DNA of 64,000 nucleotides from Thermoplasmata archaeon (GCA_041489255.1 JBGPQV010000009.1:31896-95895), one strand, 5' to 3'. Shown: positions 1 to 64,000, numbered from the stretch's first letter. Notes: generated by a model not told the origin, from the letters alone. A program made the numbers and translations.

Positions 1-1222
1 CGCGGAATCCAGGAAGCTGGTCGTCGGCTCGACGAAGCTCAAAGAGGGGGATTTGGTCACGCTGAATGGGACCAAGGGCCTGGTCTATCAAGGTGCCCTC
101 GCGATGATGGACGCGAGCGAGAACCCGCGCTTCCAGCGATTCATGAAGCTGGTGGACGGGTTCCGAACCATGGGCGTCCGGACGAACGCTGACACGCAGA
201 AGGACGCTAGGGTGGCCAGGGACTTCGGCGCGGAGGGCATCGGCCTGTTCAGGACCGAGCACATGTTCTATGGGAAGGGCTCGGACGAGCCTCTGTTCCT
301 GCTGCGCAAGATGATCCTCAGCAACACGCCGGAGGAGAGACAGGCGGCCGTCGACGAGCTCTACCCGTTCGTCAAGAGGGACATCAAAGCGACCCTGGAG
401 GCCATGGACGGGCTGCCAGTCACTATCAGGCTGCTCGACCCGCCGCTGCACGAATTCGTCCCTCAGGGCAAGGAGGACCAGGCGCAGCTGGCAAAGGCGC
501 TCGGCATCAAGCCGTCCGACGTCAAGAAGCGCGGCAAGGCACTGCAGGAGTCCAACCCGATGATGGGGCACCGGGGCGTCCGCCTCGGCATCACGTATCC
601 CGAGATCACGGAGATGCAGGTGCGCGCAATCCTCGAAGCCTCCGCGGAACTCATCAAGGCGGGCAAGCGCATGAAGCCTGAGATCATGGTCCCGGTGACC
701 TGCGATGTAGGCGAGCTCGACGCCACGAGGGTGATCGTCGACCGCGTCCATAACGAGGTCAGGAAGTCGACCGGCGTCGACGTGCCTTTCCTCTACGGCA
801 CGATGATCGAGATCCCGAGGGCTTGCCTGTTGGCTGACAAGATGGCAAAGTCCGCGCAGTTCTTCTCGTTCGGCACCAACGACCTGACGCAGATGACATT
901 CGGATTCAGCCGCGACGACATCGGGACTTTCCTCCCCGACTATCTGAAGCAGGGCCTGCTGCCCGCCGACCCATTCCAGACCATCGACCAGTCTGGAGTC
1001 GGCCAGCTGATCCAGATGTCTGTGGACAGGGGCCGGGCCGCTCGACCGGATCTCAAGATCGGCATCTGCGGCGAACAGGGCGGCGATCCCGCAAGCGTCG
1101 AGTTCTGTTTCAAGGCCGGGCTGAACTACGTCAGTTGCTCGCCTTTCAGAGTCCCCGTGGCCCGTCTCGCGGCCGCCCAGGCCAATCTGAAACACAAGGA
1201 GGCGGAGAACAGAGGAGTCTAG
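1..1222 (+). CDS. ppdK: Pyruvate, phosphate dikinase, C-terminal part (gene begins before the window)
   Basis: Motifs GAEGIGLFRTEHMF, RLLDPPLHEF, ESNPMMGHRGVRLG, GTMIEIPRA, FSFGTNDLTQ and GICGEQGGDP. The frame is open to the window edge. Confidence 0.95.
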   Translation, partial: AESRKLVVGSTKLKEGDLVTLNGTKGLVYQGALAMMDASENPRFQRFMKLVDGFRTMGVRTNADTQKDARVARDFGAEGIGLFRTEHMFYGKGSDEPLFLLRKMILSNTPEERQAAVDELYPFVKRDIKATLEAMDGLPVTIRLLDPPLHEFVPQGKEDQAQLAKALGIKPSDVKKRGKALQESNPMMGHRGVRLGITYPEITEMQVRAILEASAELIKAGKRMKPEIMVPVTCDVGELDATRVIVDRVHNEVRKSTGVDVPFLYGTMIEIPRACLLADKMAKSAQFFSFGTNDLTQMTFGFSRDDIGTFLPDYLKQGLLPADPFQTIDQSGVGQLIQMSVDRGRAARPDLKIGICGEQGGDPASVEFCFKAGLNYVSCSPFRVPVARLAAAQANLKHKEAENRGV

Positions 1223-1225
1223 GAA

Positions 1226-2002
1226 ATGGGTCTGCTGGACTTCCTCAACACGCCCTATGCGGTAGTCGTAGTCCTGCTGATTTTCGCTTTCCTGCCGCCA
1301 ATAGCCTTTCTAATCTGGGTCAGGAACACCGAACGGTACGGTCGGGAGCCCTGGTTCGCCGTCATCAAGGTTTTCGTCTGGGGTGCCGTGTTTGCGGTGA
1401 TAATCTCCATATTCCTCAGCTTGGGCCTGACCTGGCTCTACAACAGATTCGCGCCCGCATATGTCATCCTAGGGAGCGAGCAGACTCTCGAGTCGCTCGT
1501 GGTCGTACTCGTCGTCGCTCCATTCGTGGAGGAGGGCGCGAAAGCGATCGGGGTCTACACGACGGCGTATAATATCAACGAGGTGGAGGACGGGATTGTC
1601 TACGGCGCCGCCTCCGGTCTCGGCTTCTCAGCCACCGAGAACCTCTTCTACGGGATTGCGGCCCTGGTGATGCTCGGTCCGGCGGGCTCGATCACGCTCA
1701 TCGTGGTGAGGAGCATATCTTCGACGCTGTTGCACGCGAGCGCGACGTCGACGACCGGCCTAGGTATCGGAAAGAGTCTCGTCTCCGGCGGGAAGAATCG
1801 CGTGGCGCCTTATTACCTCATTGCGGTGGCCATGCACGCTTCCTACAACTTCTTCGCGTCCTTCGGGGAGCTGTACAAATCGAGTTTCGGGGACAACGGG
1901 TATCTGTTCGGATTTGCGGCGGCATGGATTTTCGCGATCATAGCATTCAGCGTCCTGAGGGGCAAGATTTCCAAGGGCGAAGGGGGCGTCACCCCCAAAT
2001 GA
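1226..2002 (+). CDS. PrsW-family intramembrane metalloprotease
   Basis: Multi-TM protein with REPW, APFVEEGAK, GLGFSATENLFY, LLHASAT and MHASYN motifs. Confidence 0.9.
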   Translation: MGLLDFLNTPYAVVVVLLIFAFLPPIAFLIWVRNTERYGREPWFAVIKVFVWGAVFAVIISIFLSLGLTWLYNRFAPAYVILGSEQTLESLVVVLVVAPFVEEGAKAIGVYTTAYNINEVEDGIVYGAASGLGFSATENLFYGIAALVMLGPAGSITLIVVRSISSTLLHASATSTTGLGIGKSLVSGGKNRVAPYYLIAVAMHASYNFFASFGELYKSSFGDNGYLFGFAAAWIFAIIAFSVLRGKISKGEGGVTPK

Positions 2003-2074
2003 CCGCGCTGGCGCCAATCTTCAAGCGCTCTCTCACGGCACATTTAATATCCTCCACCCTCATCGAATCGGTGA

Positions 2075-2551
2075 ATGCGGTATCGCTTCTTCCTTGATGG
2101 CCCAGCCTACTCGAAGAACAAGAACTCGTTCAAGAAGCTGCTGAGGAAACATGAGCTATCTTTCAAGGGTTCCTTCGGTGACTTTGTCTGGGAGAACGAC
2201 AGGGAGAAGGTGATTGCGGAGTTCGAACGGGATCTGGAGAAGGACCTGACCATCTCCGCGACACTGGTCTGGGAGGGCCGCAAGAAGACCGAATTCATGG
2301 AGGAGTTGAAAGCCTGGGTCTGGGAGCTTGGCGGGAAAGGGGACAAGGACGAGGCGCCCGCTCCCAAAGCATCCGAGGTCGAATCGCGAATCGACGAGGA
2401 GATGGGATTCTGGGACGGCATCAACAAGCCTGACGTGGATCACCTAAGGGTGACGGGAAGGCCCGAGGAGTGGATAATGAGGGATTTGGAGGACTGGAAG
2501 AAGCGCAGGCGCGAGAAGAAGAGGGAGCTCGTGGAGAAGTACCGCGCCTAG
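2075..2551 (+). CDS. Hypothetical protein
   Basis: 158-aa ORF with host-like codon use and TATA-like TTTAATA about 30 bp upstream. Confidence 0.7.
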   Translation: MRYRFFLDGPAYSKNKNSFKKLLRKHELSFKGSFGDFVWENDREKVIAEFERDLEKDLTISATLVWEGRKKTEFMEELKAWVWELGGKGDKDEAPAPKASEVESRIDEEMGFWDGINKPDVDHLRVTGRPEEWIMRDLEDWKKRRREKKRELVEKYRA

Positions 2552-2715
2552 GTGGCGGACGGAGCCGGCGCCATTAGGCTCTCGATGCAGTCGAAGCAGA
2601 ATCCCTGCCGCTTGTCGTTCGGGAGGAGCACGAGCCTCATCCCGCAACGCCGACAGTAGCTGACTTTCTCGTCGTCAAGCTCATACTTCCTAATATCTGG
2701 ACGAAGCCGCAACAA
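2548..2715 (-). CDS. Small zinc-ribbon protein (CxxC...CxxC)
   Basis: CRRC...CFDC. Likely TTG start after GGAGGAG, with a TATA-like TTTTTATA upstream on the minus strand. Confidence 0.55.
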   Translation of the reverse strand: MLRLRPDIRKYELDDEKVSYCRRCGMRLVLLPNDKRQGFCFDCIESLMAPAPSAT

Positions 2716-2859
2716 GAACTCTCCTCCTGCATGCAAGACGGGCGAGCAGGGGAGAGGACCGAGTCTATAAAAAAGTTCCTGACTAAGGAGACGCGCAGCG
2801 AGATACAATGATGTCTCTGAGGCCAAGGTTTTTCTCAAGGGCTGCGCATCCCGCGCGAG

Positions 2860-3477
2860 ATGAGAGGCAGTTTTGTCACGTTTGAGGGCATCGACGGCTC
2901 CGGGAAGACGAGCGTCGCCAGAAAGACCGCCGCGAGATTACGGCGGCGGGGGCTGCCGATCGTCCTCACCACCGAGCCCACGAAGACTTGGCTCGGCGAT
3001 GCGGTCAAGCGGAGCTACAGAGAGCCCGTGAGCAATTTCACCGAAGCCTTTCTCTTCATGGCGGACAGGGCGACGCACACCATGAGAATCGAGGAGATGC
3101 TCGGGAAGGGGAAGCTGGTGATAAGTGACAGGTACTGCGACTCCACCTATGCTTACCAGGCGGCTAGGTTGAAGGGAATGGTGAAGGACCCGATGAATTG
3201 GCTGAAACGAATCAGCGAACCGTTCGTCATCGAGCCGGACTTGACGATATTGCTGGATATCGAACCCCGGAGTGGACTAAGGAGAATCGCAGCGAGGAAG
3301 AAGAAGGTGCACTTCGAGAACGAGCCGTTCCTCAGGCAGGTGAGGCGGAATTATCTCGCCCTTGCGGGGGAAAGGAGGTTCGTCGTGCTGGATGCGTCTC
3401 GCTCTCTCGACGAGGTCGTTGAGGATTCAGTTGACGTGATCAGTTCGCGATTGCGAGTATCAAAGGGTCTTCGGTGA
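2860..3477 (+). CDS. tmk: Thymidylate (dTMP) kinase
   Basis: FEGIDGSGKTS P-loop, TTEP, LFMADR, SDRYCDSTYAYQ and PDLTILLD. Confidence 0.95.
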   Translation: MRGSFVTFEGIDGSGKTSVARKTAARLRRRGLPIVLTTEPTKTWLGDAVKRSYREPVSNFTEAFLFMADRATHTMRIEEMLGKGKLVISDRYCDSTYAYQAARLKGMVKDPMNWLKRISEPFVIEPDLTILLDIEPRSGLRRIAARKKKVHFENEPFLRQVRRNYLALAGERRFVVLDASRSLDEVVEDSVDVISSRLRVSKGLR

Positions 3478-3751
3478 TGCGGACGGTCGGGTTCTCCTCC
3501 TGAGCGAGGAAGGCCTTGGCGAAAAGGATGGCCCGTTCTACGTTTCCCCTGCTCAGCTCTGCCAGGAAAGCTCTACCGAAGACGGTCTTCGGGCTGGGCA
3601 GAGAGGGGAAGCCGCTCATCCAGCATCTACTTGGCCGCGTGACACCATATAGCTCGGCCTGTCAGAATCACCGGTGATTATCTCGCGAGATTGTGAGAAT
3701 CAAGCGGCGAAACGTTTCCACGACGCGACGAGCGATTCGACCCTCGTCCAT

Positions 3752-3768
3752 GGAAAAAAGTATTTATC
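3752..3768 (+). promoter_or_regulatory. Archaeal BRE/TATA promoter of the HerA-like gene
   Basis: GGAAAAAAG-TATTTAT about 40 bp upstream of ATG 3806. Confidence 0.5.
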
Positions 3769-3805
3769 GAGGCGCTAGGATTACTCAACACTCGCGGATG
3801 CACTC

Positions 3806-5302
3806 ATGGACGCAAGTGTTCAGAACCATTCAGTGGTATCCAGCGACGCCGCTGAAGGGTTCGTCGGCGTGATTTATGGCGATGTCGGCACGACAAGCTT
3901 CAGGTGCAGCGCGATCGGGCCGATAGACCGCAACGAGTTCGTCCAGGTCAGGCACTGGCAGTGCGGAATGGTGCTCGGCAGGGTCGAGGAGCTTCAGAGG
4001 AAGACCGACCTGTCGTTGGAGAGGGCCCAGCTGGTCTCCGACGGCGAGGACGTGCAGGTCGACGAGAAGGTCTCGGCGGCGATCCACGTCATCGGGTACA
4101 GGGACGAGCGCGGGCTCCTCCAGGTGCCGAGGACGCCGTTCAGGGCTGGGGAGTCGGTGTACAAGGCCGAGGACTCCCTCATAAGGCAGGTCATCGGCCT
4201 CCTGGACAGCGAGAGGAAGGGGGCCTACATCGGAGTGCTCAACGGGCACGAGATCCAGATATACCTCGACATCAACGCGATGGTGCAGAAGCACGTGAGC
4301 GTGCTCGCGAAGACTGGCGGCGGCAAGAGCTACGTCGTCGGCGTGCTCATGGAGGAATTCATGAAGCATGGTGTGACGGTGGTGATAATCGACCCGCACG
4401 GGGAGTACTCCTCTCTCCGCGACAAGTCGAAGGCCGAGGCGACAGAGAGGAAGTTCGGCGTCAAGCCAAGGAGCTACTCTGATCAAGTCCTCGAGTTCTC
4501 GCCCGATGTGAAGGTGAATCCCTCGGCCCACCCTCTGAGGTTCACGCTCGGTAACCTCGAAGCGAGGGACATACTAGGCCTCACGAAGCTGTCAAACCAG
4601 AGGAGCCACCTGCTGATGCTCAGGAAGGTGCTGGACGCGCTCAGGATGGCGGGCAAGGCCTACTCGCTCGCGGAGATAATCGCCCTGCTTGATGTGGAGG
4701 ACGACACCACGGTAGGCTCTCTGATCGACGAGCTGGAATACCTGCGCGAGGTCGAGATATTCGCCAAGGAAGGCACGAAGATCGACGACCTCGTCGTCAA
4801 GGGCAAGTGCACCATCATCAACCTGAAGGGCAGCCCGCCGGACATCCAGGAGCTCGTCGTCAGCAGGATAGCGAGCGCGCTGTTCGAGCTGCGCAAGGTC
4901 AACAAGGTCCCTCCGATGCTGCTGGTGCTCGAGGAGTCGCACAACTTCTGCCCCCAGATGGGCGTGGCTGCGTCGTCCAAGATACTCCGCACGATAGCCT
5001 CCGAGGGCAGGAAGTTCGGCCTGGGGCTGCTCATCGTGACACAGCGCGCGGCCAAGGTTGATAAGAACGTGCTGAGCCAGTGCAACACGCAGATAATCCT
5101 CAAGGTCACCAACCCCAACGACCTGAGGGCGATAACCGCCAGCGTCGAAGGGCTCACGGCCTCGATGGAGGACGAAGTCCAGAGGCTGCCGATCGGGGTG
5201 GCCATAATCACCGGAGGCGGGATTCAGATGCCTCTCATGGTGGAGATCAGGCCGAGGGAGACCCGCCACGGCGGCGAGAGCGTCAAGGTCCTGCCCGACT
5301 AG
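3806..5302 (+). CDS. HerA/FtsK-like ATPase (HAS-barrel + DUF87)
   Basis: N-terminal HAS-barrel-like region, Walker A LAKTGGGKS, IIDPHGEY, LEESHNF, EGRKFG and TQR...LSQCNT. Confidence 0.9.
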   Translation: MDASVQNHSVVSSDAAEGFVGVIYGDVGTTSFRCSAIGPIDRNEFVQVRHWQCGMVLGRVEELQRKTDLSLERAQLVSDGEDVQVDEKVSAAIHVIGYRDERGLLQVPRTPFRAGESVYKAEDSLIRQVIGLLDSERKGAYIGVLNGHEIQIYLDINAMVQKHVSVLAKTGGGKSYVVGVLMEEFMKHGVTVVIIDPHGEYSSLRDKSKAEATERKFGVKPRSYSDQVLEFSPDVKVNPSAHPLRFTLGNLEARDILGLTKLSNQRSHLLMLRKVLDALRMAGKAYSLAEIIALLDVEDDTTVGSLIDELEYLREVEIFAKEGTKIDDLVVKGKCTIINLKGSPPDIQELVVSRIASALFELRKVNKVPPMLLVLEESHNFCPQMGVAASSKILRTIASEGRKFGLGLLIVTQRAAKVDKNVLSQCNTQIILKVTNPNDLRAITASVEGLTASMEDEVQRLPIGVAIITGGGIQMPLMVEIRPRETRHGGESVKVLPD

Positions 5303-5397
5303 CCGTCTTCCCTCGGGCAATCCGTCCTAAACCGATAAATACGCGGTAATGGTTTTAGACAGTCAACCTCTGACGCGCACGGGAGGAGTGGGCAGAA

Positions 5398-8300
5398 TTG
5401 TTAAAGACAAGCCTCTTGGCTCTGCTAGTGCTGGTGCTTCTGGTCGTACCGTCGGTTCCGTATGTCCAGGGAACTCATGTTGCGGGTGTTGAAGAATCCG
5501 GCCAGGCGATTTCGCTGGATTCAACCGCAGATCAAACGCAGGGCTGGACGCAGACGAGCATCGAGGATACGCTGGTCGCGGATGCCGGGAAGCAGTTTGT
5601 GGACGTCGTCGTTTTCACAAGCGACGCAGGCGAGCTCGGACGTGCGCTGTCGAGCATGCCTCACCAGGGGGTCGTCGGCACCGCCAGCGGCGGCGGTTTC
5701 AGCACGCCCCGCATCCAGGTCCCCGCGTGGGCACTCGAAAGAATCAAATCGCTTCCATCCACCATCGGCGTGTACGACTATGAATCTCCCGAGAGACAGA
5801 TAATGGACGATGCAGAAATCATGTCTGGCGAGGGTGTCGTCCCGACTAACATAGATTCTGTGAACAATCACAAGGCACCTGCCGCCTGGGCGCGGGGCTA
5901 CAGGGGCGAGGGGACGGAGATCGCGATAGTGGACGACGGGATAGATTTCGCACATCCGGATCTCCTGGGGACGGTCGCGAGGTACAACGCCAGCGAGGTC
6001 CCTCAGGCCACGCTGAACCAGAAGCCCTGGCTGGGCACTTACGACGGCTGGCCGATCGCCTACGACCCGACATCGATGTCCGGATGGTTCGCCAAGGGAG
6101 GGAAGGCGGAGGGCACTTGGTACGCAAACACGACCTCGACCGACGACACCGTATGGCACACCATCAAGGTCGACGGCAAGAACGACTTCTGGACCGACGG
6201 TAGCGAGAAGATCGGGAGCGACAGCAACAGCGACATAGTCGAGATTAATGGCACCGAGACGAGGCAGGACTACAACCTCATAGACCTCTGGGCCACCCAA
6301 GACCAGAACAACTGGTACTTCGCCTTCTCTTCAAAGGCGAACCACTCGACGATGAACTTCGGGCTCTACATCAACACGACATCGTCGCCGCCATGGACCG
6401 CGGGTGCGACGTACGATCCTGTGAACGGCAATCTCATCACGCCCGTTTCGAACCATACCCCCGAGTTCGCGATCTATATGACCCACAACGGCGGACAGCT
6501 GCCGGGACACTACGACAAGAACGACACGATCGACAACGCGACGGTGTGGAAGTGGATCGGCTCTGCATGGGGATCGCCGGTCAACGTCACCGATTCCCCG
6601 ATAAACGGGCAGTTCGGTTACGGGAAATACGACTTCAAGAAAGGCGTGGGCTTCGTCGAGATCATGATACCGAAGTCCTACCTCGGCAACCCGCCGGGGG
6701 TGTCGGTGGAGCTCTTCACAACTGGCACGAATGTCTCGCACGCGCAGGACACGTGCTACGAGGATCCAAACGTAAACTTCGCCAACCCTGACTGGTCCAG
6801 CACGCCCACTCAACTGTCAGCCTTCGTGCAAGTGGAGCGCAGCTTCTGGCATCACACGAGGAACAAGGTCGGCGACAGGGCGACGCTCTCATGGCCGATA
6901 CACTACATCACCACCGGCACGAGCAAGAGCGGCTCATATTTCTTCGGGGATCACCCGGACAAGAACCTGCCCCAGACCAGGGTACTCGTCGTCGATGAGG
7001 CGGCGGCGGGGGTCTACGACACGGTCTACGACACGGTCTACGTCGACCTCGACCACAACAAGGACTTCCATAACGACAAGGCGCTGAAGAAACTTGGAAA
7101 GTACGATGCGTCGTTGAACTGGCATCCGGTCGATTGGAACGGCCAGGGGACCATCTACGACGAGACCTCGTACATGGACTTCTACGATCCGGGAGGGGCG
7201 GTGAGGACGGTTGCGTACTCGTCCGACGGCAAATGGCTCGTGTCCGGCGGGGAAGACCACCAGGTGGTGCTCTGGGACACGTCGAACTGGGCGATCAAGT
7301 GGTCGACGAACCCGCGCGATGGCCGCCCTGTCTCGTCCGCATTCTCACCTGACAGCAACAGCGTGGCGGTCGGGTTCCACGACGCCTCGGGCGGCAGGTA
7401 CTACGTCGTGATCTGGGACGTGGCGACTGGGACCATCACGCACACGCTCGCCGGTCACACGGGGAGCGTGAACGGTCTCGCCTGGTCGCAGGACGGTACC
7501 AAGATTGCATCCGCGTCATCCGACGGCACAGGGAGGATATGGGTCGTTGCCACGGGTTCATACATTGAGCTGGCAGGACACACCAACGCCGTGACCGGTG
7601 TAGCGTGGAGGTGGTCGGACAACATAGTCGCGACCAGCTCTCTGGATGGCACGATACGCCTGTGGGACTCGTCGGGCACGAGCACCGCAAGGCTGGTCTA
7701 CGGCCCGCCTCTGTCCGCAGTTGACTTCAACCCGACCGGCACGATCCTTGCGGCCGCGTCGTTCGATGGCAACGTCACGCTCTGGAACACCGTCACTCGG
7801 CTGTTCTCAGCCGCCGCGGCTCACGGAGGCAACGGAGTGCTCAGCGTCAAGTTCAACAACACCGGCACCGGGCTCGTCACTACATCGAACGTGACCGGCG
7901 ACTTCGACGCGACCGTGGTGACCTGGGACGTCGTTGCATGGGACAACTTCTTCCCGAGGGCCTCGGGGGCGAGCGCCTGCTACGAGAGCGCCCGGGGATA
8001 CCGGTCGCCTGCGGGCGCGTTCGCGGCGAATGGCACACAGGTCGCATCGGCCTGCGGCAGCAGCTCGATAAAGCTGTGGGACAACAACCTAAGGCTTCAG
8101 GGCACGCTCAGGGGGCACCGCATAGGAGTCACGGACTACACGATATGGGATGCGGGCGACGGTCTACCTGACATCTCCGGCGGGATGATTTACTTCATCG
8201 CGCAGAACTATTATTACGCCGCCACCACCAGCTGGGGGACGCCGATTCCGTATTCTGACGCCTACAAGAGCCGAAATGGCCAGGAGAATCTCTTCATCCC

Positions 8301-11300
8301 CGTCAACGGCACGCTCGTCGCTTTCATGGGCGAGATGGACCTGGGTAACAAGCACGGGACTCTGATGGCTTCCAGTATCGTCGGCAGGGGGGCATCGAGG
8401 TACTACGACTCTACCACGACGATACCTTACCCGATGAAGGAACCGACTGCGCCGCAGGTGGTCGGCATCGCGCCCGCAGCGAAGCTGGTCCCGATAGCGA
8501 ATGTGTACACAAGTAGTGTCTTCGAAGGGTGGTGGTTCACCGTCCAGGGATACGACGGCGCACCGGCGAGCGGCGACGAGCCGCAGATTGCGGCGAACGG
8601 CTTGAGTTTCAGCAGCACCTTCGAGGACGGCTGGGACTTCTACTCGCGGTTCGCCGACTGGATCACCATGGTCTACGCGAGTGGCAGCGTCGCCTTCACG
8701 ATGTCGGCGGGAAACGACGGTAACGGCTACGGTACCGTGACATCGCCCGGCTCTGGAGCTGGGGTGATCAGCGTCGGGGCCAGCACTGACTTCTTCTACC
8801 GCAAGGCATCTGGGTTGGAAGGGGGCTCGAGCCAGAGCTACGGTGATGTGGTGCCATTCTCCAGCCGAGGCCCGACAGCACTTGGAGCGCCCGATCCCCA
8901 CATGCTCGCGAACGGCCGCATGTCCTACGGCTCGACCCCGCTCAACCTCGTGATCCCATACAACGGACAGATAGCGAGCGAGCTCTGGTCTGGGACGAGC
9001 TTGTCATCGCCACTGGCGGCGGGCATACTCGCGATGACCGAGCAGGCCTACAAGCAGAAGCACGGCCATTGGCCCGATGCAGCAACCGCCAAGTCCCTCC
9101 TGATGAGCTCGTGCGACGACATCAACTACGACGCCTACTCGCAGGGCGCGGGCTTCCTCAACGCGGACCGCGCCACGAAGCTGGCGGAGGAGAGCGAGGG
9201 ATTCTACGTCACTCCCTCTCTCTGGACCCCGGGCAACTACTCCGGACAGAAGTATGAGGCCTTCACATCGCTTCTCGACCCGGGCTCCTCCGACTCCCAG
9301 ACATTCACGATAGGTAACATTCATCAGACGGCCGCGCGGACAGCCAACCTGTCCGCCGAGATATTCCACAGGTTCTCACAAGTCGATCTCGCGGTGAACA
9401 CGCTGGCGGACTTCACCGGTGTCGCGATTGACAACTACGTCACTCTGTCGGTGCTCAGCCCGGCCGCGCAGACCCTCGGCGGCCCCGGAGCGTACCAGCT
9501 CATCCCTCCAACGGTGATGAAGAAGCGCGCGTCGATCAACGTGGCAGACTGGATCAGGGCGGACCTGTTGCGGGTCACGATATCTGCCAATTTCACCTCG
9601 CTGGACGGGGACGGTGACGGCATCCTTGGCGGGTCGAAGGACTTCACTTACAACATCGACCTGTACGACTGGACCTGGGACGGGCTTAACCCGATAATGC
9701 CGCACACGGGCAACTTCGCGGACCTCAACAGGATGACAATCAACCATCCAACCGCGAACGTCGTCCAAGCGACTATCCGCAACCCCGCGATGAGGACGCA
9801 CGACGGCCTTGTGGTCGGCATCAGGAGGTTCCCGTACGGCGCGAAGGACATCTACTTCCGGATCAGTATCGAATTCTTCGAGAAGACGACGTGGTCCCCG
9901 TTCCTCACGCTCGACAATAATTCGGTGAACGTCCCTCCGAACTCGAATGCGACATTCACCGCCACCGTGAACGTCCCCTCGAATATCCCGATCGGTAGCT
10001 ACGAGGGATCGATCTACGTCAAGGGCAACCCGCAGCACGACATCAAGACGTGGGAGGTCGTGAGGACGAACACGAAGTACGCCGCGCTGAACCAGTTCAA
10101 CATAGTGAGCATCGCGGTCTGGCGCGGGGCTGTCAAACTGAGGCCGGGCATCGACTATGTCGCCTACAACGACACCGGAGTCGTCGAGTTCAAGATTGTC
10201 CTGGGGCTGGGGAACATCATGAAGGTGGACTACTGGTACGACCAGGTGGTCACGATCCCCGTCTCCGTCACGGTGCCCGCTCACGGAGTCATTTTCAACT
10301 GGTCGGCGGGCCAGGTGCCCGGACAGGACGAGTTCTACTCGAATGTGATCTCTGCGGGCTTCGGGCTGGGCGGGCAGTCTGGCGACTGGCGCTTCTACCC
10401 GACGTTGCTGCCGCAGGGCGGGCTGTACGACCTATCCAAGACCTTGCGCTTCATCGCGGAGGTGAGCTGGGATCTTAACAGGACGGACATCGACGTCTTC
10501 TCGTTCGGCCCAGGCGGCTCCGTCGTCGCGGTGGGCTCCGACCTGTCCACGCAGAGATACGGGCCGTTCCTGGTCGGCAGGAACAACGGCGGCAGCACGA
10601 CCACAGCCCTCGTATTCACCACGACCGGGGGGAACATGGAGATAGCATCGCCGGCCTTCGCCGGTGGGCTCAACATAATCGCCGTGCACGTCGTGCACAT
10701 GAACGGCCTGCGCTACAGGGAGAACGTCTCCGGGGAGGTCGGTCTCTTCGGTCTCAACCCGAAGGAACTGACCGTGGTCACCAACAAGCTGTACGGGCGC
10801 AGGGCGTTCCAGATATTCAGCACAATGAGCTGGCCAGGCATCGGAGCGGTATCCGCTGGCCCGGCGCCGCCGGAGCGCTACATGAACGAGCACATTAAAC
10901 AGGACTCGACCGAGGGGACGGACTTCGTCTCGATACTCTCCAAGGGTTCCTACACCCGCCTCGTCCGTGTCAAGCCGAGTGCACTCATCTTCAGCGCGAA
11001 CACATCGAGCGATCAAGGCTACACCGACAAGCCCTGTTCCGACCTCGACCTGGGCGTCTTCCTCGACGGCAAAGGGCCTGGCAACGTCCCTGACGGCATC
11101 GCGCAGCCGGAGGAGTTCGTCGTCTACTCCGCCGGTCAAAGCGCGACGGAGGAGGTGAGGCTGATCAGGCCAACCGTCGAGGACGACCCGGACACGCCGA
11201 GCATCAACGAGATGGAGGTCGGCGCGCCCTACCTGATAAAGGTCCTGGGCTACATCGTCCCTTGGGCTCCTTACGGCACGTTCAACGTGGACGTCACCCT

Positions 11301-13008
11301 CGTGCAGGGCGTGGGCTTCAGCGTCGAGGGTGCGACCAAGCTCCGCGTCGACCCTTACAACATATCGAAGGTGTACCTGAACTGGAACCTGCAGGGGAGC
11401 ACGAAACCTGGCAGGATGCTCGGCGCTCTCTACATCGGTCCCTCGAACGCGCCACTCATGATACTGGTCCCGATAACGCTGGTCATCGACTTCACTGCAC
11501 CGAAGATCACCAAGTTCTCCGTTACGGCGACAGGCGACAACCGCGTGGACGCCGCAACGGGCAGGACGACGAACGACAGGATGCCGAGTCTCGTCCTCGA
11601 GGTGAGGGACGACGACAGGGGCGAGCTGGACCCCGCGAGCGTCAGGACATACATGGACGGGGAGAACGTCACAGCATGGACTTCTGTCTCCTTCGCATTC
11701 AGCCCCCACCCGACCAGCGCGGTCCTTGGCCGGTGGAGCGGGAGCATCCGGTACGTGCCGATAAGGCCGCTCAGCCCGGGGCCCCACTTGTTCAAGGCCT
11801 CGGTGGCTGATGTTGCCGGGAACTTTGTCGATAGGGACTATGTCTTAGTGATCGACCCCGATGCCCCGCCAATATCCATAGAAGGCCCGCCGGTCCGGTA
11901 CACGAACGTCTCTGATGCGGAGATCCGCGGGACCACGGAGCCGGGCGCGACCGTCGTCATGGGGAACGCGACAGTCGTGGCCGATCAGGACGGGGCTTTC
12001 TCCTTCAATGTGCGCCTCACTCCAGGGATCAACGAGTACACCGCAAGGGCGACCGACTGGTTTGCGGCAGGCACTGGAGGAACGCAGGTCAGCGGCAATT
12101 ACGCCGATGCCGCGATCAGGATAGTCTATGACACCGTACCGCCGGAGCTGCAGGCGGCGATTTCTCCGTCCCTGGTCACGAGCGGCGAGGCCGTCATGGT
12201 CTGGGGGCAGGTGAGCGACAGCGCCTCGACGATCGAACTGGACCCGACCACGGTGAGGGTGACCGTGAACGGAAACGACATCCACGTCAGCGCGGACGGG
12301 AAGTTCTCGGTGTGGGTCACGTTGTCGCTCGAAGGCGACAACCTGATCACGATCACCGCGACGGACCTTGCGGGCAACACCGCCAGCCAGGAAATCACGG
12401 TCACAAGGGATACAGAACCGCCAATCCTCGTGCTCGATGACATCCCCCGTGTTGTGACAGAAAGCACCGTCACGGTCTCCGGGAGGACGTCGTCAGGGAT
12501 GAGGGCGAAGGTGAACGGGTTCGAGGCTCCCGTGAACCCTGACGGGACATTCTCGAAGCAGGTGCAGCTCAGCTACGGCATGAACTACATCGTGGTCAGG
12601 GTGACCGACGATGCCGACAACGTCAACGAGATGAAGGTCGGAGTGTATTACGCCTCCAGCTTTGCGCCGGAATCGGGGGCGCCAGGCGGCTACCTCAACA
12701 TGTCCCCGGGGGTGTGGGCGGCGATTGCCGTGGTGCTCGGCGTTGTGATCGGGCTGGTTCTCTCCATTCTCTTCAAGCCCAAGGGTGGAACGAAGGGCGA
12801 ACCCCAGGAGGGCGAGGCCGTGGAAGTGGAGGGCGAGGAGAAGCCGAAGGAGGAAGAGGCTCCGAAGAAAGAGGTTCCACCTGAGACCGAGCCGACGAAG
12901 CCCGCAGAGGACAAGAGGGAGGCTGCGCTGCGCAAGGCCCTCGAGGACGGGAAGATCAACAAGGAGGTCTACGAGAAGAACCTGGCCCGCATCAAGGGGA
13001 AGGCATAG
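5398..13008 (+). CDS. Giant membrane-anchored S8 (pyrolysin-like) serine protease with WD40 insert and C-terminal Ig-like repeats
   Basis: Signal peptide; catalytic IAIVDDG, KHGTLMAS, SAGNDG and SGTSLSSP; GH...WD repeats at about 7190-8150; Ig-like NxITITATDLAGN repeats; C-terminal TM plus charged tail. Confidence 0.9.
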   Translation: MLKTSLLALLVLVLLVVPSVPYVQGTHVAGVEESGQAISLDSTADQTQGWTQTSIEDTLVADAGKQFVDVVVFTSDAGELGRALSSMPHQGVVGTASGGGFSTPRIQVPAWALERIKSLPSTIGVYDYESPERQIMDDAEIMSGEGVVPTNIDSVNNHKAPAAWARGYRGEGTEIAIVDDGIDFAHPDLLGTVARYNASEVPQATLNQKPWLGTYDGWPIAYDPTSMSGWFAKGGKAEGTWYANTTSTDDTVWHTIKVDGKNDFWTDGSEKIGSDSNSDIVEINGTETRQDYNLIDLWATQDQNNWYFAFSSKANHSTMNFGLYINTTSSPPWTAGATYDPVNGNLITPVSNHTPEFAIYMTHNGGQLPGHYDKNDTIDNATVWKWIGSAWGSPVNVTDSPINGQFGYGKYDFKKGVGFVEIMIPKSYLGNPPGVSVELFTTGTNVSHAQDTCYEDPNVNFANPDWSSTPTQLSAFVQVERSFWHHTRNKVGDRATLSWPIHYITTGTSKSGSYFFGDHPDKNLPQTRVLVVDEAAAGVYDTVYDTVYVDLDHNKDFHNDKALKKLGKYDASLNWHPVDWNGQGTIYDETSYMDFYDPGGAVRTVAYSSDGKWLVSGGEDHQVVLWDTSNWAIKWSTNPRDGRPVSSAFSPDSNSVAVGFHDASGGRYYVVIWDVATGTITHTLAGHTGSVNGLAWSQDGTKIASASSDGTGRIWVVATGSYIELAGHTNAVTGVAWRWSDNIVATSSLDGTIRLWDSSGTSTARLVYGPPLSAVDFNPTGTILAAASFDGNVTLWNTVTRLFSAAAAHGGNGVLSVKFNNTGTGLVTTSNVTGDFDATVVTWDVVAWDNFFPRASGASACYESARGYRSPAGAFAANGTQVASACGSSSIKLWDNNLRLQGTLRGHRIGVTDYTIWDAGDGLPDISGGMIYFIAQNYYYAATTSWGTPIPYSDAYKSRNGQENLFIPVNGTLVAFMGEMDLGNKHGTLMASSIVGRGASRYYDSTTTIPYPMKEPTAPQVVGIAPAAKLVPIANVYTSSVFEGWWFTVQGYDGAPASGDEPQIAANGLSFSSTFEDGWDFYSRFADWITMVYASGSVAFTMSAGNDGNGYGTVTSPGSGAGVISVGASTDFFYRKASGLEGGSSQSYGDVVPFSSRGPTALGAPDPHMLANGRMSYGSTPLNLVIPYNGQIASELWSGTSLSSPLAAGILAMTEQAYKQKHGHWPDAATAKSLLMSSCDDINYDAYSQGAGFLNADRATKLAEESEGFYVTPSLWTPGNYSGQKYEAFTSLLDPGSSDSQTFTIGNIHQTAARTANLSAEIFHRFSQVDLAVNTLADFTGVAIDNYVTLSVLSPAAQTLGGPGAYQLIPPTVMKKRASINVADWIRADLLRVTISANFTSLDGDGDGILGGSKDFTYNIDLYDWTWDGLNPIMPHTGNFADLNRMTINHPTANVVQATIRNPAMRTHDGLVVGIRRFPYGAKDIYFRISIEFFEKTTWSPFLTLDNNSVNVPPNSNATFTATVNVPSNIPIGSYEGSIYVKGNPQHDIKTWEVVRTNTKYAALNQFNIVSIAVWRGAVKLRPGIDYVAYNDTGVVEFKIVLGLGNIMKVDYWYDQVVTIPVSVTVPAHGVIFNWSAGQVPGQDEFYSNVISAGFGLGGQSGDWRFYPTLLPQGGLYDLSKTLRFIAEVSWDLNRTDIDVFSFGPGGSVVAVGSDLSTQRYGPFLVGRNNGGSTTTALVFTTTGGNMEIASPAFAGGLNIIAVHVVHMNGLRYRENVSGEVGLFGLNPKELTVVTNKLYGRRAFQIFSTMSWPGIGAVSAGPAPPERYMNEHIKQDSTEGTDFVSILSKGSYTRLVRVKPSALIFSANTSSDQGYTDKPCSDLDLGVFLDGKGPGNVPDGIAQPEEFVVYSAGQSATEEVRLIRPTVEDDPDTPSINEMEVGAPYLIKVLGYIVPWAPYGTFNVDVTLVQGVGFSVEGATKLRVDPYNISKVYLNWNLQGSTKPGRMLGALYIGPSNAPLMILVPITLVIDFTAPKITKFSVTATGDNRVDAATGRTTNDRMPSLVLEVRDDDRGELDPASVRTYMDGENVTAWTSVSFAFSPHPTSAVLGRWSGSIRYVPIRPLSPGPHLFKASVADVAGNFVDRDYVLVIDPDAPPISIEGPPVRYTNVSDAEIRGTTEPGATVVMGNATVVADQDGAFSFNVRLTPGINEYTARATDWFAAGTGGTQVSGNYADAAIRIVYDTVPPELQAAISPSLVTSGEAVMVWGQVSDSASTIELDPTTVRVTVNGNDIHVSADGKFSVWVTLSLEGDNLITITATDLAGNTASQEITVTRDTEPPILVLDDIPRVVTESTVTVSGRTSSGMRAKVNGFEAPVNPDGTFSKQVQLSYGMNYIVVRVTDDADNVNEMKVGVYYASSFAPESGAPGGYLNMSPGVWAAIAVVLGVVIGLVLSILFKPKGGTKGEPQEGEAVEVEGEEKPKEEEAPKKEVPPETEPTKPAEDKREAALRKALEDGKINKEVYEKNLARIKGKA

Positions 13009-13050
13009 GGCGCAAAGCTATTCTACCGGAGGCGGTTAGGCACCGCCCAA

Positions 13051-13122
13051 GGGCCGATAGATCAGTGGAAGATCGCCGCCTTCGCAAGGCGGAAGCCGTG
13101 GGTTCAAATCCCACTCGGTCCA
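13051..13122 (+). tRNA. tRNA-Ala(CGC)
   Basis: Acceptor GGGCCGA/TCGGTCC with G3:U70, anticodon arm CCGCC-TTCGCAA-GGCGG and T-arm GTGGG-TTCAAAT-CCCAC. No encoded CCA. Confidence 0.95.
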
Positions 13123-13284
13123 CTTCACTCTGGGGAACGACCTTCGAACATGCAGAATGATGAAGATCCGCTAGCGCAAGAATCGTGGAATCAAGATGGC
13201 TCTAGATTTCGAGCGCGTCGAAGCGTCTTCCCGCTGAGCGCAATGATGAGTGCATACGAGGGAACCCTGCTCCAATGCGATCCG

Positions 13285-15633
13285 TCAAGGTTCCTTCAGA
13301 CGCCCGAAGCGGCCGAGCTGGTCCTGTTCCTTTCTAAGCTGCTCCTTGTATATCCAGAAAAGGACCAGAAGGCACCCGACCGCCAGCGCGACGGTGATCA
13401 CCCCGCAAGCGCTCACGAGGTATAGGCCCGACTCCTCCACGGTGTCTGCCTGGTTGCCGACGAAGACGTTGTCGCTGAGCACCATGTGGCTCGCGCTGTC
13501 GTACCTTATGGCGTAGTTGCTGTTGTGCTCGAAGTAGTTGGAGCGGACTATGGGGCTTGAGCTCTGCACGACGACGCCGTGGAGGTTGTCGATGAAGGAA
13601 TTGCTCTCGATGAGTGCGTCCGAGCCTTCTGCGACTATCATCGCGTAGTTGCAGTTCTCTATCCTGTTGCCGACGATGCGCGCCTTGGAGCCATGCATCT
13701 CGATCCCGTCGTCGCCCGCGTCGGAGATGGTCGAGTTGGCGATGGTCGGATTCGAATTCATGATTAGGATTCCGTTGAGCCTGGCGTCGGGGAACCTCGT
13801 CGCGTTGATTATGACATCGCTGGAATATATCTCCAGGCCGCCATTGAAGTTCTCCTGCTTCGGGTCCGCCCAGACCCCGGAGATCAGGCTGTTGTCAATT
13901 ACCGCAGCTCCCATTATCTCAAACGTGTAAGTGAAATCGGAGCTCGAGCTCAGCACCTTGGAGTCGGCGCTGATGAAGAGCGTCCCGCCATCGGCGACCC
14001 ATATGCCGAACTCCTTGTCGGAGGAGAGGTTCATGATCAGCGACGTGTTGACGAGCTGGAGGATCTGGCCCGCGTCGACCAGAACCCAATCGTTCACATT
14101 GATTGTGGCGTTCACATAGGTGCCCGGCGCGAGGCTGCTGGAGGCCGGCTTCGGCTCGATGTAGATTGCCGACTGCGGGGTGGCGGGAACCGAGGCGGCT
14201 ATCTCCAGCCCTATGCTGATGAAGAAGAAGGCCAGCGCCACCGCGATGATGGCGGCGGGGACCTTGATGTTCAGCCTTCTTGGCACGATCTTCTGCATCT
14301 TCGTCATCCTGAACGTCATGTATGTGACCGCGAGCATGACGAAGATCGGCATGACGAGTCCGAGACCGGAAAACACGAGGGAGGTTGACTGACCCGAGAA
14401 GGTGTACAGGATGAACAGCGCGCTGATGACTACCGCGACAATGGCGGAGGTCGCGTAGAGCCCGTATTCCATCTTCCTCGAGGAGACGGCCTCTTCGGGC
14501 GACACCTCGCCCTTTACGACGAACTCCTCCCGCCCGAGCTTGGCTTTAATCGTGTCGAGCATCTCCGGGAAGCCGCGCATCTTCTTCCTGATCGCGATGC
14601 TCTGCCTCGGGTTGTTTGTCCTGAAGATGTAGATCCGGCCGTCAATGAAATTGCCCATCTCCGTGACGTCGAGCAACTCGCCGAATGAGTAGAAGAAAGT
14701 CCGCCCGCCGAATGGCGCGGTCGCTTCAATCCCGTTCTCATAGATCTTGACGGGTTTCAGTCTCCGACTCATGAACATGAGCACGATGCCGACGGCGGCG
14801 AGCATCGGACCGAAGACGAAGAACATCATCAACAGGAGGAAGAAGAGCGTCGGGAGCCTCACGGCGAGGAGCGCGACCCCTACGCCCGCGATCACGATGC
14901 CGATGCCGACGAGCAATGCACCGCCTCTGACGAAGGCCTGCGCCCTTTCCGCGATGTCCTCTTGACTCTCCTGGAGCAGCAGCTTGCCTTTGCCCTCGAC
15001 CGCGGTCTTTGGCGGGGGCATCCCGAACGGTCTCGTCTCGGACGGTCGCGGGATTCCCGGAGTCCGCATGCTCTTGTGGATGAGGAGCTCGCCCTCCATG
15101 AAGTTGCCCAAGAGCGTCTCGTTCTCGCGGTAGGTCTGGTACCACCGCGGGCCCATCGCCTGCTTGAGCACGGGGACAATCCGCTCGAAGTCGTGTGCTC
15201 TCGAGCTGACGAGGAGCACCATCGAGCTCTCCGTCTCTATCTGCACCGCCTTGAAAGACGCGTGGCCGGTCCAGATCGAGTCGGTCTTCGTGAATGGGTT
15301 CTCAATCTTCACGGGGTAGATGTCGGATATCTCTGACCAGGGCACGAAGACGTACTTACCTTTCTTGCCCAGGCTGAATTTGGCGTAGATGCCGTTCTGG
15401 TAGATCGCCATGCCGTCATGCGAGACGAGCTTGCGCTTGTACAGAGGAGAACCCTGAGGTCTCGCCTTAGGTTTCATCGCCCTGTATCTCCCGTTCGCTT
15501 CCTTCAGGGCATTGACCTGCGTCTTGTCGAGCTTGAGCCAGCCGTGGACCACGGAGCCGTAGCGCTTGATCCCGTACCAGAGCGCCAGGGGAATGCCGAA
15601 GGCGACTGCAAAGATCGCGATATCCTCAATCAC
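13285..15633 (-). CDS. Membrane protein with right-handed parallel beta-helix (NosD-like) domain
   Basis: Several TM segments, two IY(Q/E)NGI..F..(W/F).E motifs, NxIxxN beta-helix repeats and a C-terminal TM. Confidence 0.75.
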   Translation of the reverse strand: MIEDIAIFAVAFGIPLALWYGIKRYGSVVHGWLKLDKTQVNALKEANGRYRAMKPKARPQGSPLYKRKLVSHDGMAIYQNGIYAKFSLGKKGKYVFVPWSEISDIYPVKIENPFTKTDSIWTGHASFKAVQIETESSMVLLVSSRAHDFERIVPVLKQAMGPRWYQTYRENETLLGNFMEGELLIHKSMRTPGIPRPSETRPFGMPPPKTAVEGKGKLLLQESQEDIAERAQAFVRGGALLVGIGIVIAGVGVALLAVRLPTLFFLLLMMFFVFGPMLAAVGIVLMFMSRRLKPVKIYENGIEATAPFGGRTFFYSFGELLDVTEMGNFIDGRIYIFRTNNPRQSIAIRKKMRGFPEMLDTIKAKLGREEFVVKGEVSPEEAVSSRKMEYGLYATSAIVAVVISALFILYTFSGQSTSLVFSGLGLVMPIFVMLAVTYMTFRMTKMQKIVPRRLNIKVPAAIIAVALAFFFISIGLEIAASVPATPQSAIYIEPKPASSSLAPGTYVNATINVNDWVLVDAGQILQLVNTSLIMNLSSDKEFGIWVADGGTLFISADSKVLSSSSDFTYTFEIMGAAVIDNSLISGVWADPKQENFNGGLEIYSSDVIINATRFPDARLNGILIMNSNPTIANSTISDAGDDGIEMHGSKARIVGNRIENCNYAMIVAEGSDALIESNSFIDNLHGVVVQSSSPIVRSNYFEHNSNYAIRYDSASHMVLSDNVFVGNQADTVEESGLYLVSACGVITVALAVGCLLVLFWIYKEQLRKEQDQLGRFGRLKEP

Positions 15634-16040
15634 AGTCTCATCTCCGCGCAGCTCTTCTGGTGGCTCTCCGATACCTTCCTGCTATTGAACATCTTGCCGC
15701 AGTGCTTGCACGCGAAGTCCCCCGCAATGGCGGCGAGTTCCGGGTTTCCCATGCGGTAGACGGTCATGAGCGAGATTCCCAATCCGGCGAAGAGCAGGAC
15801 CGTGAAGAACACCATGAACACGGTCTGCAGCATCTCCTTGTTGGGGAGAAGGACGAGGAGGGAGAGGAAGACCACGCCGAAAACGCCGTACATTACCGCC
15901 ATCACCCAGATCCTGCCGGCGGCCTCTGGCCTCACCGCGGTTGGCGGGGCCTGGATGGGCTTGCTCGCCCTGGGAGGTGAGAAACCTTGCGTCCTCGGAG
16001 TCATCCCCATGAATCCTGCCCCCTGCAGAGGCTGAAGCAT
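15630..16040 (-). CDS. Small two-TM protein with C-terminal C2H2-like zinc finger
   Basis: Two hydrophobic helices then FACKHCGKMFNSRKVSESHQKSC. Its stop overlaps the next gene's GTG start. Confidence 0.7.
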   Translation of the reverse strand: MLQPLQGAGFMGMTPRTQGFSPPRASKPIQAPPTAVRPEAAGRIWVMAVMYGVFGVVFLSLLVLLPNKEMLQTVFMVFFTVLLFAGLGISLMTVYRMGNPELAAIAGDFACKHCGKMFNSRKVSESHQKSCAEMRL

Positions 16041-16320
16041 GCTCCATGGTCAAATGCTTTGCGCTGGAGGCGGCGTTGTCAAATCTTCAGGGATGAGAAC
16101 CGCCAGGAATCGTATCGACCGCCCTACACATATGGAGAACGATCATTCGCTGAGATTAGGTCTCAGCCCGAATATCCCTAGGTTTTTGACAACGTCGCTG
16201 GAGGCATGGGCGTAATCGTCACCGCAGGGACGCCCGTCGAGCATTCGCTCGTGATTAGCCGGCCCCGTTCGGGACCGCGAATCCTCATGCACGGTCCCTG
16301 GATCGGATTCTCGCCCAATC

Positions 16321-18975
16321 CTAGCTGTTCGGCACGGCCCAGTTGACATCGCTGCTCACGCGGATCATGTAGGCGTAGCCGACCACCAGGTGTGTTGATG
16401 CCCAGTCGTTCCTGAGTACCTTCTGCAGGTAGTACGGCCCCGCGCTCGCGTCGTACATCTCCACGAGCTGCAGCAGTCCTCCAGTGGCGGTGTTGAGATC
16501 CGCGAAAGTGTATGTCTGATTGAACGTGGGAAAGCCGATCATGTTCCAGCCGCTCTTGAGGCTCACGACAATGTCCTTCGGGACAAGGCCAGCCACAGTC
16601 ATCGTGCCTGGACCGTCGAGATCGACCCAGAAGCCCTGCACCACACTGAGATGTGTCAGGCTGTTGATGAACAGACCAGGCTTATGACACCACCATGGGT
16701 TCGGCGTGCCGGCGATGTATGTCCTCACGTAGTTGTAGCTGAAGGTCTGGAAGACGACTGCCGGGTCATCGTCCGCCTGCAGCAGCGGGAAGGAGACGAG
16801 CTGCTTCCCCGTCGTCATGCTCCTGTAGAACTTGGCGGCGAGATCCGAACACGGGCTGTCGTACATGTATGAGCTCGCGACGACGCAGTAGAAGAAGTTG
16901 AGGTAGGACCCATGGCCCGCGCCGGAGTCAGTGTACGAGTAGCTCAGCAGTCCGGTCGCTGGGACGATTGCTATCTGGGCGAAGGGCCCCTGCACGGTGC
17001 TTGACTTGAGGACTTTGTATGCGATGACGTTGTGGTTTCCCCCTCCGTCATCGGGAGAGGCATTCCAGTGGAGCGTGACATCGGTGAAGCCTGGCCCCGT
17101 CAGCTCTGCTTCCGTTATCTGCGGTGCGCGCGGCGGTACCTCGTTCACAGCGCAGACATCGACGTAGCCGCCGGCGCCCCAGTTGCCGACGCTGTCCCTG
17201 CCGTGGATCCAGAAGCGGTGACAGGAGCCGACCGACCATCCGGCGGCGGTGTCGTTCGCCCAGAGCCAGGCGGTCTCGGTCTTGCTCCTGTTGACGCCTG
17301 TCAGGTTCATGGCCCACGCGTCCGTCCAGTCGACCATTGCCGGGTCGTTCACAGTCGTGTCCGTTATCACCAGCTCTGCGGCGTCTATGTAGCGCGAACC
17401 GGTCCGGGAATCGTCTATGGTCGCTCTTACTTCGAGCGACGTGGAGAAGCCGACCAGATACGGATTGGGGATGGTCATCGCGTTGCGCGTGATTGGGCCG
17501 GTGGTGTCGTTACCGGCTTGCGAGCTTGCGCCAATCGTCACGTAGATGTTCGTGTCCCCGTCCCTGTTGTCCTGCCAGGCGATCGCCAGATCGACAGCAC
17601 CAATGTAGACCGTGGTAGCCTTCTCGTCGTTGACGGCGGTGCCTGCGTTGTCGCTCACCTTCTGCGGGCCGGTCCAGGTGCCTCCGGTGTCCGCGCTCAC
17701 CATTTCGGTCATCACGGAATCAGAGTAGTAGGCTATATGGGAAGTTCTGCTGACGCCCGCCACCGAGACGGAGCGCTGGTCGGTTATTGCGGCGTCGAGC
17801 TGGACGGCGGTGGGCATAGAGAGCCAGCCGTCCGTCGTACTGAAGGAGATGATTCTGTGCCCGGTCGGGTCTGAAGGAAGCTGGAATGATCCGGCGAGGA
17901 CTGATTTGACCCCGTCCGATGCCCCTGCAGCGAAGATGCCGTCGGTCGAGTTGGCATTGGACTCCCAGCCGTTCACGATCGTCCCGGCATCTTCGGTCAT
18001 GAAAATCCACAAGAGTTTCCACTGTGCGTCATCGATGGTCTCCATGTCCATCGCCATGACGTAGTCGTGGCTGCCCCACCATGCGGACGGATGCAGCGGA
18101 TCGGGCAAGCCTGAGGTGCCGTTCGGCGCGGCGGCGACATTCCAGCGGTATCCGCCAAGGCTGAGAGTCCAGCCCATGACGTCGTTGGCGAACTCCTCGC
18201 CGAACCAGAACGCCGTGTGCGCCCCGCCATCGCAGCCCACTGTAGCGGTGCAATATGCCTGTGCCTGGAACATGATGCCGTCCGGGTATGCGCCCACATT
18301 CCTCTGAGCGATGACCGTGGGGAATTGAATGTCAGTCATCGTCCCGCTCCACATGCCGCCGATGTCAAGACTGTATCCGAGGAAGTTCTTACCGTTGGTT
18401 GAGTGGGCGAACGGCATGACGCTCGGCTGCGAAGCGTCCTGCCACGTCACGATGACCGTGCCCTGAGACGTGATCGCGATGGACGGGTTGGTCTCGTCGC
18501 CGTCGGCATTCCAGAACGGCTGAGTATCCCACGGCGTGCTGTTGTCCGGAGCGACCGACATGTAGATGTCCCAGTCCGCTCCGTTGAAGTGCTGGAACAC
18601 GAGGAACCAGGCTCCGTCCATCGCGCTTCCGATGGCGGGGTATTGGGCCATGCTCGGCCTCGTCTGCTCGTTCGCGTCTCCCCAGACGCGTACGTTCGGA
18701 TCGAAGGGCGGGTCGCCTGGCGGTGGTCCTCCCTCCTGTGAATGCCTCCAATCGATCGTCATCCTCGCTCCTGTTGGCTGGGCCTTCAGCGATTCTGCCG
18801 AGAATTTCTGGACCGCCGGAGGAGCAATCCGCTGGACTCCCATGGGTTCAGTATCTGATGGGGTTTCAGCCCCCGCACCCGGCGTCCTGCCGAGATACGC
18901 GAACGAGCTGGCCGTCACCAAGCCAATCAAGAGAAGGACAGTGCTGGCTCTTGCCAATTCAATGTCGTTCCTCAT
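16321..18975 (-). CDS. Secreted/surface protein with BNR-like propeller region and fibronectin-III domain
   Basis: RBS AGGAGG, signal peptide, SADTGGTW Asp-box-like motif, FnIII-like DVTLHWNASPDD...YSYTD, and C-terminal GWNMIGFP repeat. Confidence 0.75.
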   Translation of the reverse strand: MRNDIELARASTVLLLIGLVTASSFAYLGRTPGAGAETPSDTEPMGVQRIAPPAVQKFSAESLKAQPTGARMTIDWRHSQEGGPPPGDPPFDPNVRVWGDANEQTRPSMAQYPAIGSAMDGAWFLVFQHFNGADWDIYMSVAPDNSTPWDTQPFWNADGDETNPSIAITSQGTVIVTWQDASQPSVMPFAHSTNGKNFLGYSLDIGGMWSGTMTDIQFPTVIAQRNVGAYPDGIMFQAQAYCTATVGCDGGAHTAFWFGEEFANDVMGWTLSLGGYRWNVAAAPNGTSGLPDPLHPSAWWGSHDYVMAMDMETIDDAQWKLLWIFMTEDAGTIVNGWESNANSTDGIFAAGASDGVKSVLAGSFQLPSDPTGHRIISFSTTDGWLSMPTAVQLDAAITDQRSVSVAGVSRTSHIAYYSDSVMTEMVSADTGGTWTGPQKVSDNAGTAVNDEKATTVYIGAVDLAIAWQDNRDGDTNIYVTIGASSQAGNDTTGPITRNAMTIPNPYLVGFSTSLEVRATIDDSRTGSRYIDAAELVITDTTVNDPAMVDWTDAWAMNLTGVNRSKTETAWLWANDTAAGWSVGSCHRFWIHGRDSVGNWGAGGYVDVCAVNEVPPRAPQITEAELTGPGFTDVTLHWNASPDDGGGNHNVIAYKVLKSSTVQGPFAQIAIVPATGLLSYSYTDSGAGHGSYLNFFYCVVASSYMYDSPCSDLAAKFYRSMTTGKQLVSFPLLQADDDPAVVFQTFSYNYVRTYIAGTPNPWWCHKPGLFINSLTHLSVVQGFWVDLDGPGTMTVAGLVPKDIVVSLKSGWNMIGFPTFNQTYTFADLNTATGGLLQLVEMYDASAGPYYLQKVLRNDWASTHLVVGYAYMIRVSSDVNWAVPNS

Positions 18976-19070
18976 AGTCCTTCCTCCTTGCATTTGAGCT
19001 CCGATCGAGCTCTCTCGCTCTCACTGAATGAATAATCAATTCCGGATATTGCATCGTTAAGTCCCCCTCC

Positions 19071-22000
19071 TCATGTCTTACCGCCGCCTTCATGCGTCGG
19101 CGATTCCACTTCCTTGTCCTCCTCTCCCGCCTTCTTGCGCACTTCTCCGTGCTTGACGCGTTTGAAGTACCAGTAGGATAGCAGGACCGCCGCGAGGATC
19201 AAGGGGACGGCAATCGCAAGGGCAACGAACGGGAGTGTCGGCTGTGCAGGCATCCGCGCGACCCAGGTCGCGGTCACGGTCTTGGGCGAGTCCATGGTCA
19301 ACGTAACGGCAAGATTCTTCCCGTCAGCGTCCCCTGTCCACCCGCCAAAGTCCCAGACTGTGCCGGAAGAATCGGTGAAGGTGGCGTCGACCGTCAGGGA
19401 AGCGATTGAACCATCGTTGTACCAATCTGTCCCGGAAGGCGTTTCACAATCGACGCTGCCGCCGCAATCCGATTTCACAACCAGCCTGAATTGCGTGGTC
19501 CAGCTGGCGGTGATAGTCAACGGTCCATCCACTCTTACGGTCGTCTGATTTACTGTGCCGCTCGCGTCGCCCGACCATCCAATGAATACGTAGTGCGTGC
19601 CAGTATCCACATTGACAACGTTGGAAAGAGAGACGGTGGCATCTGTCCCGCCATCGTACCAGCCCGCTCCAGTCGGCGAGCCGCAATCGGTCATGGAGGC
19701 GCAGTCTGAAATCACGATCACCAGGAACTGCGGTACCCATGAGGCCTCGACGGTCTTTGGCGCCGTCATCGTGAGCATTAGGGGGATTGTCATTCCCGAG
19801 GCGTCGACGGACCAGCCGGTGAACATCTGTCGAGTGCCCGTGCCGGTCACGACAGGATTCACCAGAGTCACGGTTGCGGTGGTTCCGCTGAGATACCAGC
19901 AATCCGCGTTCGAGCAGAGAGGGGTCCCGTACAGGGAAATCACGGTCAGATGGAAGGAGACATTCCAGCCAGCAATCGCAGTCTTCGGGGCGTCCATCAG
20001 GAGCGTTGCCGATGTGTCCGTCCCGCTCGCGTCCCCGGACCATTGCGCGAAGTCGTAGCGAGAGCCGCCACCGTCGAACCAAGGAGATGTGACCCGTGCC
20101 GTTGCGATCTCGCCGGAATCGTACCAGCAGTCGGCATGCTCGACGCAGCGAATATCTCCGATGACCAGCGGGGAGAGAGTGAGCTTGTACTGAATGATGT
20201 CGTAGTACGCGATGAAATCCTCTGGTGTATCGATGAGGACTTCATGGTGCGAAGAGGTGCTGCCGTCCGACCAGTGCGTGAAGGTGTATCTCACATAGCC
20301 GATATCGTAATCAAGGACGGTCAGGTTGAGCCAGTGCTTCGACTGGTTGGTCCACCAGAACTGACTCAGGCCGTTGTGAGGTGAGTCGTCCACGTCGTAG
20401 TCAATGCCTGTCGGACTCGTGTCGACGGTCACAAGGAAATCAAGGTAGCACACGGACGTCTCTGTGATGCTGCCAAGAATCGTGATCGTTCCGTTCGGGT
20501 CGGAGCCCGTGTAGTTCCCGGGTCCATCGCCGATCCACATCTCGAAGCGGTACCGCGTTCGCGGCGGGAGATTGGTCGACGAATTCCCCGCCAACTGCAC
20601 ATCCGTCCCCACATCGATCCAATCGGTGATCGGTGGATTGCCAGTGCATGTGTCCTGCAGAGTGAGCTTACACTGCCCGCTGTATATCGCGACGTAAGTG
20701 GCTGGACCAGTGACGGGGCCGATGGGTCTTACCAACCGCAGGTCTCCGTCCGACCATTGGATGAAGACGTATCTGCAGCCGCCAAAAGTCTGCGGCGTTA
20801 GGATAATCAGGATGGGAGAGGAGTCCTTGTCTACCCAGCAGTGCAACGGGGCGGGCATTTGGACGTCGCATCCAGGCATGTCGCTCCCCACCATCGGACC
20901 TGGGACGTTGGATGCTATCGTGATGAGGTATTGGGTGATGAATCTGGCCACGTATGTCTGAGACCCGTTGATTGTGACGTTCCATCCCCATGTGGTGGGT
21001 CCCCCGATCCAGCGATCAAACCTGTAGCGGGTGTCGACGGGGCTTGGCGGTTGCGGGGACAAGGTAAGCAGCATGCTCGTCGTCCCATTCCCTGCCCAGA
21101 ACGTGACGGGTGCAGGCGCAAAAGGCGAGGAGTTGTAGGCAACCAGCAACCCTTGTGGTTCCGTCGAGATTGTTATCATGTAGTCGATTCCGTAGAATGC
21201 CGTCAGGTTCACGCAATCATCAACGACATCGACGGTCCTCGCGGGCGTGGTCAGACCATCGGACCAATACAAGAAAATCAACCTCTCGCTTGGGGAAGGA
21301 CCTTGCTGAGGCGTTGTTGCAACGGCAGCATATGTGCCGGGTCGTTCGAGAGACACGTATGGCGTCACATGCTCCACGCCGTTCCAATCGATCGTGAGAC
21401 CAATGGGATCCGTGTCCCGCGTCACTCGGTAGTAGTCGAGGAACTGTGCTGTCATATCGTTCGGACCCATCACGAGCAGCGTCTTCGAGCTGTTCGTGTC
21501 GCCATCAGCCCATTGGTGGAAGGTGCACTGTCCGCAGGATCCTCGAGATTGTGAAAGCGGCGTCGCATTGACAGTTATGTTCGTGCCCTCTGGCCATTGC
21601 GCGATGTAAGGCGTCTGTATCGGTCCGATGCCCTCGATTTCCAGAGTGAGATTCGCGGCAGACCCGCCGCATGACGCGTTGATCCAGATTGTCCAGACCG
21701 CATCGGGTTTAGGCTCCCCGCTTTGGCCTTCATTTAGGTCAAGAGTCTCTCGATTACCGGCAGTGCTCGGTCCGTTCTGCTGCTTCAAGTCGCCCGGGGC
21801 GCCAACGTTCAGCTCAAGTTGCGAATCGTTCGGGACAGGGCCACCCTTCTCCTGAATCTGCGCTTCCGGCAGAACCATTGTGACACCGCCCGGTTCAGGT
21901 GCCATGGGGGATCCCATGTCCAACTGTTTTTCAGGCGGTGGAATCGTGGTGAGCCCGGACTGTTCCGGGCGGACTGCGTCCGCTCCCGTGTCCGGCCTGG

Positions 22001-22088
22001 CGCCGAGCACCGGAGCAAGACAGGAGAAGAGGGCCACAACGACAAGAAGCAGAGCGCTAGCTCTACAGAGTCTAAGCTCATGTAACAT
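19071..22088 (-). CDS. Membrane-anchored surface protein with tandem beta-rich (InlB B-repeat-like) domains
   Basis: Repeated FxxWSGDASG....MDxPKTxxAxW and FxxWSDG units, signal peptide, C-terminal TM, RBS GGAGGAGG. Confidence 0.8.
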   Translation of the reverse strand: MLHELRLCRASALLLVVVALFSCLAPVLGARPDTGADAVRPEQSGLTTIPPPEKQLDMGSPMAPEPGGVTMVLPEAQIQEKGGPVPNDSQLELNVGAPGDLKQQNGPSTAGNRETLDLNEGQSGEPKPDAVWTIWINASCGGSAANLTLEIEGIGPIQTPYIAQWPEGTNITVNATPLSQSRGSCGQCTFHQWADGDTNSSKTLLVMGPNDMTAQFLDYYRVTRDTDPIGLTIDWNGVEHVTPYVSLERPGTYAAVATTPQQGPSPSERLIFLYWSDGLTTPARTVDVVDDCVNLTAFYGIDYMITISTEPQGLLVAYNSSPFAPAPVTFWAGNGTTSMLLTLSPQPPSPVDTRYRFDRWIGGPTTWGWNVTINGSQTYVARFITQYLITIASNVPGPMVGSDMPGCDVQMPAPLHCWVDKDSSPILIILTPQTFGGCRYVFIQWSDGDLRLVRPIGPVTGPATYVAIYSGQCKLTLQDTCTGNPPITDWIDVGTDVQLAGNSSTNLPPRTRYRFEMWIGDGPGNYTGSDPNGTITILGSITETSVCYLDFLVTVDTSPTGIDYDVDDSPHNGLSQFWWTNQSKHWLNLTVLDYDIGYVRYTFTHWSDGSTSSHHEVLIDTPEDFIAYYDIIQYKLTLSPLVIGDIRCVEHADCWYDSGEIATARVTSPWFDGGGSRYDFAQWSGDASGTDTSATLLMDAPKTAIAGWNVSFHLTVISLYGTPLCSNADCWYLSGTTATVTLVNPVVTGTGTRQMFTGWSVDASGMTIPLMLTMTAPKTVEASWVPQFLVIVISDCASMTDCGSPTGAGWYDGGTDATVSLSNVVNVDTGTHYVFIGWSGDASGTVNQTTVRVDGPLTITASWTTQFRLVVKSDCGGSVDCETPSGTDWYNDGSIASLTVDATFTDSSGTVWDFGGWTGDADGKNLAVTLTMDSPKTVTATWVARMPAQPTLPFVALAIAVPLILAAVLLSYWYFKRVKHGEVRKKAGEEDKEVESPTHEGGGKT

Positions 22089-22303
22089 CGTCGTGCCTCC
22101 TCCAATCGAAGCCCTATCAGGGGCATCGAAACTCAAAGCGATATCCGACTATTTAATAACAGATGTCAAGGAGGTGCGATTGGATGCGGATGCCGATGAC
22201 GTGGGGGATTCCCGCCATTCTCGGAGCACCGTCGTTCTATCATGTCGCGATGTTACAACGACACCAATAGGCCTTTGAGCCGCCGCGCACTTTCTCCCTC
22301 CGC

Positions 22304-25189
22304 TTGAAACGACTGAAGGAACGGATTGAGCGTCAAGTGCAGGAGGGCTTTGCGGCCTTGGCGGAGAACGATGCGGAGGCGGCGGAGCGCCACTTCAGAA
22401 TCGCCGGTCACACGCTCGGCATCGCGCTCGCCTGCTACCACGGCCGGTTTTGGGAGCGGGCGACGAGCAAGGCCTTGGCGGCACTGGCCCAGGCCGGGCC
22501 GGGAACCGAGGATGAAGCGGTCGCCCTCAAGGTCCTCGCGATCGCCTCGAAGCAGTTGGGCGAGGAGAAAAAGGTCAAAGGCGCCGCGCAGCAACGGCGG
22601 GAGGCGCTTATCAAGCGCGCGGAGGAGCGGCTGGACGGGGTCGAATGGGGGCCGGTGCACGGCCTGATGCGCGAGCTGGCGAAGAAGCAGCCCGCCGTCT
22701 ACGGGGCCCTCGCCTCCGTCCGCATGGGGCGGAAAATGGTGAAAGCGGGTTTCCGGACAATAGTCGACTTCGTTCTTGCGGGAGATTACCACCGGGCGGC
22801 CTGTCTGGGCGACGACCTCACGCGCATAGAGGCGACGACCTGGGGGCTCGCGGCGGAGTTCTCCCTCTGCCCGGACTGCCTGGAGGAGTGGTTCGAGCCA
22901 GCTCCGGGGGAGCCGCCGAACGTGGCGCTGAACCGCTTGAGCGCGCTGACCGGGACGATACTCTTCGAGTTCACGTGGAAGAGTCCGGAGCACGCGCTGA
23001 TCCTCGGGATCTCGGCGCTTCACTTCGCCGAGTTCAGGGCCCGCCACGGGGAGGACGTCGCGAGGCTCGTCGAGCGCGCGCAGGTCTACTATGATGCGGC
23101 TGCGGCACCGCAGTCGCTCGCGCCCGAGGAGGCGGGGCGCTGGACCGCCTGCGTCGACTATCACAGGGGGCGCGTCCTCGAACTGGGGAAGAATGAGGCG
23201 GCCGCGCTGGCCCTCGTCGAGAAGGTCGCCGCGGGGCCGGCAGCCCCTTGGAACGATAGGGCGCGGGAGGTGGCCGAGAGGATCCGCCGCCGCCAGGCGT
23301 CGGAGGCGAAAAGGGCGCGCGTCTCGAGCTTGCGCGGGGAATGCGAGGCCGCGAGGAAGAGAAGCGACGACGAGGCGGAGCTCGCTGCCATGAAGGCCCT
23401 TTCATCGGAGATCGATCTGGAGCTCGGCCAGCTCGAGAGGCTCTCGCGACTCCGCGACGAGGATCACGATCCAGGCTGGACGGACACCGCGATAAGGGCC
23501 GCGGCGAAGGGATCGCACGACGAGAACCTGTCAAGGCGTCTCGGGGATGAGGCCGCCGTGCGGTGGTCGGAGGGGAAAGGGCGCGAAGCATTGAACCTCT
23601 TCATCCTGGCGCGTCGCATCGCTCCGCTGTCCCCCGACGTGATGTCGGCATGCGCGGCAGTGCTCGCCTCCTTCGGTCGCAACGCCGAGGCGGCGAAGGC
23701 GTACGCGGCGGTCGGACACAGGGAGCCCATACACTTCCTCGAGAGCGCGCGCTGCTTCATGGCGGCGGGCGAGGAGAAGCGTGCGGTCGCGGTGGTGCAG
23801 GCGCTGTTCGTCGCATCGGACGCGGTCAGCCTGTGGGAAGAGGGGCTGCGCCTTGTCGAGTCCCACACCACACCGCCGGCCCTGCGCCTCCTGGCCAGAC
23901 TGCTGCTGGACCGGCAACCTGAGAACGAATTCGCCCGCACCGCCCTTGCCCGTGCAGAGGCGGAGGCGTACCGCGCGGCGGTCGAGGAACGCGAGAGAGT
24001 ACGCGCAGTTGCGCGGGGGGCCGCGAAGGCGGGGGACTGGCCGAAGGTGAGGGATTCCCTGCAGAGCGTGCAGGAGAATGTGAGGGACGGCGAACTCTGG
24101 ACCCTGCTCGCGCGGGCTCACGAGAGCCTCGGCGAGGCAGAGGAGTCCCTGCGGTGCTATGAGGCGATGTCGCAGACCGCGGCCTCCGTGGCGGGTCGCG
24201 CACGCAGTCTGATCCGCCTGAGGAGGTTCGAGGATGCCCGCGAGACCCTGGAGCGTCTCCGTGCAAGATTGGAGCCCGAGGAGGAGCCGGAGCTGGGGAG
24301 CGACCCTGATGTCAAGGGGCTGTGGGCCGAAGTGAAGGGCGACCTGCAGCTTGCTGCGCGGCTGTATGTCGATGAGGCGATGCTCCGCTCTCTGATCATG
24401 AAAGCGCGCGAGCGGGAGGACGCACTGGCGGAACTGGAGGCGCTCTCGGTCATCGCCGCGCGCGATGAAGCGTGCGTCGGCGAGCTCATGGAGCGTGTGC
24501 GGGCCCTCGAGGGGCGTCTGCCTGTCCGCGCGAAGGCGCGTATCGTCCGAGATCGCATGCCTGCACTCATCCTGTGTGACACGAACGTGCTGCTGTCAAA
24601 GGTGCTCGAGGGCGTCCCCTTGCCGGACGTTCTGCAGGCGCTCCGCAGTCCGCGGGGTGTCGAGCGGTTCGAGGCGCTCAGATCGCAGAGAGGGAACGTT
24701 GCTCTCGCAGTCACGGATACCGTGGCGGGGGAGCTTAGGTCCGTGCTCAAGTACCAGATGGCGGTCCGGGAGGACGAGGAGTCGGAGAAGGCGCTCGAGG
24801 AGGTCATGCGGCGCGCGGAACAGCTCGTTTCGGAGTTGCACGTGGAGAAGGTCGCCGGCCTCTCGCCGAGGCCGCCGCCGGAGTACTCGGAGCGCGTGAG
24901 GTCGTTCTACAGGTCGATGGGTCCGCGCCTGCGCGCGATCACGCGGCGCAAGGTGAGCAGGCGGCCCGAGCGGTCGTCGGAGATCCTCGGCCGCCGGGGA
25001 GTGAGCAAGGACAAGCCGGGGCGCGCGCCGATGCCGGAGGCGGTGGACCAGCGGCTGCTCGCCGAGGCGGCGTCGCTCGTTGACGGACCGCTGCCCGGGT
25101 TCGGCGGCGTGGGCATCCTGTCCGACGACGCCGACTTCCGGAGTTTCGCGCGGGAGATCGAGACGACGTTCGGCGTGAGGATCCACTGA
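22304..25189 (+). CDS. TPR-like helical repeat protein with C-terminal PIN domain
   Basis: Ala-rich TPR-like helices (LWTLLARAHESLGEAEESLRCYE) and PIN acidic motifs CDTNVLL, TVAGEL, DQRLLAEA, ILSDDADF. Confidence 0.75.
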   Translation: MKRLKERIERQVQEGFAALAENDAEAAERHFRIAGHTLGIALACYHGRFWERATSKALAALAQAGPGTEDEAVALKVLAIASKQLGEEKKVKGAAQQRREALIKRAEERLDGVEWGPVHGLMRELAKKQPAVYGALASVRMGRKMVKAGFRTIVDFVLAGDYHRAACLGDDLTRIEATTWGLAAEFSLCPDCLEEWFEPAPGEPPNVALNRLSALTGTILFEFTWKSPEHALILGISALHFAEFRARHGEDVARLVERAQVYYDAAAAPQSLAPEEAGRWTACVDYHRGRVLELGKNEAAALALVEKVAAGPAAPWNDRAREVAERIRRRQASEAKRARVSSLRGECEAARKRSDDEAELAAMKALSSEIDLELGQLERLSRLRDEDHDPGWTDTAIRAAAKGSHDENLSRRLGDEAAVRWSEGKGREALNLFILARRIAPLSPDVMSACAAVLASFGRNAEAAKAYAAVGHREPIHFLESARCFMAAGEEKRAVAVVQALFVASDAVSLWEEGLRLVESHTTPPALRLLARLLLDRQPENEFARTALARAEAEAYRAAVEERERVRAVARGAAKAGDWPKVRDSLQSVQENVRDGELWTLLARAHESLGEAEESLRCYEAMSQTAASVAGRARSLIRLRRFEDARETLERLRARLEPEEEPELGSDPDVKGLWAEVKGDLQLAARLYVDEAMLRSLIMKAREREDALAELEALSVIAARDEACVGELMERVRALEGRLPVRAKARIVRDRMPALILCDTNVLLSKVLEGVPLPDVLQALRSPRGVERFEALRSQRGNVALAVTDTVAGELRSVLKYQMAVREDEESEKALEEVMRRAEQLVSELHVEKVAGLSPRPPPEYSERVRSFYRSMGPRLRAITRRKVSRRPERSSEILGRRGVSKDKPGRAPMPEAVDQRLLAEAASLVDGPLPGFGGVGILSDDADFRSFAREIETTFGVRIH

Positions 25190-25321
25190 AAGCTGCCGCG
25201 GTAGCGCGGTCTGAGCGTCCTTCATTGTCCCTACTTCAAGGAACCAGACAAGGCATATGCATCAAGATTCCGTCATCGCCGGAATCGCATGGTTTAACAT
25301 CCGCGGAGATTTACCTCGGTC

Positions 25322-26587
25322 GTGGCCGAGGTCTGGGTCAGCCTGCTCGTCGGCGGGACTCTCCTCCTCATCGGGTACGGCGCCTCCCTGATTTTCGACA
25401 GGTTCCGGATCCCCGACTTCATCGTGCTCATCTTCCTGGGGGTCCTCCTGGCGCAGATACCGGTCGATCCGTTCGGACCCGGCCTCGTGCCCTCCCTCAC
25501 CCCGATACTGCCCGTCTTCACGGCCCTGACGATAGCATTCATCATGTTCGAGGGCGGGCTCTCGCTCAACCTCAAGGGCTCGGGCAGGGGGATGCCGGGG
25601 GTCCTTGCCCACGTCGCGGTCTCGGTTTTCATCACGGTCGTCCTGATCTGGTTGATCGCGACGCGCCTCCTCGGCTTCGACGGTGTCACCGCGCTCGTCC
25701 TGGCGGGGGCGTTCTGCGGGCCTTCAGCTGCAGTCATCCTCAGCTTCGCGACGCGCCTCAAGCTCGGAAAGGAGGCAGAGAGGGCGGTCGTGCTCGACGC
25801 CGTGGTCACGAACGTCATCGCGGTGATTCTGGTGTTCTTCGCGATAAGGTCGGCGAGCGCCGCCCCTGCCACTTTCCTCCCTCAGTATGCGCTCGAGATT
25901 GCGCTCGCGACGATCGCGGCGGTCGCGGCCGGGATGCCCTGGAGGATGGCGATCAAGCGCTCGCCATCGCGGAAGTTCATGTACATCGCGACTGTCGCTT
26001 GGGCTCTAGTGATCTATGGCCTCGCCGATGGGCTGATCAACGGGAACGGCCCCGTCGCCGTGTTCGTCTTCGGACTCGTCCTCGCCTACCGCAAGCCGGA
26101 GGACGCTCCGGACCCGGAGGGGAAGGGCAGCCTCCAGGAGTTCCAGTCCGAGATCACCTTCGGCATGAGGACGTTCTTCTTCATCTACCTCGGCCTCGTG
26201 GTGACCGTCGACAGCGTGACCCCGGTGGCGCTCATGGGCGCGCTCCTCCTGACGCTGGTGTTCGTCGTCTCGAGGGTGCCGAGCTCGATCGCCCTTGGCA
26301 GGCTCTCCGGGTACAGCAAGAGGGAGACCAGGGTCCTCATCGCGTCGATGGCGCGCGGGATGACCGATGTGGTGCTAGTCCTCATCGCGATCGAGAGCGG
26401 AGTGGTTCCTGCGTCCTCGGTATCGTTGCTCGTCGGGCTGGTGACGGTGACGATCCTGGTTGCGGTGGCGGTGTGCGCGGGGCTGGTCGTCTGGGCGGAG
26501 AAGAGCCCCGAAGAGGGACAGGAACGAGAGATTCCACCAGTTCAGCCTGACGCGGATGTCCCCCTGCGATTCGATCCTCCTGCGTAG
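25322..26587 (+). CDS. Cation:proton antiporter (CPA1/NhaP-like)
   Basis: About 12 TM helices with IMFEGGLSL, SEITFGMRTFFFIYLG and MARG motifs. Confidence 0.85.
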   Translation: MAEVWVSLLVGGTLLLIGYGASLIFDRFRIPDFIVLIFLGVLLAQIPVDPFGPGLVPSLTPILPVFTALTIAFIMFEGGLSLNLKGSGRGMPGVLAHVAVSVFITVVLIWLIATRLLGFDGVTALVLAGAFCGPSAAVILSFATRLKLGKEAERAVVLDAVVTNVIAVILVFFAIRSASAAPATFLPQYALEIALATIAAVAAGMPWRMAIKRSPSRKFMYIATVAWALVIYGLADGLINGNGPVAVFVFGLVLAYRKPEDAPDPEGKGSLQEFQSEITFGMRTFFFIYLGLVVTVDSVTPVALMGALLLTLVFVVSRVPSSIALGRLSGYSKRETRVLIASMARGMTDVVLVLIAIESGVVPASSVSLLVGLVTVTILVAVAVCAGLVVWAEKSPEEGQEREIPPVQPDADVPLRFDPPA

Positions 26588-26611
26588 ACGAGGCGCCCAG
26601 CGCCTGCCATC

Positions 26612-27082
26612 CTACTTCAGGTTCATCCTGTAGAAGCTCCATTCAGTCTTTTCTGCTCCGTTCTTCTCGTAGAACTTCTGAGCTGACTTGTTCCAGTTAA
26701 GGACGGTGAACTCGATCCTCCCGCAGCCTTCCTTCCTCGCTCGCTTGACGCAGAAGTCGAACATGGCCTGGCCTATGCCCTGCCTCCGGTACTCCGCGAG
26801 CACGAAGATGTCCTCAAGGTAGAGGATTGGCAGGGCGCGGAAGCTCGAGTAGGTGAAGTACAGGATGATGTAGGCGACGTACCTGGAGCCGAGCCTGCCG
26901 AGGTATGCCTCGCATCTCGGGTTCTTAGAGAGCGAGTCTCGCCTCAGCCGCCTCTTTGCGGCTTTGTCAGGAGGCGTGAGCTTCTCGAACTTCGCGAGTC
27001 CCTCGATGAGAAGGAGGAGGTGATGGAAGTTGTTTTCCGTGACTCGTTCGAGGATGAGTCCACTGTCCGCACGCTTTCTCAT
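26612..27082 (-). CDS. GNAT N-acetyltransferase (SSAT-like)
   Basis: YLEDIFVLAEYRRQGIG and VLNWNKSAQKFYEK. Confidence 0.9.
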   Translation of the reverse strand: MRKRADSGLILERVTENNFHHLLLLIEGLAKFEKLTPPDKAAKRRLRRDSLSKNPRCEAYLGRLGSRYVAYIILYFTYSSFRALPILYLEDIFVLAEYRRQGIGQAMFDFCVKRARKEGCGRIEFTVLNWNKSAQKFYEKNGAEKTEWSFYRMNLK

Positions 27083-27143
27083 GGCGGTAGTGGGATGAGA
27101 TGTCGATTCAAATATCCTTCCACGGAAACGCTTCGAGTGGGAA

Positions 27144-28082
27144 TCAGCGGGCCGGCGTCTTCGACTGAACCGTTTTCGTATATTGCGCGAGCGCACGCTT
27201 GCTTGAATACCAGGTGCGGCCGATCTTGACGGCCTCGAGCATCCCCTGCCGCGCGCGCAGCGAGAGGTATTCCTGAGAATACGCGCTGCCCCGCACCAAC
27301 TGCCTCAAGGGGACGAGAGCCCGTTCCGCATCCACGGCGGATAGGAACACCGTCAGCCCCTCGTCGACAGCATGCAGTACGAAGCCCGAGAACGGTCCGT
27401 ACCGGCCCCGGTCCGCCTCATCGAGACCCTTGTAGTACCGCCGTCTGTCCTCCACCCGGAGGACGACAGGCGGGTATCCGGCGCCGATCAGCACCAGGTT
27501 GGCTGCAAGCCGCGCGGTCCTCCCGTTCCCGTCGAGGAACGGATGGATCATCGAGAGGCGGTGATGCAGGTAGACGCTGCGGAGGACCGGCTCTCGGATG
27601 GCGGGGAGCTCCTTGAACAGCTCGTCGAGCCGCGGGACGATCTTGGACGGAGGCGGCGGGACGTGCGCCGAACCGCCTATCCAGACCTGCTGCTGCCTGT
27701 ATTGCCATGGAGTCTCCAGCGTCCCTTTCGTGACCATTTCGTGGAGCTTCTTGAGGGGGGCGTGATCGAAATGCAGGCCAGGACGGCCACTCTTCCATAT
27801 CCAGTCGAAGGCCTCCGCGTTGTCCGTGGCTTCTAGATGCTCGCGGACGCTCCTCCCCCCGATCGTGATCCCCTGTTCGAGGATGAGGCGGGTCTCCTTG
27901 AGGCTGAGCGTGTTCCCCTCTATTGCGTTGCTGTTGTAGGTGTGGTACAGGCGAAGCTGCTGCCGCAATCGTTCCATTATGTCCCGGGGGAGGGGCCTGC
28001 GGGACCGCAGCTCCTTGAGGTTCGACTGGACCCGCCGCCATGTCACGGGAGGGAGGTCGGAGACGGATATCGGTATCGGCAT
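27144..28082 (-). CDS. Fic family protein with C-terminal HTH
   Basis: HPFLDGNGRTAR Fic motif, N-terminal SNAIEGN inhibitory helix, C-terminal YSQEYLSLRARQG..AVKIGRTW. Confidence 0.92.
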   Translation of the reverse strand: MPIPISVSDLPPVTWRRVQSNLKELRSRRPLPRDIMERLRQQLRLYHTYNSNAIEGNTLSLKETRLILEQGITIGGRSVREHLEATDNAEAFDWIWKSGRPGLHFDHAPLKKLHEMVTKGTLETPWQYRQQQVWIGGSAHVPPPPSKIVPRLDELFKELPAIREPVLRSVYLHHRLSMIHPFLDGNGRTARLAANLVLIGAGYPPVVLRVEDRRRYYKGLDEADRGRYGPFSGFVLHAVDEGLTVFLSAVDAERALVPLRQLVRGSAYSQEYLSLRARQGMLEAVKIGRTWYSSKRALAQYTKTVQSKTPAR

Positions 28083-28129
28083 GTTTCCGTGTTATCCGAT
28101 AGTCTTGCGGATATATATCGGTATCGGCA
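28067..28129. promoter_or_regulatory. 15-bp direct repeat over the Fic start codon and TATA region (putative operator)
   Basis: ATATCGGTATCGGCA at 28067-28081 and 28115-28129. Confidence 0.55.
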
Positions 28130-28227
28130 AGATTGACAGTAATCCGATATCTGTCTCTCCATGAAGGCGATTCCGGGACTTGACGCCCCTCGCACAAGCC
28201 CGGAAGATTCAGCGCATCCAAGTGTCC

Positions 28228-28896
28228 TCATCCAGCGGTGAACACGTCCCATCTCGAGACCTTCGCACCCGCCGACCTCAACTCCTCGATGAGGGCGGCG
28301 GCATCCGCGTCCGAGAGCATGAGGACAGAGGGGGAGACGACGGTCGCGCCGTACTTGTCCTTTAGCCCCTCGTACCTGTAGGTCGTCCGGCGCCCTCCGA
28401 CGTCCTTCGTCGAGACGGACCCGTGAACCTTGCGAGACACCTGCACCTTCTTGCCGGGCGGAAGGCCTGTGAGGTCGTAGGAGACGAGCACCCTCGGCCT
28501 CAACGCGAGGTGCTCGGGTGTGAGGACGAACTTGCCCTGGAGCACGACTCCCTCCAGGAACACATTCCTCAGGAAGCTCGGGTCGAGGTCCCTCAGGTCC
28601 GTGGGGATCGCGTTGATGTCCCTGTGGGGCCTGAGCGCTGTCACCATGCGCGCGATCTGCCGGTTGAGCGTCTGGGGAACCCTGCGGTCGACTATCACGA
28701 GGAGGTCGATGTCGGACCTGCGGTCGAATTCGCCGCGAGCGAGGGAGCCGAATAGCACTACCCCGCCAGCTCGGACGATTCCCTGAAGGCCGTCGAGGAA
28801 CCTCTCGATGAGCCGCCGGTCGTCGTCGGGGAGCTCAGTGAAGCTCGGCTTCGATGTCCCCGAGGATTGCCTTCGCTCTCTTGGCCGACTTTCCAT
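28228..28896 (-). CDS. Minimal nucleotidyltransferase (MNT) with extra C-terminal ferredoxin/Cas2-like domain
   Basis: LFGSLARGEFDRRSDIDLLV followed by VLVSYDL...YEGL...SVLM. Start uncertain because it overlaps the HEPN gene. Confidence 0.8.
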   Translation of the reverse strand: MESRPRERRQSSGTSKPSFTELPDDDRRLIERFLDGLQGIVRAGGVVLFGSLARGEFDRRSDIDLLVIVDRRVPQTLNRQIARMVTALRPHRDINAIPTDLRDLDPSFLRNVFLEGVVLQGKFVLTPEHLALRPRVLVSYDLTGLPPGKKVQVSRKVHGSVSTKDVGGRRTTYRYEGLKDKYGATVVSPSVLMLSDADAAALIEELRSAGAKVSRWDVFTAG

Positions 28897-29170
28897 CTCC
28901 TTTTCCTCCGTAGAATCGACCAGTCCGGAGAGCCTCGAGCTCCCTGAACAAGCTAGCTAGTTCCAGGAGTCCCAAATCGTCCAGGAACCTCGCAAGGCCT
29001 TTGTGGGTGTCGAGGTGGGCCTTCTTCCTGCGCTCCGCGATGCATGCGATCATGTGGAGCGCCGCGGCGTGGCACGTCTCTATGATCGTCTCGTAGTCTT
29101 GCTCGTCGCTGAGCTTTGCGAGGGTCGCCTTCAGGCGATGCGCCTTCTCCAGATGGTCGTTTACGTTCAT
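28835..29170 (-). CDS. HEPN-like domain protein (partner of MNT)
   Basis: 111-aa helical protein with HLEKA, CHAAALH, THKG and LRTGRFYG motifs, immediately upstream of the MNT gene. Confidence 0.65.
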   Translation of the reverse strand: MNVNDHLEKAHRLKATLAKLSDEQDYETIIETCHAAALHMIACIAERRKKAHLDTHKGLARFLDDLGLLELASLFRELEALRTGRFYGGKGDGKSAKRAKAILGDIEAELH

Positions 29171-29305
29171 TCTGTAACAGGTTAATGAAAGAGGCAGTAT
29201 TTGGCACTTTCTGTTAACGCGTCACAGAAGGACACCCATATGGGCCGGATAGCTAAGAATGGCGTTGGGCAATCTATATATGCGCGCAAGACCATACTGC
29301 TTGTA

Positions 29306-29557
29306 ATGCGTGTCATTACAATCCGCTTGGACGCGGAAACCGAGAACGCCATGAAGGGAGTCAGAGGAATCAACTGGAGCGAGGTGCTCCGGCGGAGGAT
29401 CAGAGATGTATCCCGCAGGCATTCCCGCCAGAACAAGGTCAAGGCCCTGCTGGCTTCTCAGGAGCTTTCCAGGAAGCCCGCCAAGGGCTTTGAAAGCACT
29501 AAGGTAATCCGCAACTGGAGGGACCGAAGGCATGGCGCGGTGCGTGCCGGACGCTAG
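29306..29557 (+). CDS. VapB-like antitoxin (RHH/CcdA-like)
   Basis: VITIRLD...INWSEVLR...STKVIRNWRD, overlapping the PIN gene. Confidence 0.85.
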   Translation: MRVITIRLDAETENAMKGVRGINWSEVLRRRIRDVSRRHSRQNKVKALLASQELSRKPAKGFESTKVIRNWRDRRHGAVRAGR

Positions 29558-29963
29558 CGTCGTGGTCAAATGGTTCCTCGAGGAGGAGTTCTCCCGAGAC
29601 GCCCGGAGGCTGAGAGACGACTACGCCTCTGATGCTGTCGAGCTGGAGGCGCCATCCCTGCTACCATTCGAAGTCCTCAACGCGGTTCGTTATGCCGGAG
29701 TGTTCTCGGCGAAGGAGTTGCGGCGGGTGGCCGAGGCGCTCGACGCCTTCGCCATACCCACCAACCCGTTGGAAGGCCCCCTGGCGGTGAACACTTTGGA
29801 GGTGGCGTCGACGACGGGACTCACCGTGTACGATGCCAGCTACGTCGCCTTGGCTCGCGAGGTCGGTGGCATCCTGTACACCGCGGATCGCGCTTTGATC
29901 GCCGCCACGAAGCGTCTCGGTGTGGCCGCCCACATCGAGAGATACAAGACTCCTGATGAATGA
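29532..29963 (+). CDS. vapC: VapC PIN-domain toxin
   Basis: DASVVVKWF, FEVLNA, TVYDASYVALA and LYTAD. Confidence 0.9.
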   Translation: MARCVPDASVVVKWFLEEEFSRDARRLRDDYASDAVELEAPSLLPFEVLNAVRYAGVFSAKELRRVAEALDAFAIPTNPLEGPLAVNTLEVASTTGLTVYDASYVALAREVGGILYTADRALIAATKRLGVAAHIERYKTPDE

Positions 29964-29984
29964 AGACCGCGGATGCATTACATT

Positions 29985-30140
29985 GGAACCCGCATCCCTC
30001 CGGGAAGCATCTCAGCAGCTTCCCGGGCAGCCTGTCGTCAAGCTCCTCGATGTCGCGGTCCACGGGCTCAATCACGCGGATGCCATGCCTCTTGAGGCTC
30101 TCCCGCTTCGTCTTCGGCCATTTCACGAAGCGCGCACGAT
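29985..30140 (-). pseudogene. 3' gene remnant (C-terminus of a nuclease-like protein)
   Basis: KRHGIRVIEPVDRDIEELDDRLPGKLL resembles a recurring C-terminal LIELxDxDIxxLDDxLPxKLL motif (recalled). The 5' part is absent. Confidence 0.35.
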
Positions 30141-30150
30141 CTGAGTATGT

Positions 30151-30534
30151 TTAGATCAACAGAGCGGCTTGCTCGACCGTCCCGCCGCAGAGTTCGACCG
30201 ATTCGCTATCACTCTGCGGGCCCAATACCCCGCCTGTCGAATCCGCGGACACTTGGTGCGTCTGACAGGAGTCGACGAGCCATGTTATATCGAACGTGTA
30301 CTGGATGGACCCCAAGGGCGAGAGAGTCCCGCTGTACTTCAACTGACCGTCCAGAAACACCCGGTATTCCACATCATTCACCAGATGCGTGCTCGTCACG
30401 GTCACAACGATCTTGCCGTTCTTCGAGATCATGAAGAACCCGATCAGTGCGACAACCACCACGATAACGACCACGATGATAATACCAGTGTGCTTCTTGG
30501 ACCGTGCTTGTTGCATCGGCTGAGGCTGTGCCAT
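30151..30534 (-). CDS. Small membrane-anchored beta-sandwich protein
   Basis: N-terminal TM (IIIVVVIVVVVALIGFF) and upstream TTTAAG. Confidence 0.7.
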   Translation of the reverse strand: MAQPQPMQQARSKKHTGIIIVVVIVVVVALIGFFMISKNGKIVVTVTSTHLVNDVEYRVFLDGQLKYSGTLSPLGSIQYTFDITWLVDSCQTHQVSADSTGGVLGPQSDSESVELCGGTVEQAALLI

Positions 30535-30786
30535 ATACCTATGCTCCCTGCGCCAGAGATATCTCGAGAAGCCTTAAATGTTTCCGGACACCGCATGTCA
30601 CCGGGCATTCGGGGTCGCGGAGCCTGCGCAATCGATGCAGGCGGTCGATGGACGCCCCTCGCTCGGACTTACCGGAACCCGTATCCCTCCGGTAAGCATT
30701 TCAGCGAGTCAGAAAGGCCCAATCTGAAAGACATGAGAAACAGTGACGCCTAGTAATGGTGTCGTTCTACTCTGCTGCGAGTCGGC

Positions 30787-30879
30787 AGGGGGATCGGGCG
30801 GGAGCGGCTTGGGGACATATGCGCGGTAGCCCTCCGGTTGCATCGCGTAGTGACCTGCGCGCTCAGTCGCCTTCGCCAT
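30787..30879 (-). pseudogene. N-terminal fragment of a Fic_N-type Fic gene
   Basis: MAKATERAGHYAMQPEGYRAYVPKPLPPDPP, then the similarity is lost. Confidence 0.65.
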
Positions 30880-31024
30880 ATTCAAGTCAGCCTTCACACC
30901 TCAGAACCTTTAGCAGTTAATTAGGTTCTTGGAGCTATTCTTTAACAACGTGATGGATATCTAAGTACATTCCGCCTGAAGTGAGCTGGCATGAAAGTGA
31001 CGCAGCCCATGTTCCCCTATCCAA

Positions 31025-31131
31025 ATGACGAAGGGCCGCTGGCGCTTGCCCATCCTGGCCGAGTCCGCGATGATCTTGGCATACTGCCAGTACACGAGGT
31101 CGTTGAGAGTGCGGACGGCAGGTGGCGGCCT
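31025..31131 (-). pseudogene. HNH gene fragment 0 (putative N-terminal 35 codons)
   Basis: Reads (R)PPPAVRTLNDLVYWQYAKIIADSARMGKRQRPFV. I recall this as the N-terminus of the HNH family at 42120-42614, and it ends exactly where that ORF begins. Confidence 0.6.
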
Positions 31132-31321
31132 GGTTAGAACCGTGGGTGATAGATGGGGAGCTGTCGACCTAAATCCTCACCCTGCCGCCAGTCCGCATGC
31201 GAACCGCCATCGGTCGTCCTGTCTCGGGCGGGTCGCGCTCAGAGCGCTTGAGTGTCCGAAGAGCATCGGGTGAAGGGAACAATTAAGTATGGCTTCCTAT
31301 ATTGATTTCCCATAAAGTACC

Positions 31322-32134
31322 ATGAAAGAGACACTTTCAGGAAACGGATATAGGAAAAGTCTCTCTCCCACCGAGAGCCGCGTCCTCTCAGACCTCGTGT
31401 TCCACGGCATGTCCATGTTCACCGCCAAGGACCTCGCCCCTTACGGGGTCGACGCGAAGCGCTTCCTATCGCGGCTCAGGAACAAGGGGTGGATCGCTTG
31501 GGTGAAGAGAGGCCTCTACCTGATAGCGCCGCTGGAGGCCGGGAAGGACGGCGCGAAGTCACACACCGTCCACAGCTTCGTCCTCGCATCGCACCTCGCC
31601 GAGCCCTGCTACGTGGGCTTCTGGAGCGCCCTGAGCCACCACGGCATGACGGAGGCCACGCCCCCGGTCGTGTATCTCGCGAGCACGGTACATCAGAACA
31701 GCCGGATCATCTTCGACGTGCGCATTGTGTTCGTCACGCTGCGACCTTGGAAGATGTTCGGGACTGAGATTGTCAGGATCGAGGGGAGCGAAGTGACCGT
31801 GTCGGACCGGGAGAAGACGGTTGTGGACTGCCTCGACCATCCGGAGCATTGTGGCGGTATCGTGCAGATCCTTGACGTCCTCGAGGACGAGTTCGACAGG
31901 GTGGACTACGGGCGCGTGCTCCGTTATGCCCGCAGGATGAGGAACACGACGATCCTGAAGCGCCTGGGCTACCTGCTCGACATCCTCGGATACCACGATG
32001 AGGCAGGACGGATCCCGCGTGCCTCCATCGGGCAGGGGTACTCCAAGCTGGACCCCAGGTTCCCCAACGCGGGTCCGACGAACGAGCGGTGGAGGCTGCG
32101 GGTCAACGTCCGACTGGGGTCGAGGGAAGGGTGA
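31322..32134 (+). CDS. AbiEi-family antitoxin / transcriptional regulator (type IV TA)
   Basis: wHTH RLRNKGWI..VKRGLY, YVGFWSALSHHG, SDREKTVVDCLDHP and KRLGYLL. Confidence 0.9.
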   Translation: MKETLSGNGYRKSLSPTESRVLSDLVFHGMSMFTAKDLAPYGVDAKRFLSRLRNKGWIAWVKRGLYLIAPLEAGKDGAKSHTVHSFVLASHLAEPCYVGFWSALSHHGMTEATPPVVYLASTVHQNSRIIFDVRIVFVTLRPWKMFGTEIVRIEGSEVTVSDREKTVVDCLDHPEHCGGIVQILDVLEDEFDRVDYGRVLRYARRMRNTTILKRLGYLLDILGYHDEAGRIPRASIGQGYSKLDPRFPNAGPTNERWRLRVNVRLGSREG

Positions 32135-32943
32135 AGATGATACGCGCCGCGGAGCTGAGGGCGACCGCCCGCCTGATCGGCCTCCCCGTCGACATCGTGG
32201 AGAAGGACTATGCCCTGGGGTGGATTCTGGCAGGAGTCGTCCGTTCGAAGCCCGGCCCGCAGCTCGTGCTCAAGGGCGGGACGGCCCTGTCGAAGATATA
32301 CTACCCGAGGGGCTGGCGGCTCTCCGAGGACCTCGATTTCACCCTGCGGCGCGTGGCCAAGCTGGAGGACGCAGCGCTCGGTCTCGCCGGGGAGCTCCCT
32401 GACCTGGTCGACAAGCTGTCGGGCGGTCTTCGCGTCGCGGCCCGCGATCCCCCTCACGTGGCCGGGGAAGGGTATATGCAGCTCAAGTTCCGCTTCGAAG
32501 GCCCGATCGGCGCAGGTGTCGTCAAGGTAGAGGCCTCGAGGGAGGACCCGGTGGGGCCGACATCGACGAGGACGCTCGCGAGGTCCTATCCGGACTATCC
32601 ATCCGAGAGGGTGAAGGTCTACACGCTGGAGAACATCGTGTCCGAGAAGCTGAGGGCGATGGCGGAGAGACAGCGCGTCAGGGACTATTACGACGTCTGG
32701 AAGCTGGCGAAATCGGGCGGGGTCGACTGGGTGGTAGTCCGCGAGCTGTTCCCCAGGAAATGCGCGTTCAAGGGAGTCAAGGTGAAGTCGATCGGGGACC
32801 TCTTCCCTGACGGCCTCGAGGCGGTCCTGGGACCGTATATGGACGTGGGGCTCACCCGTCTAACGGCGGAGCCCTTGCCTCCTTTGAGGTCCTGGCTGAA
32901 CGAGGCGAGGAGGATTGTCCGCAGGGAGCTGAAGCTCCGGTAA
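32131..32943 (+). CDS. AbiEii-family nucleotidyltransferase toxin
   Basis: VEKDY, LKGGTAL, RLSEDLDF, EKLRA and RVRDYYD. Confidence 0.92.
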   Translation: MKMIRAAELRATARLIGLPVDIVEKDYALGWILAGVVRSKPGPQLVLKGGTALSKIYYPRGWRLSEDLDFTLRRVAKLEDAALGLAGELPDLVDKLSGGLRVAARDPPHVAGEGYMQLKFRFEGPIGAGVVKVEASREDPVGPTSTRTLARSYPDYPSERVKVYTLENIVSEKLRAMAERQRVRDYYDVWKLAKSGGVDWVVVRELFPRKCAFKGVKVKSIGDLFPDGLEAVLGPYMDVGLTRLTAEPLPPLRSWLNEARRIVRRELKLR

Positions 32944-32945
32944 AC

Positions 32946-33050
32946 GCCGGACGCCCTTTTCGCGATAAAATGGATTGAGAGACCTCCTCGTTCCACCGCG
33001 TCGATGTACCATGCGACCTTTCCCTGCGTCAGCTTTCGCGCGGGGGGCAT
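32946..33050 (-). mobile_element. 5' remnant of an IS481-like transposase
   Basis: MPPARKLTQGKVAWYIDAVERGGLSIHFIAKR resembles the HTH start of archaeal IS481-type transposases and is truncated. Confidence 0.4.
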
Positions 33051-33326
33051 TGCGTTCCCTTCAAGGAACTCATCCTGGGATCGTGCACGGCTTCGGAGGG
33101 ACACAGCATATATAAGTGGGGTTTGGATGTCTTTTCGAGAATCCGGGCAGAAGGTACTGCTAAGCGCCCAGGGGATGGACAACGCGACTGGAACTGCGTA
33201 CGGTTTGGGGGTAAGGGGTAAGAGCGGGAACCGGACGATGTACGCCGTCCAAGAAGGCCAGAGAGGCGAAGGATACGAATTCCTGGGGGCGAATGGTTTA
33301 GCAGGACATGCTGCGGGGTTTTGCCT

Positions 33327-33809
33327 ATGAAGAAAGCCAACCTGACGATACGGGAGGAGATCCAGGACTTGGGCTTCAGGCTCTGCCTCATGAAGGAGGC
33401 GCAGAAGCAGTTCATCACGCGCTTCTTCGCCGAGAACCTCCAGGACAAGAAAACTGTCGAGGTCCTCGTGGGTGGCAGCCGGAAGAACGTCGACCGATAC
33501 ATCGAGAACGTGAAGAAGATGCGAACGGGAAATCCCAAGGGATTCGATGTGGAAACACAGGACTATTACGGGAGCATAATGGACATCAGGGATTTCGCAG
33601 GCTATCTGACGGCGGAACAGCTGGTAAGAGGAGTGGGGGGCATGACGGGGCTTGTTTTGAGGATCGACACGCTTGTTTCGAGGATCGACACGCTCGACAG
33701 GACGCTCGTCGAGCGCCTTTCCGGGCTCGAGACGACACTGAAGGGGATTGGCCCTGACATCGCGAGAGCCATACTGGAAGGGTTCGAGCGCCTGGAGAAG
33801 CGAGGTTAG
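33327..33809 (+). CDS. Acylphosphatase-like domain plus coiled-coil tail
   Basis: IQDLGFR...ENLQDKKTVEVLVGG, then RIDTLVSRIDTL encoded by a 21-bp tandem duplication. Confidence 0.7.
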   Translation: MKKANLTIREEIQDLGFRLCLMKEAQKQFITRFFAENLQDKKTVEVLVGGSRKNVDRYIENVKKMRTGNPKGFDVETQDYYGSIMDIRDFAGYLTAEQLVRGVGGMTGLVLRIDTLVSRIDTLDRTLVERLSGLETTLKGIGPDIARAILEGFERLEKRG

Positions 33810-33890
33810 ACGCCATTCGGAGGGCACTCGCATCAGCCTTTTGTAATTGGAGATCGATGCGGACCTTGGCGGATTGCCATCGAGGAACCA

Positions 33891-34205
33891 TTGGGCCTGT
33901 ACTGTGACCGCGGGGTCTGCGAAGAGGTGCTCAGGAGCCTGGGATATCGCGTCACGGATGGCGGCTCAGAGCTGCACGCGACGAAGATGCTCCGTGGGGG
34001 ACGATTCCATGTCGTCATCGAAGGCACGGGCTTCCCGCTTTCTGGGAACATGGTCAGTGCTCATCTTGACATCAGTGGCAAAGGGCTCGTCAAGCATCCG
34101 GTTGTCTACGAGAGCCAGCAAATCCAGAAGGAGGTCGGACGGATTCGTTCCGCCCTGTTGAAGACGATCAAGGCTGCGCGAGAGAAGCGACGCGGTTCGG
34201 GATGA
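33891..34205 (+). CDS. Hypothetical protein
   Basis: 104-aa ORF whose TGA stop lies inside HNH fragment 1. Confidence 0.5.
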   Translation: MGLYCDRGVCEEVLRSLGYRVTDGGSELHATKMLRGGRFHVVIEGTGFPLSGNMVSAHLDISGKGLVKHPVVYESQQIQKEVGRIRSALLKTIKAAREKRRGSG

Positions 34206-34255
34206 GGTGGTCCAGGGTGAGGTCGGCGCCCTTGTCGCGGTAGATGCAGCGGCGG
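34197..34255 (-). repeat. HNH gene fragment 1
   Basis: 56/59 identical to 42476-42534. Confidence 0.95.
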
Positions 34256-34360
34256 TGGCATGATTCACATCGCCGTTTATCCCACAATTGGGAGATGACG
34301 AAGACAACTTACCAATTTGGTGAGACACCGAAATCATCTTATATAAAGAGTCAGTATTAC

Positions 34361-35434
34361 ATGTCAATGTATGAAAACGAGGAGATTCCAGCCTTCCCTC
34401 CCCGCTCAATCGTCGGAAGGATCCTCGAACTCGGCTTTCTGAGCGGACCCTGGAATCGTTCGGAACTGGAGGGCAGATGGGGTCAGAGCACCACGAATAA
34501 GTTCATCCAGGAAGCCAAGGAATTCGGATGGCTTGTAAGCCCCTTTCAGAACGAATTCTTCGTTCCATCAGCCCAGGACCTGATGGTCGTGGGGTGGCTG
34601 CCTAGGCCTCAGCGCCAGGAGTTCATCATAAGCCGAACATTAGCGGCCACTGGAATGCGCTTCTGGTGCCTTTCTGCTTGGATGAGGACTTATGAACTTG
34701 AGTTTCCGGAACCGTTGTTTGTGAGCGACCTAGCAGGAGCGCCTCGTCTCGGTGACCGCAGGAAGAAGCGTTCAACATTCCCCCCTGCCAAAGAAATCCG
34801 TGAGAGGAACCTGAGCATCGTGAAGCGCCTTAGACGGATTCCTTTCCTTTCGAATCTGGTAATAGTTCCAGAGCTCCCTCAGACTGGCAGGTTCGGCTTC
34901 CCAGCCAAGGTCGTTCTGCCCAGAGGCGTATCGCAAAAACCGCTTCGTTGGGACTGGCTTGTCGAAGACGATTCGTCCGAAAACATGGACGACATGAGGA
35001 ATCAACGTGTCAATCGTGCTTCAGGCAGGGAGATCCGCTTTCTTCTGTCTGCCAGAGTCGACGATCCTGCTTGGGTGATCGCTTTCCTAATCGCATTGGG
35101 CCTTCCACGAATCCAGGAGAAGCTACCCCGAGTAGTACAACGTGAGATTCAACGCCAGACATTCTATCGAATTCAGGAAATAGAGTCTAATGGGGCAATC
35201 AAAGTCAGAATAGAGGAGGATTTGCTGAAACGTGTCCGAAATTGGGGCGCCTTTCTGGGACAACCTGCGCCGAATGACTCTTGGCAGCGAGTGCTTTCTG
35301 AAGGCCTCTTCCCCTACCTTCTGGTCCCTTGGGCTCTCTGGAATGAGCTCGCTAGTTTCTCTGCTTCATGGAGACTGCAGTCAGTGCACAATTTGAGAGG
35401 TCTGTTAGATGCTGAACCTAGAAGCTCAGACTGA
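34361..35434 (+). CDS. Hypothetical protein, probable divergent AbiEi-like antitoxin
   Basis: TTATATAA at 34339 precedes ATG 34361. It has a wHTH-like N-terminus and overlaps the downstream NTase gene. Confidence 0.6.
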   Translation: MSMYENEEIPAFPPRSIVGRILELGFLSGPWNRSELEGRWGQSTTNKFIQEAKEFGWLVSPFQNEFFVPSAQDLMVVGWLPRPQRQEFIISRTLAATGMRFWCLSAWMRTYELEFPEPLFVSDLAGAPRLGDRRKKRSTFPPAKEIRERNLSIVKRLRRIPFLSNLVIVPELPQTGRFGFPAKVVLPRGVSQKPLRWDWLVEDDSSENMDDMRNQRVNRASGREIRFLLSARVDDPAWVIAFLIALGLPRIQEKLPRVVQREIQRQTFYRIQEIESNGAIKVRIEEDLLKRVRNWGAFLGQPAPNDSWQRVLSEGLFPYLLVPWALWNELASFSASWRLQSVHNLRGLLDAEPRSSD

Positions 35435-36080
35435 AGCGCTGCAGATTGTTGCAGCAGCGGCAAAGAAACACGGCCTAGTCGTAGCACCGGTCGGCAGTGT
35501 CTACTTTCTTTTTACCGAACGTAAGCATTTGACTACAAAAGATATCGACGTTGTCGTTCATGTTGACGCGGACACCATCGCTCCTCTGGAGTTGCTGGAG
35601 AAGATGGGCCGAGAGCTTGGGGTCGCCGTGTCTTCGGGCGATAAGGCCACTGTCACTGTGACTGTCGAGAGCAAGTACGGCCCCGTAAGGATAGACCTGA
35701 TAAGGGGAAAGGAAGGAGCCAGGCGTAGCTTCTTGCCGAGGGAATTGCTGCGCACCGCTGCCAGATATGGGCGGAGAGACGGCAGTATCCTATGGTATCC
35801 CATCGAGTTCGTAATCCTTTTCAAGGCGGATGCGGCAGTTGACAGAGCTAAACGGGCTCGGAGTGGCGGCCCGAAGGCTGCGGAGAACCTGCGTAGAGCA
35901 GACGTATTCAGACAGGACGTTTTCGCGCATGTCCAGTCGTCTTTGGAAGGCGACGGGCTCAACGAGAGATACCTGATTGAGGGTCTCAGTCATCTTAAGC
36001 AAGTCAGACGAAATGAAGTCGCGTCACTCCTGGAGGCAGCCAGCGGAGGTCGTTTGACTCTGAGCGTCGGGACAGACTAG
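35409..36080 (+). CDS. Pol-beta-like nucleotidyltransferase (AbiEii/DUF6036-like)
   Basis: VGSVYF...TTKDIDVVV, RIDLI and ILFKA. Confidence 0.7.
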   Translation: MLNLEAQTEALQIVAAAAKKHGLVVAPVGSVYFLFTERKHLTTKDIDVVVHVDADTIAPLELLEKMGRELGVAVSSGDKATVTVTVESKYGPVRIDLIRGKEGARRSFLPRELLRTAARYGRRDGSILWYPIEFVILFKADAAVDRAKRARSGGPKAAENLRRADVFRQDVFAHVQSSLEGDGLNERYLIEGLSHLKQVRRNEVASLLEAASGGRLTLSVGTD

Positions 36081-36242
36081 GTGTGCCCGCAGAAGATCAT
36101 CGTCCTCGACAATGGAGGTGTTATCCTCTTCATATTGAGCTGCGCGATATATTTCTTGAAGACAAGTTCATGATCCGCGAGGACCTGGTCGGCATCGGGA
36201 CTCCAGACACGAGCCTCAAAACGAGTGAAGGGATTCTGTGCA

Positions 36243-36418
36243 TCGCCGCCTTCAGTCCCCCGCGAGCGGTCCAGTACTCGTAGAGCCGCCGCGCGCCCTT
36301 GGAGCTGTTGCATGAGGCGCACACCCAGACGGCGTTCTTCTCGTCCTGGGGCCCGTGGAGCGCCCTCGGGATGAGGTGGTCCAGGGTGAGGTCGGCGCTC
36401 CTCTCGCTGTTGACGCAG
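36243..36418 (-). repeat. HNH gene fragment 2 (contains the HNH core)
   Basis: 168/176 identical to 42353-42528. Confidence 0.97.
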
Positions 36419-36427
36419 TATCGCGGA

Positions 36428-37606
36428 TTACGCAAGGCTAGTTCGGTCCCTACGCCTGATGCGAACATTCCCTGCACCGTCCGCTCCCGAATCCGAAATT
36501 TCAAACTCTCCGCCCAATGCTTGGACGAAGCGGAGGAGCTTAGAATATCCGTATGCCCTCCAATCGAATGGAGGATTCAGGTGCCGGAGTTTATACCCTA
36601 GTATCGATAGAAATGCGGTTCCATCGTCCCGCTTGGTTTCTTCAAATATCTTTCCGAAGATGTCCAGCGCTTCAGGCGGGATGCTGGTTTTCGGGCTCAG
36701 ATCGGTCTTCGGAGCCTCCTCAATCTGCTTCGCCTCCGAAGAGCCCTGCAGGGTTACTGTCTCATGAGGAGCTTCGCAGGCGGGCTGGAGAGCCTGAGTG
36801 GGTCTCGGCTCACCGATTTCGGGAACCGATGGCAGTTGCTTCCGAATCTCCCTGATTTTCTCCTGTAGCGCCTCAATCTCCTCCATGTGGTCAATGAACG
36901 GGATGGATCCATATTCAATGTCGAATGCGAGCCCTGTCGGTCTCAGCACGTTTTCGTTCAGCGTGAATATCCTCTCAAGGCGCGATTCCGTCCGCTTGCA
37001 GTGGGAATTGAGCATCCGGTTGCTGATATGTCGGTTCTTGTCAGATATCTTCGCCAACGCCAACCATCTCTCTTTCTCTTCAGCATGCAGTGTGGAATAC
37101 CCTACCTTTTCTTCAGGTGAAAGTGAAATCCCGCTGGTCACGAAGATGTCGTCTTCCGAAGACGGCTCGGTCCGCCCGGTCTTCAGGTACGGAATCAAAG
37201 CTTTGTCTAAGTTCTTCTGTAGCTTCCCGCCATGTACGCGCGGATGCTTTGTGGAAATCGTGTGATCGGGTTCTGAAGTGATAATCAATATGTCGGGGTC
37301 GACGTCCAAGATTCGTCCGATGCAATACAGAAGTGCTGCGAGTTTTGTGCGTCCGATTTCTGTGGAGGGATTGGGCAACCTGGCCTGAGTCAAGTCTTTG
37401 AGGAATATCTTTGGAACGATGTGGTTCAACTTAGTGTCTGTGTATCTAATGATGCTGACCTGTTCCGCGAGACGCTTCACCTTCATCATGGCGACGATTT
37501 CCCTCGCCTTTTCCACGCATTTGTCGACATTGTCGCATGACGGCAGATTCTCTAGAACGAACATGGCTGAGAGAGCATTTCGCATCGCCTGCGTCGTTCG
37601 CCCCAC
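36428..37606 (-). CDS. Protein with C-terminal OST-HTH/LOTUS domain
   Basis: AFLSILGYKLRHLNPPFDWRAYGYSKLLRFVQAL. The N-terminal domain is not recognised. Confidence 0.75.
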   Translation of the reverse strand: MGRTTQAMRNALSAMFVLENLPSCDNVDKCVEKAREIVAMMKVKRLAEQVSIIRYTDTKLNHIVPKIFLKDLTQARLPNPSTEIGRTKLAALLYCIGRILDVDPDILIITSEPDHTISTKHPRVHGGKLQKNLDKALIPYLKTGRTEPSSEDDIFVTSGISLSPEEKVGYSTLHAEEKERWLALAKISDKNRHISNRMLNSHCKRTESRLERIFTLNENVLRPTGLAFDIEYGSIPFIDHMEEIEALQEKIREIRKQLPSVPEIGEPRPTQALQPACEAPHETVTLQGSSEAKQIEEAPKTDLSPKTSIPPEALDIFGKIFEETKRDDGTAFLSILGYKLRHLNPPFDWRAYGYSKLLRFVQALGGEFEISDSGADGAGNVRIRRRDRTSLA

Positions 37607-37779
37607 GATAATCGATAAGGGCGATCAAGCGTATTAAACGTTTTTCCTAGTTATGTGAATGGCGAATCCTCATCAGTTAGCTTCTCCCGGAAAGGCATGG
37701 CATCTCTCACACCGCCGAACCTAGGTGCTCTCCAGGATGCTTGTCTCTCTTCCGTCATGTATTATCCCGCCTTCGTAGA

Positions 37780-38340
37780 AAATGCGGACGGTCCTTAGCG
37801 AAATGCGGACCGTGTCAGGCAAAATGCGCGCGAACCTTGAGGAAATGCGGAGTAAGTCCATCCGCGTGTGGACCGAGGCGGAGCGAGTGTGGAGGAGGTC
37901 TTTCCACGTCAGAATGGAATCTCGGAACACTCGCATCGAGCCTCGGAACATCGTCGCGGATGCGGAAGACCGCACCGGAGGCCCCGGAGAGTGTGGACAG
38001 AGTCGCTCTGCATGTGGACGGAGTCCGTCCGCATGCGGACGATGACCGTCCGAGTGTGGCCGGATTCTCTCCACTTGCGGACCGAGGCCGGGCGAGTGCG
38101 GACGGAATCTCCCCACTCGTGAACTGAGATGGAGCGAGTGTGGACGGAGCCCGGGAACATTCTCGCGCATATACCCGTAAGTACCGATGCCCTCGGAGGG
38201 CGCGGACGGAGTCCGTGCGAGTGTGGATAGAGTCTCTCCGCGCGTGGGCGTAGGCGGAGCGATTGTGGCCGGAGTCGCTCTGCGTGTGGACGGAGTCCGT
38301 GCGAGTGTGGATGAAAGGGCCGCCGTATGGAGTGGGATGT
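37780..38340. repeat. Degenerate 21-bp tandem array (about 26 units)
   Basis: Units such as GAGTGTGGACGGAGTCCGTGC, GCATGTGGACGGAGTCCGTCC and AAATGCGGACCGTGTCAGGCA in 21-nt phase, with occasional 20-nt slips. Confidence 0.9.
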
Positions 38341-38574
38341 GCGCGGGCCGTGCGGTGGCCGGTCGCGACGGGCATTGAAGGCGGTTGTCACGCCTGCGCG
38401 AGGGGCGTCGTCCGACCGTGGGGCAGCTATCCTCCTCACCCTCCTGCCTGATCGCGTTGATTCCCGGAGCGGCATCCCGTCCAGCGACACAACGCCAGGG
38501 TCATCGAAGTCCCGCCCGCGGATAGTCTGACCGCGGAACGAGCCGATGACAATCAGGCAGGCACGGCGAAGACA

Positions 38575-38624
38575 GGAAAGAAGAAAGAAAAAGGTGGCGG
38601 GAGGCCAAGGGACCCCCGCCTTCG
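38575..38624 (-). terminator. Hairpin plus U-tract terminator after the 38660-39040 gene
   Basis: Minus strand GGCGGGGG-TCCCTTGG-CCTCCCGCC followed by ACCTTTTTCTTTCTTCTTT. Confidence 0.7.
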
Positions 38625-38659
38625 TGGAATTCCCCTCATTGCTGCTTTGTTTATCTTGA

Positions 38660-39040
38660 TCATTCGTTCTTCTGGGGAATCGGCTGGATGGCGGGGACCT
38701 CCTTCGGGTTCGGCCTCGCTATCCGGCTCCTCAGCCTGCGGATGATCTTCCCCGCCGGGGAAGACCTGTCCACCGCCGTCAGCAGGGCGTCGACGCCGCC
38801 GGAGGTCAGGTTGTACAGCTTCTTGCACAGCACCTTCAGCCGCTCCGTGGATTCCCTCAACTGCCTCTTGAGGTCCTCCTGGTGAGCGTCCTCCGCGACA
38901 ACCTCGTCATGGACCTGCTTGATGTTGTTCCTGATCGCGTCGGGGTTGTACCCGGTTGCTTTCATCGCCGCTTGCTCCTCGTCGATACTCTTCTGCACGG
39001 TGTCTGACATTCCGAGCAGTTGTGCCTCGCTCAGTGACAT
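38660..39040 (-). CDS. Small coiled-coil/helical-bundle protein
   Basis: Strong RBS GGAGGAGG, 126 aa, heptad segment QEDLKRQLRESTERLKVL. Confidence 0.85.
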   Translation of the reverse strand: MSLSEAQLLGMSDTVQKSIDEEQAAMKATGYNPDAIRNNIKQVHDEVVAEDAHQEDLKRQLRESTERLKVLCKKLYNLTSGGVDALLTAVDRSSPAGKIIRRLRSRIARPNPKEVPAIQPIPQKNE

Positions 39041-39115
39041 CTTTGCTTTCCTCTCCCCTCCTCCCGAGGGGATGAGTATGACGTTGGCGGGCGGGTACTT
39101 GATGCTCTTCGGTCA

Positions 39116-39176
39116 ATTCACGGTGGATTCAGGGTGAATCTAGGGTGAATTCACCGTTAATTCACGGTTAATCCCG
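39116..39176. repeat. Phased 11-bp direct repeats (5-6 copies) upstream of the 38660-39040 gene
   Basis: AATTCACGGTG GATTCAGGGTG AATCTAGGGTG AATTCACCGTT AATTCACGGTT AATCCC. Confidence 0.85.
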
Positions 39177-39236
39177 CTCCTTCGCGTTTCCGTCAAGGAG
39201 AGAGGATGCGACGCGGATTCCTCAGGACTCGGTCGC

Positions 39237-39656
39237 TCATTGGGTATGGCCCTGCGGATGAACCCGGGACGGGGCAGGGGTTCTCGGGCGGTCTCCGTTC
39301 TCCACGTTCTTCAGCTCTGGCAGCCAGTCGTCATCGGGCGGCTTCGGGTTCACGGGCTTCGCGCTCAGGTCGATCCCCCTGGACTCCGCGAGGCTCCTCG
39401 CCAGCTCGTAGCCGGCGGGGGTGAGGTTGTAGGCCTTTCTCTTCCCGTGTGCGTCAGCGACCCATGTCTTCCTGAACTGGACGTACCCGTCGCGCTCGAG
39501 ATCCTTAAGCTCGTTCGCGACGTGGGTCACGCGGATCCCCAAACTCCGGGACAGGCCGAGCTGTGTCGTCTCCAGAGGGGGGACGCGACTCTCGGCGCAT
39601 TTGCGCTTTTCGTACAGTTTCATAACGAGCTTGTTGCCGACGGTGAATTTGTCCAG
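39237..39656 (-). CDS. Winged-helix (MarR/PadR-like) DNA-binding protein
   Basis: TQLGLSRSLG...HVANELKDLERDGYV...RKAYNLTPAG. Start uncertain (39623-39773). Confidence 0.75.
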   Translation of the reverse strand: MDKFTVGNKLVMKLYEKRKCAESRVPPLETTQLGLSRSLGIRVTHVANELKDLERDGYVQFRKTWVADAHGKRKAYNLTPAGYELARSLAESRGIDLSAKPVNPKPPDDDWLPELKNVENGDRPRTPAPSRVHPQGHTQ

Positions 39657-39914
39657 AACAAGTCCCCTCGCGTGAGATATTCGCGGGGAAGTATTTGAAA
39701 GGATTGGAAGGGAGTCTAGGGCGACCGAATAGTCTCGGAATCGATAACGTGAATGAGCGTCTTTTTGCGGCATGATTCAGGTTCTGATACTGATAACGGG
39801 CGGAATGAGTCGCTTCAAGTTGCGGGGATTGCGAATGAGATTGCGCTGGTGGGCCTTCTCGGCTACCCGTCGAAATGGTCTGCCCCGACGGATTCGTCTT
39901 TGAGTGACAAAACC

Positions 39915-40466
39915 TTACTCGGGACTCTTTGACATGACCGCCACACATGCAGGACACACGAAAGTCGTCTTGTGCATCCTATCTTCAGAAGTCCTCTTGA
40001 ACATGAGGGTTCGAATCCTCTTTCCGTCAAGCATCAGCTTGTTGAAATAGAGCATTTTCCTGTTTTTGACGGCGTCTCCCACCCTCGTCGTGAATTGGCC
40101 GTCCCTTGCCGCCGTCATGGTGCCGCAGAGTGCACACATGAAGTAATTCATGTTCCAAAGCGCTCGAAGAGTGAGAGCATCAATGCGTTCATGATATTGC
40201 GAACTCAGCACCTCGGCACATTGCATGGCTCTTCGTCCTCGAATCTCAATCAATCCAACCCCTAGGCGGGTGGCAAGCTCTCTCTGCTCCGATGTGAACC
40301 ATTCCCTCCTCCTCATGGGTATCGCAAGATAGCACTTGTGCGCGAAAAGGGAGTATCCAAGAGCCTGCTCGAGCAGCTTTCCGAAATTTGAAGTGCTCAG
40401 CTTCACCTCCACCTTAAACGCGTTCATTCCATCAGCCTCGCTGGTTCCAACCGACCCAATCTCCAA
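39915..40466 (-). CDS. PD-(D/E)XK-type nuclease with Zn-finger, probably 5'-truncated
   Basis: VEVK...LEQALGY...AHKCYLA...GVGLIEI, then CALC and CPAC. Confidence 0.6.
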   Translation of the reverse strand: MEIGSVGTSEADGMNAFKVEVKLSTSNFGKLLEQALGYSLFAHKCYLAIPMRRREWFTSEQRELATRLGVGLIEIRGRRAMQCAEVLSSQYHERIDALTLRALWNMNYFMCALCGTMTAARDGQFTTRVGDAVKNRKMLYFNKLMLDGKRIRTLMFKRTSEDRMHKTTFVCPACVAVMSKSPE

Positions 40467-40551
40467 TCGGAGTGGGGCGAGTACCAGAATCCTATGAGAG
40501 TCTCAATTCCACAAGACGACCTCTTTGGCTGTCCAGATTAGGTTCGTCACA

Positions 40552-40731
40552 TCAAGAACTCGTATAGGTAACGTCTTCGCCGGACTCCAATTCCGCCACA
40601 ATATCTTGAAGTTCGGCGATATCTCTGCTCTCCTTTCGAATACTCTTGATCTCGGCGGCGAGATTTCGGTCAGCGATGGCCTCGGACAGTTTCCTGAAAA
40701 CGATGGCGAACCGGTACTCAGCCACGGACAT
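40552..40731 (-). CDS. 59-aa small protein (absent from the ORF track)
   Basis: MSVAEYRFAIVFRKLSEAIADRNLAAEIKSIRKESRDIAELQDIVAELESGEDVTYTSS. Its ATG lies 2 bp after the upstream stop. Confidence 0.65.
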   Translation of the reverse strand: MSVAEYRFAIVFRKLSEAIADRNLAAEIKSIRKESRDIAELQDIVAELESGEDVTYTSS

Positions 40732-40733
40732 AA

Positions 40734-40995
40734 TTACGCGACCACAGGCTTTCTACTTTGCGCTTCGATTTGCCGTCTTGCATCGACTAGGTTCGTCTCC
40801 GTGCCACAGCCAGGACACTTGAAAGTATTGGACGCCGGGAAAGGCAGATGACCGGTCTGCAGTGGATGGGATTCTCCTAGGTTAACTTGGATCAAGGACT
40901 CCTGTCCGCACTTCTCGCACTTGTGCGTGATAATCGCGACATCCGCCTTGGCTTCCTTTTGAGGGGGCGGAACCTGCTGCATGATGAATCGCACG
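40734..40995 (-). pseudogene. C-terminal Zn-ribbon remnant, recalled as the tail of SDH/ClpP-fold protease genes
   Basis: RFIMQQVPPPQ...CEKC...IQVNLG...FPASNTFKCPGCG...RRQIEAQ with no intact 5' region. Confidence 0.5.
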
Positions 40996-41142
40996 ACACG
41001 AGCAAGCACGGGACGGCGCTTGAGTATGTGAAGATGCTTAGCCCAGAGTTCGCGGTCATCTTGCTCATCAGCTTCGGAATGGTTCTCATCCTCCTGATTC
41101 ACTCCCCAGTTCGAGGGTTGTGACAGATTACTGCGCGACACC

Positions 41143-41280
41143 CTATGTGCGTGACTTCGCATCGTCTCTGAGGATGACGGTCGCGATCCCGTCCAGGCAC
41201 AGCGGCGACAGCTTCCCCTCCGAGCCCTCGCGGAGGCGTAATTCTCCTGCGGCACTCCGGGCGGAACCGCACACGGGATT
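41143..41280 (-). repeat. HNH gene fragment 3 (C-terminus of a diverged allele)
   Basis: 41192-41230 is identical to 42169-42207. It encodes EGSEGKLSPLCLDGIATVILRDDAKSRT* versus ...LDGVATAILRADFESCI*. Confidence 0.92.
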
Positions 41281-41377
41281 TACTCTGACGGAATTCTCCT
41301 ATCCTAGGCCGATTGCGTTATGAAAGTACACAGAATCATTATAGCCGCGAATGCGTTGCCATTCGCGTGGATGAGAC

Positions 41378-41893
41378 TTGACTGCAGAGCGCACGATGCT
41401 GTTCATGGACGGATCGAATCTTTTCCACTCCACCAAGGACTTCGACCCTGGATTGAAGATCGATCTCTTGAAGCTTCGAGATTTCTTGGCGAAAGACAGG
41501 CTCCTGATACGCGCATACTACTATGGCTCGATCCCGATCGGGAATCCGGAGAAGATCGCGAAACAGACCGCCTTTCATCATTTGCTCGAGTACAGCGGTT
41601 TCAAGACGGTGATTCTGCCGCTGCGCAGGCGAGGGACGGAGTACGTGGAGAAGGGTGTCGACGTCTCCCTTGTTACCGACATGTTGGCGCTTGGGTTCGA
41701 TCGAGCTTACGAGTGCGGCATTCTTGTGGCTGGCGATGCCGACTATGTCAGGGCGATTCAAGAGGTGGAACGCAAGGGCATCAGGATTCACGTCGCATTC
41801 TACGATCCCCCCTTATGTGCGGGCGACCTGAGACGGGCTGCACATTCGTTCGTCTCGCTGAATAAGCATCTTGAGGAATTCAGGAAGTCGTGA
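41378..41893 (+). CDS. NYN domain (LabA/DUF88) RNase
   Basis: FMDGSNL, EKGVDVSLVTDML and AGDADY. Confidence 0.92.
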   Translation: MTAERTMLFMDGSNLFHSTKDFDPGLKIDLLKLRDFLAKDRLLIRAYYYGSIPIGNPEKIAKQTAFHHLLEYSGFKTVILPLRRRGTEYVEKGVDVSLVTDMLALGFDRAYECGILVAGDADYVRAIQEVERKGIRIHVAFYDPPLCAGDLRRAAHSFVSLNKHLEEFRKS

Positions 41894-42119
41894 AATCAAA
41901 AATGCATTGAGGAAGCTTTTTTGCCAGACGACCGAACCAAATGATGTGCGCTTGTCGTTATGGCTTTTGGCGGTCGTCTGGAGAGTTATTTTCGCATTCT
42001 TAATTCACGTGCTTGCTTAAAACTCTTTCGCTTGGAGTCAGCCTCTTGATAGCCTGATCTGGCAAGCGTCCGTGTGAGCGATTGATGGATATTTCCGAGA
42101 AGGTTCTATGCGCAATGGC

Positions 42120-42614
42120 CTAGATGCACGATTCGAAGTCTGCGCGGAGTATCGCGGTCGCAACACCATCCAGGCACAGCGGCGACAGCTTCCCCTCCGA
42201 GCCCTCGTGGATGCACGTCTCCTTCAGGTCGCACTCGGGGCAGAATCGCGCGCGGATCTCGCTCTCCTCCAGCCCCAGGAGGCCCGCCTGGTCGAACATG
42301 TCGTGGAGGAGCTTCAGGTACTTGCCCTCGGCTATGCGCGGCACGTCGTACTTCGCCGCCTTCAGCCCCCCGCGCGCGGTCCAGTACTCGTAGAGGCGCC
42401 GCGCGCCCTTGGAGCTGTTGCACGAGGCGCACACCCAGACGGCGTTCTTCTCGTCCTGGGGCCCGTGGAGCGCCCTCGGGATGAGGTGGTCCAGGGTGAG
42501 GTCGGCGCTCTTCTCGCAGTAGATGCAGCGGCGGGTGTCCTCCCGCTCCTTCACGTACTCCCTGATCGAGTCCCAGGCGATCTCCCCCGACTGGAGCTTC
42601 TTGAAGCGGTCCAT
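42120..42614 (-). CDS. HNH endonuclease with Zn-binding Cys pairs, probably lacking its N-terminal 35 aa
   Basis: CIYC...TLDHLIP...NAVWVCASCNSSKG. Confidence 0.9.
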   Translation of the reverse strand: MDRFKKLQSGEIAWDSIREYVKEREDTRRCIYCEKSADLTLDHLIPRALHGPQDEKNAVWVCASCNSSKGARRLYEYWTARGGLKAAKYDVPRIAEGKYLKLLHDMFDQAGLLGLEESEIRARFCPECDLKETCIHEGSEGKLSPLCLDGVATAILRADFESCI

Positions 42615-42725
42615 GATATGATTTCAGGTCAAGTCGTGCCGCAGCAGTCAAATACTAGATCGAACCACATTGCTCAAATACGAAGCCTCGGTTGACGATG
42701 GCCAGATGAGGGAGAGGGTGGTGCC

Positions 42726-43589
42726 CTGCTCAAAGCTGAACTCCATGGCAGCATGAGGATTTCCGAAGGGCTCGAGGATATCCTGACCTCCGACGTCTTC
42801 GGCGTACTTGACTACGTCCACGACGCCGCCCTTCTCACAAGCCTCCTAAGGTGCGCCAAGAGCAGATCAGGCTCCCGACTCCCAAAGGAGATTCTCGATC
42901 AAGCATCGGACTTCGAGCTTCACTTCTGGCCAGAGTTCACGGATGGGAGTGTGCCTGATCTAATCGTCGTTCTGAAATCTCGCGATGATACGATTCTTGC
43001 CGCCATCGTGATTGAGTGCAAGTTCAAGTCTGGCCTCAACAGAAAGGATTCATCCGAGAAACAGGGCGACAAGGCGGTGGACGGTAAGGAAGCTCTCGAA
43101 GGTCAACTCACCGCTTATGGGAGGAACCTTGTTTTCGGATCAGCGAAGGATAGGACTCTGAAGGAGAGAATCTCCAAAGCCCCCAACAGATACCTGATTT
43201 ACCTCACTTCACACTATGATTTCCCTGAAGATCCCGGAATCGAACTCTCGGTCCGAAAACTCGGCCGCATGGGCTTGGAGCTTCTATGGCTGAGTTGGCG
43301 TGACTTCACCGTCGGCTTCGAAGACTACGCAAAAGGTTTGGCGGCTCCCGATCAGAGATGTGGACGCATGGTCAAGGATATCATTCAATTATTGACGGAG
43401 CGCAAGAAGCTCCAACGTTTCAGTCACTTGACAAAAGATCTCAGCCGGGGAGTCAGCACCACTGTGCCATCGGCGCTTGGATTCTTGGCTTCAGGGACCG
43501 GCGGGTATAGATTCAAAGACCTCACGTGCGGGATGCCGATGCATATCGATAACATGCCATTCAAATTCGTTTATTCAAGGAGGAAATGA
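42726..43589 (+). CDS. PD-(D/E)XK nuclease
   Basis: LKAELHG...EDILTSDVFG, PDLIV...IECK and QL.AY. Probable CTG start at 42726; first ATG at 42753. Confidence 0.75.
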   Translation: MLKAELHGSMRISEGLEDILTSDVFGVLDYVHDAALLTSLLRCAKSRSGSRLPKEILDQASDFELHFWPEFTDGSVPDLIVVLKSRDDTILAAIVIECKFKSGLNRKDSSEKQGDKAVDGKEALEGQLTAYGRNLVFGSAKDRTLKERISKAPNRYLIYLTSHYDFPEDPGIELSVRKLGRMGLELLWLSWRDFTVGFEDYAKGLAAPDQRCGRMVKDIIQLLTERKKLQRFSHLTKDLSRGVSTTVPSALGFLASGTGGYRFKDLTCGMPMHIDNMPFKFVYSRRK

Positions 43590-43590
43590 A

Positions 43591-44265
43591 ATGGCTCAAA
43601 GCGCATTTGGAAAGGAATTGGAGGTCAATTTGGGGTATCTGGAGGAATTGTGCCGGCGAACGATACTGCTTTTCATGGATGCAGGTGGTAGGCTTAGGGA
43701 ACTAGGCTGGCAGCAATGGATGACTACGCCCTCCGAGTTCTATACTAGACATTCAGCGAGTGCAACGCGCGTTGAACTCTGGTATCCATCGATATTCGTG
43801 AAGTACTTCGTGAAAGGGCAAGACAAGAGCGCGGTCTCGGCTGAAGCGTCACGCGTACTCGGTCTCGGAGTCCAGCTCAGGGGGACCGCCAAGGGATTCG
43901 AGCCCAAGATACACGGACTTCTTCTCGAATTCTCGAAGCCCAGAACGAGAATCGGCAATCCTCCGGGATGGTACTGGGAATCCGCCTGTGAGCTATCCAG
44001 ATTGACGACGGAGGAACTGACTATTCCGACAGGCTTGAAGAGTCTGGAAGCCCGTTTCGTCAAAGCCAAAACGGCCCCTGGAGCGGAGAACAACTGGCCG
44101 GATCTGAGTCGGCTCTCTTTCTTTGAAGTGCCGATGGTCTGGGTGGATGCTCAAGAGGATCTAAGGAATGTGATCGTCGAACCGCTCCATATCTTGGGCG
44201 AGAGCGGTCTTGAAGCCGCACGTGATAAGATTCTTGAGTACTGCAAGGCCAAGGACCGCGCATAG
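43591..44265 (+). CDS. Hypothetical protein coupled to the nuclease gene
   Basis: RBS AGGAGG, with the ATG 1 bp after the upstream stop. Confidence 0.7.
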   Translation: MAQSAFGKELEVNLGYLEELCRRTILLFMDAGGRLRELGWQQWMTTPSEFYTRHSASATRVELWYPSIFVKYFVKGQDKSAVSAEASRVLGLGVQLRGTAKGFEPKIHGLLLEFSKPRTRIGNPPGWYWESACELSRLTTEELTIPTGLKSLEARFVKAKTAPGAENNWPDLSRLSFFEVPMVWVDAQEDLRNVIVEPLHILGESGLEAARDKILEYCKAKDRA

Positions 44266-44540
44266 ATGTGTCCCTTGAAACCAGCTCAGCACAAACTTCA
44301 TCATCCCATCTCCGAAACCCATTTCCTCCAGGATCAATGAAGTCGGAACGGTAACCTTATGTGAGACTTGTGGTGCCTTACGCCGTCAAATAAGATGAAG
44401 ACGATCGTCCCCTGATGCCAGATACGAAAATGCCCCCGGCAAGGACGGCTTCGATTACAAAGAAGGGCATACACCAAACTGGCGGTTCAGAGCTATCTCC
44501 TGCCATATTCCGATGGCCACTACTGTCTCCAACATTTCAA

Positions 44541-44618
44541 GCGGATGTCTGCATCCTCCTTCACGTACTCCCTGATCGAGTCCCAGGCGATCTCCCCCGA
44601 CCGGAGCTTCTTGAAGCG
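44541..44618 (-). repeat. HNH gene fragment 5
   Basis: 44556-44618 is 62/63 identical to 42546-42608. Confidence 0.95.
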
Positions 44619-44633
44619 AGCGAATGCTCTGGA

Positions 44634-45083
44634 CTAGGAGTGCGATCGCTTCGGCTGCGCCGTGTGTTTTCCGCAAAGGTCCGTTGAGAACACCGCCATC
44701 CAAATCCATGTGGCGGCCCTCGTGCACTGTCGTCCGTTCCTCTTCAAGATCTCACACCGGGCGTTGGGTCCCGCCCTCAATACAATCCCCCCTTCCTGCA
44801 GCGTCATCAAGGAGAGGTCGGATTTGGTCCCCGCCCTCTTGAAGTGCTGCGTGCAGTAGTGACCGTCGACATAGGCCAGGAGGTAGGTCCATGCCGCCGG
44901 CTTGATGCAAGGGCCCTCGGCACGGTCTAGGTCGTCCTTGCAGGGCGTGTGCTCGCACTGCCCGCCGCGCGAGGAGAGGCGGGCGATCTGGTAGGGGAGA
45001 AGGGGGCAGGTGTCGCACATGGGTGTCGGAGAGGCGTCTGGCGGCAGAGGATAAGAAACTGTCGAGGGACCTCTCTTAACCAT
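44634..45083 (-). CDS. Cys/His-rich putative zinc-binding protein
   Basis: Two C...C..AA.W...(Y/L)C..H units (CIKPAAW...YCTQH; CTRAATW...LCGKH). Confidence 0.6.
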   Translation of the reverse strand: MVKRGPSTVSYPLPPDASPTPMCDTCPLLPYQIARLSSRGGQCEHTPCKDDLDRAEGPCIKPAAWTYLLAYVDGHYCTQHFKRAGTKSDLSLMTLQEGGIVLRAGPNARCEILKRNGRQCTRAATWIWMAVFSTDLCGKHTAQPKRSHS

Positions 45084-45116
45084 ATCGCTGGAAAACGTGG
45101 TCAGCGGCGACAGATG

Positions 45117-45677
45117 TCAGTCAAGATGAACGCCCGACTTCTCCATCAGGTCGCGGATGACACGTATTCCTGTGTCGAACTCTTCGTTGAGCTTCTCGGC
45201 ATTCTTTGCATCATACGCGTTCGAAGGGAATGCAAGGCGAATGACTTTCCATCCGTCTAGAACGGGCGACCCTTCGACGGCGCGAGCAACAACCCCGCCC
45301 ATGAGGAAGAGAGTGAATTCCCCAGTAGGTCTAGGTGCAGCGCGGCTCTTGACCCAATTCACCGCCGCCTCCCAGTCTGTTGGATATCCATTCTTGGCAC
45401 TTAGGTCGAATCCCACGAAAAGCCCCTCTCGCTTGTGAAGGATAAGGTCTCGAAACATGAGGATAGCTTTTTTCTTGGCCTCTTTACCTGAGCCCGGCTT
45501 CATGTCTGAGGCGGCTAGGAGCAACTCCCATGCAAAAGAGGGAGAGAACTCGGAGAGTTTTGTCCCTGTGAAGGGCGCTTTCCCCGGAACCGCAGCGGGG
45601 GTCAGAAACATCCATCGAGCTGACAGATTGCCTTTCAGCATTGACGAATCGAATTGCCGCATATCTACTATTTGCAT
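45117..45677 (-). CDS. Hypothetical protein
   Basis: ATG 5 bp downstream of the UDG-like gene stop, so probably operonic. Confidence 0.65.
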   Translation of the reverse strand: MQIVDMRQFDSSMLKGNLSARWMFLTPAAVPGKAPFTGTKLSEFSPSFAWELLLAASDMKPGSGKEAKKKAILMFRDLILHKREGLFVGFDLSAKNGYPTDWEAAVNWVKSRAAPRPTGEFTLFLMGGVVARAVEGSPVLDGWKVIRLAFPSNAYDAKNAEKLNEEFDTGIRVIRDLMEKSGVHLD

Positions 45678-45682
45678 GTGGC

Positions 45683-46507
45683 TCACCGAACCGACCCGAC
45701 ACCCTTCATTGCACCAATGCAATCCTGAAGCTGAGCGGTGTTGAGCAGACGGTCGACATCAGAGAATAGAGAGAGTCGCACCCCGGTCCTGCTCGGATGG
45801 GGCAGCGCCAGAACGAGAGTGGATTGATCATTCAGAACCATATTAAAGGCCTTTGCACCGCCCTCTTCGTGAAGAGGTTTTATCTGAGATTTCCATGCCC
45901 GAATTGCGTATGGGATATCAGTGCCAAGCAAGACCAGCACGCGAGGGGACAGTACACTCAATTCCTCTGAAAATATCAAACGTCCGCAGTTGCTGAGCAT
46001 CTCCTTGGATGGGTTGCTGTACGGGCTGTCCCTTACTGCGGGCGAGCATTTCACATAATTGGTGTGGGCAATACAATCATACGCAGGAGCGACGGCTTTC
46101 GGTCCCAAGCCCTCTGGTCCACATGTTGCGAAATCCTTGTGACCGAGTCTGCGAAGGATTAATGAGGAGTAGGCTGCAACGCGGTGATATAGCATCGTCC
46201 CGGTGGTGCCTGTTCGGACTTTCCCCAGTTCGAGTTCGTGCTTCGAGTCTGGCACGAGCTCTTCGGATATGGCCCCTCGACCCCCATATTCCCACATATT
46301 TATCGCGCAGACAAGAATGCGCCACTTCGGATAGTCCTTCCCAATCCATGGGAATGTCAGCTCGTTCCAGTCAGGCCCTTTCTGCGGACCGCCAAAAGCG
46401 TCCCAACACTGTTGTCGAGAGGGGCAGGTCTCATGAAGCATCCCAGACAAGACGCCGATTCTGCGATAGGTTGATGTCAACTGCTCGGGACTATTAGCCA
46501 AATCCAT
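45683..46507 (-). CDS. Uracil-DNA-glycosylase superfamily protein
   Basis: PWIGKDY..ILVCAIN, TNYVKC, EELSVLSPRVLVLLG and LPHPS; RBS AGGAGG. Confidence 0.8.
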   Translation of the reverse strand: MDLANSPEQLTSTYRRIGVLSGMLHETCPSRQQCWDAFGGPQKGPDWNELTFPWIGKDYPKWRILVCAINMWEYGGRGAISEELVPDSKHELELGKVRTGTTGTMLYHRVAAYSSLILRRLGHKDFATCGPEGLGPKAVAPAYDCIAHTNYVKCSPAVRDSPYSNPSKEMLSNCGRLIFSEELSVLSPRVLVLLGTDIPYAIRAWKSQIKPLHEEGGAKAFNMVLNDQSTLVLALPHPSRTGVRLSLFSDVDRLLNTAQLQDCIGAMKGVGSVR

Positions 46508-46896
46508 CGTGTTCTTCCTCCTACAAATCTGGACGTAGAGATGATTATTCAACTTTCCGGTCAGCTCTCATACTCTGTAAGACCCAGGAAATCCTCCGTG
46601 TTGCTCTCAACCCAACATCACATGACGCCGGACGAGAAGAAGGCTGCGTTGTATGATCAAAGCTAGACTCAAACTATCCTCGTGAAGTGAGCGTGGGTAC
46701 TGGACCAAGTGTGATCGCCGGAGAAAGGGAGAGACATAGATGGGCTCGCCCGTCCCGAAATATCTGTTGTGGCAGTACCTGCATACCGCCCGTCCACTGT
46801 GAAGTTCACGGTCGCCCCTTGAACCGATGTCCCAGTCACTGCATCTCCGTGGGCGGTCGCCGACTCCCTCGGTCCTCTGCCGCCCTACCTAGTCAA

Positions 46897-48081
46897 TCAT
46901 GCCTCGTCGGATAGCACAAAGGAAGTTAGATCCACAGCTTTGCCCGTTTTACGCCGAAGGATGAGCTTGTCTGCCTCTCTCTCAATGACAACGTGCCACC
47001 ATATTCTACCATCTTTTTCCGTCTTCCAAGACCCTTCGAGGAAGTCGTCGAATTCCTTGAACGGAACCAATACGATGCTCTTGGCAGAACCACAGCCGAA
47101 CGCCACAAAAGCCTCTGCGGACCCCTTGAGAGCCTCGGCGTGATGCGCCTGAAAGCCAAACCAATATCTCTCTTTTCCGGCAACCTTGGACTCACTTGAG
47201 ACTACGCACACAAGTAACATACTCCCATCGGGGGTTCCGTACAGAGTCCGCGACCGCTTGATCAGAGTTCGCTTCAGACGTCTCTGAATCCGAGAGATGC
47301 AGGACTCGCGGAATGCAACTTCCGAGCCAAGGTCAGGCGCGCCCTTTCTTGGCTGCGTTTGCCCAATAGGAGAACCTCCTTCATCTTGTTGGCTCAAGTC
47401 AGTGACGGTGGCGAAAACTAGGTCTACGATCCCGTCAAGACGTGTGAAGTCTTTTGGGGCAAGGACATCCGCAATCTGCTGTAGGATTTTGGGATCCTCT
47501 GTGTCCTCTTTCACCTTCAGAAGGCTGAGGAGTGCTTCCACACTGATTAGCCGAACGTCCCGAGCGTGTCGAGACCCACGTATTTGAGCTTCGAGGTCTC
47601 CCGTGTCATCACGGCCGACTACAATGAGGACTGACGAGGTTTTTTCATCTGCCTGATGCTCCTTGATGAGATCAAGCCTGTATCCTGTAACCGTTTCGAG
47701 ATTAACACGATAAGCATCCGTCGTCTTGACTTCGACTATAATCGAAAAGCCTCTGGACGATCTCCAAAGCCCATCGAAGCCTATCGCGCCTACAACCCCT
47801 CTATATCGCCCCGGCGTCACCGTGAATCCGAGTCGTTGTCCAACCGCATTGATGACGTCTTGTAGAGCGAGTCCGCTACCTTCAAAGCTTCCCGAGAGAC
47901 ATTCCTTTGCATACGCTGCAAGGATATCGGAAGGTATGATCTGCAGAAGAGCTCGGAATTCCGTTGAGGTTTCGCCGCCGTCAACCAGCTTTCCTCCTCC
48001 GCCGGCAAATGAGATTATTTGCTGCACCCTCTTCCCGTCAAAATGCTCTTGAGACTTCTCCCAAAGCTCGACCAGCGTCAA
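46897..48081 (-). CDS. Restriction-endonuclease-like (Mrr/PD-(D/E)XK) protein
   Basis: LGFTV...FDGLW...IIVEVKTTD, plus a C-terminal YWFGF-containing domain. Confidence 0.75.
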   Translation of the reverse strand: MTLVELWEKSQEHFDGKRVQQIISFAGGGGKLVDGGETSTEFRALLQIIPSDILAAYAKECLSGSFEGSGLALQDVINAVGQRLGFTVTPGRYRGVVGAIGFDGLWRSSRGFSIIVEVKTTDAYRVNLETVTGYRLDLIKEHQADEKTSSVLIVVGRDDTGDLEAQIRGSRHARDVRLISVEALLSLLKVKEDTEDPKILQQIADVLAPKDFTRLDGIVDLVFATVTDLSQQDEGGSPIGQTQPRKGAPDLGSEVAFRESCISRIQRRLKRTLIKRSRTLYGTPDGSMLLVCVVSSESKVAGKERYWFGFQAHHAEALKGSAEAFVAFGCGSAKSIVLVPFKEFDDFLEGSWKTEKDGRIWWHVVIEREADKLILRRKTGKAVDLTSFVLSDEA

Positions 48082-49045
48082 CTGTTAATGCCTCCCTTTG
48101 CCTTCAGTTCAAAGCTTGGATTTAGGTATGGGAGATGTACTTAAAGCAGTTTCGTCGGAGCCTTGTTCTGCGATATTTCACTAATCATTTCCATGGGAGG
48201 TTAAGAGTTGATGCTTTCAACTCCCAAAGTCTTCACGGGGGCGGGACACCGTCAAGTTGCTGCCCAGTGAACAGACCATCCATCCTACATCGCTTAGATG
48301 CAGCTTTCCGTGTAGGCAAAAGCCATGTATGAACACGAGCCGTTGCTCTTCGCCTGGCTACGAACGGCTTCATGTGGAAGTGAGTCTTCTCTCAATCAGT
48401 CCCGTGCAATCTCGAGATCAGAACGACCTTTGGTCAGACGTTAGGGGATGCCGTGGGAAGGTTCTGGGAGGTTGCCGCAGAGAAGACGCGCCCTTGCATG
48501 TTTGACATCTTGACAGGACACGCAATATCGGCACGCTCAGGGATCGTGATGGGTACCCCTGTTAAAGGTCGGACAGCCGACCGTCCCCTGCTTCACCCGA
48601 TGGCGTGGAGAGGTTCGAATCCTGCAGACCCGCACCTAGAATCGTTCAAGACCTTCTGACGGGCTCTGTGGTGCCGGGTAGTTTTCCCTTTATTTGGCAC
48701 GAGATTTCCTCGATGCCATGGCCTTTCGGCAGAAACCGCGATCTGGCACCTTGCGCCTCCCCCGCGCCCTCGTCCTGAGCGGTGGGACGGTCTAGGGAGG
48801 AAACCTACCGTCGACCGTGTTCATCATGCGTGTCAAGCAAATCCCGGTGAGAAACCGGGTGTCAAGGATAGGGGTTTCCGACAAGGACTGGGTCTGGGCG
48901 CAGCTTTTTGAACGCCGCGATCCCATTCCACCCCCCAGGTCAAACCCGAGCCAAGACCCGGCAAACGCGAGGTCGCCCAAGGGGATCGCTATGCGTTGGG
49001 AAGGCCGAATCACGACCGCATGGCTATGGGCGTGGATTTATTTAG

Positions 49046-50176
49046 GTGCTGAGTAATTCAAAGAAAGCGGGAGGACTGAGCCGGTTGAGCATCCTCGAGA
49101 ACACGAAGGGGCGTGCGGACCTCGAGCGACGGCTTGAATTCCACTACTGGCTGGAACGCCGCAAGCGGCCTCCTCCGCCGCTTTACCTCTACCCGATCAC
49201 TTTGACAACGGAGGCGGCCGACGTCCTCGAGGACGTCTTCTTGCGCGACCCCAAATTCCATGCGAGAATCGCTAGGCTAGACCCGGAGCTTCAAAGGATT
49301 GACTTTGAGCGACGATGGGGCGGGAAACTAGTCAAGTCTAGCGCTTACCTCCTCTCGAGGAAGAATGGGAATGTCGTTGTTTCCGATGACACAAACCAGA
49401 GTCCCCTGCGAGGACTCATTGAGCGCCTCAATCCGGACCTAGCCACAATCCCTCTCAACTCGAAGGATCTTTTCGACGTTTCCATACGCATTGCCCAGAC
49501 ACTCCCTGACTTCGAAACTGAGGTTTATCGTCTCACTGTGCGCCTTCCCGGACGACAAACCATTCAGGCCTACAATGATGTCACTCGAGATCAAATCCAA
49601 GAGTATTCGGACAAAGGCTACTCGGTCGAAAGGATCAAGACTCGAGTGCGGAACAACTCCGAAAGACTCCTAGATTTTGCTGTAACGAGGAATGGTTTTG
49701 TCGAATTCTTCGAAGGTAAGTTCGATGCCCTTAGCACGATCATTCTGGAGCCTTTGCTGCAGCTGGCGACTGCAAAGCTACGATTCTACAGTAACAGGGG
49801 GAGACAAATGGAAGCTGTAACGCCCGCTATTCGCCCCATCTCCCTAATACAAGTCATGCCGGGTCCGCTGGATCTGAGCATCGCCGCCAAGCTTATCGAA
49901 CGAATCAAGAGGTCTCCCAGAATCTCCTATGCGATAGTACATGCAGGGAATCCAATGTTGCTCGTCCATATTCTGGACGAGCGGGATGGTTCGGGATACG
50001 ACATCGCGGCCGCAGAGGACCGCGTCTTCATCGTCCCCGCCTTGGACACCTCTCCTTCAGCTTTAGTGCGGGCGAGAGAGCTGGTTTACAGGACTTTCAG
50101 GGAAGGGCAAGTGGAGGATTACTACGAGCACAACCTCGAACCAAACCTCGGGTCAATTCCCCTCGCAGGCGTTTGA
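49046..50176 (+). CDS. Hypothetical protein
   Basis: 376-aa ORF, TATA-like ATTTATTTA immediately upstream, HAGNP...DERDGSGYDI motif. Confidence 0.7.
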   Translation: MLSNSKKAGGLSRLSILENTKGRADLERRLEFHYWLERRKRPPPPLYLYPITLTTEAADVLEDVFLRDPKFHARIARLDPELQRIDFERRWGGKLVKSSAYLLSRKNGNVVVSDDTNQSPLRGLIERLNPDLATIPLNSKDLFDVSIRIAQTLPDFETEVYRLTVRLPGRQTIQAYNDVTRDQIQEYSDKGYSVERIKTRVRNNSERLLDFAVTRNGFVEFFEGKFDALSTIILEPLLQLATAKLRFYSNRGRQMEAVTPAIRPISLIQVMPGPLDLSIAAKLIERIKRSPRISYAIVHAGNPMLLVHILDERDGSGYDIAAAEDRVFIVPALDTSPSALVRARELVYRTFREGQVEDYYEHNLEPNLGSIPLAGV

Positions 50177-50213
50177 GGATTGCATTGAACAGGTCAAGCG
50201 CTACGAAGGAACA

Positions 50214-51251
50214 GTGTCAATCGTAGCATCGTTGCTGCGGTTCTTCGGAAATCAACCTTCGCTACTGGCGGAACAGGCTCTCGGCCCTTCCGTGAAGACG
50301 GTTGACCACAGAACGGGTGGCCAACGCGAACTTTACCCTGATTTCCTCGCTAGGTTCGCTAACAGGCACAAGGACGATGCAGTGGTCTTGGATATCAAGT
50401 GGAGCATTCCAAGGAACCGCAGTTCATTGATACAGACATTGACAGAAGTAACGAAATATGGGGGTCCTTTGACTGGATGGCCAAATCCCGACTCTAGCAT
50501 CACTCCAACGGACTTGGTTCTACTCTGCCATGGCGACGACGCGGATCGCGTTCGGGTGGCGCTTGAATCGCTAGTTGCGGACGACGCTAAAGCTTACGGC
50601 TACCTGGCGAGACCTGGATATTCGGTATGGGCCTGGGGCGAAGTGAGAACGAAAGATGGTCGGGAAGTGGTTCGCATTTCCAAGGTGTGGGGGACCGTCA
50701 GCGAGCCACGGATGCGCGCCGCCCTCGCGGATCACGTAGATTTCTTGAAGGCCGAATACTTGGTTGAGCAGGGGATCATAGGGTTCGTAGGCGACGAACC
50801 TCCCATTGCGTACGTCATTCTCTACATCATCAGGGTAATTCAAAGGCATGTGTTCGGACTAAAGTCAGAAAGATCTAAGGTCATTTCCTTGGAAGAACTC
50901 GACGGCGTCTTCTCCCATTTGTTCCCGCCGATCGGAGTTGGAACGGGCCCGCAGCTCCGACAAAGCAAGCTGAAGGAAGCGATGGATATCCTCTCCGAGA
51001 TAGGTCATAGCGTCAAAAGACTGCCAGAGGAGAAAGTAAGGGATTTGAAATTGGATTCAGCAAAGGAATGGTACGCACTTGAGAGAAGGCTTCCCGAAGG
51101 CGATCTCTACAAATGGATTTGCCGCCAACTTGAGCGTATACGCCGAAAAAGGAAGAAGGCCACCAAAGCTGCAGAAAGAAAGCGTGTACTCAGGGTCAGC
51201 GCCAGGCAGAAGCGATACAAGGTCACGAGAGACCAGCGTAAGTGGTTCTGA
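50214..51251 (+). CDS. Putative PD-(D/E)XK nuclease with basic C-terminal tail
   Basis: YPDFL...VVLDIKWS...EVTKY. The true start may lie upstream. Confidence 0.6.
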   Translation: MSIVASLLRFFGNQPSLLAEQALGPSVKTVDHRTGGQRELYPDFLARFANRHKDDAVVLDIKWSIPRNRSSLIQTLTEVTKYGGPLTGWPNPDSSITPTDLVLLCHGDDADRVRVALESLVADDAKAYGYLARPGYSVWAWGEVRTKDGREVVRISKVWGTVSEPRMRAALADHVDFLKAEYLVEQGIIGFVGDEPPIAYVILYIIRVIQRHVFGLKSERSKVISLEELDGVFSHLFPPIGVGTGPQLRQSKLKEAMDILSEIGHSVKRLPEEKVRDLKLDSAKEWYALERRLPEGDLYKWICRQLERIRRKRKKATKAAERKRVLRVSARQKRYKVTRDQRKWF

Positions 51252-51445
51252 TTCAGGGAATCTCGCTTGATGTCGCCTAGCTCGGGTTTGGGTTCCTCTC
51301 TTCTCGTCGCTCATGATGGTGCCTTCGTTGACCGGAGGAGTGGCTCCGCCGCTATGTTCATCTGGCAAGAGATGTGGAGTTCTGGTTCCTGGAGACAGTC
51401 TCTGACAGGTTGACACGATTTAACTGACACTATCACGTGAGTTGC

Positions 51446-52456
51446 ATGAATGCGAACATATGGTGGATAGACGAACAGAGAATATTGGGTAGCAGCAACC
51501 CAACCACACATGATCTAGAGGCTTTGCGTTTCAAGGGGTTCAGCGCGATAATCTCACTGCTTCATGAGAATGGAGAGCGGGTCGATGAAGAGCCCAACTA
51601 CGATGTCGAACTGATCAGGAATTCAGGCTACAAACGATACTCCATCCCGATTCGAGATGGCTCCGCTCCAACTAGAAACGACTTCATCGAGTTTCAAGCG
51701 ATACTGGAACACTCCTTAGAGAGAGGAAAGGTTATTGTCCACTGTGAAGGCGGTCAAGGACGAACCGGCACTATGGGCGCAGCGTACTGGATCGGCAGAG
51801 GTCTCGATGCAGGGGAGGCTGTGAAGAAGGTAAGACGCCACAATCCACGCGCTGTGGAAAGCCCTCTTCAGCACGACTTCATATCCTCACTCGAGGAGAA
51901 CCTCCCGCTCAACTACGAAGCTCTTCGCATGGCGTGGAGACCAAAGGATGATTCGGGTGCGTCGGTCATCCGAATGCTTTGGATTGCGGAATCACCCCCT
52001 ACAAGCGGCGAGTTCTTCTACGAGACGGGAAAGCAAAAGAGCGTTGGATTGTTCGCGGCGACTAGGAAGGCCTTCATAAAAGCAGGGATGTGCGATGCCA
52101 AGATAGAAAATGGGATTTCCGATGTGTTCCTCGATGAGTTTAGTCGGAGCGGATCCTACTTGGTGGATCTATGTCCGTATCCAATTGACAAGCTCAAAGG
52201 CGAGGACCGTCATGCTGCCCGAAGGGAACACACAAAATGGCTCAGTGAGCAGATTGAAGACCTCAAGGTTGAGCGCGGACAGACCCGTGTGATTTGCTTG
52301 ATGAAGTCAATTGAGGAATTTGCCCTTGAGGCGGTCGGGTGTTCCAAGCTGGGGTGGAGGCAACTGGATCTTGTTGCACACTTCCCCGGTAAGTACCAGC
52401 AAGGAACTTATGTTGACGAGATTACTCAATTCCTTTCAGGGTTGAAACGGCTATGA
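51446..52456 (+). CDS. Dual-specificity/tyrosine phosphatase fused to a UDG-like domain
   Basis: IPIRDG and VHCEGGQGRTG (HCX5R), then MLWIAESPP...FFY...LVDL...HFP. Confidence 0.8.
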   Translation: MNANIWWIDEQRILGSSNPTTHDLEALRFKGFSAIISLLHENGERVDEEPNYDVELIRNSGYKRYSIPIRDGSAPTRNDFIEFQAILEHSLERGKVIVHCEGGQGRTGTMGAAYWIGRGLDAGEAVKKVRRHNPRAVESPLQHDFISSLEENLPLNYEALRMAWRPKDDSGASVIRMLWIAESPPTSGEFFYETGKQKSVGLFAATRKAFIKAGMCDAKIENGISDVFLDEFSRSGSYLVDLCPYPIDKLKGEDRHAARREHTKWLSEQIEDLKVERGQTRVICLMKSIEEFALEAVGCSKLGWRQLDLVAHFPGKYQQGTYVDEITQFLSGLKRL

Positions 52457-52492
52457 TCGGGCTGTTGCTGGTTCTCGGCGCCCGATTCGGAA

Positions 52493-53152
52493 TCAAGAGC
52501 CCCGCCATTCACTCTCAAGGAATCCATGCTTCTCTGCATCCCAAGTGAGCACGACGCCACTTGGTATGTCTACTACTGTGCAAGACGCCTCGACATCCTG
52601 CATGTCAGAAATCCGGGCTAGGCTTTTCTGCAATGAGGGTATTGCCCTGCTGATCCACAGCCGAGATCTGGACAGCGTGGTTCTCAGAAAGGCTTCGACG
52701 TGCCTGTGGCCCCGGCCCTCCTGTCTAAGCTTCTCAGCATCTTTGTAGAGTTTGTCACCGAGCAAATCTACTCGTCTCGCCGCATGCCTGTCAGTGAATT
52801 CGACTATCTCTAGGGGGGCAGCATATTTCCCGATGACCTTGAAGCGGTCGCTATCAGCGTTCGCCAGCTGAACGGGACCCAGTAGACAAACATCGAAGCT
52901 CTCACCTTTTCCCAATGTCGTGCCGTATTCCTGGTGAACAAGCATGGTCTTCAATCCTCTAGAGACTTTGGTCTGGAGAAGGGAATCCTCATTCGGCGGT
53001 AGACATGACTGGATCTCTCGTTCCAGTAGGACGCAGAAGTACCAGTGCATATCGTATTCGGAGAAGAACCTGAGGGGGTGTGCTATGAATTCGTCCCGGA
53101 CGCCATCTAGGGCTTTGTGAAAGGCAACACTCAACTTATCCTTGGGCGGCAT
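52493..53152 (-). CDS. Putative restriction-endonuclease-fold protein
   Basis: FFSEYDM, VHQEY, FDVCLL, IVEF and KDAEKL. Confidence 0.6.
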   Translation of the reverse strand: MPPKDKLSVAFHKALDGVRDEFIAHPLRFFSEYDMHWYFCVLLEREIQSCLPPNEDSLLQTKVSRGLKTMLVHQEYGTTLGKGESFDVCLLGPVQLANADSDRFKVIGKYAAPLEIVEFTDRHAARRVDLLGDKLYKDAEKLRQEGRGHRHVEAFLRTTLSRSRLWISRAIPSLQKSLARISDMQDVEASCTVVDIPSGVVLTWDAEKHGFLESEWRGS

Positions 53153-53341
53153 GGCTTGGCAAGAAGAACTCAAGGGATTAATAAGCTGTTCCGCCGAGGG
53201 TCAGAGATTCCTCGTCACCAAGTTTGCTACGCATTCGCATCATCGCCTAGCTTGGCCGGCAACTGTGTAGGGGTCACGAAAGCATTTCCCCGGTAACCTT
53301 TTAAGCCATCATCAGCAATCCACCCTGTGGGAGAGGAATTC

Positions 53342-56320
53342 ATGAAGTCAATCTTGGAGGCATGCAAACCTCGAAAAGAGCTATTCGCTAAGTCCCTGCC
53401 GAAAGACCTGTTCGCAGCCAACCTCTATCAGGTTGTTGAAGGCAACGCACCGGAGATATATTCAGATGCGCGCAAGTTTTTCGAGAACACGTACCCGACT
53501 CAGGGGCTGAAGACTCTTCTGGAGCGGGTTTTCGGGCGCGTCACTGGTGCGAACAAGAATGCAAGTCCGATAATCCGTTTGGAGACTTCGTTCGGTGGCG
53601 GCAAGACCCATTCTCTGATTGCGTTGTACCATATTGCCAAGGAAGGCTCCAAGATTCCGGATCTGGACCGCTTCCTTCCCAAGGAATATCAACCCAAGGT
53701 TCCGGTTCAGTCCGTTGTTCTCTATGGGGCAGCGTATGCCCCAACCGGCACAAGACAGGAAGGCAAGATACGGCCAAAGACTCTATGGGGCGAACTCGCC
53801 CTGCAGGTTGGCGGCGAGAAGAATTATGGACTCATCAAGGAAACAGACGAGCTCAGGTCGGCTCCGGGGACAGCGATTCTCAAGCGTGTTTTAGGGGACA
53901 AACCCACAATTATCCTGCTTGACGAGATTGCTGAATACCTTGTCAAGACATCTGAGGTCAAGACCCTTGCCAAGCAGACCGTTGCATTCCTACAAGAGCT
54001 ATTCGACGTCGCATCCGAGAGAGAGAACCTGGCTGTTGTTCTCGCACTCGCCACAAAGAGCGACGCGTATGGGGAATGGACTGAAGAGGTTCTCTCCATC
54101 ATGAACGAGAGTCAAAATATCACTGTTCGTAATAGTGAATCTCTTACACCAACTGATGAAGGCGAGATCTCTGAAGTGTTGAAAAGACGCCTCTTTGAGA
54201 CTGTTGATGAAAAGGCAGCAGAAGAGACAGCAGCAGCGTACCTAGAGCTCTATAGGGATGAGGAGCGACGCGGGACCGCATTGCCGTTGAAAGCGACGAA
54301 TCCCACCTTCAAAGCCGAATTGGCGAAGTCCTACCCATTCCATCCCGAGCTAATCGACGCATTGAACCGCAAGCTCGGCACGATTCACAGTTTTCAGAGA
54401 ACCCGTGGGGCTCTTCGTCTTCTAGCCCTTACCGTCCGTCGTGTCTGGCAGGAGAAGCAGAAAACTACATTCTTGATGCCTTACCATGTAGATCTGGCGG
54501 AAAAGGACATCCAAGACGAGCTTACTGGTCGGCTAGACAAGGCAGTCTTCCTGCCTGTCATTCAAAATGACATCTACAGCAAGAGAGGCGATGCCAAAGC
54601 TCAAGAGCTGGACAAGGAAGCAGAAGAAGAGGGAAAGCCCCCCATCGCGAGCCGTCTTGCCAAGACGATTTTCCTGAGCAGCCTTGTCTCGGGTCAGCCC
54701 GGTGGAATAGAGGCGGCCAGTCTGAACTTGGCTGTATTGGGTCCCGATGTCAAGCTTGAGCAGATCGAGAAAGCACTCAGCAGCATAGTCGACACGTGCT
54801 GGTACCTCTATGACACAGGCAACAAATACGTTTTCCAGACCGAGTGGAACATCAACAAAGCAATCGCGGAGGAGATTGGGAATGTCGGCGTCACCGAGGC
54901 AAAGGAATACGTCGAGATGCTCATCGAACAACAATACGCCAAGAGATTCTTCGATTTGATAGCCTTCCCGGATGATGGAAGCGATGTTCCAGACGACGCG
55001 CAAAACCCGAAGCTGGTCGTAATTCATTGGGATTCAGGTTGCGTGGAGGATGAGGACGCACCTCCACCCAAGATAGTGACCGAAATCTTTGAGGAGACTG
55101 GCCAAAAGAAGGCGTTCCGGCTCTATCGAAACAACGTTCTCTTTCTGGTGGCCGACGGCGCTCTGACGGCAAGGATGATCGAGGTTGCAAAACGGACCCT
55201 AGCCCTGAGAAACATTCACTCGAATCGCGATCTCACTTCAGGCATTTCGAAAGACCAACGAGACAAGCTTGACCAGAAGTGCAAGGCGAGCCACCTGGAT
55301 GCCGTAGAGGCGATAATCACCGCATATCGGCACCTGTACTACCCGTCAGCATCAGGCAGTATTGAGAGCGGGGGGAAGCTGCCTTTGAGACACTTCGTAC
55401 TCAGCGTCGAGAAAGCGGCAGACGTGCGCAAGGACCAGCAGCCAGTCCTGCTCGAGATCCTCGTCGGGCTAAACAAGGCGCTCAAGCCGGACGACGAACC
55501 GCTTGACCCTGAGTACGTGAAGCACAACGTCTGGAGGGGCGACGAGACCCACCTGTCGACCTTCGAACTCAAGCGCCGTTTCGCACAGAAACCCTCCGTT
55601 CCCATAATCCTCGATCCAGACATGTTCAAGCGGATCGTGCAGAAGGGCGTGGAGAAGGGGGCATGGGTCTATCAGAAGGGGAAGTCCGTGTATGAGAAGG
55701 GCTCGCCCCCCGTGCCAATCCAGCTCGATGAGGATGCATGCCTCTTCACCCCCGCCGAAGCGGAGAAGCGGGGGATCACGGCCTTCTCTGAGGCGCAAAA
55801 GGAGGAAAAGCCCACAGGCAGGTGTCCCCTCTGTCAGCAAGACCCATGCGTTTGCAGCGTCCAGATTCCGGAAGTTCTCGAAGCCGAGGGCGACGTGCAG
55901 CGTGCCTTCAAGTCCCTCACGGACCAAGCAGTTGATAAAATGGTCGACGAGATTGAGGTCCTCGTGCTCACTGTTACGAACGCCAAGGACGCGAAGGCCG
56001 TGGGCCTTCTCATCCCCCGACTTGGCAAAGCGGAGACGAGGATCGAGCAGACGTACGTCGCGCGGGAGGAGGGGGAGACGGAGATTGATCTGACGTACAA
56101 GGGCGACTGGGAGCACTACAAGCGCGTGAGGGAGTTCGTGGAGGGGTTTGACCCGACGATCACGCCCAGCCTCGAAGCCTCGTTCCGCATCTCGTTCCCG
56201 GAGCGTTTGAAGGCAACGCCCGAGGGCATGAAGAAGCTCGTCGACGGCCTGAAGAGCCTCGATGTGGGGAGCCTCTCCCTGCGTGCCTATCCTCCTAAGA
56301 CGCAGAAGAAGAGTGCGTGA
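53342..56320 (+). CDS. DUF499 AAA+ ATPase of a restriction-like system
   Basis: FFENTYPT.GL, TSFGGGKTHSL, ILLDEI, SYPFHPEL, FQRTRGALRL and YRNNVLFL. Confidence 0.92.
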   Translation: MKSILEACKPRKELFAKSLPKDLFAANLYQVVEGNAPEIYSDARKFFENTYPTQGLKTLLERVFGRVTGANKNASPIIRLETSFGGGKTHSLIALYHIAKEGSKIPDLDRFLPKEYQPKVPVQSVVLYGAAYAPTGTRQEGKIRPKTLWGELALQVGGEKNYGLIKETDELRSAPGTAILKRVLGDKPTIILLDEIAEYLVKTSEVKTLAKQTVAFLQELFDVASERENLAVVLALATKSDAYGEWTEEVLSIMNESQNITVRNSESLTPTDEGEISEVLKRRLFETVDEKAAEETAAAYLELYRDEERRGTALPLKATNPTFKAELAKSYPFHPELIDALNRKLGTIHSFQRTRGALRLLALTVRRVWQEKQKTTFLMPYHVDLAEKDIQDELTGRLDKAVFLPVIQNDIYSKRGDAKAQELDKEAEEEGKPPIASRLAKTIFLSSLVSGQPGGIEAASLNLAVLGPDVKLEQIEKALSSIVDTCWYLYDTGNKYVFQTEWNINKAIAEEIGNVGVTEAKEYVEMLIEQQYAKRFFDLIAFPDDGSDVPDDAQNPKLVVIHWDSGCVEDEDAPPPKIVTEIFEETGQKKAFRLYRNNVLFLVADGALTARMIEVAKRTLALRNIHSNRDLTSGISKDQRDKLDQKCKASHLDAVEAIITAYRHLYYPSASGSIESGGKLPLRHFVLSVEKAADVRKDQQPVLLEILVGLNKALKPDDEPLDPEYVKHNVWRGDETHLSTFELKRRFAQKPSVPIILDPDMFKRIVQKGVEKGAWVYQKGKSVYEKGSPPVPIQLDEDACLFTPAEAEKRGITAFSEAQKEEKPTGRCPLCQQDPCVCSVQIPEVLEAEGDVQRAFKSLTDQAVDKMVDEIEVLVLTVTNAKDAKAVGLLIPRLGKAETRIEQTYVAREEGETEIDLTYKGDWEHYKRVREFVEGFDPTITPSLEASFRISFPERLKATPEGMKKLVDGLKSLDVGSLSLRAYPPKTQKKSA

Positions 56321-56321
56321 T

Positions 56322-56750
56322 ATGCAGAAGTTCTTTCTCGAAATGACGAACCGGGGACAGCCGAGGCTGAACCTCTATCAGGTTCCCGCTGCCGTCAATG
56401 ACCCGAAGAAGAGGCTTCCACCCGAGTTGGTGGCTGCGCTATCAGGATGGCAGCTTCGAGTCGCCCAGAATTACGTCACTGCTGCGTTGAAGAGAAGCAA
56501 GCGCAATGTTGGCATCCTCCGCACGCGCACAAGGAGCAAGGCGTCGATTATCGAGGAGGACGGCATCCGTCTCGGCCTCATCTTCAGGGGACTCAAGGAT
56601 CTGAAGGATGTATCGAAGGCCCACGAACTCGTTTCTGGTGTGCACGGCATGAGCCGGGAGGAGGCCTACTACTGGTTCGCCAAGGTTCAGAACGGCTCGC
56701 CGAGCCGGGGCGTCCGCGCCCTTCGCGTGCTCTTGGCTGGGGTGAAGTGA
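56322..56750 (+). CDS. Small accessory protein of the restriction-like system (DUF3780-position gene)
   Basis: EEDGIRLGLIF...MSREEAYYWFAK...RALRVLL, lying between the DUF499 and DUF1156 genes. Confidence 0.75.
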   Translation: MQKFFLEMTNRGQPRLNLYQVPAAVNDPKKRLPPELVAALSGWQLRVAQNYVTAALKRSKRNVGILRTRTRSKASIIEEDGIRLGLIFRGLKDLKDVSKAHELVSGVHGMSREEAYYWFAKVQNGSPSRGVRALRVLLAGVK

Positions 56751-59566
56751 TGGGAGGGATCAAGGCGAGCGTCCAGAATGCTGTCGCTCGGACGAGTCGA
56801 CCTCAGGTCCTAATCGAAGAATGGCTCCCAATCGAGGCACTAGGCGTGGAATCCCGCCGAGAACGTGGTGCGAGCAACGCGCTGCCTCCTCTCTACTTTC
56901 TCCATATCTGGTGGGCCCGCCGACCGCTCACCGTGAGCAGGGCTGCGGTGCTTGCCAGCTTGCTCCCTGCGGATTTCCCCCAAGATGAATTCATGAAGCT
57001 CATGGGAATCCTCGGGGATCCAGTCAGAGCCCGCGACCGCATTGATGAAGCTAACAAAAAAGGTGTCAAACTGGATGTCGGATTCGACTATCCTCGCGCC
57101 TTCACCAACCCCGTCCCCCGGGACAGTTTGGAGAAATTTAGGAAGGCGCTGCTAACAACTTGGGGAGAGAAAACACCTACGATTCTGGATTCCTTCGCGG
57201 GCGGGGGCAGCATTCCCTTTGAGGCTTATCGATTGGGACTTCGCGTAATCATGAACGAACTCAACCCGGTAGCGTGCGCCATCGAACGGGCCACCATCGA
57301 GTACCCCGCCATCTATGGAGCTGACTTTGCGAAGGAAATCGAATCTTGGGGGAACCGAGTTGCCTCCGAAGTTGAGACGGATCTTGCTCCCTGCTTCCCG
57401 AAGAGGCAGGGTGAGGAGATCTTTGCCTACATCTGGGTGCGGACTGTAGCCTGCCCCGACTGCCACCTCGTTGTCCCGTTGAGCCCGAACTGGTGGCTTG
57501 ATACCACCAACAAGCTAGGCTACGAGCTCATCGTGCCGATGGACAAGAAGGCAAACGAATGTGCGTTCAAGATTTCGAAACAGGGGCAGAAGGGCTTTGA
57601 CCCCGATGCGGGGAGCGTAGCGGGAGGAAAAGGCAAATGCCCGAGATGTCCCGCCGTCTTGGACGGAGATTACATCAAGGGAGAGGCCCAAGCCGGCCGC
57701 ATGGGCCACCAGCTTGCTGTTGTCGGATTCAAGATGAAGGGCAAGAAGGGACGGCATTTTCGCGAAGCTAGCAAAGACGATCTCGAAGGCGTGAAAAAAG
57801 CCGAGGCACTACTGAAAAGAAAGCTCCCTGAATGGGATGCGAAGGGACTCGTGCCGAACGAGGAATATCCACGAGTGTCGAATGATCCCCGACCGCTCTA
57901 CTATGGAATGACCCGCTGGCGCGACTTCTTCAGCCCCCGCCAGCTCCTCGTGCACCTCACCACTCTCGAAGCGATTAGGGACTTACCATTGGAGAAAGAG
58001 CTCGAGACGGAAAGAGCGAAAGCCGTGAAAACCTACTTGGCGCTGGCGTTTGACAAGGCGCTTGACTACAACGCGTTGGGAACGGTTTGGCATCCGACCC
58101 GGACAAGAATTGCTCACGTGTTTCAGCGCCATGATTTTTCGTTCAAGTGGAGCTATGGTGAAATCGACGGGGCATCGCAGCTATGGAGGTTCGCTCTTGA
58201 AGGGGTTCTTGGTTCCTACCGTGACATCGCGAAGTTGTTCCATCCCGACCAGAAGACCGAGCTAACATTCCTCGTCGGGGATGCAGCGTCGCTTCCATCT
58301 GTAGGGGATAGGTCGGTAGTCGCAGCGGTCATCGACCCACCTTACTCAGCCAACGTCATGTACGCGGAACTCGCCGACTTCTTCTATGTCTGGATGAAAC
58401 GCATTCTTGGCGAGGTATATCCAGAACTGTTCAAGGCGCCGCTCACGGACAAAGAGAACGAGGCGGTCGCGAACATGGCGCGTTTCAAGGGGTTTGAGGC
58501 GAAGGCCAGCGAGCTCGCCGAGAAGGACTACGAGGAGAAAATGTTCGCCGCGTTCAAGGAACTCCACAGGGTTCTGCGGAACGACGGCGTCCTCACCGTG
58601 ATGTTCACACACAAGAAGAGTGAGGCTTGGGATGCACTGGCCAAGGGGCTCATCGACGCGGGCTTCGAGATCACTGCCTCGTGGCCAGTGCGGACGGAGA
58701 GTGAATATAGCCTCCACCAGGCCAAGAAGACCGCCGCCGCTAGCACCATCCTCCTTGTCTGTCGCAAACGACCCACCGCTGCCGGTACTCGCGGCTGGTG
58801 GGAGGATCTGCAGCCCCTCGTGCGGGACACCGCCTACGCGAAAGCCCAGGAATACTCCAATCGAGGCATCCATGGGGTCGACTTGCTCCTTGCCACGTAT
58901 GGACCGGCTTTGCAGGTTCTCTCCAGCCGCTGGCCTGTGGTAGATAACAAAGGAAACGAGGTCCGTCCGGAAGCAGCCCTCCGCGAAGCGAGCAAGGCCG
59001 TAAGCGACTTTCGATTCAAGAGCCTCACAACGCAAAAACTGGCGAATGTGGACATGCCGACCCGGTTCTACATCCACGCCTGGGACTTCTATCAAGCCCG
59101 GGAGTTTCCTGCTGACGCGGCGATCAAGCTCGGGCACGCCCTGGGCGTCGACATCGAGGATCTCATGAAGAAGTACGGCATTCTCAAGAAAAACGGCGAC
59201 TATGTCATGCTTCAGGGACCCGAGGAGCGCCGCAGAGCAAAGAGATTCAAAGTGGACGGTGAAGGTTCCTACAACATCACCCTGGACAAGATACATGCCG
59301 CCATGCTCACCTATGAGGACAAGGGGGCGCGGGGCGTCAAGCAGCTCTACCAGGCTACAGGCTTCCTCGCCGAGAAGGAGTATGTCGCCGCGTTCGAGGC
59401 ACTCTTGAACGCCTTGCCACCGAACACGTCAGAGTACGAGACCCTCAAAAACGTGGCGGAGTACGCCATGGAAAGCAAGGTCAAGGATAGACGAGAACAT
59501 CCTAAGCGGATGGTATCGAAGCGGCTTGGTGATTTCAAAGACGAGGGCGAGGGTGAGGCTGGGTGA
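56750..59566 (+). CDS. DUF1156 adenine-specific DNA methyltransferase with Zn ribbon
   Basis: LHIWWARRPL, DSFAGGGSIPFEA, CPDC/CPRC, IDPPY, FTHK and WPVRTE. Confidence 0.93.
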   Translation: MGGIKASVQNAVARTSRPQVLIEEWLPIEALGVESRRERGASNALPPLYFLHIWWARRPLTVSRAAVLASLLPADFPQDEFMKLMGILGDPVRARDRIDEANKKGVKLDVGFDYPRAFTNPVPRDSLEKFRKALLTTWGEKTPTILDSFAGGGSIPFEAYRLGLRVIMNELNPVACAIERATIEYPAIYGADFAKEIESWGNRVASEVETDLAPCFPKRQGEEIFAYIWVRTVACPDCHLVVPLSPNWWLDTTNKLGYELIVPMDKKANECAFKISKQGQKGFDPDAGSVAGGKGKCPRCPAVLDGDYIKGEAQAGRMGHQLAVVGFKMKGKKGRHFREASKDDLEGVKKAEALLKRKLPEWDAKGLVPNEEYPRVSNDPRPLYYGMTRWRDFFSPRQLLVHLTTLEAIRDLPLEKELETERAKAVKTYLALAFDKALDYNALGTVWHPTRTRIAHVFQRHDFSFKWSYGEIDGASQLWRFALEGVLGSYRDIAKLFHPDQKTELTFLVGDAASLPSVGDRSVVAAVIDPPYSANVMYAELADFFYVWMKRILGEVYPELFKAPLTDKENEAVANMARFKGFEAKASELAEKDYEEKMFAAFKELHRVLRNDGVLTVMFTHKKSEAWDALAKGLIDAGFEITASWPVRTESEYSLHQAKKTAAASTILLVCRKRPTAAGTRGWWEDLQPLVRDTAYAKAQEYSNRGIHGVDLLLATYGPALQVLSSRWPVVDNKGNEVRPEAALREASKAVSDFRFKSLTTQKLANVDMPTRFYIHAWDFYQAREFPADAAIKLGHALGVDIEDLMKKYGILKKNGDYVMLQGPEERRRAKRFKVDGEGSYNITLDKIHAAMLTYEDKGARGVKQLYQATGFLAEKEYVAAFEALLNALPPNTSEYETLKNVAEYAMESKVKDRREHPKRMVSKRLGDFKDEGEGEAG

Positions 59567-62500
59567 CACTGAGCCTTCGCTCACGTGTTTGGAAACCAGC
59601 ATACTCAGATGAAGAAGATGACATTGTCAAGGATTTCCTCATTCCAGCCCTAGAAAACAGCATCCGCTATGATCGCGCTGCCGGATTCTTTAGCAGCACA
59701 GTCCTCGCTGTTGCAGCGCGGGGGATCACCCGTCTCATCAAGAACAATGGCAGAATGAGGCTGATCACAAGCGTCAGACTCACTGAGGAGGACGCGGAAT
59801 CCATCAACAAGGGGATGAACGAGGAGGAGAAGCTCAAACAAGTCCTCTTGCGAGACTTCGCAGAAGCTGAAACCATAACAAATCAATCTAGGCTTCGCGC
59901 TCTTGCTTGGCTCATAGCCAAAGGATTGCTGGAAATCAAGGTTGCCATACCTATCGGGAAGAATCGAAGGGTTCTATCATCCGGCCCCGACAAGAATGAG
60001 CTTTTCCATTCCAAGGTTGGCATATTCACTGATTCCTCAGGAGACCAAATCTCGTTTAGCGGGAGCATAAATGAGTCAGCCATGGGCTGGACGACTCATA
60101 ACGAGCAGTTTCATGTTCACGCGAGCTGGAAAGACCCCGATGGTCACGTCAAGTCGGACATCGACTACTTCGAGAAACATTGGTCAAACAGGACAACTCG
60201 GGCTCGAGTGCACTCCTTTCCAGAAGCTGTGAGACTCAAGCTAATCTCGTATGCTCCAAAGGAACCGCCTTATGATGAACCCGAAGAAAAGCCCATAATC
60301 CCGGAACCTGAAATCGAGGAGCTGCAGAATGAGTTGGTACTCCTGCAATTCATACGTGATGCCCCGTTGATGGCGAACGGGGAAGCTCTTGCAGAAGCTT
60401 TTGCCACTTTCAAGCCGCGTCCTCATCAGCTTGCTGTGGCAGATGCGGTCACTCGTGCCTTTCCCGGACGATTCCTTCTCGCGGACGAGGTAGGTCTGGG
60501 CAAGACCATAGAAGCAGGTCTGATTCTAAAACGGCTCATAACGACGCAACGAGTGCGGCGATGCCTCATTTTGACTCCTGCTTCCATTCTCAATCAGTGG
60601 CAACAGGAGCTCTTCGAGAAATTCAATCTCGACTTCCACCGCTATGATGGTCATCAGCTGCAGGACTATCACAATCAAGAGAAGACAGTCACAGGCAATC
60701 CATTCAACTCAGTGAATCTCGCGCTCGCTTCCATGAATCTCATGCGGCGACACGAGCGCCAGACTGAGCTATTCTCAGCAGAACCTTGGGATCTCATCAT
60801 CCTTGATGAAGCTCATCACGCGAGGAGGCGGAATATCCTGTGGGGTGACAATGTGCCCAACCTTCTGCTGCGTCTCATGCAGGAGCTCAAGGACCGGACC
60901 GCAGGATTCCTGCTGCTTACAGCAACTCCAATGCAGCTGCATCTGTTGGAACTTTACGATACACTCGGCCTCCTGGGGACCAAAGGGCAGTGGGCAACAA
61001 ACGAGGAAGCCTTTGTCTCCTTCTTCGATTCACTGGCGGCACTCAAGAGAGGAACCGCTGATTATCCTTTTCTATTTGGCATGATCCGAGAGTACTATGA
61101 AAACGGCGGTTCTCTCGACCACGACTTTGCGAAGGAAGTGCAAAACCGCATAGGCATCGCATCATGGAAGCGAATCAGAGAATTGCAGAATTCACCTGAC
61201 CCAGCCAAAGCCATAGCCCGTCTCAGCCCTGAGGAGACAGCATTCCTGCAAGAATACATCAGCCGGAGCACGCCGCTTCATTCACTCATGTTCCGCAACT
61301 CCCGGAGTCTGTTTAGACGGTACAGGGAAAAAGGGATTCCCGTCGAGCCATTCCCCGAACGAGATGTTGAGGACGTTTTCATCGACCTCAAGGAACCGGA
61401 GGAACGTGACTTGTATGAGGAAATCGAAGAGTACGTCACACATTTCTACCGGAAGGCAGAGGCCAGAAACAACCTGATTCTCAAGCTCGTTATGCAGGGC
61501 TTCCGTAGGCGCCTCACGAGCAGCCTGGGGGCCATTCGCAGGTCGCTGATCAATCGTCTCTCCACCATCGAGGAGAGCGGCACCCTTACTGCGGGATTGA
61601 CCGACGAAGATCTCGACGATCCAGATGTTGAGGTTGATTTGCCGTCTCCGAGAGAGGTACTGAGTGAAGAGGCCGATCTCGTGATGGAGGAAGTCGAGTT
61701 CCTGAGGCATTTCATAATCGAGGTGGAGGAATTCAGGCAGGATTCGAAACTGGAGCGTTTCCTTGCCGATCTGAATCATCTTCTCAATAGAAATGAACGC
61801 GTCATTGTGTTTACGCAGTTCACTGACACGATGGATTACGTCCGAGATCACCTCGTGACCCTTTACGGGCTCAAGGTCGCCTGCTATTCAGGCCGAGGAG
61901 GAGAGATATTCGACCCCGCGACGAAAACATGGAGACAAATCTCGAAGGAGGATCTGAAACGTGAGTTCAAGAGGACTTCCTCCCGGATCAAGATTCTACT
62001 TGGGACCGAGGCGTTGAGCGAGGGTCTCAATCTGCAGGCCGCCAGCGCGATAGTCAATTACGACATGCCTTGGAATCCAATGAGAGTTGAGCAAAGAATC
62101 GGTCGTATCGACCGAATCGGGCAGACGGCACCCCGCGTGACTGTCCGCAATTACTTCTATCGTGGCACCATCGAGGACCAGATATACCATGTTCTCGGGG
62201 AACGACACAACCTCTTCCGGGAGGTTGTGGGCGAGACACCGGCGATACTCGCTATGATCCATGAAGCAATCAAAGAAGGCGTTACAATCCCTGAAGATGA
62301 ACGCCTGGCATGGATTAACCGGAAAAGGGAAGAGCTACAACAAAAGTTCGAACGCCTCAAGCAGGATCGCATCATTCTCGAGAATATGGCGGTGCCAACC
62401 CACCACGGCGGATCAGAGCCAGACTCTCCAGTTACACCGGACGATCTTGAGAGATTCTTCATAGAATCGCCACTCACATGTCGTCTCTTCTCAAAGGAGG

Positions 62501-63297
62501 GTCCGGAGCTCTATCGTCTTTCTTCTCCGCGGATGGCACTCGTTACATTTGACCCGAAGATGGCGGATGAAAGGATCGAATCAGTGTCCTACCTTTCGTA
62601 CGGATCCAGCTTATTTGGAGAACTCATGGCATCATTGCCCAAGGCGGAGGTCATTGCTCAGACGTCAGCACACGTTATGCGCGTGGCTTCACAGGGGGCG
62701 AGGGAGAGTGCGGCCTACTACTGCAAGACGAAGGCGCGGGGAATCGTCGAGATTGCGACGCTGCAGGAACTTTCCGCGATTGTGGTCGACAAGGAGGAAC
62801 TCGCATCATTCAAAGAAGAAGAGCTTTCCGGTCTGAAATCAAGCTTCAGCAGGAGAATCGAGATCGAACTGGATCGAGAGCAGGCGGCGATTGACGCATA
62901 CGAGGATGGCAAACTTAAGAACGTGAGAGTTGAGTGCAGGCAGATTCTGGATGAGTTGGTGGCCATAGAGAAAGCGAGACGCTTGGCCGTTTTCGCTTTC
63001 GACGACCTGACGGGCGTTGCTGAAGACGGGACCGTGCTGAAGGGTCTTCTGGATAAACGTGCCGACAGGATTCCCGCCTTGATCGAAGCATCTGGCGTCG
63101 ACGTTGGGCGATACGCTCTTGCACCTGCGATAGTGGCGAAGTACCACGGAAAGGGGGAAGAGGTACTCGACGGGTCGAAGGGGCCGCTCATCAAGAAAGC
63201 CGATGCGCTACTGCTGTCTTTCCGCTTCCTTCGCGAGAAAATCGGGAAGTCAAGGGCGTTGCCGGTACTCGATGTCACTATAGAGGGGCTTCTCTGA
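59563..63297 (+). CDS. PLD nuclease-SNF2 helicase fusion
   Basis: FHSKVGIFTD..GSINES, LADEVGLGKT, LDEAHH, LTATP, EGLNLQ and WNPMRVEQRIGRIDRIGQ. Confidence 0.93.
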   Translation: MTLSLRSRVWKPAYSDEEDDIVKDFLIPALENSIRYDRAAGFFSSTVLAVAARGITRLIKNNGRMRLITSVRLTEEDAESINKGMNEEEKLKQVLLRDFAEAETITNQSRLRALAWLIAKGLLEIKVAIPIGKNRRVLSSGPDKNELFHSKVGIFTDSSGDQISFSGSINESAMGWTTHNEQFHVHASWKDPDGHVKSDIDYFEKHWSNRTTRARVHSFPEAVRLKLISYAPKEPPYDEPEEKPIIPEPEIEELQNELVLLQFIRDAPLMANGEALAEAFATFKPRPHQLAVADAVTRAFPGRFLLADEVGLGKTIEAGLILKRLITTQRVRRCLILTPASILNQWQQELFEKFNLDFHRYDGHQLQDYHNQEKTVTGNPFNSVNLALASMNLMRRHERQTELFSAEPWDLIILDEAHHARRRNILWGDNVPNLLLRLMQELKDRTAGFLLLTATPMQLHLLELYDTLGLLGTKGQWATNEEAFVSFFDSLAALKRGTADYPFLFGMIREYYENGGSLDHDFAKEVQNRIGIASWKRIRELQNSPDPAKAIARLSPEETAFLQEYISRSTPLHSLMFRNSRSLFRRYREKGIPVEPFPERDVEDVFIDLKEPEERDLYEEIEEYVTHFYRKAEARNNLILKLVMQGFRRRLTSSLGAIRRSLINRLSTIEESGTLTAGLTDEDLDDPDVEVDLPSPREVLSEEADLVMEEVEFLRHFIIEVEEFRQDSKLERFLADLNHLLNRNERVIVFTQFTDTMDYVRDHLVTLYGLKVACYSGRGGEIFDPATKTWRQISKEDLKREFKRTSSRIKILLGTEALSEGLNLQAASAIVNYDMPWNPMRVEQRIGRIDRIGQTAPRVTVRNYFYRGTIEDQIYHVLGERHNLFREVVGETPAILAMIHEAIKEGVTIPEDERLAWINRKREELQQKFERLKQDRIILENMAVPTHHGGSEPDSPVTPDDLERFFIESPLTCRLFSKEGPELYRLSSPRMALVTFDPKMADERIESVSYLSYGSSLFGELMASLPKAEVIAQTSAHVMRVASQGARESAAYYCKTKARGIVEIATLQELSAIVVDKEELASFKEEELSGLKSSFSRRIEIELDREQAAIDAYEDGKLKNVRVECRQILDELVAIEKARRLAVFAFDDLTGVAEDGTVLKGLLDKRADRIPALIEASGVDVGRYALAPAIVAKYHGKGEEVLDGSKGPLIKKADALLLSFRFLREKIGKSRALPVLDVTIEGLL

Positions 63298-63429
63298 TCA
63301 TAGGATGAGGGCGCTTCGCCCTTCCCAGTGGTTTCGCTCACGGCCCCAGCTGTTTACTGAAGGACTCTGCAATCGCGTTGTGGAACCTCACCCTTTTCCG
63401 GACTTTGATCACGTCGTGCCATTCGTTCT

Positions 63430-63650
63430 CGAACACGAGATTCTCGACTTCCTTTCCGTTCGCACTTCAAGCGGGAGCTGTGGCTGTTCAGGAGAGGTTA
63501 CAACAGGGAGAGGCTGCACGGAGGCATCGAGTGGAAGACGCCCTCTGAGGTCTACAACGACAGAAAGCTGATGAGGAAGGCCGCAATCAAGCTTCAATAG
63601 CGGACATATGTCCTGATAACAAAGGCGGCCACATGTCCTGATACACTACA
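63430..63650 (+). mobile_element. 3' remnant of an IS481-family element with right end
   Basis: YNRERLHGGIEWKTPSEVY...TAG(63600), duplicated ATGTCCTGATA (63608, 63633) and terminal ...TACA at 63650. Confidence 0.75.
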
Positions 63651-63859
63651 ATTACCCTTGCCTTCCACGCAGATGTAGGCCCAATCTGAATATTCAGAAT
63701 AGCGTGCGAGATTCGCCTTGGCCATTGATATCCATTCGGCGGAAAAGTCGAAGGCATCGTGACCTGGGCGGATGTCCTAGACCTCAGGAAGATGAAGGCC
63801 GGAAGCGCGCGAAGTCCTGACCGAGGACCGTAGCGACCTGAATGTCAATTGGCTGTTAG

Positions 63860-64000
63860 TGGTATGCGACCCCCTCGGTTGGACAGATCCTGACCCGTTT
63901 CACTTTGCACTCACGCTCACCTCCTCGTGATACTCGCTCGGCGTCATCCACCTCAACCTCTGCTTCGGCTTAATGGTGTTGTAGTCCTCCCTCGCCCACG
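63860..64000 (-). mobile_element. Right end of an IS3-family element (continues beyond the window)
   Basis: Minus-strand EDYNTIKPKQRLRWMTPSEY...* (stop at 63900) and IR-like TGTCCAACCGAGGGGGTCGCATACCA. Confidence 0.75.

Follow-up and report, generated by a model that had tools for sequence, protein, structure and literature searches.

The main question raised by this locus is how pieces of a single HNH nuclease gene came to lie between unrelated blocks of genes, and whether the blocks were gathered and are exchanged through them. The stretch of DNA analyzed here (the window, 64,000 nucleotides from a Thermoplasmata archaeon that lives in sediment) had been read, from the sequence alone, as an integron-like array of defense cargo with the HNH gene as its landing pad. 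We lean towards reading the region as a flexible gene island, grown block by block with a conserved HNH gene of about 199 codons as an anchor, whose blocks are still lost, gained and reshuffled through the pieces. Related genomes show swapping of the blocks at the pieces, and ordinary recombination between homologous stretches, needing no integrase of its own, is its most likely cause. The pieces and the blocks are, in order of position:

31025..31131, minus strand: HNH N-terminal extension piece, family codons 2-35, ending exactly at the V35/M36 joint
31322..34205, plus strand: cargo, AbiEi, AbiEii and three small ORFs (Pfam AbiEi_1 2.3e-13, AbiEii 1.5e-31)
34197..34255, minus strand: HNH piece, family codons 62-82 (blastn, repeat search)
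34244..36080, plus strand: cargo, a 396-aa gene and a 223-aa DUF2204-like nucleotidyltransferase (ORFs, Pfam)
36223..36429, minus strand: HNH middle piece, family codons 61-129 (blastn; tblastn 81% over 69 aa)
36428..41151, minus strand: cargo, OST-HTH block (Pfam, TRF)
36428-37606, minus strand: OST-HTH gene in that block (Pfam)
39237-39773, minus strand: PadR-like gene in the same block (Pfam)
41152..41276, minus strand: HNH C-terminal piece, family codons about 155-197 (blastn, tblastn, core comparison)
41378..41893, plus strand: cargo, NYN-domain gene (Pfam NYN 1.3e-26; PADLOC HEC-09/NYN)
42120..42614, minus strand: longest HNH copy, family codons 36-199, with the 3' core at about 42169-42207
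42753..44265, plus strand, opposite to the HNH pieces: cargo, two genes of 278 and 224 aa (ORFs)
44541..44618, minus strand: HNH N-proximal piece, family codons 38-63 (blastn; tblastn, ORF residues 3-28; junction alignment)

All six pieces claimed for the window were confirmed: DNA matches account for five, and the sixth encodes the conserved first 35 residues of the family. With 41900-42900 as blastn query against the window, four pieces were matched, in every case on the strand of the HNH ORF: 36243-36418 (168/176 identical, E 5e-78), 44556-44618 (62/63, E 7e-26), 34197-34255 (56/59, E 5e-21) and 41170-41276 (78% over 111, E 6e-20); the next match had E 0.19. A repeat search and tblastn agreed with these pieces, and tblastn lengthened three of them to 44618-44541, 36429-36223 and 41244-41152. 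The 41.2-kb piece contains the 39-nt identical core reported for it (38-39 nt identical between diverged flanks), but is better bounded at 41152-41276 than at 41143-41280. The middle piece retains the HNH motif and has lost the first CxxC pair, with Pfam HNH found on the ORF 36130-36504.

The sixth piece has no match to the ORF 42120-42614 itself, as expected, since that ORF lacks the N-terminal 35 residues of the family. Its translation, PPPAVRTLNDLVYWQYAKIIADSARMGKRQRPFV, is the conserved N-terminal extension present in 8/8 full-length relatives inspected, the family profile matches it over positions 2-36 (E 1.7e-13), and 31025-31134 is 92.7% identical to 46151-46260 of contig C15 of the same genome (G000), immediately upstream of the two N-terminal pieces there. 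It is thus the missing N-terminus, as suspected. Because the pieces overlap one another and show three tail types (the variable tail of the gene is about 12-15 residues), we infer that several copies or alleles of the gene contributed them, as had also been suggested.

Every piece lies at a boundary between cargo blocks in the ORF and Pfam maps, and the blocks have 1-6 genes each, on either strand. The two abutments described earlier are real: the plus-strand ORF 33891-34205 ends within the piece at 34197-34255, and the OST-HTH gene has its stop (36428-36430) right beside the 36.3-kb piece. One of the small ORFs beside the AbiE genes is acylphosphatase-like (Pfam, 2.9e-5), and the DUF2204 match has an E value of 0.0025, under the family cut-off. 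The rest of the OST-HTH block consists of 21/42-nt tandem repeats (TRF), a 126-aa gene and ORFs of 183 and 59 aa; 40991-38595 has a 94% match, in another context, on metagenome contig L126. The two genes at 42753..44265 have no Pfam family, the first having a weak PADLOC PDC-M15A match. The description of the cargo as defense genes alone does not hold, since the genes of the C15 array include one of the Kelch/FG-GAP type and another that resembles mannitol dehydrogenase.

Could a metagenome assembler have produced the array by joining alternative strain paths at the shared HNH repeats? The genome is a 41-contig MAG, and Logan unitigs (k=31) from four runs, one of which may be the source sample, branch at each piece and end inside the repeats, so that block order is unproven by the unitigs. 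However, the pieces are merely 59-207 nt long, with unique junction sequence on both sides of each, and all cargo/piece junctions were covered at 99% or more in the four runs, at similar depth per unitig. Depths of 12.8-15.1 for the unique blocks and flanks in X1 fit one molecule better than alternative paths, an argument that is weak because the depth is contig-level. The joint of C-fragment, NYN gene and HNH is reproduced in a congener (G001) and on two independent metagenome contigs (L117, L127), and comparable arrays occur in the independent assemblies G001:C4 and L117. An assembly artifact is very improbable.

A second array in G000, on C15, has five pieces, an orthologous array of five pieces is found in the congener (G001:C4), and metagenome contigs carry as many as five HNH pieces each. 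The shared orientation noticed in the window (6/6, tblastn) is seen within the other arrays as well (C15 5/5, G001:C4 5/5, L117 5/5, L121 3/3, L120 2/2). Whether fragments in relatives again flank differing cargo had been put as a check, and cassettes do differ between homologous loci; cargo across the arrays includes NYN, Fic, AbiE, nucleotidyltransferase, Kelch and other genes. The usual unit is HNH followed by a variable neighbor: NYN in L025, AAA_21 plus DUF4276 in L121, and in L122 a Fic cassette immediately behind a full-length HNH gene.

Comparison of homologous loci (G001, C15 and metagenome contigs) supports the exchange of cassettes at the pieces. G001:C80 and G000:C15 compare as an empty and a filled site: the former has the gene uninterrupted and at full length, and in the latter an insert of 2746 bp with the Kelch gene stands in its place, 15 nt having been lost. 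Where G001:C4 has core, Fic and core in succession, the window has one core, a 1.5-kb Fic cassette being thus present or absent. The NYN cassette of the window is 96-98% identical to those of G001:C4, L117 and L127 (blastn). The 41.2-kb piece of the window is itself recombinant: its left side follows G001 copy 13616 up to the core and its right side follows G001 copy 12060 beyond it. The 25 occurrences of the core that were compared show 19 distinct combinations of left and right flank. The left flank that follows NYN joins three right types and the one that follows Fic joins two, and three right flank types each meet two left types, with the joints at the core. Formal flank typing of the core occurrences gave no complete four-gamete quartet, and the reassortment could be explained by deletions of cassettes alone, with no re-insertion.

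These comparisons bear on a passive origin, in which tandem modules of HNH plus neighbor, made by duplication or repeated import, were eroded by random deletion and the pieces are inert scars. Such erosion would accord with the modular unit seen in L122, L025 and L121, with the at least five separate HNH C-termini in G000 alone (tblastn) and with the many boundaries that are unique. But random deletion does not predict joints inside a shared core, and it is always within the core that one cassette end has three continuations and one continuation has two ends; nor does it suit the clean recombination of two G001 pieces in the 41.2-kb piece. We consider it unlikely.

The reading that we favor, accretion at an anchor followed by recombination between the pieces, may be set out in two steps. 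First, incoming DNA with an HNH gene and new neighbors would pair with the resident HNH gene at one end and be joined illegitimately at the other (homology-facilitated illegitimate recombination, or sequential displacement), and what is left of the resident copy would be shifted aside together with its old neighbors, truncated but in the same orientation. With one end homologous and the other illegitimate, each piece would have a single sharp boundary of variable position, and pieces would accumulate on the two sides of the longest copy, C-terminal ones downstream and N-terminal ones upstream. As this predicts, the C-terminal pieces have variable left boundaries, at gene nt 267-516, and right ends at the end of the gene; the piece at 44541..44618 lies upstream of the longest copy in the direction of the gene. 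Second, as genome comparison shows, homologous recombination between the directly repeated pieces, mainly at the 38-39-nt 3' core, deletes the intervening cassettes, and the looped-out circles are presumably re-inserted as well, so that the same left flank meets different right flanks in different genomes. Short homology is sufficient for recombination in some archaea, and an identity of 38-100 nt may be enough for efficient exchange in this lineage. The HNH gene would then serve as portable homology, with no need for its enzyme activity or for a dedicated recombinase. Of the three mechanisms proposed at the outset, the best fit is given by homology-facilitated illegitimate recombination and by the accretion of DNA that bears HNH.

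Downstream of the longest copy the order of pieces in the window is C-terminal, middle, middle, N-terminal, and the middle and N-terminal pieces in this place require several extra events. Boundaries of pieces spread over gene nt 104-557 and are uneven, with about 8 of about 30 distinct breakpoints in nt 174-211 and 3 in nt 104-112, a clustering not expected from simple illegitimate joining. The shared core is found in C-terminal pieces only. Pieces that have diverged to 78-83% identity still hold it perfectly identical, and it could be a functional site rather than a sign of recent exchange; among full-length alleles it is no more conserved than the remainder of the gene. The tail of L127 switches type beyond the core, and crossover is therefore not confined to one point.

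What, then, of the encoded enzyme? The ORF 42120-42614 had been taken for an intact HNH gene. It starts at family Met36, without the conserved N-terminal 35 residues, and the sequence upstream diverges exactly at the ATG (junction alignment); consequently G000 has no full-length HNH copy. The extension (MPP...YWQYAKII...F34), which in the window stands separately at 31025-31131, has residues invariant across 59 sequences of the archaeal family of about 196-199 aa. The window copy keeps the DH and CxxC...CxxC of an HNH endonuclease (PF01844/PF14279), with Pfam matches to HNH_5 (1.7e-10) and HNH (3.9e-9), both above cut-offs, at residues 30-72. PDB profile matches are to Cas9/IscB HNH domains; in structural comparison the best Z is only 4.4, to the HNH domain of Cas9. 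A general landing pad, as the sequence-only reading had it, the gene is not: 78/80 loci from other species have a single copy and no pieces, and the Bathyarchaeia gene is located among housekeeping genes. Elsewhere in Archaea the gene is usually single-copy, frequently amid housekeeping genes.

Capture driven by HNH cutting, also proposed from the sequence, would have the full-length enzyme nick or cut DNA inside or next to members of its own gene family, in the core or in the hot regions, with break repair driving insertion, displacement and shuffling; the gene would then be an active cassette platform that does without an integrase. It would suit an anchor that itself encodes a nuclease, one whose HNH core is of the Cas9/IscB type, as well as the breakpoint clusters at nt 174-211 and 104-112, the identical core in otherwise diverged pieces and the occurrence, within these populations, of full-length alleles that keep DH intact (L121-L124). 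It finds no direct support, however. G000 has only truncated copies, the sole full-length copy of G001 has DR where the catalytic DH is expected (Arg replacing the catalytic His), the core is not extra-conserved among full-length alleles, the 78/80 loci lack nearby pieces and the Bathyarchaeia gene has its housekeeping setting, and the cleavage target is hypothetical. We regard such capture as doubtful, and slightly more so the specific proposal that full-length HNH nicks the core or a site in nt 174-211 of its own family and so seeds capture of neighboring genes and reshuffling. If true, archaea would have a cassette platform driven by a nuclease and free of integrases, which fills the role of an integron by different chemistry, and truncated copies, as in G000, would mark arrays gone quiet.

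No integrase, recombinase or transposase was found by Pfam in the window or at the C15 and G001:C4 loci, and the remark that no integrase is in view is borne out beyond the window: the four PF00589 matches in G000 are confined to C6, C14 and C18, and in G000, G001 and G015 such matches are on contigs other than C9, C15, G001:C4, G001:C80 and G015:C11. Eleven metagenome contigs gave a single related gene, an IS481-type transposase on L124, outside the array. Inverted-repeat search and folding, confined to the six boundaries, gave no attC-like hairpins: each boundary has 0-2 short inverted repeats, none recurring, and single-strand folding gave z of -1.0 to +0.7, no fold signal. No terminal inverted repeats (TIR) were found at the six block ends, where the best 30-nt identity was 12-15 (random mean 14.6, 95th percentile 17), nor target-site duplications (TSD), nor inverted or arm-type repeats at the joints.

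Integrases might have acted in trans, with elements that carry partial HNH copies using sites inside HNH as attB, in the way that tycheposons and other islands use tRNA genes, and the pieces being att remnants of successive integrations and decayed elements. The pieces flank blocks as partial tRNAs do in tandem islands (10.1101/2020.12.28.424599); the breakpoints form three clusters, the core of 38-39 nt is identical, and tyrosine recombinases do occur elsewhere in G000. Yet the five contigs C9, C15, G001:C4, G001:C80 and G015:C11 are free of integrases, the metagenome contigs offer only the transposase on L124, boundaries are scattered across the whole gene, the L127 crossover lies beyond the core and the joints lack inverted or arm-type repeats. 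This origin is improbable.

How does the array compare with known systems? Exchangeable cassettes separated by a recurring element recall integrons, archaeal ones included, and CALINs, the latter being cassette arrays whose integrase is possibly out of view (10.1101/2022.02.06.479319). We took as criteria IntI, at least two attC within 4 kb, and mostly single promoterless co-oriented ORFs. The recurring element here is a coding fragment without hairpin potential, not attC, no IntI stands beside the array, and the cassettes are multi-gene, on either strand, and not co-oriented under a common promoter. With no hairpins, TIR, target duplications or tyrosine recombinase on array contigs, and with variable boundaries, the array is not an integron, and the term integron-like holds as an analogy only. 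In IS26-type arrays a circle of one copy plus cargo can exit and re-enter at another copy. These pseudo-compound arrays and translocatable units share with the present array that copies of a single element, all in direct orientation, stand between the cargo segments; here, however, the repeated unit is a truncated HNH gene without transposase, TIR identity is at the random level and no TSD was found, and an array bounded by transposons or IS was rejected.

Tycheposons are described as islands that grow by successive additions at one gene, with partial copies scattered within (10.1101/2020.12.28.424599). Stepwise growth and partial gene copies are shared with such tRNA-gene islands, whose elements bring integrases with them and always use one att site, about 40 nt long; an integrase island of this kind was rejected for our array, as its contigs carry no integrase, its boundaries vary over nt 104-557 and its core is found only in C-terminal pieces.

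The logic favored here has a counterpart in the orphan-module arrays of Rhs/CDI toxins and Vibrio T6SS effector-immunity clusters. Their anchor is a large toxin gene with a toxin domain as its tail and CT/immunity pairs as cargo, whereas here a small gene for an HNH nuclease, with a tail of only about 12-15 residues, serves as anchor, the cargo consists of complete, unrelated genes, singly or in pairs and on either strand, N-terminal and middle pieces occur besides C-terminal ones, and the host is an archaeon; Pfam found no Rhs/YD, CdiA or T6SS families. As in the orphan arrays of those systems, the longest, main gene has behind it truncated 3' pieces in its own orientation that keep part of the constant region. 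Under the sequential displacement model, new modules would come in through homology with the constant region and an illegitimate join at their far end, and main and orphan copies recombine via a shared stretch, so that Rhs and T6SS loci provide a published precedent for anchor-homology logic (PMC5361080, PMC3967940).

As the sequence-only reading had claimed, the window carries six pieces of one HNH nuclease gene, and all six are real. When the ORF region was compared with the whole window by local BLAST, four stretches matched it on its own strand: 36243-36418 (168/176 identical, E 5e-78), 44556-44618 (62/63, E 7e-26), 34197-34255 (56/59, E 5e-21) and 41170-41276 (78% of 111, E 6e-20). The next-best match in the window had an E of only 0.19, and a repeat search of the window and tblastn were concordant with these pieces. 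The ORF, which contains the Pfam HNH domain, is itself the longest copy. The sixth piece, 31025-31131, has zero match to the ORF because the ORF is 5'-truncated and the piece encodes the extension that is missing from it. An N-terminal extension of 35 residues is conserved in all eight full-length relatives inspected and contains residues that are invariant in 59 aligned sequences. The window ORF is without it, and its upstream sequence diverges precisely at the ATG corresponding to family Met36. The piece at 31 kb codes for this extension, ends exactly at the V35/M36 boundary, shares 92.7% identity with the equivalent stretch of contig C15 of the source genome and matches the family profile with an E of 1.7e-13, which bears out its earlier description as the missing N-terminus. 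The "HNH gene" of the window is itself a 5'-truncated copy, and a full-length copy is absent from the source genome (G000). By ORF and Pfam maps, each piece lies between cargo blocks, also as proposed. From low to high window coordinates, with all pieces on the minus strand and codons numbered on the family (full length about 199 codons), the order is:

31025-31131, HNH piece, codons 2-35
cargo: AbiEi/AbiEii and small ORFs
34197-34255, HNH piece, codons 62-82
cargo: a 396-aa gene and a DUF2204-like nucleotidyltransferase
36223-36429, HNH piece, codons 61-129
cargo: an OST-HTH gene, repeats, a PadR-like gene and others
41152-41276, HNH piece, codons about 155-197
cargo: a NYN gene
longest HNH copy, codons 36-199
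cargo: two genes without an assigned family
44541-44618, HNH piece, codons 38-63

Beside the OST-HTH gene, degenerate 21/42-nt tandem repeats (37779-38325; TGTGGAC/TGCGGAC-type units) could be either iteron-like or part of a coding region of repetitive sequence. The gap at 39041-39236, which separates the PadR-like gene (39237-39773) from a 126-aa gene (38660-39040), holds 5.7 copies of the 11-nt unit CGGTGAATTCA (39110-39173), possibly an operator array. The order of codons 36-199 followed by codons 2-35, with both joints at V35/M36, suggested an SSV-type gene split by circle integration; this was rejected as the main reading because the HNH gene is restored at neither outer flank and HNH is no recombinase.

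The source genome has another array on contig C15, with five pieces in one orientation, and a congener (G001) has one full-length HNH copy and an array of five co-oriented pieces. The latter is at the orthologous locus; its left flank is about 92% identical to the window up to 28.9 kb, beyond which both islands are mosaics, some of their blocks in common and others not, and HNH pieces stand at the joints. A metagenome scan with a 26-nt pattern from the core, an identical stretch in the 3' part of the HNH gene, returned 11 contigs. One has five co-oriented C-terminal pieces within 5.5 kb, and others carry alleles of the C15 locus, in which the same flanks enclose quite different content; a simple one consists of flank, full-length HNH gene, one cargo block and flank. 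The downstream end of both arrays of the source genome is a paralogous pair of a PadR-like gene and a small coiled-coil-like gene (window 38580-39757 and C15 locus sequence 3467-4681, 70-72% nucleotide identity), and the two loci may stem from one ancestral module.

In the C-terminal copies, 38-39 nt of common core are identical, and several tail types come after it. The window piece at 41.2 kb resembles one G001 copy as far as the core and another beyond it; the single core of the window thus corresponds to core, Fic cassette and core in G001 (about 1.5 kb). Among the 25 core occurrences taken into flank typing, the post-NYN left flank meets three different continuations and the post-Fic left flank two, and three continuations each meet two different left flanks. 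On metagenome contig L122 the Fic cassette is also found directly behind a full-length HNH gene, and a filled and an empty site can be compared, the gene being continuous on contig C80 of G001 and carrying a 2746-bp insert, with 15 nt missing, on C15. Two observations argue against a fixed crossover point: on contig L127 the tail changes type beyond the core, and the pieces have inner boundaries spread across gene nucleotides 104-557, though with clusters at 174-211 and 104-112. A four-gamete test gave no complete quartet with either strict ungapped or gapped flank typing; core-to-core deletions would suffice for the observed joints.

The best-supported account of these arrays has two steps. 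In the first, one end of incoming DNA that carries an HNH gene and new neighbours would pair with the resident copy; the other end would be joined illegitimately, and the remainder of the resident copy would be displaced as a truncated, co-oriented piece. In the second, homologous recombination between the resulting direct repeats deletes cassettes and probably re-inserts them. Comparison of genomes shows recombination between pieces; accretion by anchor homology and the re-insertion of cassettes we infer. For Vibrio T6SS and Rhs loci such a first step has been proposed as sequential displacement, or homology-facilitated illegitimate recombination (PMC5361080); the model fits the variable inner boundaries and constant outer ends of the pieces in the present arrays. 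In Rhs, a main gene has been shown to recombine with an orphan over 522 bp at 95% identity (PMC3967940). A rival account would have tandem modules decay passively.

Two further rivals, that the HNH enzyme itself stimulates recombination as a nuclease or that integrases in trans act on sites inside the HNH gene, find some support in the breakpoint clusters and in a core perfectly kept in pieces otherwise diverged, but are weakened by the missing N-terminus of the G000 copy, the DH-to-DR change in the full-length G001 copy, the single-copy state elsewhere and the lack of a recombinase nearby. A special DNA-level constraint on the core was considered and rejected: among six full-length or near-full-length alleles the variable columns per 30 nt were 12, 3, 5, 2, 1, 0, 5, 2, 2, 3, 3, 7, 0, 3, 7, 6, 9, 2, 10 and 18, and the core bin, with 2, is unexceptional.

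That no integrase is in view, as first noted, was upheld: neither the window nor the C15 locus nor the orthologous G001 locus (contig C4) has a gene with an integrase, serine recombinase or transposase domain; outside them, all PF00589 matches in G000, G001 and a third genome, G015, are on contigs other than those with arrays. The metagenome contigs have a single transposase gene, of IS481 type, which lies outside the array. Terminal inverted repeats and target duplications were absent from block ends, as were recurring inverted repeats from piece boundaries, and the core and hot regions folded no better than shuffles on either strand. The integron-like interpretation therefore holds only as an analogy, as recombinase domains, recurring inverted repeats and a folding signal are all absent: there is no IntI, there are no attC-like sites as judged by the inverted-repeat and folding searches, and the blocks are not single co-oriented promoterless cassettes. 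At the far edge of the island, 63461-63611 is likely an IS remnant: metagenome contig L124 has an IS481-family (rve) transposase gene whose terminal DNA is about 91% identical to it.

The source genome is a 41-contig MAG, and an assembly artefact is an unlikely explanation of the array. Logan unitigs from four runs, of which one may be the source, cover every cargo/piece junction to at least 99%, and unitig depths are alike for all unique blocks and flanks, with some blocks low in one run (X5). The unitigs stop inside repeats, so the block order is unproven by them. The joints of the NYN cassette are found again in G001 and on two independent contigs; independent assemblies also contain comparable arrays. 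Unitig joints such as 42612 to 31025, seen in all four runs, were dropped as extra evidence because the loose-end sequences match the C15 copies.

The HNH family is present in 21 of the 79 genomes of the order, with at least four pieces only in G000 and G001. Smaller split or fragment cases occur in G015, G073 and G002, and G077 has two full copies. In G073, of another genus, the gene is split into co-oriented parts 1.1 kb apart (C32:14200-15617; codons 15-82 and 80-114); this insertion is independent and lies close to the hot region of codons 61-71. The G002 homologue (C110:9508-10008) has two in-frame TAG codons, which could mean a broken gene or TAG decoded as an amino acid in that lineage. 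The expectation that fragments would again flank variable cargo in relatives held for G001 and the metagenome contigs, but 78 of the 80 fetched loci from other species have a single copy with no pieces within 10 kb. Bathyarchaeial copies adjoin aIF5B, ThiS, Topo VI and enolase genes, and recurrent neighbours among 73 full-length loci are housekeeping genes (aIF5B-like GTPase 19, ThiS 15, Topo VI and enolase fewer); no conserved neighbour, a possible partner or recombinase, was seen across eight relatives. The HNH gene is thus widely distributed and well conserved in Archaea, as an accessory gene or one resembling a housekeeping gene, and the arrays are a lineage-specific development. Contig ends within 3 kb upstream (18/79 loci) or downstream (18/79) were rejected as a sign of hidden variability, being symmetrical and not clearly above expectation.

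The structure model of the HNH protein is confident (pLDDT 92.1) and shows a predicted Cas9/IscB-type HNH core with helices on both sides. Sequence profiles match Cas9 and IscB HNH domains. Fold matches to these domains are weak (best VIA Z 4.4), the known-fold match is limited to the HNH core, and Foldseek gave nothing at an E of 0.001 or better. PADLOC matches to PtuB/PDC-M01B were only weak (1.2e-5), and a Septu assignment was not made. In the sole full-length copy of the congener (contig C80, locus L025:9490-10080) the catalytic His is replaced by Arg (LDRL vs LDHL), with a Leu to Phe change two residues before it.

Several other features of the region were observed. A 32-nt direct repeat (29985-30016 and 30674-30705; 29/32 identical, none expected by chance) flanks a 721-bp segment common to the window and contig C4 of G001. 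Its right end is a breakpoint in both and adjoins an HNH piece in G001; the segment may represent a small unit, mobile or bounded by att sites. A PIN-domain gene and small upstream ORF (29229-29980) are matched by only about 21 nt at the orthologous C4 site; this toxin-antitoxin-like pair was cleanly inserted or deleted, and HNH pieces are absent. A complete Hma-type defence system (53327-63297) comprises an HmaC-like DUF499 ATPase (PADLOC E 2e-105), a DUF7680 protein, an HmaB-like DUF1156 methylase and an SNF2/HmaA-like helicase. Outside the island, a 2536-aa ORF with WD40 propellers, subtilase and Ig-like domains (5398-13008) adjoins a tRNA-Ala gene.

Little is understood of how archaeal defence islands and other flexible regions turn over, and often neither integrases nor transposases are visible in them. 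Here the joints are directly readable, pieces of a conserved gene serve as portable homology, and the same cassettes are caught in different combinations in genomes and metagenome contigs, which provides a concrete, testable model of cassette exchange without an integrase in an uncultured archaeal lineage. For annotation, cassette boundaries can be recognised by short fragments of a conserved gene that all point the same way.

A literature search, supplements such as the table of archaeal integron MAGs apart, turned up analogues only and no published description of such an HNH-piece architecture. The arrays are best seen as a variant, not previously described in the literature searched, of gene-fragment-punctuated accretion arrays. 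They follow the same accretion logic as the orphan strings of Rhs, CDI and T6SS loci and extend it to another type of anchor gene, other cargo and another domain of life. In contrast to those systems, the anchor is a small nuclease gene, the cargo consists of whole unrelated gene blocks, both defence genes and others, the pieces derive from all parts of the gene, there are two loci per genome, and the host is archaeal.
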